This document shows positions 1 to 64,000 of a stretch of DNA of 64,000 nucleotides, one piece after another (position 1 is the stretch's first letter; every line of letters starts with the position of its first letter). The position numbers were made by a program, and so were the translations under genes. A model generated the notes under the pieces. It was not told the origin of the DNA. It saw only the letters and a program-made list of their open reading frames with translations, and ran no database searches. The stretch is from Rebecca billardiae RCC1528 (lineage: Eukaryota > Protista > Haptophyta), in NCBI GenBank assembly GCA_965240325.2, contig OZ251237.1, positions 744,001 through 808,000 on the forward strand. Direction: 5' to 3'.

Positions 1-269
1 TTTGAAACGTGGTTCGGGTCCGCACTGCGGGCTCCACGCTGCGCGCTCCGCCCTGCACCGCGGGCCATAATATAACAGCTAACTCAATTAAAGTCGTAGT
101 ATTATATAACATGCAGTAGTCATCTGCTAGCTACTTACTTAAGTTACTAATAAGCTACTTTGAGCTGGCCGGGGTACGGGGCTGGGCCTGGAGGCTTCAG
201 CCGCCGGTCTGTACGACCAGTAACATCGTTGGAGCAGCGTCGTCAACTCGTCATGATGCATCATCATCA

Positions 270-1670
270 TCATGATGCATCATCAATAACATCAGCATTC
301 TGATGATCAACGTGAACGTCGTGACGAGTATTCATGCCGCCATCAACATGTAGCACCACGGCAAGCGCCCCTGCAGGCGGCACAGCCATGAACAGCGACA
401 GCAGCAGCGGCGGCGGCGGCAGCGCGCACGCCTCGCACGCGCCGGACGCCGCTTGCCCATGCGCGGCGATTGCCGCCGCCGAGACGATGGCGCGCGCGCT
501 GAAGTGCAGCCCCATGGCAGTGGCGCGCAGCCGGCCGTCGAAGCGGCCGAGGCTGAAGTCCAGGCACTGCACGATGGCAACCGAGCGCGCGATGGGCACC
601 GCGAGCATCGCACCCACGTATCCGAGCCACGCAACCGGCTGCGAAGGCCCGTGCGCCGCAGCGACCAGCGCAGCGGCGGCCGCGGCGGCGAGCAGCGGCG
701 CGGCGGCCAGCAAAGCGAGCGCTGCCGAGAGGGCAGGGCGCCGCGGGCTGACTCCAGCAAGGGCACACCCGCGCTTGAGTGCGCGTGCGATCTCCGGGGC
801 ACGGAACGAGCCGACCACGCCCGCGCCAGCGTACACGGCCATGTACCCGCCGTACGTGAACACGCCGCGCCCAAAGTAGCCAAGCACCACGTCCGGCGAG
901 GCCGCTATGAACAGCCACGCGGCGGCGCACGAGCACGCGTCCGCACAGAGGTGAGCCATATACGGCAGGTCGCCTGTGAGGACGCCGAGCGTGCGCAGCA
1001 CACCGGGACGCTCGTCGACGCCATCGAGCGCGTCGTACGCGGGCAGGTCAGTGGCCCCATCGTCCGCACCGCCATGCGCGGACGCCGGCCGCGCGCGCTC
1101 GCCCGCATCCCCTGCGAAGACCGCGGCAAACACCGCTGCGGCCAGCGTGCCCGTGACTGCAAGCAGGGCAAACACCGATCGCCAGCCGCATAGTGCCAGC
1201 GCGAGCGAGCCGATGCTCGGCGCGCCGAGCACGGCGAGCGTGCGCGCCGCGACCACGCGCGAGAGCACGCGCTCGCGGGCGGGCGCGTCGCCTTCGAAAC
1301 GGTCGCCAATCATTGCCTGCGCCGCGACGAGCGACGCGGCGCCACCGACCGCCTGCGCGACGCGGAGCGCCAGCAGCAGGCGCAGCGAGGTGGGTAGCGC
1401 GGCAATCGCACTCGCCGCGACAAAGAGCACAAGCCCGATGGCCAGCGTCCGCACCCGGCCACACGTGTCCGCGCACGCCCCGACGAGCGGGTACGCGAAG
1501 CCAAGCGCGAGGAGAAAGACGGTGATCACAGACTGCGCGTGCGCGACGGGCACTCCGTACTCGAGGGCGATCGCGGGCAGCGAGGGCGCCACAACATCGG
1601 ATGCGAACGCCGCAAGGATTCCGAGCAGCACGAGCGCCGGCTCGAGGCAGCCCGCCAACAGTGCTAGCAT
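270..1670 (-). CDS. MFS transporter, DHA1/Bcr-CflA drug:H+ antiporter-like
   Basis: 466-aa ORF with ~12 hydrophobic segments. Contains DVVAPSLPAIA (Bcr/CflA D.Y.P.LP.I motif), an MFS motif A-like GACADTCGRVRTL, and motif B-like LRVAQAVG. Confidence 0.85.
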   Translation of the reverse strand: MLALLAGCLEPALVLLGILAAFASDVVAPSLPAIALEYGVPVAHAQSVITVFLLALGFAYPLVGACADTCGRVRTLAIGLVLFVAASAIAALPTSLRLLLALRVAQAVGGAASLVAAQAMIGDRFEGDAPARERVLSRVVAARTLAVLGAPSIGSLALALCGWRSVFALLAVTGTLAAAVFAAVFAGDAGERARPASAHGGADDGATDLPAYDALDGVDERPGVLRTLGVLTGDLPYMAHLCADACSCAAAWLFIAASPDVVLGYFGRGVFTYGGYMAVYAGAGVVGSFRAPEIARALKRGCALAGVSPRRPALSAALALLAAAPLLAAAAAAALVAAAHGPSQPVAWLGYVGAMLAVPIARSVAIVQCLDFSLGRFDGRLRATAMGLHFSARAIVSAAAIAAHGQAASGACEACALPPPPLLLSLFMAVPPAGALAVVLHVDGGMNTRHDVHVDHQNADVIDDAS

Positions 1671-1709
1671 CAGAAACAGTGATGGACGACGAACCGCCGC
1701 GCGCCATCT

Positions 1710-2785
1710 GAGGCCACTTCACCGAAATCCAGGTTGGGGAGGATCTCCGCTGCACTGGTGGGGAGGATGTCATCCTCCCCGCTCGCCACGGCTGGGGAGG
1801 ATGTCCGCCGCGCTGTCCGGTCTTTCGCCGCTGACAAAACTTTCGAAAACGAAAGTCGCGCTATGGCGGACCCGGTGTTCCCGCCCGGCGGCGAAAGGGG
1901 CGCGGGGCCGGTGGCTCGCGATCCGAAGGGCAGTAGCACGCGACCTCGCTTGGGCGGTGGCAGCGGCGCTGTGGCACGGCGTGTACCATCCGCGCGGCTG
2001 TGCGCGATCGCGCGGTCCCGTTCGTCGCCACGCCGCGCGCGACCGTTCACGCCACAGTCTTTCCGCACTGGCATGCACCCGTCGCAAGCGCATGACGGCG
2101 GAGAGCTCAGAGAGCCCGTCACGCGCGTGACGACCGTGTGGGATGGGTTGTACAGCTTGTCTTCATGTTCAGGGAGGCACGCGCCGGCCCATGAGGCGGG
2201 CATGAGGATCATGGACGGCTGCTGTACTGTCCACAACTCCATGGCCGTGTGGCAGGCGATGACTCATCTTTCAGCAGTTAGGAATGGTCTGAACGTTGGA
2301 TGGGCTCATCAGAAAGCCTACGAAGGGCAGCCTTCATATCGGCACAACCCATCCCACACGGTCGTCACGCGCGTGACGGGCTCTCTGAGCTCTCCGCCGT
2401 CATGCGCTTGCAACGGGTGCATGCCAGTGCGGAAAGACTGTGGCGTGAACGGTCGCGCGCGGCGTGGCGACGAACGGGACCGCGCGATCGCGCACAGCCG
2501 CGCGGATGGTACACGCCGTGCCACAGCGCCGCTGCCACCGCCCAAGCGAGGTCGCGAGCTACTGCCCTTCGGATCGCGAGCCACCGGCCCCGCGCCCCTT
2601 TCGCCGCCGGGCGGGAACACCGGGTCCGCCATAGCGCGACTTTCGTTTTCGAAAGTTTTGTCAGCGGCGAAAGACCGGACAGCGCGGCGGACATCCTCCC
2701 CAGCCGTGGCGAGCGGGGAGGATGACATCCTCCCCACCAGTGCAGCGGAGATCCTCCCCAACCTGGATTTCGGTGAAGTGGCCTC
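1710..2785. mobile_element. Foldback/MITE-like non-autonomous DNA transposon with 442-bp terminal inverted repeats and 5-bp TSD
   Basis: 1710-2151 is the reverse complement of 2344-2785 (about 2 mismatches by eye), with a 192-bp spacer. Termini are GAGGCC...GGCCTC. The direct repeat CATCT sits at 1705-1709 and 2786-2790. Confidence 0.9.
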
Positions 2786-2901
2786 CATCTCCCACGCGAT
2801 CCCGCCAGTCACAAACGAGCCGTATTAATCACTGTACTTAGTAGTAGTAATGATCTCATGCTTCATGCCCACCCAGCAACCAGCAGGGTGGGAGGGCAGG
2901 G

Positions 2902-4503
2902 AGAAACAACTCCCAGAGGAGGAGCAGCCACCAGCGCAGCGGTGACCAGAGCAGCCACGCCGGCCGCCGCGCCGCGGGTGCAGCCAGCGAGCGCGGCCGC
3001 ACCCAGACGCGCATGGCTTGCCAAGCTGCTGAGCCAATCCAGGCCCGCGCCCAATCCGGGCCTGGCTCGGCTTGACGACCGGAAAACCTCCAGGCAGCCG
3101 GACCCTGGCTGCCAGCCCGCCCTCATGAGGGCTACCGGTGAGTTATACCCGCATAACCGAGCGGTTATACAACCATAACTCACTCGGTAGACCCACATGA
3201 GAGTAGATTGAGGTGGGGGCCGCGTTGATAAACGCGTGAGGTGACTAGGTCACACCCCCGAAGCCGTCCAGGATGCGACGCCGACCAGGAAGGACTCGCC
3301 GATGCATTCGAGCAACTACGCCGACAGAAGCCGATGACCGCCTAGACGCCGAAGAGGAAGTACTCGATGGAGCACGTAGACCGCAGGCGCTGGCAGCCGA
3401 CGCCCCCCCCCAACGCAAGTTTGGGCAGAGCGCGGCGCCGCAGGAGGCAGAGGCCTCGAGGGCCTCCACCCAGAAGGAGGTGTGGAATGCCACACCCCGC
3501 AGGGGTGGTGGCCGGGGGCCCGAAGAGGCCGAGGCCGCCGAAGGGGTAGCGCGAGGACCGAAGGCGGCAGAGGCCCAGAGGGGCTCCCCGCAGGGTTGTA
3601 TGAGTAAGGACGATCCAGACGGCATGAGACAGTGGGCACGAAAACATGCGCGGCGGCGGCGGCGCAGGCGGGAAGCAGGCGCGAGACACGCACGCGTAGC
3701 GTCAGATAAGGTAGCAGGTCGCATCCCACACACAGCAGTGCACGGCAGACTGCAGAGGAGGCGGCAGAGAAGGAGAGAGCAGCACCCACCCGCCAGGCGA
3801 TGAAGGCAAGCGAGACTGCGAAGCGTGAGAAGATTGCAGACGGGGACGCCTGGGAGCGGTTCCCAGGCGCCCCCATCGAAAGCAGAGCATGAGAAGATTG
3901 CAGACGGGGACGCCTCGAAGCGGTTCCGAGGCGCCCCCATTGAAAGCAGAGCATGAGAAGATTGCAGACGGGGACGCCTCGAAGCGGTTCCGAGGCGCCC
4001 CCATCGAAAGCAGAGCATGAGAAGATAGATTGCAGACGGGGACGCCTCGAAGCGGCTCCGAGGCGCCCCCATCGAAAGCAGATAGAGCATGAGAAGATTG
4101 CAGACGGGGACGCCTCGAAGCGGCTCCGAGGCGCCCCCATCGAAAGCAGAGAGCAAGCAGGGCAGGTGCACGAGTGGAGAGAGCGAGGGCTGAGGGCGGC
4201 CTACCGCCGACGCACACGCACCTGGAAGAAACAACTCCCAGAGGAGGAGCAGCCACCAGCGCAGCGGTGACCAGAGCAGCCACGCCGGCCGCCGCGCCGC
4301 GGGTGCAGCCAGCGAGCGCGGCCGCACCCAGACGCGCATGGCTTGCCAAGCTGCTGAGCCAATCCAGGCCCGCGCCCAATCCGGGCCTGGCTCGGCTTGA
4401 CGACCGGAAAACCTCCAGGCAGCCGGACCCTGGCTGCCAGCCCGCCCTCATGAGGGCTACCGGTGAGTTATACCCGCATAACCGAGCGGTTATACAACCA
4501 TAA
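2902..4503. mobile_element. Non-coding element bounded by 277-bp direct repeats (LTR-like or non-autonomous retroelement-like)
   Basis: 2902-3178 and 4227-4503 appear identical (AGAAACAACTCC...TACAACCATAA). No TG..CA ends, no clear TSD and no recognisable RT/integrase ORF. Confidence 0.6.
3827..4151. repeat. Tandem array of five ~64-bp hairpin-containing units
   Basis: Unit GAGAAGATTGCAGACGGGGACGCCTCGAAGCGGTTCCGAGGCGCCCCCATCGAAAGCAGAGCAT starts at 3827, 3891, 3955, 4019 (72 bp, with two 4-nt insertions) and 4091. Confidence 0.95.
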
Positions 4504-4768
4504 TCTGTATGTCGTCATATTTGGAGCCCAGCTAGCATTCGTTATTTTGTATTTAAGGGCCCTTTGTAGAACCTCCGCCCGCCGCTCATTATTATTTTCT
4601 CGATCGAAGCGAACTGTGATCGGGATCGCGGTTGGATCCCTCATCCCCGGTAGGTGTGCAGCCGCCGGGCGCGCGGCGCCGGTGCCGAAGAACCACCGAA
4701 GGCAAGAACCGACTGAATCTGTCGTCATAACCCGCGGTGACCTCCGAGTGGAACGCGTGGCCCCCGGC

Positions 4769-5854
4769 ATGGAGCTGGGTGGCGTATCGGGCCTTCTCTG
4801 CGCCGCCTCTTTCGCATCGCTCAGCACCGCAGTGCTACTGCTCTTCCGCGCGCGCACACGCGAGAGGAATGTGCGTGTGGCCCTTGCAGAAGCCGTGTCA
4901 CGAAACCGCACGCTCTGCCTCGAGGTGTTGCAGCACCGGCGCGCGGTGATGAACGCGTCGCCATCGAGTGTCGACCGGGCACGCAGTTTCAAGCCGCGAG
5001 CGAGCGACATTCTGATCGCCACGTACCCGAAGAGCGGCACGACGTGGGCCTCGCACATCCTGCACTCGCTGCGCTCTGGCGGTGATCTCGACTACCGTGA
5101 GATCACAGACGTTGTGCCATACAATCTGTTTGCTGAAGATCTCGGGCAGAAACTCGACGCAGATCAAGGGTGGGAGCCGCGCCTCTTCAAGACGCACGAC
5201 TCAGCGGACGTGCTCTCGCAGGGCGGGCGGTATGTCGTCGTGTTCCGCGACCCAACCGACGTGCTCCTTTCGATGCACGAGTATGTACTGGCTTATTGCG
5301 GACTGCTGCCAGATGATGTGGACGTTGCTGACTTCGCGCACGCAATGCTGCACGAGAACGTTTACTCTGCAGACCTCTGGCAGTTCATGCTCGGCCACTG
5401 GCTCCGTCGCCACCACAGTGGCTGCCTGCTCCTCTTTTACGAGGACATGGTCGATGACACCCCCTCGCAGGTGCGCCGGCTGGCTGCGTTCATGGGCGTC
5501 GCGGACGAGGACGTGATACAACTCGCTGTCAAGCAGGCAAGCCGCGAGTTCATGACGAGTGATGAGCACGCACACCGCTTCGACGACTCTCCCGTGCGCA
5601 CAGTCTGCATCAGGGCACTGGCTAACCGGCTTGCGTGTTTGCCGGCGCTCGGCGAGTTCAACCCACACGCTGCTGCCAAGGCCAAGCTGGCCTCCGCTGA
5701 GCGTGCTTCGTCGCGCCAGCGTGTGCGTGCGCGCGCAGAGGAGTCGGGCAGTATCGCCAAGTTCGAAGCACGCTGGGCCAAGGTTATACACGCAGCCACC
5801 GGCCTCACAGGCTATGCCGAGATGCGTCGGGCCTTCGCGACGGAGCAGCTGTGA
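4769..5854 (+). CDS. PAPS-dependent sulfotransferase (Sulfotransfer_1-like) with N-terminal hydrophobic anchor
   Basis: 5'PSB motif DILIATYPKSGTTW, FKTH, 3'PB motif VFRDPTDVLLS, and LLLFYEDM. First in-frame ATG is at 4769. Confidence 0.9.
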   Translation: MELGGVSGLLCAASFASLSTAVLLLFRARTRERNVRVALAEAVSRNRTLCLEVLQHRRAVMNASPSSVDRARSFKPRASDILIATYPKSGTTWASHILHSLRSGGDLDYREITDVVPYNLFAEDLGQKLDADQGWEPRLFKTHDSADVLSQGGRYVVVFRDPTDVLLSMHEYVLAYCGLLPDDVDVADFAHAMLHENVYSADLWQFMLGHWLRRHHSGCLLLFYEDMVDDTPSQVRRLAAFMGVADEDVIQLAVKQASREFMTSDEHAHRFDDSPVRTVCIRALANRLACLPALGEFNPHAAAKAKLASAERASSRQRVRARAEESGSIAKFEARWAKVIHAATGLTGYAEMRRAFATEQL

Positions 5855-6360
5855 GATGACGAGCTGATGCTTACTGCTGGTAGTAGCAGCCGTATCGCTA
5901 CACTCGAGTACGGGCTGGATGTGCTCATGTACGTGGCGACGACCTGTCGACGGCGCCACCGGTTGACGAGTGCTGGGTGACTAGTGTAGTTTTGGCACCC
6001 TGGGACCTAGACTAGTCAATAAGTCAATCGGGGCGGCGCCGGCCTACTCAGAGTACTCACTCACTAACAGTACAGTCAGTACTCTCTTATCTCAGCAATG
6101 CTACTACCCGCCTATTAGCCGAAAGCCCGCGCCTTCGAATCCCTTATACCGACGATATCATACGACGTACAGACGCGAGGCAGTAGGCAAGACTGCTATA
6201 CAGACTACGACGGTCACTAGTCACTTGTGAGTCGACTGCAGAGTCTCAGCTGCACGGTGAGACTGGCCGCTGCGCGGGCCGGCGCACGCGGCCCGCGGCC
6301 GCAGGCGGCACGGCCGCACGGTGAGGTGCATGTGCTCCTCGCGCAGGCCGCTCCGCGCGC

Positions 6361-7946
6361 TCACTTCTTGGCGTGCGCCTCCTTGAGCATGTCGATCGCC
6401 TTCGTGCCCATCAGGTCCGTCAGCTCGCACGCGTCGTAGTAGTCCACGTCTGGCACGTCGGCGAGCGTCTTCTCGCCGCCGCACACCGCCTGGAACTTGG
6501 AGATGCCGACGCACGAGCAGTTGAACTCGCCGACGACGTAATCGGTCGAGCCGGGCGTGGGGCCGTCCATCGGGATGAAGTCGGCGGTCCAGAGGAGCGG
6601 CAGTGGCTCGCCCTCGATCTCGAGCGCCTTCTTCAGCTGCGGCATGTCCTCGACCAGGAACTTGTACTCCAGCGTCGCGTAGTGCGGGTCGCCCGGCTTG
6701 TAGTAGGTGTACGCCGAGTTGCCGCCGACGGCCGAGAGGCCGCCGCCCTCCGGCTTCTTGTGGATCATCATCTGCAGCACGTTGCCGACCATCAGCATGC
6801 GCACCTCGCCCTCCGAGATGCGCGGCAGCAGCCGCTGGTCCACCAGCTGGCCGCCCGCCTCCTTGCCACCCTCGAGGTACTTTCCGGGAAACGTCGACTT
6901 CCACGAGCCCGCCTTGGGCGTCGTCGGGCCGTTGACGCAGAACTCGATGAACTCGCCGACCGTGTGGTACTCGATGTGGTTGTCGTTCATCTCCATCAGC
7001 TTGAGCTGGTCGTTGTCCGAGAGGACCGCGTCGCCGTAGTTCTTGCAGTAGTCCTTGCCCTGCAGCCACACGAGCCAGATGCCCTCGCCGGCCGAGCCCC
7101 TGTTCTGCTTGATGACGCGCGGCTGGAACGCGGCGTTCTTCTTGAAGCCCGCCTCGAGCTCGGCGCGGTCGTAGTAGGCCATGGTGTCGGGCAGGCCGCA
7201 CGAGAGCGCGTTGATCGCGCAGAGCGCGTCCTTCGCGCCCATCTTCGTCTGCACCTCCGGCGACGACCACACGAGCTTCCCCTTGGCGAGCTGGTCGTTC
7301 ATCAGCTTGTCGAAGCGCTCCTGCGTGCCCGGCAGCGTCCCCTGCGAGAGCTGGCCGGGGTTGATGCGCACGATGAGCGCGTCGAACTTCTCGACGTACT
7401 TGGCGAACTCGTCGTGCTTCGTGTCGTAGTACTTGACGATCTCGCACTGGTTCCCCGTCTTGATCACGCCGTTGGCGATCGGGATCGAGTCGACGCGGTG
7501 CCCATCCGGGCCCTGCGGCGGCAACGGGCGGCGCGGCGCGCGAGCGCGCGCGCGCGCGCGGCCGGTGAGCGGTCGCGGCGGCGCGCGCGCGGAGAGCGGC
7601 GCGCGGCGCGCAGCCCGCGCCCCCGCGCCGGCGCGGCTCGCGCGCGCACCTTGTCCGTGCCGCCGTTCTTCGCGCCCGGCACGTTAAACTCGACGACGCA
7701 CAGCTTGAACTGCGGCTTCGACGGCTGTGGCATCAGCGAGTTGTAGCGGCAGTCGGCGACGGCCTGAGGGAGGGGTCCGCTGTGCCGGGCCTTCTCGATG
7801 AAGGAGGCAAAGTCCTGCGCGTACACCGGCGCCATTGCGAAGAGGCCACGGCGCTCCTCCGCCGGCGTCGACACGTAGCGGTAGGCAAGCGCAGCGCTGC
7901 CTGCGGCGGCAACCGCGCCCGAGCCAAGCCGAAGTGCACGGAACAT
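6361..7946 (-). CDS. Cj0069/DUF6815-like ATP-grasp fold protein; 2 exons (intron 7513-7649)
   Basis: Splicing joins GGTDK|GPDGHRVDSIPIAN. Motifs RINPG, KMGAKDAL, RVIKQNRGSAGEGIW, WTADF and GEFNCSCVG match my recollection of the Cj0069 family. N-terminus MFRALRLG resembles a mitochondrial presequence. Confidence 0.75.
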
Positions 7947-8552
7947 GCTGCGAGCGTGGAGAGGCGCAGGGTGGGATGTGGTGCGCGCGCGAGCACGCGA
8001 CGCGCGGGGCACACGCGTCGTCAGTCGAGGCAAGGGCGTTCGTGTGCGCGCCGGCACAAGCGTTCATTTGCGCGCGCCCGCGGATGCGGCGGGCACGGGC
8101 TGGCGGCGACGTGCACGAGGCGCCAGCGCGGCGGCGGCAAACAGCCATCGTGCACATCGTCGAGCCCGCGGCGGCCACGCGCGAGCCCGCGACGCGCGCG
8201 CGAGCGGCGCGCGCCAGCGCGTACGTTGTTGTGCGCGCAGCTCGAGCCCCTCGTCCTCGGCCGACCCCGAAAACCCCGACAGGCGAAGGCTAAAAGCGTT
8301 GATGACCGGACGTAAACGTTCCAAACGTTACCCACTTATGACGAACCCACGAAACGGCCGGTCGGAAGTACGAACATAAGGCATAAGCCGCACGTCGACC
8401 AATGAAATCGCTGGAAGTGAGCAGGCGCCCGTCCGGTCGCTCGGCGCAGCGGCCGCGCGGTTCTGCGCCCGCGCCCACCAACCACCCGGACCGGACTCTC
8501 TCAGCCGACCCGACCGCCCCGGCCGGTCCCCGCACCGGCACAGCCGATCGCT

Positions 8553-9816
8553 CTAGCGCTCCTCGCCGCCGCTGTTGTTGAAGAAGCGGCAGCGGCCGTC
8601 GAAGCTCGCTGTCGCGAGCTGCGGGTGGCGCGGGTTGAAGGCCACGTCGCTCACCACGTCCAGGTGGCCGCCGACCGCCTGCACGACCGTGCCCGTGTGC
8701 AGCGAGTAGAGCGTCGCGAGCTTATCCTCGCCGCCCACCGCGACGTACCGCATGCACGGCGAGAAGTCGCAGCCGACGGCGTGCTGCCGGTTGGTGTGCG
8801 AGGCGAAGCAGCGCACGGACCGCCCGGAGCGCAGGTCCCAGAGCCGCACGGTCCCATCCGACGCCGAGGTGAGGAACGTGTCGCCCGCCTCCGGCGCGCA
8901 GCGCACGCACCGCGCGGGCCGTGAGTGGCCGCCGCCGCTCAGCTCGCCCATGTTCAGACTGAGTGCCGGCCGGCCGGCATGCAGGTCGAACGCGTGCAGC
9001 GACTTGTCCGAGCCGGCCACGACCACCACGTGCGAGAGGAACGCGTTGGGCGCGGCGACGTCCGTGACGTACTGCGCGCCCGGCGCCCAGCTCAGCCCCA
9101 GCCGGTACCGCGGCGCGGGCGGCGCGCTCCCGCAGGAGGTGACAGCGACGGGTGGCGCGTGCGCCGCGCCCGCCGGTCCTCCCGGCAGGTTGAGTGCGTA
9201 CACCAGAAGGGAGGGGCCGCAGCCGAGCAGGAAGAGCTGGTCCATGTAGAAGAAGCGCGCGCAGCGCACCTCGGCGCCAAGCCGCGGGTTGGCCACGCGC
9301 CCACGCGCGCCGCCGCCGCCCGCGCCGCCGCCGCCGCCAGTCGCCGCGGCCGCACCGGGCTTGGGCGCGCCCGGCAGCTGCGCACCCGCGGGCTCGTACT
9401 GGAGGTGGCTCACGCGAACGAGCGGCTCCGAGCGCAGCGGCGCGTCGGGCGAGACGTCCCAGATGCACGCCGTCCCGTCGTCCGCCGCGCTGAGCAACAG
9501 CCTGCCCGAGTGTGACCACTCGAGCGCGCGCACCGCTCCATCGTGACCGAGCAGGAGGCTGGACTCACCCCTGTGCTTGAGAGCCGGGAGTCGGCTGATG
9601 GCAATGGTGGAGTCAGCCGCGCACGAGGCGAGGCGCGCCGCGTCCGGCGAGTACGCGCAGCGCAGCGCCGCGCTCTGGTGCAGGCCCTTGGACGCCCACT
9701 CCGCTGGTTGCGCCACGAGCTCGAAGGCAGCGTGCTCCCTGCCTCTGTCGTACGCAGCAAGCCGCGCAGCGCCGCCACCGCCACCGCCACCGCCACCGCC
9801 GCCGCCGCCACCGCCG

Positions 9817-9854
<38 letters not shown>

Positions 9855-11654
9855 CCCACCACCGCCACGGCCGCCGCGCGCGGCGTCGCGCGCTCGGCGC
9901 GCGCGTGCGGCTGCGGTGGCTGGCCCTCCGGCATGCAGCCGCATCACCGGTGCCGTGCTGCCGTACCCCGACGAACGCACCGTGCGCCGATGCGCGGCGG
10001 GCTTGGCCGGAGGCGCCGCCCGTCGCGTGAAGGCGAGCGCTCGCGCGAGCGGAGACGCCGGCGGCGGCGGCGCGCTCGCGCGGAACGACAGGGGGGCAGG
10101 CGCGGCGGCGTGCGCGGGCGACGACGCCGCGCCGTCCTCCTCGCCCGGCTCGTCGTGCCGTGACCCGCGCCGCCCGCACGCCGGCTCCGGACCCGCCCCC
10201 GCTGGCGCCACGGCGGCCGAGTGCCACGACGGGAAGACTGGGCAAGCCCCTCTGGCCGCCGCAGACGCTGCGGCCGCCGCCGCTGCCGACTCGGCTGCTC
10301 CGGGCTGCGCGGGTGCGGCATCGGCGGCATCGGCGCTCGAGGTGACGAGGTGCATGTCGAGCACGGGCGTGAACGCGCGCGCGAACACGAGCAGCCTGTG
10401 CTTCGTGCTGTACGCCGCGTCCACCGCCAGCGCGCCCGCCGGCGCCGTCTCCCACGCCGCCTCGTCCTCCTCCAGTGAGTCTGCCGCCGAGCACGCGAAG
10501 GACGCACCGTCGACCATGATCGCGCGCTGCGCGCTCACGACGAGAAGGGCGGGCAGGCTGGGCAGCGCGGCGGTGTGCCCGCTGGCGTGCACGCGGCGAG
10601 CGAGCCGCGCCTCGTCGGCGCCGTGCTCTGCCTCCCCCTCGCGCCGCGGGCTCACGAAGGCGAGCTGCAGCACGGCCGGCGAGGCATCGGCTGCCGGCGT
10701 GGCGCCGGCGCCGGCGCCGACGGCCGCGACGGGCGCGGTCGGCGCGAGCGCGCGCGCGTGCTGCCGGCGCCAGGCGGGAAGCGCGCTGACGACGTGCGGC
10801 CCGGCCGGCGCAAGCGCCGCGCCTGCGCCCTCGCCGCCCTGGGCTGCGCCCACCCGCGCGTGCGGCACGAGCGCCTCGCGCACGGGGCGCACGGCGACGA
10901 TGCCGCTCGCCGCGCCGGCCGCGCCCTGCAGCGCTTCGTACAGGTGGACTGTGCCGTCCTCGCAGCCGAGGGCGAAGCGCGCGAGGGGCGAGCGCGTGTC
11001 CACCGCGACGCTGAGGAACGGTGACGCGCCGAGCACGCTCGACGAGTAGATCAGCGCGCGCGCGCCCAGATCCCAGAGCTTAAACGTCCGGTCCTCGGAG
11101 GCTGTGATCAGAATTGCCTCGTCTGCGCGCGCCGCCGCGAACGGCGCAAAGGCGCACGCGGTGACCGCGGCCTCGTGGCCCTCGAGGCGGATGAGCTCGA
11201 CGCCGCCGCTCGTCTCGAACACGTGCACGTCGCCGCGGAGCGCCACCGCGATCGCCCGCGCCGGCGACTCGCTCTCGTCGAAGCACGCCGCCGTCGTCAC
11301 GGGCAGCAGGCCGCTGTCGCCGCGCACGCCCTCGGGGTCGAGGTCGACCGGGGCGCCGAGGAGCAGCCGGTCCTCGCCCTCGACGGCCTCGACCGTCCAG
11401 ATCGTCAGATCCTCCCGCGACGCGACGAAGAGGAGCGCCGGCGTGCCCTCGGCGAGCGCAACCTGCTCGACGCGACCACCGCCAGGCGGCACGACGCGCA
11501 GCGGCGGCGCGCCTCGCGCGAGCAGCTCGACGGACCAGACGAGCACGTGCTCGCTGTAGAGCACGCTGGCAACGAGGTCTCCGCGCGCAGCCACGAGCCG
11601 CGCGGCTGTCTCGATCTCCAGGGACGACGACGCCGCCAAGCCGAACGCGGGCAT
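8553..11654 (-). CDS. WDR27: WD40 repeat protein, WDR27-like
   Basis: WD repeats at both ends (LEGHEAAVTAC, ITASEDRTFKLWD, GHDGAVRALEWSHSG, FLTSASDGTVRLWDLR, FSPCMRYVAVGGED, VSDVAFNPRHPQLAT). The VRSSGY and RFFYMDQLFLL motifs are typical of WDR27. The start at ATG 11654 is inferred. Confidence 0.75.
9768..9866. repeat. (GCC/ACC)n trinucleotide tract encoding poly-Gly in the WDR27-like protein
   Basis: About 30 consecutive Gly codons on the minus strand. Confidence 0.9.
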
Positions 11655-11918
11655 CAGGTCGTGCGCCGTCGCCCTCCCAACGGTCTCGATGAAAGCCGCC
11701 CGAGCCAATCGAGAGCGAGCCGGTGCTTCGTCGCGTGAAGCACTGGTGGTTGAGCGAGCTACCGGAAAAGGCCGGACGCTTGGCCGGACCAAAGCTCCAG
11801 CAGTCCAGCACGACGTGGCCCGGTGGCCCGCGCGCTGCTCGACGGTTGAGAGAGCCCGCGCCTTTTTGGAGAACCAAGCTGGACCTCCGCTTCCAGGCGA
11901 GGCGCGGGCGCAGCCATC

Positions 11919-12218
11919 ATGACGAAGACTCTCCTCCTCCTGTTGGTGATCGCGGCGGCGGCCTTTGCCGACTCTGCGCCCGTGGGCGCGGACGAGGAGG
12001 CGGAGCTGCGCGCCGAGTTCGACGCGATGGATCTGGACAAGGACGGCCTCATCGACCGACGCGAGCTCAGCCAGATGGAGGACGCGCCGGAGGAGGGCGA
12101 CATCGACGAGTTCATCATGTCCTTTGACCAGGACGGCGACGGCAAGATCTCGTACGAAGAGATCATCGACGACGCGCTGAACGCCCAGAGCGATGAGGAG
12201 GCCCCCGAGCTGGAGTAA
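11919..12218 (+). CDS. Small secreted/ER two-EF-hand calcium-binding protein
   Basis: Signal peptide MTKTLLLLLVIAAAAFA, canonical EF loops DLDKDGLIDRRE and DQDGDGKISYEE, and an acidic overall composition. Confidence 0.85.
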   Translation: MTKTLLLLLVIAAAAFADSAPVGADEEAELRAEFDAMDLDKDGLIDRRELSQMEDAPEEGDIDEFIMSFDQDGDGKISYEEIIDDALNAQSDEEAPELE

Positions 12219-12878
12219 ACAGGCCGTGCCATTGGCGGACGCCGCGTGGACACGCGCTTTTTGAGCCCGCGCTGTGTGCGAGGCCAGGGGAAACATGGAG
12301 AAGCTCCGGCGGCGGCAGGGAGCACGCCGGAGGGGATGCGCAAGCCATATCGCCTGCAGGCCCAGCCGCTGCTGGGCGTCACTGCACGCTTCTACAGCCA
12401 TCAGGTGGACCCCATGCGCATGCTCGGTGCCACGCAGAGTGCCCGAACCAACTACCATTCATGTGGCAGTGGCCCGCGGGCCATGCCTGCCTCGCCGCAT
12501 CGCCATCTAGTGTGATCATGATCATGCCCCATGGCTTGCCTCAGAATCTGACTGATGGCTATCGTCGGCAGGCTGCGACGGGCGGGTCTGTAGTAAAGTT
12601 ATCAGCGCGGTGACCATCACTGACCACGGCCTGGCAACGCGGCAACGCCAACGTGAATGAACGGCGACGGTCGCGTCTCGGTGTCTGACTCGCGCGGACT
12701 CGCGCCGACTGCGGCCGCGGCCCGCGCGGCCGCGGTCTCGCCTGCTCGCGAGGCGGCCGGGTGCACCGGGCCGGTAGGGGTCCGGGGTGCCACGGCGGCA
12801 GGACTGGTTCGCGACGCCGCACGTCGCGCTCCGCCTGCGCTCGCCTCGTGATGATCGCGGCCACCGCGCGCATGCAGC

Positions 12879-14440
<1,562 letters not shown>

Positions 14441-16044
14441 ATGGATGGAGGAGCTGGCGAGGCGTGGCGCGCGAAGCGGGCCAAGGTTGGCGGGGATAGC
14501 GACGACAATGACGCCGGCTCGACGCGCAAGAAGGCGCTGATCACTGGTATCACCGGCCAGGACGGCTCGTACCTCACCGAGTTCCTGCTCTCCAAGGTGC
14601 GCGCGCGCGGTCACGCCGCCGACGCCCGCGCGTCGCACGGCGTGCCGCGCGGCAGCACGGCGCGTGTGCGAGTCCCGAGGCGCGCTTGTCGCGCCCGCCG
14701 GGTGAGCTCAGTCCTCCCATTCACCCGCCCGCGCCGCCCACGCAGGGCTATGAGGTCCACGGCATCATCCGCCGCTCGTCGTCGTTCAACACGGGACGGA
14801 TCGAGCACATCTATCAGGACCCGCACCTGCCGGGCACGCAGCTCTTCCTGCACCACGGCGACCTGACCGACGGCACGAACCTCTTTAACATCATCAACAA
14901 GATCCGCCCGGACGAGGTTTACAACCTCGGCGCGCAGTCCCACGTCATGGTCTCCTTCGAGCTGTCGGAGTACACGGCGGAGGTTGACGGCGTCGGCACG
15001 CTTCGGTTGCTGAATGCCATCCGCACGGCCGGCCTTGAGAAGACGTGCCGCTTCTACCAAGCCTCGACGAGCGAGCTGTACGGGCTCGTGCAGGAGGTGC
15101 CGCAGTCCGAGAAGACGCCCTTCTACCCGCGCTCGCCGTACGCCGTCGCCAAGCAGTATGCGTTCTGGATGGTGAGTTGCCGCCGGGCGCACGCTCCGCC
15201 GGGCGCGGGCCGGGCCTCCCCGCGCGCGGCGCAGCGCGCCTCGGCGCCGCTCGCCCTGCCACGCCGCGTGCTCCTCCGTGCTCGAGACCCACGCGCGGCG
15301 TCGACGCCCCCGGACCCGCCCCGTGCGCGCGCCCAGGTCGTCAACTACCGCGAGGCGTACGGCATGCACGCGTCCAACGGCATCCTCTTCAACCACGAGT
15401 CGCCGCGCCGCGGGCCGACGTTCGTGACGCGCAAGGTGACGCGCGCGGTCGCGGCCATCATCGCTGGGGACCAGCAGTGCCTGTACATGGGGAACATCGG
15501 TGCGTGCCGCAGCTCGCGCGCTCGCGCACGCGCGTGCGACGCTCGGACCGCCGCCGCCCGCGGGCTGAGCGGCCACCCGCACCACTCGCAACGGTATCGG
15601 CTGACCCCTGCCGCCGCCCGCGCGCCGATCGCAGACGCCAAGCGCGACTGGGGCCACGCGCGCGACTACGTCGAGATGATGTGGATGATGCTCCAGGCGG
15701 ATACGCCCGACGACTTCGTCGTCGCGACGGGCGAGATGCACTCGGTGCGCGAGTTCATCGAGTTCGCCTTCAAGCACGCCGGCATCGAGATCAAGTGGCG
15801 CGGCAAGGGCGTGGATGAGGAGGGCTACGACGCAAAGGACGCAAAGCGCGTGCTCGTGCGGATCGACCCGAAGTACTTCCGGCCGACCGAGGTGGAGCTG
15901 CTGATCGGCAACCCGAAGAAGGCGAAGGATAAGCTCAAGTGGACACCGCGGACCACCTTTGAGCAGCTGGTCAAGGAGATGGTCGAGTGCGACATGACGT
16001 CGCATAAGTCGGGCGGGCGGGGCGCGGCGGACAAGGCTGACTAG
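14441..16044 (+). CDS. GMD: GDP-mannose 4,6-dehydratase; exons 14441-14596, 14746-15171, 15337-15499, 15635-16044
   Basis: Motifs [78 protein letters not shown] and FRPTEVELL. Three GT-AG introns. Confidence 0.97.
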
Positions 16045-16142
16045 CTGACTAGTAACGACGAACGGTCTAACGGGCTGTGGGCGCGGCACGGTCCGCGCCA
16101 GTCGCGAGCGGTAGGACTACTGCGCTGCCAAAATGAAAAAGC

Positions 16143-16750
16143 CGCGGCGCAGTCGTCGTATAGTTAAAACCGCGTGATATTATAATTATTATTTTGTCAC
16201 TGATGCAATACTGAATACTGCGCTCTTGAGACTGAGTGCTGCGCGCTACTAATGCATACCGGGTTGCCTATACCGTAACCGTTCTGTCCGTCGTTATTCA
16301 TGTTGATGCGATTATTACTCATCAGAATATGATATAGAATACTCGTCTGCGCACTCTGCGCTGACGAGCATTATTGATGATGACGACCGCTATACGGCTC
16401 CGCCTCCAGCTTACCGCGGCACCTGCGCGCCATAGATAGCACTATATTAGCAGCACGACGACTTCAGCGCAGCTAGCGCTCTGCGCTAGCAGCAGACAGT
16501 AGCATCAGTGAGTCGCGGCGCAGTCCGTCGAAACACTCGAAACCGTGATGTTATAACTTACAGCGCGCTATACTGCGCGATTACTGCGCTGACGACGACC
16601 GCTAGCTGCTAGTGCCGCTACGGCTCCGCCTCCAGCTCCCCGCGGCACCTGCGCGCCATAGGCCCGGGCATAGCACTATTAGTTAGCAGCACGACGACTT
16701 CAGCGCAGCTAGCGCTCTGCGCTAGCAGCAGACAGTAGCAGTGAGTCGTC
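16143..16750. repeat. Degenerate local duplication in intergenic DNA
   Basis: About 16382-16515 matches about 16594-16748 (TACGGCTCCGCCTCCAGC...GCGCTAGCAGCAGACAGTAGCA). 16143-16185 also resembles 16515-16560. Confidence 0.8.
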
Positions 16751-17080
16751 GTCGTCATCATGATCATGTCGAATATCGATTGACGATTCATATCGTCATC
16801 GACGCTTGGTTGGCGGTATAACATATCATATATCAGATGATGTATGACGGCGACAGCAGATCATGATCATCGTCGTCGTCGTCGTCAGTCGTCATATATA
16901 TCATCGCGTCATCGTGCGCATCGATCATCATCGTCGTCAGTCGTCATCAGATGACGATCGCTATCATCCGCGCGGGCGCTGCCGCGCCGCGCTGCCGCGG
17001 AATATGCGCTTGCTGTGTATATATATATATGCGCGGGGTAGTCGTCATCATCAGTCATCGCACATTCGCACTGCGACCTC

Positions 17081-20000
17081 TCATCGGGATCGCTTGGCCT
17101 TTTTGTTTTTCATCACTGCCGCGGTGCGCCACCTGTTTGCGGTGCCGTGCTGCGCCATGCGCCCCCAGCGCTCAAGCGCGTGCGACAGCGGCATGTCCAC
17201 CTGCTTGAGCGCGTAGCCCTCCGTGTCAAACCAGGTCATGTAGTCGGGCGCGGCGCCGCACGCCACCAGCACGCGCGTGACGAGCGGCCACGTGAAGCGC
17301 TGCGCGGCCGGGCTTTGCCGCATCGCCGTCTGGAGCCACCGGCCGTACAGCAGGAGCCGAGCGACCTCGCCGAACGCCGACGGCTGGGGAATCACGAGCT
17401 GAGTCGCGCGCGAGAGCAGCCACAGCTCGACGAGCCTCAGCCGCTGGCACGGCCGCGAGGCCGGCGCGAGCGCGCACGCGCTCGCCTGCACCGGCGCGAT
17501 GGCCTCCCGCAGCGCGGTGGACGGGGCTGGCTGCGTGGCGCGCCGCGCCTCGGCCAGGTGCTCGCAGCCCGCCGCTCCGGGGTCGCAGGTGAAGGCAAAG
17601 GCCGTGCCCGGGCTATGCGCCACCCGCGCGGCAATCGCGCGCAGCGCTGGGCTCACGGGCGGGCACCGCTCGGCCGTCGGCCGCCGCACGCGCACCCTGG
17701 GCGCGCTCGAGTCGCCGGCACTCCGGTTGGTGCCCACGTGCACGCCGATCGCGCCGCCGACGCGGTGCGCCTGCGCCGCGTGCTCGATCAGGGGCCCAAG
17801 GTCGTCCTGCCGCGGGCGCAGGCCGGCGAGCGCGCTCGCGAACGCCTGCACGGAGTACTTGCGCAGCGCGGAGATGAGCACCGTGCGCGTGCGCACATGC
17901 AGGTTGGTGCCGCTCGAGTGTGCCGCCGAGATCACGAGGGGGCGGTGGTCGTCGCCGCGCCAGCCGCGCCGTGGGTACTCAGCCCATCGCCGGCCGGCCG
18001 TGGCTGCGAGCTCGGCCGGCGGCATTCGGCCGTGGCGGGCGCCGTCCGCGCCCGGCGCGGCGGCGTCTGGCGCGAGAGGGTCGAAGCTGAGCACGAGCGA
18101 GCGCTCTGAGCGCTCGAAGAGATCATCATACTCTGCCTCGCACTCGCTGTCCGCCTGCCACACAACCACAGGCACCAGGTTGAGCTCCCTCGCGAGCGCG
18201 AGCGCGCTGCCGAGCGCGCGCACGCGGCTCGCGACATCACCGAGCACGACGACGACGAGCAGAGGCTCCGCGCTCGTGGCGCGCGCCGCCCAGCGGCGGA
18301 ACTCGCGCCGCTCGCGCGCGCGGCTCCAGCACGGGCCGAGCGGCGAGTAGTCGCCGCTCGTGTCGTCCGGCACCGGCAGGGTGACAGGCGTGCGCCGCGT
18401 TTGCCACGCAGAGCCTCCCAGGGGGTCCTCGGTCGAGAGCGTGCCCGGGCCTGATTCGGGCGGTGCGGCCTCCGGGCCTCCGCCGCCCGCGCTCTCCGAC
18501 CCGGCGTCGGGGCTTGTGCTGGGCCGAGGCGCGACGGAGTACTCGTGCACGCTCGCACCGCGGAGGCCCCACGCGCACGACGACAACCAGTCGCGGCGCA
18601 CGCCCGCGCTGCGCAATACACCCAGCTCCGCGACCAAGGGCGGCGGCGCCGCGCTCGCGCCGCCCGTCCGCGCGGAGGTGAGATTGGACGCGGGCCCGCC
18701 GCCGCCCGGCATGATAGAGCCGCTGCTGCCCGGCCGTGCGCGCTGACGTTGCGGGACGGGCGTCGAGTACGCGCCGCCGCGGGCTCCGACGCCGGCCGCG
18801 GACTCGAGTCCCGCAATGCGCGCCGTGTGTGCGCCGGCCGCTACGGGCAGCGGCTGATCCGCCGCCTCCGCAGCGCCACCCCGCCACCAGTGCAGCTGCA
18901 GCCGCTCGTCTGCGGGCCCGGCGTGCCCTCTGCTGGCAGCGACATCAAGCACAGCGCACGCCGAGGCGGAGGCCGAGCGCTGCGCGTGGGAGCGCCGCCG
19001 ATGCTCGACACTCGACTGCGCGGAGTGCGCCCTGCACGGCAGCCAGCGGAGGCTCATGTTCGCCGCCTGCACCCGGAACGCCAGCAGCCGATCGACCTCG
19101 GTCCGGACGGCGGCCCCCTCCGCGAGGCCGTGAAGCTGCACCCACCGCGCCTTCGGAAGCAGCACGCCGGCGACCGCGCAGCCGGCGCAGGCCGCGGACG
19201 CCGCGTCCGAGGCGGCGGCGGCGGCGGCCGGGTCCGAACGCCCGGGGTCGCTTCCGTCGGCGTGCGCGGCGCACGAGCGCGCGCGACCGTCGCCGAGGCA
19301 CAGGCACGCGTCGACTCGAGCAGCGGCGGGCGCGCCGCGCGCCGAGCTCGAAGCAGCGCGGGGAGCGGCGCGCGCGGACGCGCCGCCGCGAGCGGACGCG
19401 TCGCAACTGCCGATGGCGAAGGCGACATCAGGTACCGACTGCCGCGCCGAGCTGGGCGCGATCTCGCGCAGCGCGGAGAAGAAGGCGGGCGTGAGCCGCG
19501 CGCGCGCGCTCACCAGCGCGACCAGGTCGGCGGCGGCAAAACGCATGGCGACGTTAATGGCCTCGGCCGCGCGCCCCAGTGCCGGCTCCTCGGGCGCCCT
19601 GTCAGACAACGCTGCGCGCTTGCGCGCCGCCCTCGCCGCCGTCGCCGCGTGCGCGCTCGTCCACACCGACGGCGCGCCCGACGGCCCCGTGTGCGCGTGC
19701 GCACGGGCGGGCAACGCCAGCCAGCGCATGCTCACGAGATGGCCGGCTGCGTCCGCCTTGGCGCGCGCGCGCGCGCTCTCGCCCCGAGTGCGCCCCGCGG
19801 CGCCCGCGGCCGCGCTCGTCGCCGGCACGCAGTCGACGGCGCAGGTGAAGATCACCTCCACCCGGATCCCGTGCAGCCGGGCCGCCGAGGCGACGCCCTT
19901 GAGGAAGTGCTCGGCTGCGCTGCGCACGGCGAGCGCGTGCAGCGTCGGGCCGACGCGCGGGAAGCTCCGCCGCAGCGCCGAGCGCGGCCTGCCGGCCAGC

Positions 20001-22900
20001 ACGAGCGTGCTGCTGCTCCCTGCGCCCGGCGCTAGCAGCTCGTCTGCCGGCACGATGATCGAGATTGCAATCTCCTTCGCGCGCATCAGCCGCGCGAGCA
20101 CGGCGCTGATGCCGCCGACGCGCGCGCTGGGCGCGACGTGCGCGTCGGCCGCCGCGTCCGTCTCGGCGTGCGCCCGGTGCTCGCTGCCCGCCTCCTCCCG
20201 CCGCGCGCCGCCGTTGCCACTCCGCACAAGCAGCGCGTGAGCCGACGAGCCCGGCGACTCGGCCGAGGTGTGTACGCGCCAATTGTGCGGCAGGTACCAC
20301 AGGCCGAGGGTGTGCAGGTGCAGCGCCTTCGCGCCGCCCATCTTCGGCGTGAGGCAGTGCGCGACGAGCGCGCGCCCGTTCACCAGCCCTTCGCGCGTGC
20401 ACTGCCGCACGATCACCACCGGCGGCAGAATCGCGACCTGCAGCGAGGGCGAGGTTGCCCCCGCCGCCGCGGCCCCGGCACCGGCCGCGCTGCTCGAGCC
20501 GACGCGCACGCGCGCAGCAGCGGCCCCGCCGACTGCGCCCAGGGTGAGGGCGTGGGCGTCGGCCAGGGCGCTGCTCGGGAGCCCCGCGCTGCGAAGGAAC
20601 GCGGCCAGCCTCCCATCGGTGCGGTTGAGCCCATCGCCGTGGGCGCTCGCCGTCACGAGCACGACCGTCGCCGGCGGCGAGCGCGGCGCGCTCGGCAGCA
20701 CGTCCGGACGCGCCGCAACCGATCGGACGTGTGCGGCGAGCTCGGTGTTGAACGCGACCTGGTCGTCGCCGATCTCCTCGGAGAGGGCCTGCACGCCCGA
20801 GGCGAAGGCGAGCATGGGCGGCGTCGAGCGCAGCAGCACGAAGCCCATCACCGCCGTGCTGCCGCCGAGCGCGCGCCGCGCCGCTTCCGGGAAAGTTCCG
20901 GCCGACGCGACGGCGTCAGCTGGCCGCGAGCTGAGCCCGGCGGTGGCCCCGACCGCGAGGCGGCTGACGCGCGGGAGCACGTCGTCGAGCCAGACGGCGT
21001 CGGAGTCGCACATCAGCACGTCGAGGCCCGCGCGCAGCAGGAGCAGCGCGAGAGCACCGCGCTCGATCCACACCTGATGCGCAGCGGCGCGCGCGCGGGC
21101 GGCGCGCGCGAGCGTGTCAAGAGTGCGTGTCGCGAGCGCGCGCGGGCGAGCCATGGTCGAGATCGTGGTCGAGATCGGTCCCAGACGATTGCGCCTCGCT
21201 CGGCAGGAGGCGGGCGGCGCACGCTCGCTCCGCCCTCGCCCCGCGCACGCGCGCGCCGTGCGCACACCCCGTCGAAGCGGATGTCCCCCTCGTCCGGCCG
21301 CATCGCTCTACTTGCCGTGTACCTCGGGATCAGAGGGAACACCGCCGCGCCCAGCGTGCGCAGCTCGTCGTGCGAGTGCCAGTCGAGCGCGCCCACGACC
21401 GGCATCATCTCGACGCCTGCGTGCACACGCACGCTGCGCGAGGGGAGCGCGGCGCGCCGCGCGACGCACAATGTGATGAGCCGCTCACATCAGCGCGGGC
21501 AGGCAGGCATCGGGCGCGCGCCGCGCACACCTGAGGAGGAAGTTGAGCGTCACATCGACATACGGCTCGCTTGTCGTCGTAAAGACCACCGTGCGACCGT
21601 TCGGGCTCGCGCGCGCGCCCGCGCGCGCGAGCTCGAGCGCGAGCGCGTCCCGATCCGCGCACGGCGCGCCCGACTGATCGGCAGGCGGCGCGTGGCCCAG
21701 CCGGTTGGCAATGTGCCCAACGACGGCCCACACGCGGCAGGCGAGCGCGGGCGGCCAGGCGTGGCGGTGGTGCGGGCCGCCAGTGCCGTGCTCCGCCGTG
21801 GGCGGGCTGCCACGCGCGTCCGCCCGGTGCAGCCTCGGGTCAGCCGGCGCGCTGCACGCCAGCCGTGCGCGCCTCTGCAGCGCTGCTGCGTGCTCCGGTT
21901 CGCCCAGGCGGCGCGAGCTCGCGGCTGCAGGGCCGGCGGGCGGCGCGAGCCAGCGGAGCGCCCTGGTGAGCTCAGTCACGCAGCCCGCCGGCGTGACGAG
22001 CCGCTCGAAGCTCGCGGTGAACGTCGCGTTCGCCCCGTCTGGCTCCGCGGCGGCGCGCTTGGCGAAGCGGCGGTGCGAAGCCCACGTCGCCAGGTAAGCC
22101 TGCGCCAGGCTCAGGGCCGACTCTGCTAGGTGAGCCGAGAGCGCGCGACTGAGCTCGGTGCCGCCGAGCGAGTCGACGTGGCCGCCGCTGTCGCCCGCGT
22201 AGTACAGCCGCTGCGTCTCCGCGTAGATCGCGTCGAGCGGGTGTCGGTCCAGGAAGAGCGCGCGCGTCGGCCGCCACCGGTGGCATCGGCTGAAGAAATA
22301 TTTGAGCGCAGATTTGGGCAGGTGGCGCGCGGCCGGGTTGCGCGCCTCGGCGCCGTGCCACGGGAGGTGCCCGCGGCGCACCGCCGGCGCTCCGTGCTGC
22401 GCGTCCGCCCGCTGCTGCCAGAAGCGCACCGCCTCGACCGGCGTGTGCATCGCGTGCGCCTTCACCACGAGCGTGCTCGTGTCGCACCGCCGCTCGCCCA
22501 CAAAGACGGCGCGCAGCGAAGTGTCGTCATAGGCAGAGCCCGTGGCGATGCCGGTGGCGCGCTCGAGCAGCTGGCGGAAGTACGAGTTGCCGCTGCCCGG
22601 GAAGGAGTACAGGACGGGCGGGGCCCACGCGCACGCGCCATGCGGGAGGAACGCCGCGTGGCCGTCGGACGCAGGCTGCAGCGAGCATCCCTCCGCCGCC
22701 GCCGTCAAGGCCCGCCGCCGCCCGGCCGCCCGCTCGGGCCCGGGCCAGCCCTGGCCGAGGGGCGCGGCACCGGGCGTGGCGTTCGCCGCGAGCTCTAGCG
22801 CGTGGATCGATCGCTCGTTGCGCGCGTCGACGGCGGCCCCCGCCCTCAGGCAGCCGAGCAGCACCAGTGCGATCGGCCCAGCTCGCCTCAACGGGCGCAT
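17081..22900 (-). CDS. Multidomain secretory-pathway glycan-modifying protein: signal peptide - sulfotransferase - nucleotide-diphospho-sugar transferase (GT77-like) - GT-A-like - fucosyltransferase-like; exons 22900-21531, 21433-21268, 21073-17081 (~1842 aa)
   Basis: Two GT-AG introns (21434-21530, 21074-21267) join three ORFs in frame. The joined frame rebuilds a Nucleotid_trans-like motif series (FTTTSEPYVDVTLNFLLS...VGALD...VWIER...GLDVLMCDSDAVWL...DDQVAFN). The N-terminus carries YSFPGSGNSYFRQLLERATG, VKAH and RHPLDAI (WSCD-type sulfotransferase). The C-terminus carries VVVWQADSECEAEYDDLF, IGVHV and ELWLLS..SAFG (FucT/NodZ-like). Confidence 0.75.
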
Positions 22901-23214
22901 GATGATCGCGATGGCGGCGCAAGCTTTTGCCCGCCAAGGCTTTGCGCCTGATTGGTGGACAAGAGCAGTCAACGCTCACCACATGCGATTTCAGCCCGAC
23001 GAACTCGTCAGCACAACTCCGCCACCGAAGGCGCCAACAGGTTGCATGCGTGCGGCGGGCACTCACTACTGTGATGGCGCCCCGGCTGTGGCGTCTGGCC
23101 ATGAGGGCGCGGCGTCGGCGGCGACCGGCGAGGTCTTGGGCGAGCTCTTCGCGGGCCCACTCGTCCCGATGGGGCGTGGGGCCGCGCCTGGCCCTGCTCA
23201 CAAGGTGTACTGTA

Positions 23215-23819
23215 TGGAGCGCTCGTTGGAACTTGAGCGGGGGTGGAACTTGACACCGCATTTCCCAGCGAAGTGCCCCATCTCGGCGGGGCTGGCACGG
23301 TCGGCACACGCTCCTGAGCGCTCGCTTCGCGGTGCGGCAGGCCTTGGGCAGCCCAGACAGACATGCTGCGACCGAATTACCGGGCCATGCGCGCACCACA
23401 CCCGCGCTACATGGCCTGCGCGCTGGACGACTGAGAGGCAACGCCGAACCACTGCATTCCACTGCCCCGCATGCACCCCGAGTCACCTTCAGAGGGCGTC
23501 GACGAGCGCAGAGCGGGTGCGTGGGAGTTCGACCAACTCGTGTACCTTCTTGCAAGCACCAGCGGCGAGGTCGCAAGCCGAACCTTGACCAGCCGTGGAA
23601 CTTGAGCTGGTCGGCAGCAAAACCACCGTTTAACCCGGATCAAGTTAGCAGCGTGCGAGGAGGAGGTGCGGTGCGCGTCCGCGGCTGGCGAGAGGCGTCC
23701 GGACCGTGCCGTTCTCGGCCGCGCCCGCGCGCTTCCCGCCGCCGCGGGCCCCGTGTACGCCCGTCGTCGCCCTCGCCGCGCGGGCGCCAAACCGGCGTCA
23801 AGTTCCAACGAGCGCTCCA
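23215..23819. mobile_element. MITE with 22-bp TIRs and TA target duplication (Tc1/mariner-like, non-autonomous)
   Basis: TGGAGCGCTCGTTGGAACTTGA (23215-23236) has a perfect inverse at 23798-23819. TA flanks both sides (23213-14, 23820-21). Internal copies of TGGAACTTGA occur near 23244 and 23596. Confidence 0.85.
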
Positions 23820-24517
23820 TATATATATATATGTGTGTTCACGGCAGGCAACTGCCTTGTGCCACACCCGGGCTAGGTGGGCAGCTAGGGGCTGGCGGCA
23901 GCCGAGAGGGGCCGCTTTCCCCCGCCCCCGCTGCTGCGAAGGCGGCGGGGGTGCGCTGCTTGCCTCCGCAGGCGAGCAGCGCGCAGTTTACGCCGGGCAT
24001 GTGGACCTGCCCACCCTTCATCTTCCAGTCCTTCCCTTCGGCTGGGGCTCGATCAGTCGACGCGGCGTCGCTCACAGCGCAGGCAGGTGTTTGGCGTGGC
24101 TGCACTCTGAGACTCTCGAGGTGGCTGGGATACAACATCCAGGTGCAGCACCCTCCCCGTGTGGTGTCAGAGCGCGCTCTCGAGCGCGTGCCTCCGAGCG
24201 AGCGTGGGGCGGCAGCTTGCTGCAATGGCCGCCTCAATGAGGTGCGGCAACGCGCCCCTCACCTGCCTGCGCCGGTCTGTTTTGGGGCGGTGTCTTTGTG
24301 CAGTGTTGGATGGCGTCAATCACGCCTCAACCAAGTGTGCACGTTAAAACATATAGTAAACTGTACTCAGTCAGGCACCGACCTCACCGCCGCCATCATC
24401 ATCATCGTCTTCGTCCACGCTGCCATCGCCCACCACAGTCCTCGAGCGGGCAGGACGAAGCTGTTGCTGGGTAGTAGTCACCGTCGCCGCATCGGCAGCA
24501 GGTGCTGCATCAGCAGC

Positions 24518-27500
24518 TCATCTCTCTTCATCTGCATCCGCGGCAGCGATGCCAGGCGGCGGCGTCACCAACACAGCCGGCGCTTGAAGCGGCAGCAGCC
24601 CACTCGGCGGCAGAGTGCTCCGAGCCGCGCTGCCCGGGGTACTCCTGGGCTGCACCTGCGCGGCGCGGGCGCACGACGGTGACAATGCGCTCGCGGTGGG
24701 TGACGGCTCGGAGCTGGGCCGAGACTCGATCGTATCGCTGCTCGAGCGCGTATTGGCGCTCGAGCGCGAGTCGGTAGCGCAGGCGGCGCGCTGCACCGCC
24801 GGCAGCAGCGCGCGCACGAGCTCGTTCACGCGGGAGACGCCCGCGAGCTCAATGGCCTGCAGCGCCACGCGCCGGCCGAACGAGCAGTCGTCGTCGTAGT
24901 CTGCGCCTCCTCCGACGGAGCCAGGGCTGCTCGGGCGCTCACGCGTGCCAGGGTCGCTCCCCGACTCGGACCCCGCGCCCGAGGCAGCGCGCCGGCACCC
25001 GTGGTTCGCGTACGCAACGTGGAAGGCGTCGATCGCGGCGACGACCGCCTGGCGCTCGGCCGCGCTCTGCCCGAGCACGAGCACCTCGACATTGTCGACG
25101 GCGCCGCCTGTCGCGACCCACGCCAACAGCCGGACGATCACGCCGAGATGCTCGGTGGAGGACGGGCCAAGCAGCAAGAGCAGCCGGCGCGCGCGGCACA
25201 TGGCCACCACCTCGTGCGCGAGCTGGCGCTCCCGATCCACGTACGGGTCTGCGCACGGCTCGCGCATCCAGACGGTCGGCCACTCGCGGTGCTCCGCGTA
25301 GTAGCCGAGCCGCCAGCTGCGCAGCGCGCGCAGCTTGCTCGCCGTGTCGTCGTGCGCGCAGTGCAGCACGAAGAAGTCCGCCTGCTCCGGCTGGGTCGCG
25401 CGGTCGACGCCGCCTAGGTGCACGGGCGTCGTCGAGCTCGTCGGCACGTGCCGCATCGAGCTCGCCGCCGAGAGCCAGGTCAGGCGAGGCGGGCGCGGCG
25501 CGCGTACGGGCGAGCGGCCCGACTCGCGCGAGGGCGAGCCCTCGGACGGCAGCTTCTCGAGCGGGCACCGCTGCTGCAGCCGCTCCGCGAGCGGCGTGTC
25601 GGGGTCGATCGTCACGCAGTGCAGCCCGCGCAGCGCCTCGGCGACGAGCTGCGTCGGCTCGAGCACCTCGCCCGCTCCGTACCCAAGGAGTGGCGCGAGC
25701 GCCGACGAGAGGCCAGACTGGCGGGAGGCGCCGAGGCCGCACGCCGAGCGCAACAGCAGCGCCTTGACGCGCGCGCGGCTCGAGGGGACGAGGAGGCACG
25801 CGCTCAGCGCGACCGAGCCGGCGAGCAGCCCGCCGAGCGCCATTCCAGCTTCGCGCGCCTGCACGATCCGCGCGCCCTGCGCGAGGCAGCGCGAGGTGTG
25901 CAGAGCCACGAGCGCGAGCGCACCGACCATCTCCACCGAGGCAAGGCGCCAGAGCGCGCGCAGCCGCGCCGTCTGCGCGCGGTAGCCGCCCCCGGCCGCC
26001 GTGCGCGCCCACACGCGGCCGAGCCAGCAGGTGGTGCCCGTGACGGCGAGCGCGTGCACGCCGAGCACGACTGCGTGCGCATCAAGCAGCAGCGGCGGCG
26101 GCGCGATGGCGCACACTCCAATGTCGCCCAGCCCCACCACTGCGCGATGCGCGCTGTGCGCGCCCACGAGGAGCAGCAGCGGGCAGAAGATGGCCGCGAT
26201 GAGCGTCGTCGCGCGCGCGTGCGACGGGATCGGCTCGAGCGAGAGGGCCATGAGCGGCAGCGCGGCGTGCACCGCGACGATGGCCCCCACCAGTGCCACC
26301 TGCTCGGCCACGGATGCGCCCGAGAGCTGCGATGATGATGACGACGATGATCCCCGCCCCTTGACGATGAGTAGAAAGTACGCGGTGAGGGAGAGGACAA
26401 GGAGCACGGCGACGAGGAGCACCGCGGCGATGCGCGCGCGCCACGTGCGCGCGCGCAGCGAGTTGAGCGCGCGCTCGAGCAGCGCGGTGATCTGCACCTG
26501 GTCGAGCACGCCGTCGTCTGCGCCGTCACGGACCTGCGACCTCTGCGTGCCGCGTGACATGCGGTGCTCCTGCCCGCCGCGCGCGGGCTCGAAGCGCTGC
26601 GGGAGCGACAGGAAGCGCTGCTTGCTCGTCGAGCTGCTGCGCGTCGCGCGCGCCAGCTTGAAGTTGACCGACGCCTTCGGCGCGCTCTGCAGCACAACGT
26701 CGTGGTAGGCCGCGCGCAGCAGCGCGACGACATGCCGCGCCTCGATGGCGTGGTCAGCCGCGAGGTAGAGCAGGTGGTCCGCGCCGGTGATGCGCGCGTG
26801 CTCGCGCGGGCCAAACGCCTTGGCCGACTCGCCTGGGAGCACGCTCATCAGCGCAACCACGTCGTACGGCTTGACGAAGCCGTTGAGGTGCGGGATGATC
26901 TCGGCGTCCGCGTCGAGGCGGTCGAAGCCGCTGGCAGCAAACTGCATGGGGTGCACGCCGCAGAAGGTCTGAAAGTACCACAGCTTGGTGCAGCGCTCGG
27001 GCAGCTCGCCGTCGCACACCTTGCGCCACAGCTCCGCTAGCCCAAGGAACTGCGCGTTCGCCAGGTACGCCATCACGGGCGACTCGGTGCGCTCGGCGAA
27101 CGAGCGCGCGAGCTGCATCGGCAGCAGCGGCACCGCGTGCCGCGAGACGACGGTGAGCGGCAGCCCGCGGCCGAAGCAGAAGTCGTACACGGCGGTCGCC
27201 GCGTCGCGGTCGAACTCGTTGTTCATGCTCGTGTCCGCCGCCCAGCGCCCTCCCTCCTCGTCCCACTCCAGCCCCGCCTGCACCGCGACCCGGGCCACCT
27301 TCTGCAGCACGAGCTCAGGCGCGTCCGCGATTACGTCCGCGAGATCGCGCAAGCTCGAGATGCAGACGACGGTGATCGAGGCGGGACGCGCGGTCTTGAG
27401 CACGCCCATCAGCGCAGCGTGCCCGTCACGCTGAATACGCCCCTCGTCGACCGCGCCGAAGCCACGCAGCGCGTACTCGTACGCGCCAGGGTCGTAGCCC

Positions 27501-27848
27501 TCGTTGCCCTTACTCCCGACCGCGACAGGCACCTGACGTGCGCCAACGTGGTCGAGAAGGCAGAGCGCGAGGCGCGCGCGATGCCTCACTTCGGCACCCC
27601 CACCGTTCGCCACGACGAGCCGCAGGTTGATGGCACCACGCCTGTGCCGCGTGCCCGCGATGAGCAGCGCTGCGCACGACCACGCACCACCGCACGCGCA
27701 TTGTCCGGGAGGGACGGCGTACGGTCATGTCGAGCCCAGCGGCGCGAGATGGGCGCGCGCGCGCGCCAGCGCGGCGTTGTATACCCTTTGCATCGTCGGG
27801 GTCGGGACCCGGATCGGTGATGAGCACGAGCTCAGTGGCCGGCGCCAT
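24518..27848 (-). CDS. Nucleoside hydrolase-like N-terminal domain + multi-TM region + degenerate TIR/HET-like C-terminal domain; intron 27670-27784
   Basis: Spliced N-terminus LVLITDPGPDPDDAKALL...LVVANGG carries an IU-NH DxxxDxDD-like motif, followed by VPVAVG, VCISSLRD, NNEFD and PYDVVA. About 6 hydrophobic segments follow, then DFFVLHCAHDD..K..AL...PTVW. Confidence 0.65.
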
Positions 27849-28263
27849 GAGGCGTGGCCTTGCGCGGTGGGTCGTCGATGAGGATGGGTGAGCGCGCCAG
27901 CGCGGTGCCTTTCAGCTTGTGGGCGGAGTTCAGAGTGTGAGTGAGGTCCACTCAGGTTCGGCTCGTGTGTGATCAAATATTCATCATCACGCCGTTGGAG
28001 TAAGCTCCAAGCACTGTGTGATCTCAGAATCTCTCGTGCTTACACACATGCCGTTAAGGTATGACATTACACTGTACCGTACGTATAATTTTACCGTATC
28101 AGAACTTGAACACAGAACAGTGGGGTCCAGTGAGGTCCACTTATTAACCACTCAAGGTAAGGGAAGCCATGATGGCGGGCGACTCCAAGGCCCCAAGGCC
28201 CCAGTGACGCCACGGCCGGGTCACCGCCCGGCGCACCCGCTGCCCAGAGCCACCGGGGGCAGG

Positions 28264-29175
28264 TCATAACGACAGCAGCACGCGCTTGAGCGTGTCGTAC
28301 GCTCCAAAGTAAATGGCGCCGCTGCACGCCGCCATGAGCATGCGCTCGGGCAGCCCGGCGTACAGGACGGGCAACAGAGTCCCCTTCGGCAGCGCGGAGA
28401 GCTCCGAGACCACCGCCAGGGCGCTATCCGCACCCTCGACACCCTGCGTTAGCGTCTTGAGCACGTCGAGGGGCTGCGTCATCACGGCGGCGGCGGCGCT
28501 CGCGACGAAGCCACACGCCGTGTCGGTCAGGATGGACTCGTGGCCAGGGTCCGCGATGTCGCGGAGGTGGTCGAACAGACTGAAGCGGAGGGCGTCGAAC
28601 GGCAGTGCCCGCGCGAGCGTTGGCCAATAGCCTCGAAAGAAGCCGCGCGGGCCATCGGCATCGTCCAGCATCTGCGCCACGAGCTCACCCGCTGTGACGG
28701 TACCCTGCGCTTGGGCGAGCTGGAGCCGCGTCTTGAGCACCTCACCGGGCGTCCGCGTCGTCCAGAACACAACCGAGGCGACCGCCCCGCTCGCAGCCGA
28801 ATCGAAGCCCTCCGCGCGCAGCACGTCACTTATGTACAGGTAGAGCGCACCCGCAGGGGCGCCTGTGATCACAGTCGGAATGAGCCCGTCGTACAGCCCG
28901 GCGAAGTCTGTGCCCGTTGGCGCTGGCGCACCGTCACGTGACTGCTGCTTCGCGCGAATCACTCGCCTTGTGCGCAACGTGTCCACGGGATGGAGGACCA
29001 CGTCGCGCAGGACCTTCGAGGCTGCGCCGGCCAGTAGCCCTGCTGCGGGCATGCTGAGGCCGGTCGTCATCGTCGCGAGCATGATGACGATGACGCCACG
29101 CCGCAACGCGCGTCCTGCGTCGCCACGCGCGTTGCGGCAACGCCGCCACCCGGTCCTGGACGGGCCGCACGCCAT
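28264..29175 (-). CDS. Mitochondrial carrier family protein (S-adenosylmethionine carrier-like)
   Basis: Three PX[D/E]XX[K/R] signatures ([26 protein letters not shown]), plus GLYDG, GFFRGY and AIYFGAYD. The start codon is uncertain. Confidence 0.85.
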
Positions 29176-29459
29176 CGCATCTCTTCGCAGGGCGAAAGCC
29201 GAAAGGTGGCGTGCAGTCGGGGAGCCGGACTCAGCTCCGCCTGTCCGGTGACATCCAGCACAGCGCCCGGACCGAGACGCCACGCGGCAGCCTCGCTCAG
29301 CACAGCGCAGGTGCGTGGCGGTGTGGTGCTCAGCAGAGCGCGAGCGCCACTGCGTGCGGCTCTGGCGAGTGCAGCGCGCCGGAGTGCTCTCGGCCCGACA
29401 GGCGCGTGGCTCACACAGGAAGCTGGCCCGCGCGCCCGCGCCCCGCTGTGCGCAGCAGC

Positions 29460-29931
29460 ATGACGGTCAAGCGCAGGAACCACGGGCGCAACAAGCATGG
29501 CCGCGGCCACGTGAAGCGCGTGCGCTGCGTGTCCACGGGCAAGGCGATCCCGAAGGACAAGGCGGTGAAGCGCTTCATCGTGCGCAACATCGTCGAGACC
29601 TCCGCCCTCCGTGACATGAAGGAGGCGAGCTGCATCGAGGGTGCGCAGCAGTGCGGCCCACCCGCCGAGGAGAGATGGGGAGACATGTGCACCTCCGATC
29701 TTGGGGCCCTTTCTGCGCCGCGCGCGGCGCGCGTCCGCTGCCTGCGCTGAGCCTTCCTCCTCCCGCAACACATATTCCCCCGCGCGCGCAGGCTACCAGC
29801 TGCCCAAGATCTACATCAAGAACTACTACTGCATCGAGGCGGCCATTCACCAGCGCGTCGTGCGCGTGCGCAGCCGGGAAGCTCGCAAGATCCGCGAGCC
29901 GCCGATGCGGCCACGCCCGCCCCGCAACTAG
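29460..29931 (+). CDS. RPS26: 40S ribosomal protein S26 (eS26); intron 29641-29791
   Basis: [23 protein letters not shown]...[16 protein letters not shown]...LPKIYIK.YYC..AIH.RVVRVRS. Confidence 0.97.
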
Positions 29932-30821
29932 GCGGCGGGTGGTGGTGCGGGGTGGCGAGTGCAGCAGAACACGCGCTGCAACCGCCGCTCGTGCTTGCCC
30001 GGGCAACGCTGCAGCGGTGCAAGCAGCGGGGAGGGCCTGCGAGCTGCAGCCAGAGCTATGCCGGTACACAAACGGCTGTGGTCCTGCTGCGCTCGTACAT
30101 ATGGCATCACGCAGAGCGGAGATGAGATGCATCGTGTGCACCGGCGTTGCGCGTTTGCGTGTACGCCGCGAGAGGTGGCACGTGGCCCTCGATTGACTCG
30201 GCTGCGGTCTGGGCGGACTGTTCAGTGTTCTCGGCCACCCGTGCCTCCCGTCCGCGTCAGGTTTACGAGTGACTCAGTGAGTGTCACGCCTGTGACGACG
30301 ACTGCCAGTGTCACGCGGTGTCTGTGATGAGCCTGAAACGTCGGGCGGTACGTCGCGGCCTTATTACTGCGGAGCCCGGCGTGCTCCTGCCGCTGGCGCC
30401 GCGGCCCGCACGGCTCACGCGCCACGCGGGGCACTCTGTCACTCGGACGGGCCCCGGGCCCGTGTCACAGCCGTGTGCCATGCAAAAATGGCAGTAGGAT
30501 TGAGACCCCCGTGTGATATCCGTCTGGCACTCCACCGCGCCTGACCAGTAGTCAGTACCGCTCATCAGTTAGTCGCGGAGTACGGTCGGGCGGCCCGACG
30601 GGGGCGATTCCGATTAGCTTATCTGATAATACGGTTCGGGCAGTCAGCTAGTATCGGCGGTAGCCTGTATGTATTAATATTGTATATGACGATATATGCG
30701 CGCGGACGAATAATAATATAAGTGCGCGCCGGCTTCACTCATAATTCAGACTATACTCTATAGCATTGACGCAGCAGAGAGTCCGAGTAGACTCTCAGTC
30801 TCGGCCGCCAGCATTTGGCGT

Positions 30822-30998
30822 CGGTGCAGCACCACCGGCCCACCCACCGGTGCAGCACCACCGGCCCACCCACCGGCGCTGGGCTCGCCCCCGCTGGGAG
30901 ATCGAAGATTCCCAGGCGCCGCTGTCATGCAGCGCCGGTGGGTGTCATGCAGCGCCGGCGGTCCAGAGATCGAAGATTCCCAGGCGCCGCTGTCATGC
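30822..30998. repeat. Cluster of short local duplications (26-bp tandem x2; 33-bp direct repeat; 16-bp repeat)
   Basis: CGGTGCAGCACCACCGGCCCACCCAC at 30822 and 30848; GAGATCGAAGATTCCCAGGCGCCGCTGTCATGC at 30898 and 30966; TGTCATGCAGCGCCGG occurs twice. Confidence 0.85.
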
Positions 30999-31805
30999 CG
31001 ATGCGGCTGCATCACATCCGATCGTCCGGCGAACTAGACCTGACTTGCCCAGTTTCTGATGAATGAATATTGGACGGTGCGATCATCTCGCCGCCGCATC
31101 TGCTGGAATATCGGGACGGTTCGTCGTCGCTCGTCAGTGGTCAACTTCGCTGCATCATCTAGCTACAGGGCGGTCCAGATGGTCGGGCGCCCACTTTGGC
31201 GGTGGTCGGCCAGGTCGTGCGGCACGTCCGTGCCTCTGGACGGACATTGAGCGGTGGCGAGGTCGCCAAATCGCGTGGCGTGGTCCCAGACAAGGTTGTT
31301 ACTAGTCCTGGTAAGCTCGCTAGCCATGTCGGTCGATGATCGCCTCGCCGTTGACAGGCGCGCACACGCTGCACACGTATTCACACGGCAACAGACGGAT
31401 TGAACAGTGTTGGGCGGCGGTCGCACGACTACCGCGCAGTCAACATTGATCGTCAGACTCACGGTGTGTGGGATCAGACGGAACATTGACTGGCCTGCAC
31501 CGTCGCAAGGCATACCAAAGAGGGCCGTCAGAAGGGTGCTCCTGGTCCCTACCTGCCCATTCTTCCCACGCGCCGGCCGCACGAGGACGTGGACGTGGAC
31601 GTGAGAGTGGTCGAAAAGTCGGAAAGGAAGATGTCACTCAGGTCCACGTGCTCGTACGGCGACGCCGACCGGCGTGTGGCATGCCTTCCGCTTCCAGACG
31701 TGCCACACGCGCCTTGGATCGCGGTGGGACGGGCATTCACGCCCGCCATGGCTGCCTTTCGGACCTTTCCGAGGTGGGAAACTTGAAACTTCATCTTGCA
31801 CACAG

Positions 31806-32921
31806 CAAGGGTGTCCAGGGTCCGCAACAGCCAGTGCGCAGCGCGGCAGACCTAGGCTGTGACAGAGCGAGGTCGCCGCTCGCCAGTGGGACTCGCCCGC
31901 CCGCCGCCGTGCACGGCGGCGGAGCCGCTCGCGCCGTGCGCTCCTGCGGCCGTCGGATCGGGCTGCGTAGGCGGCGCGCGGCTTGGGCCGTCGCTGAGCC
32001 ACCCAGCGCCCCTCGCTGCGCCGCGCGCCTTCCTCGTCCTCGCCTCCTCCGCGCCTTGAAGCAGCACGCACACGCGCGGCGCCGCCACAAAAGCAGCGCA
32101 GGCGCTCGCGTGCAAGCGCGCGCGCGCAGCGCGCGACGGACTCGACTCGGTGTTCGAGCCTCTGCGGGGACATGCAGTGCTATCACATGCGCGCGCGACG
32201 CCACCTCGAGCCTGCGCGTTTGACCGTCAGTGCACGCTGATGCACGTTACAAAATGGTCTGACTTGGCATCATCACACGTGCGACGGAAGCTTCCACAAC
32301 GGGCCTTGAGTACGTCGACGCGATCGATGCGGGGACGGTTATGCTTGCGTGCGCTTCTCTTGTGGTCTCCACGCTTGCTGAGAAGCGCCGCGTACGTAGC
32401 TGTCATCGTGTCTTGCCTAAGAAGTCGTCCTGACGCATGGCAGGTTCTGGTCAGATTGGGCCTACTTCAACACGAGGACGTGTGAGCATTTGGCGCGTGA
32501 CGGTCACAGCGATGCGCAAGTTCGAGGTGGCGTCGCGCGCGCATGTGATGGTGCTGCATGCCCCCGCAGCGGCGCGAGCCCTGAGTCGAGCCCGTCGCGC
32601 GCTGCGCGCGCGCGCTTGCACGCGAGCGCCTGCGCTGCTTTTGTGGCGGCGCCGCGCGTGTGCGTGCTGCTTCAAGGCGCGGAGGAGGCGAGGACGAGGA
32701 AGGCGCGCGGCGCAGCGAGGGGCGCTGGGTGGCTCAGCGACGGCCCAAGCCGCGCGCCGCCTACGCAGCCCGATCCGACGGCCGCAGGAGCGCACGGCGC
32801 GAGCGGCTCCGCCGCCGTGCACGGCGGCGGGCGGGCGAGTCCCACTGGCGAGCGGCGACCTCGCGATGTCACAGCCTCTGCCGCGCTGCGCACTGGCTGT
32901 TGCGGACCCTGGACACCCTTG
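31806..32921. mobile_element. Foldback DNA transposon remnant with ~420-bp TIRs and 7- or 9-bp TSD
   Basis: 31806-~32229 is the reverse complement of ~32498-32921; the outer part is near-identical and the inner part is diverged. It is flanked by CACACAG (31799-805 / 32922-928), or by GCACACAGC if the ends are one base further in. Confidence 0.9.
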
Positions 32922-33030
32922 CACACAGCCTTGTCTCTGTACTGTACGCATCTCGGTACCCCAGAAACTGTACAAAACTGTATGGGCCTACCCCGACCGG
33001 CTCCCCAGCTGGGCACTCGCGGGCAGCCCG

Positions 33031-34266
33031 ATGCGGACAAGCGGCGTGTTTTGGCTCGCGGTGTGCACGCCCGCCGCCTCCGTGGCGTCCATGCGGTGGG
33101 AGTTCCCCGACGGCGAGGTGTGCGTGAGTGAGCTGAGCGCCGGGCCGCAGAGCACAAACGGCCGCGTGCCGCGCAACGAGGGCGAGCTGCGCCCGGTGCC
33201 GCGGGAAGTGCTGCGCTGTGGCGACGGTGGCACGTTCCTGCCCCGCGCGGCCAACGGCACGTCCAATGCGCTGCAAACCTTCGGCGCCGGCCTGCTCGTC
33301 TTCACGTCCGTCCCCAAGTCGGGCACGTCGACGATGCGCGATATCCTCGGCGCGTACACGCGCCGGGAGAAGCACCAGTTCTTCGTGCCGCGCTTCCTCT
33401 CTCTGCACGCCGGGTTGCGATGCTACTCGCGCGGGCTCTGCGAGCGCTTCGCGGACGCCGGCGTGGACGAGCTGCACCGGCACACCCTCGTGCAGGGCGC
33501 GTACGGCCACTGCCGCGTGCTCTGGGCGAGCGAGCGCGGCAAAGCACGCCCGTGCGTGCACGTGATGCTGCTGCGCCACCCGGTCGAGCGGATGGTGAGC
33601 GACTACCGCTGGTTCTGCACGGGCTGCGCCGAGGCGTGCAAGTACTGCGGCCACCCGATCTTCCGCACGACCCCGTTCGGCCGGCGCTGCCCCCAGCTCT
33701 CCCTGCTCGAGTACGCGTCCCTGGTGGGCAACGTGTACGCGGAGGAGCTCTCGGGCATGAACGCGTGCAGGGCGTGCACGCCCCCCGTCGTCTTCTCGCC
33801 CCACGGCATGCCACTGCTCTTCAAGAAGCAGTGCACCGGCGCGCAGCGCCTCGTGCGCCCCGGTGACCCGGGCCTCGAGCCCGGCGCGTACGCGCGCGCC
33901 AAGGAGGCGCTGCTCTCCGACGATCTCTTCCCGATCATCCTCGAGAACGTGACGCAGGCGCACGGCAGCTGCCTGAGCGTGCCGCTCGTGCTGGGCGAAC
34001 GCTTCGACTGGCCGTTCATGCGCGAGCACAGCGGCACGGCGCTGGCGAGCACGCACGCGAACGACAACTCGGCGAGCAAGAGCGTGCCGCGCAACGCGCC
34101 CACCGCAGCCGAGCTCGAGTCTCTGCACGAGCTGCTGCGTGTCGACCTGGCGCTCTACACGCACGCCGTGCGCAGGTTTGGGCGGTACGTGCACGACAAT
34201 CCGCGCCTCCGCGAGCGCGCGCGCGCAGGCGCGGCTCGTGCCGGCTGTGGCTCGCCCCAAGGCTGA
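33031..34266 (+). CDS. Golgi/secreted-type carbohydrate sulfotransferase (Sulfotransfer_2-like)
   Basis: Signal-like N-terminus MRTSGVFWLAVCTPAASVAS, 5'PSB motif FTSVPKSGTSTMR, 3'PB motif LLRHPVERMVSDY, and C-terminal DLALYTHA. Confidence 0.85.
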   Translation: MRTSGVFWLAVCTPAASVASMRWEFPDGEVCVSELSAGPQSTNGRVPRNEGELRPVPREVLRCGDGGTFLPRAANGTSNALQTFGAGLLVFTSVPKSGTSTMRDILGAYTRREKHQFFVPRFLSLHAGLRCYSRGLCERFADAGVDELHRHTLVQGAYGHCRVLWASERGKARPCVHVMLLRHPVERMVSDYRWFCTGCAEACKYCGHPIFRTTPFGRRCPQLSLLEYASLVGNVYAEELSGMNACRACTPPVVFSPHGMPLLFKKQCTGAQRLVRPGDPGLEPGAYARAKEALLSDDLFPIILENVTQAHGSCLSVPLVLGERFDWPFMREHSGTALASTHANDNSASKSVPRNAPTAAELESLHELLRVDLALYTHAVRRFGRYVHDNPRLRERARAGAARAGCGSPQG

Positions 34267-34517
34267 GCAGCTCAGGAGAATCTCCTGAACTATCTTATAG
34301 TCACAGGCTGCTGCGTATGACTAGCTAGTAGTATGAGATCGCGATGTAGTGCCATCGGTATCGCTCCAGCGTCGCACGAGATGCGCATCAGCATCAATCA
34401 TCATCAATCGTCACCGCGCCGGCAGCGTCGCAATAATTCGTGACTGCGCTACGATCTGCTCGCGCGCGGTGGCGCGCGCTCCTCAGCCGTCATATGCTGC
34501 TGCTGATGTCGCTGTCG

Positions 34518-36830
34518 TCAGCGGTCGAAGTCACTGCCAAAGTGCTCCGCCGCCGCCGCGGCGTCGGCCGAGCGCAGGAACTCGGCGAGCTCGGGCCGAG
34601 TGGCGAGCGACGCGAGCAGGCTCGAGACGAGCGCTCGCTGCTCGTGGATCTGCCGCTCGCTCGTCTTGACGACCTCCTCGCGCTCGTCCAGGTCCTGCCT
34701 GCGCAGCTCGAGCAGCAGCCGCCTGCGGTTGAGCTCGACCTCGGCCGCCGTCCCGCTGTCGTACGGCGCGCCGCCGCCGCCCGCCGCAGACGAGCCGTCG
34801 TCGCTCGAGCCGACGGCGGGCGTCCCCGGAAGCGTCTCGGCGCCGGGGTGCGAGGACTCAAGAGCGTCCAGTTCCCGCGCGAGCACCGTCACGCTGTGGC
34901 GCATGCGCCGGATCGCGCGCGCCTGCCACTCGACCATCTCGAAGAGCCGACGGTGCACGCCCGCCTCGCGCTCGCGCAGCTGCCGGTTGAGCGCGGCCTG
35001 CTGCTCGCGGTGCGCGTGCAGCATCGCAACCACCGTCATGACGAGCGCGCGCGGCGTGTTCCCCAGGGGCGCGAGCGCGCCGCCGTTGGCGCCGCCGCCG
35101 CCGCCGAGCGCCGAGCTCGCACCGACCGTGCACAGCTGCGTCTCCTCCGCCACGCCGTCGCTGGCGTCCGACGGCTCGGTCGACGCTTCGGGCGGCGGCG
35201 CGTGCTTCCCCCTCGCACCCGCCGACGCGTGCGCGCGCCTCCGACCATCCTGCGACGCACCGGGCTCGCGCGGCGACGGCGGCTCGGTTGGCCACCGCTC
35301 GGGCTGCGGCTGCGGCTGCAGGGCAAGGCGCATCCGCGCATCGCTCTCCGCCGCGCGCGCGCTCGCGAGCTCGAGCTCGCCCTCCGCCACGCGCGCGCGC
35401 AGCTGCGCCAGCTTCGCCTCGTACTCTCGCCTCAGCTCGTCCGCGGCGTCCTGCACGCGCGCGCGCGCGGCCTCCTGCCGATCATCGCCTGCCCAATCGT
35501 CGGCGCGCGCGCTGGCGTCCGGCCAGCCGTCGGCGCGCGCGTTGGCGTCCGCGGCGCTGGCTGCCGCGTCGTCGAGCTGCGCCTGGAGCTCGTGCACGCG
35601 CGCGGCGTACTGCGCGCGCAGGCTCCCCGCCTCGCGCTGCTGCGCCTCGCCCTGCGCCGCCGCGCCCGCTGCGCCGCCGCTCGACAGCGCCTCCTCCAGC
35701 CTCCCCTCGAGCTCCTGCACGCGCGCCGAGTACTGTGCATGCAGCGCGCCCTCGCGTTGCCGCCGCTTGGCGCGCATCGTCTGTGCGTCCTTGAGCAGCG
35801 CACGCAGCATGGCCTCCTGCTCGCGCACGACGTGCAGCACCTGGTCGAGCGAGCGCACGCGCCCGCCGCCGCGGTGCTGCGCCTCCGCCTCGCTCAGCAC
35901 GTCGCTCGCGCGCTCGCGCAGCGCGGCCACCGCCGCCTCCACGTCCTGGCACGGAGACATGGCCATCATCGCAGCCATCTCTGAGTCCACCGCGCGCTCC
36001 GCGGGCGTCGAGGGCCCGCCGGGCGTGTCGCGCATGCCGGCCGCGTCAGAGCCCGGCGAGGGCGACAACCGGGCGGCACGCCTCTCCGGCGGCGTGCTCA
36101 GGGGGCTCGTCTCCGTGACGATGCTCGGCGAGCCGCCGCCCAGGGCGCTCAGCCGGCTCGAAAGACAGCTTGGTGGCGCGCGGCCGCCGTGAGAGTAGTG
36201 TGCACCTCGGCCGCGGCGCGGCGGGCTCGAGAGCGGCGGGCTCTCGGCGGCGTCGAGCGAGCCGGCTTGTGTGGACGCGTCGCACACGCGCCTCGGCGCC
36301 GCGCCCTCGCTTGGCAGCGCCAGCGCCTTGGCGCGCAGCGCCACGCGGCCGCCGTGAGAGCACAGCATGTCGACGATGACCTCGCGCGCTCCCGGGCGCA
36401 CGCACTCGAGCGCGGTCCGGCCCCACCGATCGCGGCGGTACCGACGCGCGCCCGCGGCGAGCAGGGCGTACACGGAGCGCGCGTCGCCATGCCCCGCGGC
36501 GATGTGCAGAGCCGTCGATCCGTCCTCGTCCTGGGCATCGATCGCCGACGCGTCGAGGCCGGCGAGAACGGCGACCGCGTCTGCGTGCTGACGGAGCGCG
36601 GCGAGATGAAGGGCGGTGCGGCCGCCCCTGCGGTCCGCGTGCAGCGGTACGGACGCACGCGCGCCGCCGCGCACCACGAGCTCGACGAGCTCCGGCACCA
36701 GCAGCACGTCGGGCGCGAGGCACACCGCGTCGGCGAGCGCGACGTCGATCGCGCGCGGCGCGTCTTCGTCCTCGGTCGAGATGATGCTCAGGGCGACGGA
36801 CGGTCCGCTCGCGATACTTAGCTGGTCGGT
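34518..36830 (-). CDS. Ankyrin-repeat protein with C-terminal coiled-coil (5' end unresolved)
   Basis: Ankyrin repeats GRTALHLAA, DEDGSTALHIAAGHG and DRWGRTAL, followed by long heptad-like segments. No in-frame ATG lies upstream of the ankyrin repeats. Confidence 0.65.
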   Translation of the reverse strand, partial: TDQLSIASGPSVALSIISTEDEDAPRAIDVALADAVCLAPDVLLVPELVELVVRGGARASVPLHADRRGGRTALHLAALRQHADAVAVLAGLDASAIDAQDEDGSTALHIAAGHGDARSVYALLAAGARRYRRDRWGRTALECVRPGAREVIVDMLCSHGGRVALRAKALALPSEGAAPRRVCDASTQAGSLDAAESPPLSSPPRRGRGAHYSHGGRAPPSCLSSRLSALGGGSPSIVTETSPLSTPPERRAARLSPSPGSDAAGMRDTPGGPSTPAERAVDSEMAAMMAMSPCQDVEAAVAALRERASDVLSEAEAQHRGGGRVRSLDQVLHVVREQEAMLRALLKDAQTMRAKRRQREGALHAQYSARVQELEGRLEEALSSGGAAGAAAQGEAQQREAGSLRAQYAARVHELQAQLDDAAASAADANARADGWPDASARADDWAGDDRQEAARARVQDAADELRREYEAKLAQLRARVAEGELELASARAAESDARMRLALQPQPQPERWPTEPPSPREPGASQDGRRRAHASAGARGKHAPPPEASTEPSDASDGVAEETQLCTVGASSALGGGGGANGGALAPLGNTPRALVMTVVAMLHAHREQQAALNRQLREREAGVHRRLFEMVEWQARAIRRMRHSVTVLARELDALESSHPGAETLPGTPAVGSSDDGSSAAGGGGAPYDSGTAAEVELNRRRLLLELRRQDLDEREEVVKTSERQIHEQRALVSSLLASLATRPELAEFLRSADAAAAAEHFGSDFDR

Positions 36831-37065
36831 GTGCGCCGCGCCCGCGGACCGCGCACCTTGGGTGTCGAAGGGCGCTATTTGTGCGCGCCACTCGCGCGCT
36901 CGCCGTCGCGACGGAGAGCGCGGGCTTCCGAGACGAGCACAGCACCGCCCGCCCGGGCGCGGGTTCTCCGCCGGTCCGGCTGAGAACCCGGCGTCCGGCA
37001 CAAATTCGAAAGCCGCGCCAGGCCGCTCGCCAGCGCAAGTTGCCGCGCATCGAATTGCGAAGCCA

Positions 37066-37746
37066 ATGGGGGCGCTCGTCGCGCGACCACCGCCGCCGCC
37101 GCCGCCCCCAGACGAGGGACTCCGGCAGCCAGTGCTGTGCTCTATCGTCGTGCTGTGCACGGTGTGCTTCCTCTTCCTCTCAGGCTCGCTCGCTGAGCGA
37201 CATGGCGGGATGTGGAACCCCGTGCCGCCGCACTATGCGTACTTGGCAGCGCGCGCGTGGCAGTGGTACAAGCGCATGCTCACGCAACAGCCGCGCGCGA
37301 CGTCCTCAGTGAGCGGGGCGTTCCTCGCGGCGATGGGCAATCGCATCGGCTGTGGGAGCTACGGCGTCTCCACGCTCAAGTACGCCATCTGGGGCCTTGT
37401 TGCCTGCAATATCTCGAGCACCTGGCTATCGCTCCTGGATCGCGGGTTTGCGGGTGCCTCGTCGCCCAAGATGCTGCTCAACAAGATCGTGGTCGATGTC
37501 GTCGTGTCGGTCGCGCTGCTTCGTCTAGCGTTCCAGCTCGTGCACGGTGTGCTGGATGGCACGCCGCTCGACGACGTCGTGCTCAACATCCGCACCAACT
37601 TCTGGGCGGGCTGCATGCCCGGCTGGCAGTTCTGGACGCCGATCGTCGCCGTGGCGCACCTCCTCGTGCCGGTGGAAATCAGAGTCGTGTTCTTCAGCGC
37701 CGCCGCCCTGGTCTGGAATGCCATACAGACCGTCCTCTTCAGCTAG
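37066..37746 (+). CDS. Mpv17/PMP22 family membrane protein
   Basis: WYKRMLTQQP.AT, KIVVD and GWQFWTP...LVPVEIRVVF...LVWN are typical of Mpv17/PXMP2. Confidence 0.8.
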   Translation: MGALVARPPPPPPPPDEGLRQPVLCSIVVLCTVCFLFLSGSLAERHGGMWNPVPPHYAYLAARAWQWYKRMLTQQPRATSSVSGAFLAAMGNRIGCGSYGVSTLKYAIWGLVACNISSTWLSLLDRGFAGASSPKMLLNKIVVDVVVSVALLRLAFQLVHGVLDGTPLDDVVLNIRTNFWAGCMPGWQFWTPIVAVAHLLVPVEIRVVFFSAAALVWNAIQTVLFS

Positions 37747-38301
37747 ACCGTGGTGCCCGAGATGTTGGAGGTGCGCGGGTGATGCGTGGACCCGCCGGCG
37801 GCCGGCCGAGCGACGTCGACGTTGGCACTGTGACCGCGGCGTCCTCGGCCCGAGGCCGATTCGGCCATTTCGGCCTCGGGTTTCATCTGCTTGATGACAC
37901 TATATCCAGACTGGAATCAGGAATGCGGAGTGTAGTAGTGCCGGAAGCCTGCTTAATAACGCATTCATCAGACGGCCGATGAGGCTAATCAGTTACTGGC
38001 GCTGGCCGATCGCCCGGTTACAACTTACAGGCTGGCGGGGCTGCATTGTCGCCAGTCGCGGCGGACTTGCATTCCGTCAGCCCGTCACTCCTGGCCGCCG
38101 GCGCCAGCAGGCCGTCGTCTGAACGGACCGTCTGCGTCTTAGCACTCGTAACCACCGAGTGACCGGACGGCGTGCCCACTTAACGCTGTGGCGATTGAGT
38201 AAGCGGCGACATCGTACTTGGCATCTTAGCCTCTGGTCGCAGCCAGCACTGCGCGATCATCATCGTCGACCAACTGGTGTCGTTCACGCCGATGCGCCCA
38301 C

Positions 38302-38481
38302 TCATGCCTTGTCCTCGTTGACGTGCAAGTACTCTTCTGGGATCGGAAGCCGCACGTCAGGCTTGTAGATAGCGTGCACGACGGACGCGCCCGCGAGCAT
38401 GCTGCCCATGCAGAGGCTGAGCCGGCCAAAATAGCCAAGCCACCCCCTGGCTTGTGCCTTGAGCGCATTCGAGGCCGCCAT
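38302..38481 (-). CDS. UQCC6: BRAWNIN/UQCC6 (C12orf73, DUF4516)-like small mitochondrial membrane peptide, 59 aa
   Basis: MAASN...WLGYFGRLSLCMGSMLAGASVVHAIYKPDVRLP matches the family signature M.AGA.VVH..Y.PD..IP as I recall it. Confidence 0.75.
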   Translation of the reverse strand: MAASNALKAQARGWLGYFGRLSLCMGSMLAGASVVHAIYKPDVRLPIPEEYLHVNEDKA

Positions 38482-38613
38482 CGTTCGGCTGCACTGCGCA
38501 GGCCCGCAGCGCGCTTGCCAGTGCGGCTTGGCGGCTCGGTAGTGTCGGCCTTGCAGCTGGTCCAGCATTCCTCTATTTCTTTGGTCCAGCAAGCCGTCCG
38601 CCGGCGGGGGGCG

Positions 38614-40026
38614 ATGAGCGCCATAGGCCCGCTCGTCGAGGCGGCACACCGCGAGCTGCAGAGCGCCGAGAGCGAGCTCACGGAGGAGGATGCGATCGCG
38701 GTCGGGATCTTCGTCGTCGTCTTCGTCGTCTTCCTTATCGCGATCATCGTCGTCGTGCACTACATGGTCAAGATCGTGCACCACGCCGAGGTGATGGTGA
38801 TCGAGCGCTTTGGCAAGTATCGCACGACGCTGAGCCCCGGGCTGCACATCATCGTGCCCTTCGTCGACGTGCCGCGCAAGGTGCACTGGCGGTACGTCGA
38901 CGCCAAGGTCGGCAGCTCGGAGACCGTCGTGAAGAGCATCATCACCGACCGGATCGACATGCGCGAGCACGTGATCGACTTCGGTCGGCAGAACGTGATA
39001 ACCAAGGACACAGTACAGATCCAGATCGACGCGCTCGTGTACTTCATGATCGCCGACCCGCGGCTCGCCGTGTTCAACATCCAGAACCTGCCGGACGCCA
39101 TCGAGCTGCTCACGCAGTCGACGCTGCGCAACATCATCGCGCACCTTTCGCTCGACGACACGTTCTCGTCGCGCGAGCGGATCAACGAAGAGCTGCTGCA
39201 GGCGATCGTGCGCGACGCGGAGCGCTGGGGCGTGGTGATTACGCGCGTCGAGGTCAAGGAGATCCTGCCCCCACGCGATATCAAGTCCACGATGGAGGCA
39301 CAGATCATCGCCGAGCGCGAGCGGCGCTCGATGGTGTTGAGGGTGCGCGCTCTCGCGCTCAGGTCGTGCGCTCGCGCTGGCATCGCGGCCGTCGGTTCGG
39401 AGTCAGCTCAGCGCGCCCAGCGAGGGTCGCGCGCCGATCCTCGCGCAGTGGGATCGCCCCAAGGGTGAGGGCCATGCCCAGCCCGCCTATGCTGACGCCT
39501 CTCCCTTTCTCTCTCTCTCTCTCGCGCGCGCGCGCTCGCCCCTGGTCGCGGCGCGCAGGCTGACGGCAAGCGGGAGAGTGACATTGTGCGCAGCCAGGGC
39601 GACGCCGCCAAGCTCGTGCTGCAGGCGGAGGGGATCCGCACGTCGGTGGTGAACCGCGCGAAGGTGCGCGCGCCGCGCGCGTGCCGGTACTGTCTGCGAC
39701 GGTGGAGGGCGCGCGTGGCGGGGTCGCGCCCCGATCTCACGCTCCGCTGCGGACGGTTGCCGCGGGCCGCGCAGGGCGAGGCGGACGCCAAGCTGCTGGT
39801 CGCGAAGGCAGAGGCTGGCGCCGTGCGCCGGTTGCGCGAGGCGACGTCCGTCCACGGCGTGAAGGCCTCGGAGTACCTCGTCGCGATCCAGTACCTGAAC
39901 TCGCTCAAGAACCTGAGCCAAGGCGCGGGCAACCCGAACACCAAGGCCGTGCTGCTGCCGGCCAACTCGCTCAGCACGATCAGCTCGATCATGCGCTATT
40001 CGCGCCCGCAGGCTCCCACGCGCTAG
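38614..40026 (+). CDS. SPFH/band 7 stomatin-like protein; introns 39343-39558 and 39664-39774
   Basis: N-terminal TM segment, then VIERFGKY..L.PGLH, VITKD.VQIQID, STLRNII, RERIN, RWGV.ITRVE and AERERR. Splicing gives ADGKRES...AEG...AKGEA. Confidence 0.9.
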
Positions 40027-40408
40027 CAGTGTTCGCAGCGGCAGCCGCGTGGGCCGCTGAGCAGCGCGTAGCTGACTGTTGATTCCTGTCAGGCGGCGCG
40101 GCCCACTGCCTCCGCCTCGGGCTTGGTCGTTGCGGTTGCACCGCGCGCAGAGCAGAACTTTGCTGTCGTGGCGGTCGAGTGGAGTTTGCCGCCAGTCTGA
40201 AGTCGGGTACATTACAAGTGAACGTGACGGCACCCGCGGGCGTATGATCTAGATACAAGTGTACAATCCATCAGCGAGAATGAATAAGTCTCGAAGATAC
40301 TGCGTACCGGCAGGTACGCGTACCGGCACCGGTCGGCCGCGCGAGGACTCCGAGGAGGCGCGCTTTAGGCGCTCACTGTACTACTGTATTGATGCGCGAG
40401 TGGCGGCG

Positions 40409-43400
40409 ATGATGCAAGCCCTCGTTGCAGCCCTCGGCTTCTCGGCGCTATGGCTCGAGGCTATCGAGCCATCGCTCATAGTGAGCCGTACCAACGAGTC
40501 CGTCGTGCTCACGCTCACGGGCGTCGCCGGCCTCGCTGCCGATGTGGCCCATCCCACGGTGCGCATGCGGCGCGTGCAGCCCGCCGCCGAGGCCGCGCCG
40601 CGCGAGCTCACAGCATCGCGACGACGTGCGGCTGAGGAGGACGAGCGGCTAGGCGGGCATGGTCTAGTCACATTGCACGTCCAGCTTCCAGCCGACCTCC
40701 TAGCCGCCCCCGCCGACTACTTGCTCTTTGTACTCGGCGATCGGATCGAGTCGAACGGGGCGCTCCTGCGCGTCGTCGCGCCGCCGAGCATCCTCGCGGT
40801 GGATCCGGCTGTGCTCCCTGCGGTTGGCGGCGTCGAGTTCGCCGTGTACGGCTCCGGCTTCGTGCCCGCCGCGCGTGCGGCCCTCCGCCTCACGGTGGGC
40901 GGCGGCGGCGGCGCCGCCGCCACAGTTCCCGCGCAGTACGTGAACACACGAGTGCTCCGCGCGCGCACGCCAGCTGTGCTGCTCGAGGCGCCGGTGGCGC
41001 ACGGGGCGGACGCCGCCGAGGCTCGCGAGGCCGTGCACGTGCGCGCGCAGCTCGCCCTCTCGCTCGATGGCGGCGCGAACTTCGTCGCCGCGCTGCCAAC
41101 GTCGGCACCGCTCGAGGTCGCTGTGCGCCCGCCGCTGCGCTTGCTCCTGCTGCAGTCGCACCGCGCGGACGGCGGCGCGGACGGTGGGAGCAGCGCAGAT
41201 GGCTGGGCGCACGCGTGGAGCCGCGCACGACTCGGCGTGGAGACGCGCTACGGGCGGCACGTGCTCTCGCGCGTGGCAGAGGGCGTGCCCACCGAGCCCG
41301 CCGCCGTGGCCGCGCGCGCGGAGGAGGCATGCGCATCTGGATTCGATCTCGTTGTCGGTACTTCGCCAGGGCACGCCGCCGGCCTTGAGGCGGCGCTGCT
41401 GCGGCGCGAGGGCGCGTGCGCGGGGGCGCGCACGCGGCTCGTGGCGGTCGGGCACCGCTCGCCGCCCGCGCACGCGCGCTCGGCGCACCCGCGGCTCGCG
41501 CAGCTGCGCGCGCACACCGCACAAGACGAGGCCTTGTACTTGTGTGGTGTGCTGGCTGGCACGCAGCTGCGCGAGGCGGCCGCCTCCGGCTCCGGCCGCG
41601 CTCGGGGATGCGGCGGGATCTGCCGCCGGCTGCGCTGGTGGCGCCCTCGGCAGGCGCCGCCCTCCGCGGAGGGCGGCGCAGCCGACGGCAGCCGCGGCGC
41701 GGCGGTGCTCGGCTTCGTCGCGTCGCACGCGACGCCGGAGGCTCGGCTGCAGGCGAGCGCGCTCGCGCGCGGCTGCCGCGCGGCAAACCCCCGCTGCGAG
41801 GTGCGCGTGCTGGTGACTGGCGCGTGGCACGAGCCGCGCCGAGAGCGCGCCGCCGCGTCCCGGCTGTGGGCGGTCGACGGCGCGCGCGTCATCGCCTCCG
41901 ACGCCGACTCGCTCGCGGCGGCGCGCGTGTTCAGCCACGGAGGGCCCCCGGCCTGCGCTGCGCTCGCGCGCACGGCCGCGGCGCGCGCGGCGCACGGCCA
42001 CTCCGCCCTCTGCGTCGAGCAGGGCGAGGCGCGGCACGCGGCGCGCTCGCCGCGCGCGCCCGCGAGCGTCGTCGGCGTGCACGCCGACATGCGCGAGCTC
42101 CTCGCCTCCGAGGCGGCGCTGGTCTCGGCCGTCGCCGACTGGTCGGGAGATCTGATCTCGCTGGTGGGAGATGTGATCTCGCTGGTGGGAGATGAGATCT
42201 CGCTCGGCCGCGTGCTCGGCCGCGGGCAGGAATGGGGCCCGGACTCCCCTGGCCCGGAGGTGGTGGGTGGAGTGGGCGGGGCGGCGCGCGCCGATGGCGG
42301 CGCGCGCCTGAGCGCGCCGTCGAGCCACGTGTCCGCCGAGGCGCGCGCCGAGCTCGAGCGCGCGCGCGCCGAGCTGCGCTCAGGGCAGCGCGCCGTCTTC
42401 TGCGCGACGCCGGCCGAGGTGGGTAATGCGGGTAATGCGGGTAATGCGGGTGCTCCGGGCGGGCTGCAGCTGAGCAACGGCTCGGTGATTCGGCCGGGCG
42501 CGCTGTGCGCGCCGCAGCCCGGCGGCGGCTGCTGCCTCACCGAGCACGCGCTCCGCACGGCGGACTGGCTGCTGGCGGGTGCGGCGCCGGCGACGCACAC
42601 AGTCAGGGGCGCCGCGGGCGGCAAGTGGGGAGAGTGGCGACCGCTCGCCACCGGCGGCCCGGCGGCCGCAGCGCCCGACGCGGCCACGCCCGACCTGGCG
42701 CGCTGGCGATTCACCCCGCCCGATGAGCGCGCGATGGTGTGCGAGCGCGGCTACCACGTCGTCTGGCCCGACTCGGCGCGCGCGCGCGGAGGCGGCAGTG
42801 GCGCGGCCGACGGCAGCGCGGCCGAGCAGGAGCCCGACGCGCGGCCGGTGCGCTGCCAGCAGGACTGCGAGTCCGGTGTGTACGACGAGCACGGCCGGTG
42901 CGACGCCGGGTACCGGGAGCTCGCCGCGTCGCACGAGCGCCTGCGCACGTGGCAGCGCGCGCTCGGCCGCGCGGGCGCCGCGCTCGGCGCGGGCCTCGCT
43001 GCCGTGCTGCTACTGCGGGCGTGGCAGCGCCGGCACGCAGAGGAGCTGCAGCGGCGCCAGTGGCTGGAGGGCGAGGTTGAGGCGGCGCTGCAGGCGCGCG
43101 CGCACCTGCAGTTCCCGCTGTGCGTCGTGCCGCTCGGCGTGTTCGCGCACATGGGCGCGCTGCTGCCGTACGAGCAGCTGCGCGACCGCGGTGTGCACGA
43201 GGTGCACGACGACATCCCGGCCGCGCTCTCCGCTCTCGAGCAACAGCGGCTTATTTTCATAAGCCACCAGTGGGAGTCGTGGTCGGCGCCGGACCCGCGC
43301 GGCGCGCAGTACGCGCTGATGGTGGCGACGGCGACGCGCGTCGCCGCGCTCAACGGCTGGCCCCTCGAGACCGTGCGCGTCTGGGTCGACTACATGTGCG

Positions 43401-45246
43401 TTCCGCAGGCACACCCCAAGCTGCAGGCGCTCGCGATCGCAAGCTTGGGGTACTACGCGAGCCTTGCGCACGCGTGCGTCGCGGTCGCGCCGCCGGGTGT
43501 GCACGCGGACACGCACGAGCCGTGCGGCCGAGAGTCGTGGCAGCGGCGCCTGTGGTGCCGCCTCGAGCTGCTCTGCTTCGCGCTCGCCAACGGGATCGAC
43601 CAGATGTTCATCGCGCCAGGCGGCGAGGAGGCCGCGGCTGAGGAGGCGGCGGGCGACCAGAGCGCTGCTGCGCCCGCGCGGATTGCGGAGGCGGATCTGA
43701 GCGCGGCCCTTTTGGTCTTCGAGGGGGAGTGCACGTGCTGCCGGCTCGGCCACGTCTTCGGCGGCATGGCCCGCGACGAGTGCGACCGCGAGCAGCTGGT
43801 CGGGCCGATCCTCGGCCTCTATGGCGAGCTCTTCCTAGCGCACCTCGAGAAGGCACACGAGGAGAGCGTGGCCCGGCGCCAGGACGGCAACAAGCCTGGC
43901 AGCCAAAAGCCCGACAGCCCGGGCGGGCTGCCGGACGCGCGCGAGGAGGTGGCGGCGCGGGCGCATGGGCTGTCATCCGAGCGGCTGCACTCTCACAAGG
44001 AGCAGGGGGAGAAGGCGCAGCTCTCGGCCTCCGCCAACGGCCGCGGTGGCGACGACGCGAGGGCGTGTGCGCCAGCCGCCGCGGCCTCCGCCGCCGCGTC
44101 ACCGCGCGGCGTTCCGGAGTCGCCGATCTTCCGAAAGGGCACGCTGCACGCCGCCGAGCGCAAGGGGCCGCTCTGGCAGCGAGCGGCGACGATGTCTGGC
44201 ATGTATCCTACGGAGGAGCCGGCCGCGCCGCCGCCCGCGCCATCCGCGCCAGCTGAGCAGCCGTCGGCCGAGCCGCTCCTGACGCGCAGCGCGTCGGACT
44301 CTCGCGCCTCGCGCGGCGCCGCGGACGCGCCGCGCGCCGCCGCGCACTCGGCGAGCACGCCGCCTGCGCCGCTGTTGAAGCGCGGCACAAGCTGCCGGAC
44401 CTCAATTGGCCTCGTCTCGCAGACCGCCGCGTCGCAGTCGCCGCCGATCGACGGCGCCACCCTGCGCAAGCGCACGTGCGAGCGCGCCCGTCGGACGTCG
44501 ATGCTGGAGATGCAGCAGCGGATGGTGCTGCACCGCCCTGGCGCGCCGCGCGTGCCGCGCGCCGCGCGCCCAACGCGTGTCTTCGCGCGCCCTCGTGCGC
44601 GCGCGCGCTCGCGCCCGCGCCCGCGCCCGCGCCCGCGGCTGACCGGCCACGCCCCGCCCGCGCACGCGTGCCGCTCGGCATGCAGATTGACACCGACCCG
44701 GCCCAGCGAATGCGCATGTTCCCGCGCGACTTTGAGTTTTCGCGCGCCGACGGCAGCAGCGAGCGGCGCGAGCTGTTCGGCGACCTGATCGCCGAGATGG
44801 AGCGCTTCTGCCGCCGGCTGCACGCGCAGGTGCTCGCGGACGCGGAGGCGGCCGAGGCGGAGGCGGCGAAGCGGCGCTCGCGCTTCAGCACGCCGCGCAA
44901 CGTGAGCCGCTTCACCTGGCTGCTGCAGCGTCAGCTCGAGGCCAAGCGCGCCGATCCGAGCACGCGGCGCGGCTCGGGCGTGGGCCGTCGCAGATCGAGC
45001 GTAGTGCTCGGTGTGGGCCCCCGTCGTCGCTCTTCGGCCGGCTCGGAGGAGTCCTCGCTGCCCCCAGTGCCATCGCTGCACCCATTGCCATCGGCTCAGC
45101 ATGCGGCGCCGCCAGATCGCAGCAGCGCGTCGCAGGCGCAGCACGGCAAGCTCCCATCTGCCACCATCAGCAAACTCTCGTTCGCGTCGGCGGCAATGGC
45201 CGCGTCTGCGAGCGCCAAGCTGCGGCAGCGCCGGAGGGGAGCGTGA
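40409..45246 (+). CDS. Receptor-like protein: signal peptide, IPT/TIG-like region, BMP/PnrA-type periplasmic binding domain, TM, HET/TIR-like domain; intron 44525-44685 (~1558 aa)
   Basis: Bmp family motifs DGWAHAW, GFDLVVGTS, LGFVAS..TPE, ALARG...ANP...V.VTGAWHEP..E and GARVI. TM segment AGAALGAGLAAVLLL. HET/TIR-like motifs IFISHQW..PDP, VWVDYMCVPQ, AIASL..Y and RLWCRLE. Confidence 0.7.
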
Positions 45247-45499
45247 CCGTCTGCGTGACGGTCGTGACGCCGCATGACGATGAACGTGACGAATGGAACT
45301 TGCGTCTTGGGATCGGGTATATAGGGCGGTGATCGCCGGCGGGCATGTGACGACGAGGCAGTACAGCGGACTCGGAGGCGCGGTGCGTTATTATGCAATT
45401 AATATAAGCAGTGCTGCTGACTACGATCGATTGACGATCGTCGTCCCGTCGTTATTATAATATACTACGGCCCGCCATATACATTATTTGTACAATATA

Positions 45500-46027
45500 G
45501 GCTCTGGCTTCGGTTGACCCCTGCCAGAGACGGGCACTGTGATGAGCTCCTTCATGAAGTCACTCGTGAAAACTGCACAGGAGGACCTCAATGGATGCCT
45601 AGATGATGACTTCAGAGCGATATTGGGCCAACCGAGCACTTACTCTATTTTTACTATGTATATCATTTACCCATCTCAGACTCTGGTCAGAACACGGTCC
45701 GGGAGCGATCCGGATGTACAGCACCCGTAGCTATATATTGGAAATATGTCACCGCGGACTGGGTAAATAGCTATGAAAAATATAGAGTAGTCTGAAGTAG
45801 TCACAAACTGAGTTTCACACCCTGCTGGGCACTTATTAAGTTAATTTAAGTGCACTTATTGGCCATCCATAGTAACCCTACTTGGAGCCCTGTGGCCTGT
45901 GGGACACTTCGGGCGTTCATTCGGCCGCAGGAATCATGCGAAGATCGTTTTCGGTATACGCCCGGTTTCTAATTCTATCTATGACCGGACTGGCAGGGGA
46001 CAGGGGTCAACCCGCGGAGCCAGAGCC
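45500..46027. mobile_element. Low-GC MITE-like element with imperfect TIRs, flanked by TATA
   Basis: Left end GGCTCTGGCTTCGGTTGACCCCTGCCAG; right end reverse complement GGCTCTGGCTCCGCGGGTTGACCCCTGTCCCCTGCCAG. TATA lies at 45496-99 and 46028-31. The interior is much more AT-rich than the genes. Confidence 0.75.
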
Positions 46028-46268
46028 TATAGTATATATATATATATACTATATATATAGTCATGATGCCTCATAACATTTGGTGTGTTGGGGCGGCGGA
46101 TCCAGCACCGCGACCGCGTGTGGAGGAGAATGTAGATTGTAGTCGTTGTGTGCTGACGATGCAGCACATGGCCATGCGCATGTAGTGCCATCGCCGGCGT
46201 CGCTGGCATCATCATGACGATTCATCGCGCGTAGTCACTGCGCAGCAGATCACCAGGCTCGTCAGCTG

Positions 46269-48087
46269 TCAACGCCGCCGCTTTTGCGAAGGCTTGCCGT
46301 CTGCGCTGCCGGGCCCTGAGGCGGCGTGAGGCGCAGGGCGCGCGCGCGCGGCAGATGGGGACATGCCGGGCGGGATCGGTGCCAGCGAGAGAGGGGGCTG
46401 CCAGGCATCGACGCGCGCATGCACACCGGCGCGCGCGGCGCGCGTGCGCGCCGGATTCACAGCACGCGCGCGGCGGGCGCGCGCGAGCGAGGACGCACCC
46501 GCCGTGCCAGCCAGCGGCTCGTCCTCACGCTTCCGCTTGCGATCCGCCGGCGCGGGCCGGCCGTTCTGCGCCTCGAAGCGCCACGTGCGCTCGTCGAGCA
46601 GAACCTCCTCGGGCGCGGCCGACGAGGGCGAGGGCGCGCGCGCCGCGTCGGCCGCGCCGTGCGCTCGCGCGCGCGCCGCGGGCGCGGCGGCGCCAGGCGT
46701 GCGCGGCCTGCTGTCGAAGAGGATGGAGTGCCGCGCGTGCCGCGGCGCCGAGCGCATCACCACGCCCGCCCGCCACGTGAGCTGGTCGTCCTCGAGAACC
46801 TCCAGGCGGCTGCGAGTGCGCGGCGCGCGGGCGCGCGCACAATGGTCGGCGGCGCGGGCGCGGACGAGCGCGCGCGCCTGCTCGGCGCACGGCGCACGCG
46901 CGAGCGTACGGCGTGTGCGGCGCGCGCGCGCGCGCACCTGCCGACAAGGTCAGCGCGCGCCGCCGCCGCCTGCTTCGGGTCGACGGCGCGCGGCTTGGAG
47001 GGCGGCGCCGTGCCACCGCTCGGCGCTACGCTCGCGCTCGCGGCCGGGGGCGGCGCAGGCCGCTTGGCGGATGGGCGTGAGGGCTCGGCGCTCGCAGCGG
47101 CGGCCGGCGAGGCTCGTGCGCGCTTGGCGCCGGCACTCGCACTGCCCGGCGAAGCGGGCGCGGGGCGCGCGGGGCGCGCCGCGGCCTTGTGGCCTGCCGC
47201 TGTCCCCGCCCCGGACTGCCCACGACCGCCCGCGCCACCCGCCGAGCCGCCCGCCCGCGCCGCGCCGGAGGCGGCGGCGGCTGACGGCTTGGACTTGGCC
47301 GCACCCGCGCCGCGGCCGGTGGCGCCGCCGGCTGGCGCGGCCTTGCCGCTGCGCGAGGGCGAAGGCGTGGGCTTGGCTGCGGCGGCGGCGGCGGGCGGCG
47401 TCGGCTTAATGTGCGCTGCTGGCGACGAGGCCGCAGGCTTGGCGCCGCCGCTGCCGCCGCGCGCGCGGCTTTTCTCACGCTCGGCCTTCAGGTATGCACG
47501 TCGCCCTTCCTCCAGCACGGACTTTGAGATTCGAATCACGGAGCGCGGCTGGTGACGCGCCGGAGGCTTCGGAGGCTGCTTCGAGCCGCCGGGGCCTGCC
47601 GCGCGCGGTGCGGCGGGCGGCGGCCGCGCTGCCGTCGCCGCCCCCTCCGCGTCCGCCGGCCTTCGCCACGCCGCCACGCGCCACGTGGAGCCGCCGTGCC
47701 ACACGCGCGCGATGCGCAGCCGGCTCGCGTCCACCTCGTGACGCGCGTCGGCATAGTGCGGCGAGGCTACCGCAAAGGTGAGCCGCCCTGCGCCGCCGCT
47801 GTGCGCGGGTGCGCTCGGTGCCGTCTTCGCGACCAGCTCGACGAGCCACCAGCCCTCCTCGTGCCAAAGCTCAAGCGCCGAGCCCACGTGCGCGCGTGAG
47901 ACCATGGTTGCGTCCGAGGGCGGAGGCACCGGGCGAAGCCGGCTGAGAGGCACACGCTCCCGGTAGCGGCCAGAGGGCTCCGGCTGCGGCCGACCGTCCC
48001 GCGGCCGGTCGGGCGACTCCGCGGGCCCCGCGGGAAGCTGCTGCGCCCTAGAGGCGGGCTCGGAGCGGCCTGACGCGCCGCCGACAT

Positions 48088-48120
<33 letters not shown>

Positions 48121-51100
48121 GCGCGCCCTCTGCCGCGGGCGTGGCGGCGGCGGCGGCGGCGGCAGCGGGCGCGCCCTCTGCCGCGGGCGTGGCGGCGGCG
48201 GCGGCGGCGGCAGCGGGCGCGCCCTCTGCCGCGGGCGTGGCGGCGGCGGCGGCGGCGGCAGCGGGCGCGCCCTCTGCCGCGGGCGTGGCGGCGGCGGCGG
48301 CGGCGGCAGCGGGCGCGCCGCCCTCAGCCGCGGGCACGGTGCGGGCGCCGTCGGCAGTTGGCGCGCCCTCATCTGCAGCGCCAGCCGCGCGGTGCTCCGC
48401 CGGTGCGCCGGCCGCCACGGCAGTGCTAGGCGCGCGCTCCGCCGCCGGCGCCGGCGCCGCTGCCTCCTCCGCCTCCTCCGCCTCCTCCTCCGCCTCGTCG
48501 TCCGCGGTGAACGTGTGGTATTCCACCTCCGCGCTGCCCGCGTCCGCGCCCGCCGCGCCTCCGCCCCTGAACAGCCGCAGCACCTGCGCGGGATACCAGG
48601 AGCCAATCAGCCCGTCGTCCACCGACTCGACCTCGACCTGCGACCCCTCGCAGATCGCGCCGCGCTGCTGCGAGCCCTCCGCCGCGCCCGCCTCCGCGCC
48701 CTCGCCCGCGCTCAGCGGCTCCCACGGCGACCAGAGCGGTCGGCAGCGCTCGTCGAGCTCAGTCCGCCACCACGAGCCGTCTCGCGACCGTCGAATGGAG
48801 CCGACGAGCAGTCGGTGTGCGCCGAGCTCCGGAGGGTCGCCCGCGAAGGCGTCGAGCTCGCTGTCCAGGTGCAGAGCCGCCTCGGCCGCCGCCTCGGCCG
48901 CGTCAGCGTCCGCGTCGTCGTCCTCGTCGTCCGACTCGGCGCTGCGCCGCGTGTCGGGCGTCCCGGTCGGCCTAGCCCGCGCGCCGCGGCCCGCCGGGGA
49001 CGACCTGCGCCGCTCGCGCTCAGCCCGCTCGCCCGCGCTGCGCTCGACCTTGCGCACGAGCCGCTCGACGGTGTTGCCCACGATGAGCCGGATGAAGCGC
49101 GCCGCGCGCTCGTCCTTCTCGCGCTGCCGCGCCTCGCGCTCGGCGGCGCGCGCGGCGAGCGCGCTCTCGCGCTGCGCGCGCCGCTCGGCCGCGAGAGATT
49201 CGCGCATCGCGCTCGCGCGCTGCTTCTCAAGCTGCCGCTCGGCCTTGGCGGCGGCGATCTGGTCCAGCTTTTGCTGGCGCGCGGCCGCCTTGGCCGCGGC
49301 GCGCTCCGCCTTGGCCGCCTCCTCCGCCTCCTTCTGCGCGCGCCGCTGCGCCTCCTTCGCCTCGCGCTCCGCGTCGCGCGCCAAGCGGAAAGCTTCTTCG
49401 GCCGCCTCGCGAGCGCGCCGCGCCGCCTCCTTCTCTGCCGCGCGCTCCGCGCGCCGCCGCTCCTCCTCCTCCTCGCGAGCGCGCCGCGCCGCCTCCTTCT
49501 CTGCCGCGCGCTCCGCGCGCCGACGCTCCTCCTCCTCCTCGCGCGCGCGCCGCGCCGCCTCCTTCTCTGCCGCGCGCACCGCCTTCTGCCGCTCCTCCTC
49601 ATCGCGGCGCGCGGCGCGCGCCTTGAGCTTCACGCTGCGGCGCGCGTCGGCCTCAAGCCGCCGGAGCACCGCTTCGAGGGTCGCCCGGACCTGCGCGGAG
49701 TCCTGCCGCTCGCGCTCGGCGGAGGCGAGGCGATTCAGCCCGCGCGCGTGCGACGCGGCGTGGAGGTGCCGCACGAGGGGCTGCGAGAGCGCCTGCACGA
49801 GCGCGCGCATCAGCAGCACCGCGCGCGCGGAGCTCGACGCGCGCGCGCACGCCCGCAACCAGAGCGCCGAGTTCGACATGGACATTGCGTCGAGATGCCG
49901 AACCGAGGCGCGCGCGAGCGCGCGCGCGTCCACGCGCGCGTCCGCGCGCGCGCGCTCGCGCAGCCCCGCGCGCAGCGTGCACCACTCGCACGCCCACTGC
50001 CCTTCGGGCACGGCGCTCAGCTTGGGCCGGCAGCAGAAGGTGTGCATCGCGCCGTCACACCCGTCACACATGAGCAGCTCGGCGTCGACGTCGTCCGCGC
50101 CGCAGCGGGAGCACACGGCGGCGAGCAGCTCGGGCTCGGCGCCGTCCGGCAGGCCCGCCGCGTCGCCGGTGGAGTCCTCGTCCTCCTCCTCGTCGGCGTC
50201 GTCGTCCTCCTCCGAGCCCTCCTCCTCGCTACTGCCTGCCTCCGCATCGTCGTCACCGTCGCCGTCGCCATCGTCGTCGTCGTCGTCCGTGCCCTGCTGC
50301 TGCCGCTGTTGCTGCTGCTGGCGGGAGCGTCGCGAGGAGCGCTGCGCCGCGGCAGACTTGGCGGCGAGGCGAGAGCTGCGCCGCCCGCTCGTGGCAGCGG
50401 GCGTCCCCTCCTCCTCTACCTCGTCCTCCGCCTCCTCCGCCGCCTCCTCCGCCGCCTCATCCTCCGCCTCCGCCTCCGCCTCCGTCGCCTCACCTTCCGC
50501 AGCGCCGCGCGCCGCCGCCGTGGCGTCCGCGCGTGCTGCCGCCGCGTCATCGGCGAGGCTGCCGCCGCCCAGGCTGCCGCCGTCGTCCGCGCCAGCCCCG
50601 TCTGCCCCCTGCCCAGCCGCGGCGGGCAGCCCGAGACCGGGCGGCACGTCGGAGGGGCGTCGGAGCGCGTCGCTGTGGACCTCGACCCACGAGTCCCACA
50701 GTTTCGACAGGCCGACGAATCGGACAAGCGCGCGGCGCCGCGCGGCCGTCTCGACGGGCTCGGCCGGCGCATCCGACGGCGGCGAGCACGCGCCGGGCTC
50801 GTCCGCCCCGTGCGCGGGCTCGAGCGCAAGCACTTCCGCCTCGCACCAGCAGCCGGCGGCGTCGCGGCACAGCAGCCTCTCTCCCAGGGCGAGGCCAGCG
50901 AGCTGCGGTGGCGCCGGCCGCAGCGGCGCATCGGTCGAGCAGTCGGCAGCCGCGGGGGCAGGGCCGCCGGTGCTCGCAGCCGGCGCGCCGACGGTGCCGT
51001 CGGCGCGGCCGCCGCTCAGCGCGGCGAGCGGGCCAGCGTACGCAGCAGCTGATCGCAGCGCGGCCGGCAGCGAGCCCCAGTCCGGGACTGTCGGCTCGTC

Positions 51101-51323
51101 CGGTTCGGCGCGCGCGGCTGCGGCGCTCGGCCGCGCGCGCGGCTCGCGCGCCGCCTTCGCCGTCGGCGGGCGGAGCGCCTTCGCCACCGTCGGGCCGTCG
51201 CGCATGCGGCACCGGCCGCGGTGTCCGTTCTCGCTCACGCAGTGGGCGTGGCGCGCGCACTGCACGAGCCGCGCTCTGAACCCCTCGCCGTGGGCCGCGC
51301 CGAGCGAGTCGGCGCCATCGCCA

Positions 51324-51361
<38 letters not shown>

Positions 51362-54300
51362 CGACACATCCTCCTCCTCCTCCTCCGACGATGGCTCACT
51401 CTTCGCGCCCGCCGACGGGGCCGACCGCGGCGCAGCTCGCTCGCGCGCCGGCCGGGGACGCGGGGTGGCGGACGCACGCGGAGCGGACGACGACGTGTCC
51501 GCTGGCCCGCCGCGCAGGCGGCAGCGCCCGCGGTGCCCTTTGACGTTGGTGCAGCGCGGGTCGCGCCAGCACTGCGCATCTGCCGACCGCTCGGCTGGCA
51601 CGTCCGCGAACCCTGCCGGCGGGCTGGGCGATCCGGGTATGTCTGGCCGCCCGTCAGCCCCGCCCGCATCGGCCGTGGCATGAGCGTCGGCGGCGGCGGC
51701 GCCAGCTGGCGCGCCGTCCTCCGCCGCGTCCGCGCCTGCGGCGTCGAGCTGCATGTCAGCTCCGATGTCCGCGGCGGGCGCGGCGCTCGCGGGTGCGCGG
51801 GCGGCGGCCACGTCTGTCAAGCCGCTCTCGTCTCCCGCTGGCGCCGTGCCGGGCTCTGCCGCTGGGGGCGCGGCTGCCAAGTGCGGCTCAAGAGGCGCGG
51901 CCGCCGCGGCCGGATCGGCCGCGGCCGCGGCGGCTGCGGTCGGTGTCGGCGGCACGGCTGCGCTCGGCGCAGCAGCCGCGGCTGCGGGCGGCACGTGGGC
52001 CGTAGCCGCGCCCGGCGCGGCGGCCACGCGCGCAGACGACAGCGCGGGAAGCGCGTCGGCGCACGGCGCAGCAGTCGCGACACCAGCCGCCCCGGGGGCA
52101 GCAGCCGCCTCACTGGGCGCCGAGGCAGGCGGTGATGCGTGCGCAGCGGCTGCGCCCGGCGCACCGGCCGCAGGCGCCGCGTGCACGCCCTCCGCCGCAG
52201 GGCCCCCCGCCATGGCCGCGACCGGCGTGGCATCTGCGCCCGCGGCCTCGGCGGCGGCCGGCGCGCCGCCCGCGTCGGCCCCGTCGGGCGCGGCGGCGCG
52301 CCGTGCCGCCGGCTGAGCCGCCGGCTGCGCGCGGCAGAACGGCGGAGAGCGCCAACTGTCGACGAAACTCGCCGGGTGAAGCCGGCGCTCCAGTTGCGCG
52401 ACGAGCGCCGCGAGCTCGGCTCCAGATTCGGCGGCGCGCACGTGCACCTGCCACGCCTCGCGCGCCGCGCCCGCCCAGTCCGGCGGCAGCAGCGCGCCGT
52501 CGAGCAGCCCCTCGAGCTGCAGCAGCAGCAGCCGCGACGCCTCGAACGGCTCGACCCGCGCGTCGGGCGTGGCGCGCGCGCAGCCCTCGACGTGCCGCCA
52601 ATATTCGCAGATGTTGAGGCGAGAGCGGCGGCAGCAGATCGGGCAGAGCGCGCCCGTCTCACCCAGCTGCATCTCCTTCGGCATGGCGCACACCTCCGCC
52701 AGCACCACCTCCGGCGGCGGCGGCGCGGGCGGCGCGGGGGCAACGGTCGTCGCGGCACGCTGCGCGAGCGCGGCCGCGGCCGGCGCCGCCGCAGCCGGCG
52801 CCGACGCGGCCGGCGCTCCGGCTCGCCTCGCCGACGCTGCCGGCGCCGCGGCCGGAGAGTTGGCCTCGTTGACGGTGCCCTCGTCGTCGTCCTCGTCGTC
52901 GTCGCCCGCCGCGCTCTCGCCCTCCGAGTCCCCGGAGCCCGCGCCGAGGCGCGAGCCCTCGCCGCCCTTCGCCGCGCTGTTGCCGCGGCTGCCCGCACGC
53001 GCCAACGCCAAGTCGCCGTCGTCGCCGTCGCCGCCGCTCGCGCCGCCGCCGCCGCCGCGCAATGCGGCGCTGAGCTGCGCGGCGTTGCCGTCGGTAGCCG
53101 CGCGCGCGCGCTCGGTGGCGAAGTTCTCGATCGCCACGCCCAGCCCGCGCTCGTGCGCGCACACGCTGCCCCGCAGCGCCGCGACCAGCTGCGCCAGATC
53201 GGCGGCCGCGCAGAACGATCTCGCCGCGCCAGATTCGGAGTGCGCCCACACCGCGCCGGCGATGCAGACGTACTGCCAGCCGTGACGGTCTCGGCCAAAG
53301 GGCTCGACGCGCAGCGTCTCGACGGGCGGCCGGCCCTGCACGCGGCCGAGCGACGCCGCCGCCGCCCAGTCCCACGGCAGCGCCGCGATCCGGGAGCCTC
53401 GCGCCCGGACCTCCTCCGCGACGAGCCGAGAGCGGAGCGCGCGCGCGCACAGCGCACTCAGGATACGCAGCCGGTCGGCGGGCTCGATGCGCGCGTACTC
53501 TGTGGCGTGCAGCGCGCGCGCCGCGACGGCCGAGCCGGGCGGCAGCTCGCCCTCGCGCGCGCCCAGCGTCACCATGTACTCGCACGCGACCGCCGGCCAG
53601 CTCAGCGCGCTCAGGTGGCGCAGCTTGGCGGCCGGGCTCGGCAGGTCCGCCTCGCCGGCGCCGCGATCCGACTCGGAGTCGGAGTCGGCGCTCGCCGCGC
53701 CGGCGGGGGCGCAGCTGACGCAGTAGCGCAGCAGCTCGGCGTGCAGCTGGTGCCACGCCATCGGTGGCGCGCGCGACGCGAGCCCGGACGCCGCGAGCTC
53801 GATCGACACGGCCGGCAGCCGCATCAGCGGCCCGAACGCGTTTGCGAACGCGACCGCTTCGAGAAGCTCCACATGCAGCTCGGCAGGGACGGCGGCTGCG
53901 GCGCTCGGGCCGGCCGGCACGAGGCGCGGCTCGTCGGCGAGGGCGGGCGCCTTGCCGCGCGCCGCCTTGCCGCGCGCCGCCATGCCGAGCGCGCCCGCCA
54001 GGTCGCAGCGCACGGCGTCAAGCTCCTCCGCCGTGTATGGAGCATCCTGGCCGGCAAACGGACCGCTCGGCGCCGTGCCGAGCGTGGGGTAGCCGTGCGT
54101 GACGCGGGCGGGCGTCGTGGCGCGCTTCGCGCTGCCGCCACCCTCGCCGCCGCCGCTCCCGCCGCCGCCGCCGCCACGGCCCGCTCGGCCGCCGCGCCCG
54201 CGCCCGCGCCCGCGCGCGCGCCCGCGGCCGGTGCTTGCGGCCGTCTTTGGGCTTGCAAGCTTCTCGGTGTGTACGAGCTGCTTGAGCGACTTCCTGATCT

Positions 54301-54364
54301 TGGCGACCGTGGCACGTGCGGCCGCGCGCGAGGGCCGTGCCGTGGTGGCCTCGCCCTCGGCCAT
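46269..54364 (-). CDS. Large chromatin reader (DDT/WHIM/WSD-like, Tudor/chromo-barrel, PHD finger, coiled-coil, Agenet/Tudor), BAZ/RSF1-like; intron 46810-46937, 3' end uncertain
   Basis: DDT-like ELLEAVAFANAFG; WHIM-like RLRILSALC; WSD-like EPFGRDRHG..Y; chromo-barrel LVRFVG.SKLWDSWV; PHD CSRC...LLMCDGCD..MHTFCC.PKL..VPEG.W.C..C; Agenet GSQVEV...GSWY and ELWHEEGWW. Confidence 0.8.
48105..48325. repeat. 48-bp coding minisatellite (PAAEGAPAAAAAAAAT) x~4.5
   Basis: Repeated GGCGCGCCCTCTGCCGCGGGCGTGGCGGCGGCG units. Confidence 0.9.
49405..49575. repeat. 66-bp coding repeat (AAEKEAARRAREEEEERRRAER) x~2.5
   Basis: Repeated CGCGCCGCCTCCTTCTCTGCCGCGCGC units. Confidence 0.85.
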
Positions 54365-54604
54365 GGGAGCGCCCGGGGCGCGACGGACGTCGCGCGCCGT
54401 GCGCCACTCGGCTTGCCGCCCTTTCGGCGAGGCCGCCGAGCTCACCGCGCGCTTGACGCTTTCAGCTTGGCACACACGCTGCACACTTTGGAACTTGCTC
54501 CGCGGCGCAACCCGCTGCGGGCTCGGCCCGGACTGGTGAGCAGCTCGACGCCAACGGACACGACCTTCTTTGGAAGAGCGGGCTCTTCCAGCTGAAAGCT
54601 CCCA

Positions 54605-55963
54605 ATGGCGGCGGCGCGAGTGTGCGCGCTCGTCGCCGTCGCGCTGGCGGCGGCCGTGGGGCGGGCGTCGGGGCAGGCGCTGCGACCGGGCTCGAAGCCG
54701 GCGCGTACGTTCGAGCAGCTCGTGCCGACGCGCCTGGGCGCCGAGGAGTGCTGGAGCAAGCGCCAATTCGAGAAGGAAGCTTACGAGAATCTTCGGCTCG
54801 AGCTCGAGGGCTGCGAGGCTGCGCGCGCCGCGGCCACCAACTCGATCGGATCGGGGCCGTGCATCACGGCGCCCGCGGCGTCACCGTCGCCCAGACCAAA
54901 GCCACCGCCGCCGCCGCCACCACCCAGCCCCGGCGGCTTCTGCTCCTTCCTCGGCTGCGCGTCGCAGCCGGTCGTCGTCTCCGCGCCCGCGCCTGCGCCC
55001 GCCGCGCCCGCAGAAGTCGAGCAGCTGGTGGCGCGCGCGGGCAAGGACGTGCGCCCGCCGACGTCTGGCGCGCCAGTGCGCGACAAGCGCACGGGGCTGT
55101 GCACGTGGCAGGCGCTCTCGACCGTGCCCACCGGCAGGTGGGTGCCGGAGGAAGAGGCGCGCAAGTACATGGGGGACTCGGGCGCCTTTGACCGCTACCC
55201 TCCGTACAACCACCTGCACAGGGCGTGCGTGGAGAAGAAGGCGTGGTACACGTGCCCCAACTTCAAGCACACCCGGCAGTGGCTCCCCGATCTCGTCCGC
55301 GAGCGCCGCTGCTCGATGACGTACATGACGCCGCCGTCGCTGCACAACATCACGCGCCGGCCGCTCAAGATCCTGCTGCACGGAGACTCGCTCTTCAAGG
55401 GGCTGTACAAGGCGTTCGTGTGCCAGTGGTCGCGGTACGTGCTCAAGGAGGAGCACGCCAACTTCGAGACGAAGGGGTACGCCGAGGGCTGGATCTCGCA
55501 CCTCGCCGGCGGCTTCGAGCTGCAGTACATCTATCGTGACAACGCGTTTGAGAACACCGCGGCGGTCGCGCAGCACACCGGCTTCCGCGACATGGACGAG
55601 TTCGACGTGCTCGTGACCAACTTTGGGAACATCTCGACGTACCACCGGATAGCGCAGGAGCGTGGGTACAACGGCGTGCTGGTACACGCGAGCCACGGCT
55701 GCGCGCGCTGCCACAAGGGCTCCGCGGACCGGTGCCACTACGGCACGCTCACATCGCACGCCGCGCGCCGCACGCTCGGATACATCACGCTCGACCTGTG
55801 CGCGCTCACGCTGCCGCAGCACAACTACAGCGCCATGTGGGCGCCCGCAGGCAAGCCGATGAACCGTGCAGACCCGCACCTGTGCTCCCCCGGGCCGGAC
55901 AACCAGCTGATGAACATCCTCGCGCACATGCTCGCATCGTACTTCCGAGGGTCGGCCGCCTGA
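54605..55963 (+). CDS. Secreted SGNH/PC-esterase (TBL/ESK1-like) polysaccharide O-acyl transferase/esterase
   Basis: Signal peptide and Pro-rich stem, then KILLHGDSL...LY..FVC and C-terminal DPHLCSPG, which resembles the TBL DxxHWCLPG motif. Confidence 0.65.
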   Translation: MAAARVCALVAVALAAAVGRASGQALRPGSKPARTFEQLVPTRLGAEECWSKRQFEKEAYENLRLELEGCEAARAAATNSIGSGPCITAPAASPSPRPKPPPPPPPPSPGGFCSFLGCASQPVVVSAPAPAPAAPAEVEQLVARAGKDVRPPTSGAPVRDKRTGLCTWQALSTVPTGRWVPEEEARKYMGDSGAFDRYPPYNHLHRACVEKKAWYTCPNFKHTRQWLPDLVRERRCSMTYMTPPSLHNITRRPLKILLHGDSLFKGLYKAFVCQWSRYVLKEEHANFETKGYAEGWISHLAGGFELQYIYRDNAFENTAAVAQHTGFRDMDEFDVLVTNFGNISTYHRIAQERGYNGVLVHASHGCARCHKGSADRCHYGTLTSHAARRTLGYITLDLCALTLPQHNYSAMWAPAGKPMNRADPHLCSPGPDNQLMNILAHMLASYFRGSAA

Positions 55964-56517
55964 CGTACGTAAAATTTCGACGGTGGCCCTTAGAGCACTA
56001 TCGCTAGTCACTGCGTTAAGTCACTCTCAGTGGGGCGACTGGTCCGACGAGCTCCTCGGGATCCAGGTGCGTCATAGAATGACTTGAGCGGTCGGTGCAC
56101 GCGTGGCCGATGATCTTTTGAGCGGTGGCGGCCATCGTGCGCCGTCGTCACGCGGAGCAAGGCGTCTTGTTGACCGCTCGCTGATTACGCTTTGGAGATT
56201 CAGCTTGGCATCAAGGGCCAATCATCAAGGATTATTTCGGGAGCGATCTCTCGCGAGTCTTCGCGCTCTGAGCTCGCCGACGACGACGAGGTCCGAAGGA
56301 CAAATTCGAAGGCTGGCTGCCCACCGCAACCCACCGAACGACTCGTAACGAGATCGTCGGAGATCGGCTATCTCACTTGGTCGCTCTATCATAACTCGTG
56401 AGCAGCATTTCCGAGCGACGAAACGGGAAACGCCTTCTGTTGCCATTCAAGCCCCCATTAATTTTGGCTCGTGTCGCGCATCTGGGTCCTGGGCCGCAGG
56501 ACGATCTCTCGCGCGCG

Positions 56518-58345
56518 ATGTCGGCGATGATCGCATGCGCAGCGCTCCACGCGGCCCTCGGCCTCTTCGGCCTAGGCCGGAAGCCGCCACCACCGCCGCC
56601 GCCGCCGGCGTCGGTGCTGGAGGCGATCGGCGCGCCGGCGACCCTCTCGCTCTCGCTGCTCATCACGGTCCTCATGATGATGATTGCGTCATGGGTGCTC
56701 TCGCCGCCCAAGCCGCCGAGCCGGAGCTCGACGCCGCCCGCTGCGGCGGGGTCGAGCAAAGCCGCCGCGCCGAGCGCGCCGGCTGCTCCGACCCCGTCGG
56801 ACAGCAAGGTGGGCGCCTTCGAGCGCAAGATGCGCAACGAGGGCCTCTCGACCGCGGCGATCGCCGCGTTCAAATACAACTATGGCGTGCTCACGTCGGG
56901 CGTGAGCACGATGATCGCCGAGAAGGACATCAAGCCGGTGGATTCGCTGCCAACGCTCGAGTCGCTGAACGTGAAGATCGACCCGACGCTGCTGCAGAAG
57001 ACCGTCATGCTCAAGCTCAACGGCGGCCTCGGCACGGGCATGGGGCTGGATAAGGCCAAGTCGCTGCTTCCCGTCAAGGGCGCCAGCACATTCCTCGATC
57101 TGATCGCGATGCAGGTCAAGTCGATGCGCGCCGAGTTCAAGACGGACCTGGCGTTCATGCTGATGAACTCGTTCTCGACCTCCGACGACACCCTCTCGTA
57201 CCTCGCCAAGTACGACCACCTGCCCGCCAAGTCCGAGCTCGAGTTCCAGCAGAACAAGGCCCCGAAGGTGCTCGCGAGCGATCTCGCGCCCGCCAGCTGG
57301 CCGGAGGACAAGTCGCACGAGTGGTGCCCGCCCGGCCACGGCGACCTGTACCCGGCGATGCTGGGCAGCGGCACGCTCGACCGGCTGCTCGCGAAGGGGC
57401 TGCGCTACATGTTCGTCTCCAACTCGGACAACCTCGGCGCCACGATGGACCTCAAGCTGCTCACGCACTTTGCGCACTCGGGCGCGCCGTTCATGATGGA
57501 GGTCGCCGTGCGCACCGACGCGGACAAGAAGGGAGGCCACCTCGCGCGCGACGGCAAGACGCGCGGGCTGCTGCTGCGCGAGTCGGCGCAGTGCCCCGAC
57601 GAGGACGAGAAGGAGTTCCAGAACGTGGGCAAGTACAAGTACTTCAACACCAACAACCTGTGGGTCGACCTCGTCGCGCTCAAGGAGCAGTTCAACAAGC
57701 ACGGCGGCATGCTGCCGCTGCCCGTCATCAAAAACTCCAAGACGGTCAACCCGCGCGACAAGAAGAGCCCGAAGGTCTTCCAGCTCGAGACGGCGATGGG
57801 CTCAGCGATCTCGTGCTTCGACGGCGCCACCGCCGTGTGCATCCCGCGCACCCGCTTCGCGCCCGTCAAGACGTGCGCCGACCTGCTCGCCCTGCGCTCT
57901 GACGCATACGTCATGACGGCCGACCACCGCCTCGAGCTCGCGCCCGCGCGCCACGGCATCCCGCCCACGATCAAGCTGGACGACGGCTACAAGTTCGTCG
58001 ACCAGCTCGACAAGGTGTGCGCTCGCGCCGTGCGACGCGCGGGACCCCGGCACGCCGGCGCGGGGCCGCTCTCGGTCCGGCCAGCGCGATGCCTGAGCCG
58101 AGAAAAGCGCGCACGCCCCCCACTCGTCGCAGGCGTTCCCGAACGGCCCACCATCACTGATCGGCTGCAACAAGCTGGTGATCGAGGGGCCGGTGGTGTT
58201 CGCCGGTGGGATCACGTTCAAGGGGAACGTGACGGTGTGCAACAAGAGCGGGCAGCAGCTCCACCTTCCGCGCGGCACCTACGAGAACGTGACTATCGAC
58301 GGCCCTCCGATGTACGACGCGCAGAAGTTCACGCCTAAGTCGTGA
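56518..58345 (+). CDS. UGP: UTP--glucose-1-phosphate uridylyltransferase (UGPase) with hydrophobic N-terminal extension; intron 58015-58132
   Basis: Motifs LKLNGGLGTGMG...KS, LMNSF.T, WCPPGHGD, FVSNSDNLGA, DKKGGHL, FNTNNLWV, QLETAMG and RFAPVK. The spliced last exon gives the beta-helix PSLIGCNKLVIEGPV.F. Confidence 0.95.
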
Positions 58346-58866
58346 GCGCACGACCGTCTCGTCACTCGATCTCCCGGGTGAGTGAGACTCAGCCACGTAT
58401 GTGTTCGACAGATGTGTCGTGATGTGAGACTGTATGAGTGACCTGTGCCTCCCTGAAAGCCGATGAGTGATGCCGGGCATGATGGCGGGTGCCCACGTAT
58501 ATATATATATATACTAGATTATAATACTGATATAATTATTTTAATATTATTATATATTATACCGGGCTACCCCGCGCGCGGCGGTCCGACTCCGGCGGCC
58601 TGACGACTCGCGCTGCCAGCGTCGCCGCCACAGTGCTGGCGTCACTGCCACGACACTCATCACACGCACAGTTAGTCAGTTAGTCAAATTGGTCCGTGGT
58701 CCGCCGAGTGGTCTGGCCGCGTCCGAAGCAGTCGCCGTTCGTAGGAGCAGTTAGGCAATAGGCGTGGCGCAATGCAGGGGGTGCGATGAGGCAGCCCAGC
58801 ATCGCGGGGGCAGCCGCAGACTGCGGCAGTAACGACAACACCTGCCGACACAAACTGTCCGCACTC

Positions 58867-59534
58867 TTACTTCTTCAGCTCACGCAGCCGCTTCTTGCAA
58901 GAGTCCTTGTCCTTGCCGCCACCAACATCCGTCGCGATTGCGACCCAGCGCGACGGCGTGCCGTCCGGGTGCTTCTCCGCCGCCTTTTTTAGCGCCGCGT
59001 CCTCCTTGGCGCTCCAGTTCGAGCCGCCGGGCGTAAGCGCGGGCGATTTGGCGCCCGGCGTCGCCTGCGCGGGCGTCTTGGGCGCCGGCGTCGACGCCTT
59101 CGGCGTGAGCTTCGCCTTCTTCGCTGCCGAGCCGGGCTGCGCGGCGGGCTTGGCGGGCGTGCCACGCTTCTGCGGGACCATCGGCTCGTCGTCGCCGTCG
59201 TCGTCCGAGTCCTCCTCGCCCTCGTCGTCGTCGTCCTCATCCTGCGCGCACGCGGACACGGCGGAGGCACGCGGGCGGGGCAGCGGCGGCGTGAGCACGG
59301 CGAGCACAGCGCGCGGGGCGGGGTGCAGTGCGACGCGACGCAGCCGCAGGCCGAGGCTGATGCGCGTGCGCGGGCCAGGTGAGAGTGGATTTCCTTTTTG
59401 GCAGGTGCAGCAGCAGTGGGGTTGGGCTGGGCCTCTGCGGCCGCGGGCTTGCGGCTCACATCATCGTCGTCGTCGTCGTCGTCGTCGTCGCCCAGCTCCT
59501 GGAAGCGGTCCTTGTTGCGCCGTGCGGCGGCAGG

Positions 59535-59571
<37 letters not shown>

Positions 59572-59751
59572 TCGTCATCGTCGTCGTCGTCGAGCTCGTC
59601 GTCCATGTCATCGTCATCGTCGTCATCGTCATCGTCGTACTCGTCGTCGTCGTCGTCGTCATCGTCGTCGTCGTCGGCCCCCGGCTTTCCATTGCCAAGC
59701 ATCTGCCTGCCGCGCGGCACGAGCTTTTGTCCCGGCCCATCCTCGTCGTCG

Positions 59752-59783
<32 letters not shown>

Positions 59784-60533
59784 GTCATCCATGCCGCCGC
59801 CGTGCCGCATCATCGGCCCCTCGTCATCGTCGTCCTCGTCGTCGCTGTACTCGTCGTACTCGTCGAGGAAGCCCACGAGGTGCACGGGGCAGACACCTGT
59901 GACCGAGAAGAAGACCTGCTCCTGCGGCGCGAACACCAGGTCCAGAGGCCACTGCTCGTTGCGGCCCGCGGTGAGGCGGCACACGGTGTACTTCTTAGGC
60001 GTCTTGCCAACGCTCACCTCGATCGTGCACGAGCCGGTGAGCTTGTCCGCGGTCGACGCCATCGCAGCCTGCGGCGGGCGCGGCGCGCGGGCGGGTGTGT
60101 GCGTGAGAGGTGTGCACGCGTGGCAGCCGCCGCCGAAGCTGGGGTCGTCCGCACAGGCGCTAGCACTGAGGCTGCGCAGCTTGCCACCCACGGCCACGCG
60201 CATGTGCGCTCGCGTGCGTGCGCGACGCGCACGCGACACAGGCCCCAGGTGCACATGCGGCCGCGCACCTGCTTGATGACGAGAGGCTGGTCATCGGAGT
60301 CGACCCTGACCGGCTTGGCGCCGGGCTTCAGCTCGCAACCTGCCACCACACAGAGCATGCGCCGCAGCCCGGCCCAGGGCACGCACAGTGAGCACAGGCG
60401 CAAGCGCGCGGAGCGCAGCTGCGGGGTAGCCAGCGGCGAGGGTGCGCGGAACACCACCGATGGGCGTGGCGATGCGCTGTGCGGGCGAGATCGCATGGCG
60501 CTGCATGCGCCGGCGCGCACCCCAGAAGGTCAT
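58867..60533 (-). CDS. Nucleoplasmin-like (NPL) histone chaperone with long acidic tract and C-terminal SANT/Myb-like domain; introns 60340-60520, 60069-60268 and one ending at 59242
   Basis: Spliced N-terminus MTFWGCELKPG...LVIKQAAM...VCRL...EQWPLDLVF...F..TG..PVHLVG has the NPL-fold signature. Poly-Asp follows, then WSAKED.AL..A......RW.AIA..VG.GK....CK.R. Confidence 0.85.
59461..59850. repeat. (GAC/GAT)n tracts encoding poly-Asp
   Basis: Long TCG/TCA runs on the + strand. Confidence 0.95.
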
Positions 60534-60747
60534 GTTGGCGACGCCGACGGTCGGACGCAGCGGGACCGCGTGACCAAGCTGCGTGTTTCCGGCAAGGTCG
60601 GGACGTCGTGCCTGACGCCCGCCCAGCTTCGGAAATAAAGCATGGCGGGCTGGCGGCCTGCTTCCGGTTGGCCACGAGGCTTCCCTGCCAGGACCGCCCG
60701 GTGGAGCGTGGCCGCAAATGAGATTCCGATTCGCGTCAGCTTGAGCG

Positions 60748-61314
60748 ATGTCTGCTCCACCAGAGACTGCAGCGCCCGCCGCGGCGGGCGAGGCGGGAGA
60801 GAAGAAGGAGATCAATATGATGGAGATGAAGTCGACCGTGCAGAAGCTGCCCCTTCTCAAGGTCAAGGCCGGCCCGCGCGACGGCGAGGCGTGGGTTGAG
60901 CGGCTCAAGGAGGAGTACATGGCGCTGATCGCGTACCAAAAGATGAACAAGGAGGCGGGGAACGACTGGTTCACGATCGAGTCGAACAAGACGGGCACGA
61001 AGTGGACGGGCAAGGTCTGGTTCGTGCACAACCTGCTGAGGTACGAGTTCGACCTCGAGTTCGAGCTGCCCGTCACCTACCCGGCCGTGCCGCCCGAGCT
61101 GGCACTTCCGGAGGTGGATGGCAAGACAGAGAAGATGTACCGAGGCGGCAAGATCTGCCTCGACTCACACTTCCGGCCGTTGTGGGCGCGCAACGTGCCC
61201 CACTTTGGGCTGGCACACGCCATGGCTCTCGGCATGGCCCCGTGGCTCGCGGCAGAGGTGCCACACCTTGTCGCGGCCGGGCGCATAACACACGTGGAGG
61301 GCTCGAAGAAGTGA
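60748..61314 (+). CDS. UFC1: Ubiquitin-fold modifier-conjugating enzyme 1
   Basis: AGPRD..W..RLKEEY.ALI.Y...NK...NDWF..ESN..GT.W.G..W...YEFD...[38 protein letters not shown]. Confidence 0.97.
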
Positions 61315-61909
61315 GCAGGGCTTCCGCGGAGCGTCGTTGGCACCCGGCGGCAGGCGCACGTGCTGCACCTCGACGACCCTTTGCACGACGTCGGCCGTTG
61401 CGAGCCGACAGGGCCAGTCGTCGCCGACTGCGTGTGCTGGGCGCGAATGCACCGGGTCTTTCGGCTACGGTTCCCGGAAGTTGGCCGCCTGTCAGGTCGC
61501 TTGGCACATGAAGCATCATGTGGCACCGCACCAGCTCTCACGATGATGTCAGCAGTCAGTTACAGTGTCCCGAGTCGGGATGCCATGGGCGTAGTTGCCA
61601 TGTATTTATGCGCGACAATTTAGTGCATGCAGCGCAGTATCATCAGCAGCAGCATAAACGACAGAAACGTAGAGCCGAGTGCGAAGTACTCCCGGTCCTA
61701 GCACTAGTAGCAGTGTGACAGCGGGTAGCAGTCGGACGGACTTTGCACTCAGACTCAGTACAGTAGTATATAGTTTATTACTACTCACTCACTGCAAGTA
61801 GTAGTGTAACGGTCACTTATATTATGCTGCCATATATGGCAGCAGTAACGGTCATGTGGCAGTAACGGTCGTCACGCCGATCGAAGCAGACAGTCGATCA
61901 GGCTCAGCC

Positions 61910-64000
61910 TCAGGCTGCCAACGAGCGTGACGCACGCGTGGTCGCGCGCCACACGACGAATCGGCCGTGGTCCACTTGCGTTGCCGCCACGCGCTCGAAG
62001 CGCGGGCGCGCGCGCGCGAGCAGCAGCCCCACGGGCGTCTGCTCCTGCGCCACGATCCACAGCGTGCCGCCGCGCCGCAGCCGGCGCGGCGCGCCTCGGA
62101 TCAGCTCGCGCAGTACGGACAGGTCGGAGGGCCGGCCGCGGTGCACGGGCGGGTTGGAGACGATCCAGGCGTACCGCCGCGCGCGCATCGCGCGCGCCGG
62201 CCAGCCGTCAGAGAGGTATGCCTTGGTCGCCCCCGGCACGTTGGCGCACGCGGCGTCGAGAGCAAGCGCGTCCGCATCGAGCAGGTCCACGCGCGCGCGT
62301 GGCGCGCGCGCGCGCAGCGCGCTCGCGATCGCGCCCGTGCCGCAGGCAAAGTCGAGGAAGGGGCCGTGCGGGGGCGGCGGCGGCAGCACGCGCAGCAGGG
62401 CGGTCGTCATGCTGTCCGCCACGCCCGCGTTGAACAGGCCGGGGTATGTGCACCACCCGCGCGGCGGCCCCGGCGCGGCGGCATGCGCCGCGCTCTCCTG
62501 ATGCCACTGCGCCCAATGGCTGTGCGACTGGCTCAGCCGTGCCAGCGCCTCCGAGCGCGGCGGCGCCCGGTGGGACACGACGGCGTGGAAGATCGCCACC
62601 TCGTCGCCCGGCCGCGAGAGCGCCCTGGCCGTGCCGAACATGCCCGTCGACTCGAGCGCTGCCGCGCACGCCATCGCGCCCTCGTCCACGCGACCCGCCA
62701 CCCAGACGGCCGCGCCCGGCGGCAGCACAGACGCCGCGGCGTGCAGCAGCAGCCGCGCGGCGTCGCCGCTTGCATACCACGGCCAGCGGAGCACGCACGC
62801 GGAGAGGGGCGGCGAGGCGGCGCGCAGCTCGGGCGCGGGCCACGCGCTCGCGCTCTCCGCCGCCGCCCCGTCCGCGACGAAGCGATTCCAGCGGCGCACG
62901 CTCAGCCCAGCCGCCGAGAGCGTGCCGTGCAGGCAGAGTGCATCTGCTCCGGGCCGCGCCGCGCCGGATCCGTCCGAAGCCGACGCGAGCCCCGAGCTTG
63001 AGAGCGCGTCGTGCGAGTCGTGCGCGCGGCGGCGCGTGGACTCGTGCGCGCGTCGGCGCGTGGAGTCGTCGATGAGGAGCACTGCTGAGCCGGGCGCGAG
63101 CACGCCCTGCCACGGCGAGAGCGCCGCGAGCGCTTCGGCGGGCGTGCGGTTCACGCGCGCCGCGCGCGCGCTCTCAGCCGTCGCCGCGCGCGCCGTGCGC
63201 CTCGCGAGCGCCGCAAGTTGCGCCGTCTCAGCGGCGGGCGCGCACCAACCGCCGGTGGCGGGCGCGCACCAACCGCCGGTGGCGGGCGCGCACCAACCGC
63301 CGGTGGCGGGCGCGCACCAACCGCCGGTGGCGGGCGCGCACCAACCGCCGGTGGCGGGCGCGCACCAACTGCCGGTGGCGGGCGCGCACCAACTGCCGGT
63401 GGCGAGGCTGGCCGGGGGCCCGTTGGCCGCGTGCGCGGCAGGCTCGGCGGCGCCGCCCTCGCCCGGCGCGGGCTGCGTGAGCTGCAGCGCGAGCTGGATG
63501 TGCGCCGCCGACTTGGGCGACGCGTGCGCGCACACCTCCGACAATCTGGACAGCAGCGCCGCTCTGAGAGCGCTCACCTGTGCGCGCGCAAGCGCGTCCC
63601 GTACCCACGGCTTGCACAGGGCCGCGCACGCGACGCCGAGGCGCTGGCTGCCCATGCGCCCGATCGCGCTCAGCGCGCGCGGTGCGCACAGCCACGGCGC
63701 GAGCGTGCGCGCCAGCTCGGCGTCGCGCACGCGCGCGACCGCGCCGAACACGTCGGCGGCAATGGCTGTGCCCGCCGCCGTGGCGGGTGCGTCTGTGGTC
63801 ACTGGCGCGGTGCCGCGCTCCGCGAGGTCCGGCGCGCACACCGCCGAGCCGAGCGCGCGCGCGGTGCTGAGGAGCGGCGACGGCTCGTCGCCGCCGTCGG
63901 GGAGCCAGCGCGAGACGGCCCAGAGCAGCCGTGCCGCGCTCGAGCCGTCGAGCTCCGGCTTGGCGCTCGACACCGCCGCCTGCACGGCCTCCGCCAGGCC
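61910..64000 (-). CDS. RsmC/MTS-like class I SAM-dependent methyltransferase with N-terminal extension (5' end beyond window)
   Basis: Motifs YPGLF...D..T..LL, FLDFACGTGAI, LLDADALAL, SDG, WIVSNPPVHRG and GGTLWIVA. Confidence 0.8.
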   Translation of the reverse strand, partial: GLAEAVQAAVSSAKPELDGSSAARLLWAVSRWLPDGGDEPSPLLSTARALGSAVCAPDLAERGTAPVTTDAPATAAGTAIAADVFGAVARVRDAELARTLAPWLCAPRALSAIGRMGSQRLGVACAALCKPWVRDALARAQVSALRAALLSRLSEVCAHASPKSAAHIQLALQLTQPAPGEGGAAEPAAHAANGPPASLATGSWCAPATGSWCAPATGGWCAPATGGWCAPATGGWCAPATGGWCAPATGGWCAPAAETAQLAALARRTARAATAESARAARVNRTPAEALAALSPWQGVLAPGSAVLLIDDSTRRRAHESTRRRAHDSHDALSSSGLASASDGSGAARPGADALCLHGTLSAAGLSVRRWNRFVADGAAAESASAWPAPELRAASPPLSACVLRWPWYASGDAARLLLHAAASVLPPGAAVWVAGRVDEGAMACAAALESTGMFGTARALSRPGDEVAIFHAVVSHRAPPRSEALARLSQSHSHWAQWHQESAAHAAAPGPPRGWCTYPGLFNAGVADSMTTALLRVLPPPPPHGPFLDFACGTGAIASALRARAPRARVDLLDADALALDAACANVPGATKAYLSDGWPARAMRARRYAWIVSNPPVHRGRPSDLSVLRELIRGAPRRLRRGGTLWIVAQEQTPVGLLLARARPRFERVAATQVDHGRFVVWRATTRASRSLAA
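63233..63404. repeat. 24-bp coding minisatellite x7 (WCAPATGG/S)
   Basis: GGCGGGCGCGCACCAACCGCCGGT repeated seven times; the last two copies carry a C>T change. Confidence 0.95.

Follow-up and report, generated by a model that had tools for sequence, protein, structure and literature searches.

Does the minus strand between positions 22900 and 17081 of the window (the whole 64,000-nucleotide stretch of Rebecca billardiae DNA analyzed here) carry several short genes or a single spliced one, and what would its product do? In the output of a prokaryote-style gene caller, the locus appears as two products, of 471 and 1357 aa; ORF-style gene calling of this kind cuts the gene in two, and its domain architecture stays hidden. 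We consider it probable that the locus is one three-exon nuclear gene encoding a secretory protein of 1842 aa with four modules, which would have a role in glycan metabolism of the Golgi and in which GT77 alone is fully canonical.

The three ORFs from which the preliminary description had assembled this protein (ORF3, 21485-22972; ORF2, 21013-21471; ORF1, 17081-21265) were found at these coordinates, and sequence comparison confirmed them as parts of one predicted spliced gene. Exon 1 (21531-22900, minus strand) starts with an ATG at 22900 and encodes a hydrophobic leader, a sulfotransferase-like domain and, of the GT77 domain, the first strand. Exon 2 (21268-21433, minus strand, 166 nt) is read in the ORF2 frame and contributes the GT77 residues VRVHAG...DIRFDG, and exon 3 (17081-21073, minus strand), with its stop codon at 17081-17083, encodes the remainder of GT77, a middle domain and a fucosyltransferase (FucT)-fold domain. 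When these exons (22900-21531, 21433-21268 and 21073-17081) are joined, 5529 nt and 1842 aa are obtained with the terminal stop only. The splice sites were read directly in the sequence: intron 1 (21434-21530, minus strand, 97 nt, GTGTGCGC...CGCAG) has GT at 21530-21529 and AG at 21435-21434, and intron 2 (21074-21267, minus strand, 194 nt, GTGTGCGC...CATCAG) has GT at 21267-21266 and AG at 21075-21074. The phases are compatible, since exon 1 stops after codon position 2 and exon 2 adds position 3 and ends at a codon boundary. The two proposed GT-AG introns therefore join the ORFs in frame, the joined reading frame is stop-free, and homologues align to it without gaps.

Several features argue that this joining is beyond chance, namely the shifts of the GC3 frame, the shared and enriched donor sequence, the tblastn HSPs and the single BLASTP HSP. 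Third-position GC (GC3) is ~0.9 in the ORF3 frame as far as ~21550; the signal lies in the ORF2 frame over 21500-21276, is lost over 21275-21075 and then follows the ORF1 frame to 17084. The donor 9-mer GGTGTGCGC is identical in introns 1 and 2 and has 9 copies in the window versus 3.1 expected, and a further copy elsewhere in the window lies exactly at the break-off point of a UDPGP Pfam match. Using P0006 in tblastn, consecutive HSPs were obtained at 22675-21521 (frame -1), 21399-21238 (frame -2) and 21073-20639 (frame -1), the last of which begins exactly at the start of exon 3. With the spliced protein, BLASTP gave one HSP over residues 76-657 that spans both junctions (40% identity, E 1e-97), and the exon 1 product matched the N-termini of P0003, P0004 and P0006 with 34-40% identity (E 1e-53 to 5e-55). 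In addition, removal of the introns gives a gapless alignment across both junctions with KAG8460368.1, KAG8459142.1, an MMETSP transcript and Logan contigs. The only public sequence identical to the locus is a Logan contig (run ERR14847148) covering 16711-23167, which retains both introns, carries no poly(A) and ends within GAT/GAC-rich repeats; it may be genomic DNA or an unspliced transcript.

The host genome is ~70% GC and intron-poor. A hidden in-frame intron at 18959-18726, the sole candidate in exon 3 at which GC3 periodicity is lost, was considered and rejected because its removal would delete the conserved ACAV...WWRGG; further in-frame introns may lie inside window-specific low-complexity insertions of exon 3.

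The N-terminal signal peptide that had been proposed finds its counterpart in a hydrophobic, signal-peptide-like leader (aa 1-26, 22823-22900, minus strand) identified by Kyte-Doolittle hydropathy, with a score of ~1.5 at residues 6-26. The homologues likewise begin with a hydrophobic stretch, and ~12 cysteines are invariant among them. The leader and the invariant cysteines suggest that the 1842-aa protein enters the secretory pathway.

The GT77 domain (aa ~436-790, 20240-21595, minus strand) is split by both introns, and exon 3 alone matches PF03407 (Nucleotid_trans) with 32.2 bits versus a gathering cut-off of 22 (E 1.3e-7); in homologues, the scores are 34.9 bits (P0004) and 48.8 bits (P0006). 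Exon 3 covers only profile positions 47-157, whereas the homologues are continuous over 4-160, so the GT77 domain spans both junctions, as the earlier reading of its motif series had it. The predicted DSD is also in place: LMCDSDAVW contains the DxD motif (aa 535-537, D535 and D537, at 21007-20999), which aligns with DSD or DVD in P0006, P0025 and P0004 and with EPD in P0003. This module, a presumed lumenal retaining GT-A transferase, is the only one of the 1842-aa protein that looks clearly competent, with all canonical catalytic motifs kept.

The sulfotransferase-like, middle and FucT-like modules gave no direct Pfam matches. NCBIfam search found nothing, and PDB sequence and profile searches with all uncertain modules gave no meaningful matches. 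Word-indexed homologue searches with ORF1 and with the N-terminal and middle-module profiles returned the query only, one match or none, as Ala/Arg-rich words swamped the candidates.

The sulfotransferase-like domain (aa ~89-430, 21611-22636, minus strand) was assigned by sub-threshold PF13469 matches in relatives and by collinear motifs. PF13469 is the sole Pfam family matched (5 of the 8 relatives, best E 3.9e-4), always below the gathering score, with at most ~20 bits versus a cut-off of 27; in P0020, the sub-threshold match extends over profile positions 7-211 of 216. The window module itself gave no direct Pfam match, and nothing was found with it in PDB profile searches. Its motifs, PGSGNS (22600-22583), KAH, DRHPLDAIYA (within 22252-22217) and FERL...LRWL, all on the minus strand, are collinear with those of a canonical sulfotransferase encoded at 4463-5851 of the window. 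The PAPS-binding loop is defined by a conserved Lys/Arg (PMC11625862). This loop is YPKSGTTW in the canonical neighbor and FPGSGNS in the window module, with Gly at the Lys/Arg position, as in every member of the sulfotransferase-like family. The PB motif DRHPLDAIYA, at the place of the strand-turn-helix that binds the 3'-phosphate in sulfotransferases, was set by hhalign on FRDPTDVLLS of a canonical sulfotransferase with a probability of 2% only; it keeps its Arg and has Ala at the position of the 3'-phosphate Ser; P0003, P0006 and P0020 have Ser. Compared with Sulfotransfer_3 (PF13469, for example NodH) and Sulfotransfer_1 (PF00685), the family shares a collinear PSB-like loop, KxH, an RxPxD PB motif and a C-terminal (F/Y)E.L...L, but differs in the Gly replacing the PSB Lys/Arg throughout, in the PB Ser that is Ala in the window copy, and in never reaching the gathering score. 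The variant loop PGSGN(S/T)W does not change across a broader family to which an unrelated 902-aa ORF also belongs, and so looks more like a working variant than a product of decay. A metagenome scan yielded no more than distant relatives of the domain, which lay in another context. The sulfotransferase nature proposed for the N-terminal module was thus upheld weakly, as a sulfotransferase-like module below the curated Pfam threshold.

The middle domain (aa ~835-1260, 18830-20107, minus strand) is conserved in six homologues, with the motifs AINVAMRFAAADL...SARA, GVLLPKARW...DRLL and ACAV...WWRGG on the minus strand. The preliminary description had called it GT-A/GT2-like and lacking a DxD, and only the latter part held. 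The position aligned with DxD is SARA, SLNT, GLNS, SFGA or ALNA, and the acidic DxD and DD motifs are absent from this module in all six homologues. The GT-A/GT2-like identity was not confirmed: there was no Pfam or PDB match, the GT2 domain of P0017 gave an hhalign probability of 2.4% over 30 columns, and AlphaFold pLDDT, below 50 throughout the module, was too low to compare folds. The motif spacing is GT2-like, though the DxD is absent. With hhalign probabilities below 1%, we also rejected the possibility that the middle module is a degenerate copy of any of the other three.

The C-terminal module (aa ~1436-1790, 17240-18304, minus strand) is supported, by structural modeling, as having a fucosyltransferase (GT-B) fold of the alpha2/alpha6/O-fucosyltransferase superfamily, in agreement with the FucT/NodZ-like module first proposed. 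Single-sequence AlphaFold modeling of the C-terminal module was unusable (pLDDT 37); the pLDDT of the FucT-fold domain was 55-83, and the best 50 Foldseek matches in the PDB were all FUT8, AtFUT1, NodZ or POFUT1/2 (E 3.4e-7 to 1.4e-3, target TM 0.35-0.55). Viral-library matches were glycosyl- and fucosyltransferases. At the sequence level, Pfam gave no match for this module in the window protein and its six closest relatives at E up to 10. With the FucT family HMM, a Compsopogon protein and others scored 43-93 bits over HMM positions 66-361 (~300 residues), and several of those scanned carry weak NodZ, O-FucT or XG_FTase hits, mostly below the gathering score, so the link to these Pfam families is transitive only, via P0008, P0009, P0011 and P0017. 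The degeneracy noted earlier is real: the Gly-rich loop (G-L/F-G-N-R/Q) is GGLGNR or GLGNR in relatives and GDVASR in the window protein (GDVASRVRA, aa 1457-1465, from 18241), and motif I is GVHVRM or GVHIR in relatives and GVHVGTNR in the window protein (VHVGT, aa 1623-1627, from 17743). The motif-I Arg (HxR) of fucosyltransferases binds the phosphate of GDP-fucose; in the window protein, an Arg lies three residues downstream and may take its place in a shifted register. The C-terminal (S/T)xxS(S/T)FS is partly retained (PQPSAFGE versus SQPSSFSD or GSxWSSFSE in relatives). Compared with GT23, GT37, GT65 and GT68 (FUT8, NodZ, AtFUT1 and POFUT1/2), the module has the same fold by Foldseek, and its relatives have the Gly-rich loop, HVR, hydrophobic-xD and C-terminal SxxSxFS in collinear order. 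However, identity is only 9-16%, a direct Pfam match is lacking, and the Gly-rich loop and the aligned motif-I Arg are absent.

The architecture had been put forward as an unfamiliar one. This holds for characterized proteins, but the same order is found in hypothetical proteins of the pavlovophyte haptophyte Diacronema lutheri, the closest named relatives, and in an MMETSP transcript, none of them characterized; the combination is new and is built from known kinds of domains, and databases already list it under hypothetical proteins. KAG8460368.1 (KFE25_011859, 1652 aa, a single 4959-nt exon) and KAG8459142.1 (KFE25_002549, 1496 aa) of D. lutheri and the MMETSP transcript protein P0024 (1437 aa), which clusters with P0004, share the four modules in the same order, with ~35-40% identity and common motifs and invariant cysteines. 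P0004 is a single ORF on a 4.7-kb JGI contig (L003), and a Logan genomic contig also bears a four-module homologue as one ORF. Two introns in the GT77 region set the window gene apart from the D. lutheri homologues and P0024, which are intronless or transcript-only, as do several Ala/Gly/Arg-rich insertions. KAG8460368.1, P0004 and P0024 retain the FucT motifs GGLGNRLR and GVHVRM, both of which are missing from the window copy; the canonical motifs are also lost in KAG8459142.1.

GT77 members include the plant RGXT xylosyltransferases, the XEG113/RRA arabinosyltransferases and Dictyostelium AgtA. The window protein resembles them in its significant PF03407 match and DxD, but the known GT77s are type II proteins with a single catalytic domain, or GT77 plus WD40 (AgtA), whereas here GT77 stands among three other large modules. 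Several glycan-building or -modifying domains on one polypeptide are also found in Dictyostelium PgtA (GT2 and FucT), LARGE1 (GT8 and GT49), EXT1/2, NDST (deacetylase and sulfotransferase) and chlorovirus A064R. To the best of our knowledge, none of these joins a sulfotransferase-like domain, GT77 and a FucT fold, and our literature search found no such fusion described in algae. Compsopogon P0017 is a GT2 and FucT-like fusion with a FucT domain of the same subfamily as the window module.

The frame breaks could be decay mutations in a copy of an intronless multi-domain gene, as the intronless D. lutheri and Logan-contig homologues and the persistence of both interruptions in the sole identical public contig might indicate. 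We regard such a pseudogene as very unlikely, since both interruptions have exact GT...AG ends with the identical window-enriched donor 9-mer, their excision restores the gapless alignment with zero missing or extra residues, no other stops or frameshifts occur in 5.5 kb, and the exonic GC3 periodicity is intact throughout. Two or three separate head-to-tail genes, with the sulfotransferase and the GT each standing alone, would agree with the two products of the prokaryote-style caller, but this arrangement is hardly credible, and less so than decay: the GT77 domain is distributed over all three ORFs, ORF1 has no plausible N-terminus of a secreted GT, and the homologues are continuous single proteins, one of them clustered with an MMETSP transcript entry.

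With the locus read as a single spliced gene, the number of working modules has to be weighed. GT77 may be the sole enzyme and the other three modules dead relics used for carbohydrate binding or scaffolding, which would make the protein a single-activity transferase and not an assembly line. GDVASR and HVG in place of GLGNR and HVR, PGSGNS without the PAPS-loop Lys/Arg (PMC11625862), Ala in place of the PB Ser, the lack of acidic DxD/DD motifs in the middle module of all six homologues, and the missing direct Pfam matches of the three modules speak for this possibility. However, high GC3 periodicity is maintained in these modules, their order and many residues, including cysteines, are conserved among proteins of ~35-40% identity, the PGSGN(S/T)W loop is invariant even in the unrelated 902-aa ORF, and KAH, the PB Arg and the FucT C-terminal PSAF are retained, and we judge it unlikely, although it deserves consideration. 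Clearly improbable, in our estimate, is the opposite extreme, in which each of the four modules is active, the middle one being a transferase of a new fold that works without metal, and a haptophyte-type machine builds and sulfates a fucose/pentose glycan.

For the four-module secretory protein that we favor, a glycan assembly-line function, with the elongation, branching and sulfation first proposed, is plausible. The chain would run from the sulfotransferase-like module through a retaining GT-A GT77 with intact DSD and a conserved domain without DxD to a module of the GT-B FucT superfamily, and could hold on a single polypeptide several of the steps by which a sulfated glycan of the pentose/fucose type is built or decorated in the Golgi lumen. 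The departures from canonical motifs seen in two or three of the modules weaken the multi-step catalytic reading. The FucT-like module, having lost the GLGN loop and motif-I Arg, might serve for acceptor or product binding, scaffolding or altered chemistry, and the sulfotransferase-like module, with Gly for the PAPS-loop Lys/Arg and Ala for the 3'-phosphate Ser, might likewise serve for binding, scaffolding or altered chemistry.

The synthesis of sulfated fucose/pentose glycans by marine microalgae is little understood, and these glycans are of importance for the coverings of cells, for the aggregation of particles and for carbon export. The family combining sulfotransferase-like, GT77 and FucT-fold domains provides a testable pathway candidate in Pavlovales-type haptophytes, and it includes a natural comparison between members that kept the FucT motifs (KAG8460368.1 and P0004) and those that lost them (the window gene and KAG8459142.1). 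If all four modules were active, the protein would be the first in which nature has fused a carbohydrate sulfotransferase to glycosyltransferases, and would offer a direct handle on the synthesis of sulfated, fucose-containing exopolymers in microalgae.

The multi-domain locus was shown to be one gene whose single polypeptide carries four conserved modules, namely a sulfotransferase-like, a GT77, a middle and a C-terminal FucT-like module. The three minus-strand ORFs of the preliminary description were confirmed at 21485-22972, 21013-21471 and 17081-21265, with the first and third in a common reading frame and the second shifted. Two minus-strand introns were read from the DNA, one of 97 nt (GT at 21530, AG ending at 21434) and one of 194 nt (GT at 21267, AG ending at 21074). 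When the minus-strand exons 22900-21531, 21433-21268 and 21073-17081 were joined in silico (5529 nt), a product of 1842 residues was obtained whose sole stop is the terminal one; AG and C form a Ser codon at the first junction, and codon meets codon at the second. Because long ORFs are frequent in many frames of GC-rich DNA, independent support for splicing was sought. Third-position GC was about 0.9 in the frame of the first ORF from about 22900 to 21550 and then in that of the second from 21500 to 21276, was lost in 21275-21075, and returned in the frame of the third down to 17084. Both intron donors are one identical 9-mer, G/GTGTGCGC; the window contains 9 copies where 3.1 are expected, and only 1 of 100 shuffles reached that many copies as 9.

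Comparison with related proteins also bears on the possibility that the locus consists of separate genes or is a pseudogene. When the relative P0006 was searched against the window by tblastn, three consecutive HSPs were found (frames -1, -2 and -1), and the last of them begins exactly at 21073. By BLASTP, the spliced protein matched P0006 (residues 76-657, 40% identity, E 1e-97) and a second relative, P0025 (residues 90-777), each in a single HSP spanning both junctions, and the multiple alignment had no gaps at either join (...TLNFLLS/VRVHAG... and ...DIRFDG/VWIERG...). An exhaustive HMMER search retrieved long relatives. The N-terminal parts of P0003, P0004 and P0006 matched residues 97-484 of the first ORF at 34-40% identity (E 1e-53 to 5e-55), and each of the three runs on as one protein past the matching part. 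The genes of these homologues are uninterrupted: in Diacronema lutheri (assembly GCA_019448385.1), one exon of 4959 nt encodes P0003; P0006 is encoded by one ORF on a 10.7-kb contig of the public Logan collection; and P0004, which clusters with the MMETSP transcript protein P0024 (1437 aa), occupies a single ORF of a JGI contig of 4.7 kb. At least six clusters of proteins share the four modules in fixed order. That the locus consists of separate genes or is a pseudogene is very unlikely, and the predicted three-exon model, an in-frame fusion across two introns as originally proposed, can be regarded as established at the level of genomic and protein sequence. In-frame introns could also lie inside window-specific Ala/Gly/Arg-rich insertions of the gene. 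The database names of the relatives are 'hypothetical protein' or the automatic 'Fucosyltransferase' and 'Nucleotide-diphospho-sugar transferase domain-containing protein'. A 429-aa fragment, P0007 (EukProt EP00971, source given as the dinoflagellate Amphidinium carterae), comprises the end of the middle domain and a FucT-like domain with canonical motifs, and could reflect contamination, gene transfer or a wider spread of the family.

The window (about 70% GC; its eukaryotic genes, including WD40, MFS, UDP-glucose pyrophosphorylase, ankyrin, Band 7 and PHD, are long and almost free of introns) resembles the D. lutheri genome (73% GC, 45% single-exon genes; PMC8379373) in GC content and intron paucity, but the window protein shares only 36-40% identity with the two retrieved D. 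lutheri proteins. Further copies of the donor 9-mer, GGTGTGCGC, lie at 36828, 41510, 48814, 52686, 58014, 63528 and 63834. The copy at 58014 falls exactly where the UDPGP Pfam match ends (at residue 539 in the ORF that starts at 56398). Given this coincidence and the enrichment, the local consensus for 5' splice sites is very likely this 9-mer, whose copies probably mark such sites in other genes of the genome. The UDP-glucose pyrophosphorylase gene itself (56398-58338, plus strand; PF01704, E 3e-116), a nucleotide-sugar supply gene, is apparently broken by an intron from 58015. A 2669-aa ORF at 46757-54766 on the minus strand (78-80% GC) combines an Agenet domain with a PHD finger and probably encodes a large chromatin reader; the long ORFs antisense to it are likely GC artefacts. 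Short repeats of the GAT/GAC/ATG type (gatgacgacgacgatgatg...) abound in the intergenic tracts at 16711-17060 and around 46-270; contigs from Logan run ERR14847148, which matches this locus, are gene-sized because their ends fall in such tracts.

Among the modules, GT77 was recovered above threshold. PF03407 matched exon 3 over profile positions 47-157 (32.2 bits, cut-off 22) and matched P0004 and P0006 without break from position 4-6 to 158-160; the missing N-terminal third is supplied by the end of exon 1 and by exon 2, as expected from a GT77 domain crossing both junctions, and its DxD (DSD, aa 535-537) is conserved in the multiple alignment. Residues 6-26 of the spliced protein are hydrophobic and about a dozen cysteines are invariant throughout the family, which fits a predicted lumenal or secreted protein.

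The N-terminal module of the window by itself had no match in Pfam or PDB searches. Sulfotransfer_3 (PF13469) was matched in five of eight family members, always below the gathering score (best E 3.9e-4), and no other family was matched in any of the eight; the match in P0020, which shares 46% identity with the window, covers profile positions 7-211 of 216 and begins at the FPGSGNT loop. A canonical Sulfotransfer_1 ORF lies about 11 kb away at 4463-5851 on the plus strand (PF00685, E 6.5e-27), and its motifs YPKSGTTW, KTH, FRDPTDVLLS and FYEDM...LAAFMG are collinear with FPGSGNSY, KAH, DRHPLDAIYA and FERL...LRWLA of the module; hhalign aligns the family 3'-phosphate-binding (PB) stretch with its counterpart in the canonical protein, without statistical weight. 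By published criteria (PAPS-loop (PSB) Lys/Arg and PB Ser; PMC11625862), the loop is non-canonical, with Gly replacing Lys/Arg in all members and Ala replacing the PB Ser in the window. We call this putative domain sulfotransferase-like. A variant FPGSGNTW/VRHPMAAFWS domain of this kind occurs in a 902-aa ORF on a eukaryotic metagenomic contig of 75% GC (L006, 223-2928, plus strand; also on contig L005), which lacks both GT77 and FucT-like regions and adjoins a cyclin gene.

The alignment clearly marks the middle module as a conserved domain, in which the positions N, R, G, W, D-R, C-A and W-R do not vary among homologues. Its motif spacing recalls GT2 (strands IAISIIVPA and VEVIFT; A-x-N-x-G-x-R-x-A followed by a strand at the DxD place; G-h-L-x-P...G-x-P-E...DR). 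Acidic residues at the DxD position are absent in all six homologues, in agreement with the description of a GT2-like module lacking a DxD, but the GT-A identity found no support from Pfam, a PDB profile search, or hhalign against a GT2 domain (2.4% probability) or the protein's own GT77 domain, nor from the AlphaFold model of this module, which had pLDDT below 50.

Searches with the C-terminal module gave no Pfam family and no PDB sequence, either for the window or for the six relatives closest to it. The family HMM matched a second protein group over about 300 residues with 43-93 bits (including P0008, P0009, P0011, P0012 and P0015-P0019, with Compsopogon caeruleus, a red alga, among the sources). 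All four members scanned against Pfam (P0008, P0009, P0011 and P0017) matched NodZ, XG_FTase or O-FucT weakly, mostly below the gathering score, which only XG_FTase in P0008 exceeded; in P0009 and P0017 the NodZ match falls on the stretch aligned to the window module. AlphaFold with a seven-sequence alignment gave pLDDT 55-83 in this domain, the best 50 Foldseek matches in the PDB were all fucosyltransferases (FUT8, AtFUT1, NodZ, POFUT1 and POFUT2; best E 3.4e-7), and a viral library yielded glycosyl- and fucosyltransferases of giant viruses and phages. From these matches, profile links and the model, the predicted fucosyltransferase fold is a sound assignment, and the FucT/NodZ-like reading is upheld. 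In the alpha2/alpha6/O-FucT superfamily, GDP-fucose is held by a Gly-rich loop and the motif-I arginine. The relatives carry GLGNRxRALGSA, GVHVR, FYVAxD and C..AL.D..LS....S..SSFSE, and the window counterparts are GDVASRVRALGSA, GVHVGTNR, FAFTCD and CQRLRLVELWLLSRATQLVIPQPSAFGE, without the loop and the arginine at the aligned positions; the earlier caveat of degenerate motifs was thus correct when calibrated against relatives. The GD-x-x-x-R variant recurs in KAG8459142.1, a D. lutheri paralogue, and in P0006, so it is a trait of a subfamily and not an error of sequencing. The GLGNRxRALGSA subfamily seems prone to domain fusions: among proteins from Compsopogon caeruleus and other sources, P0017 joins it to a GT2/GT7C domain, whereas P0008, P0009 and P0012 each carry a tandem pair of FucT-like domains.

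Fusion is well documented among glycan enzymes, as in PgtA, LARGE, EXT, NDST and chlorovirus A064R, and Compsopogon P0017 joins GT2 to a FucT-like domain of the same subfamily as the window module. No description of a sulfotransferase-like, GT77 and FucT-fold fusion was found in the literature searched. Since canonical donor-binding residues are missing from two or three modules of the window paralogue, a full assembly line with four activities is improbable; that GT77, with its conserved DSD, is the only catalytic module is a tentative alternative, somewhat easier to accept but still unlikely. We propose that the protein would act on a glycan in the Golgi lumen, where GT77 would add a sugar supplied by a UDP donor, and the modules beside it may carry out or guide further steps.
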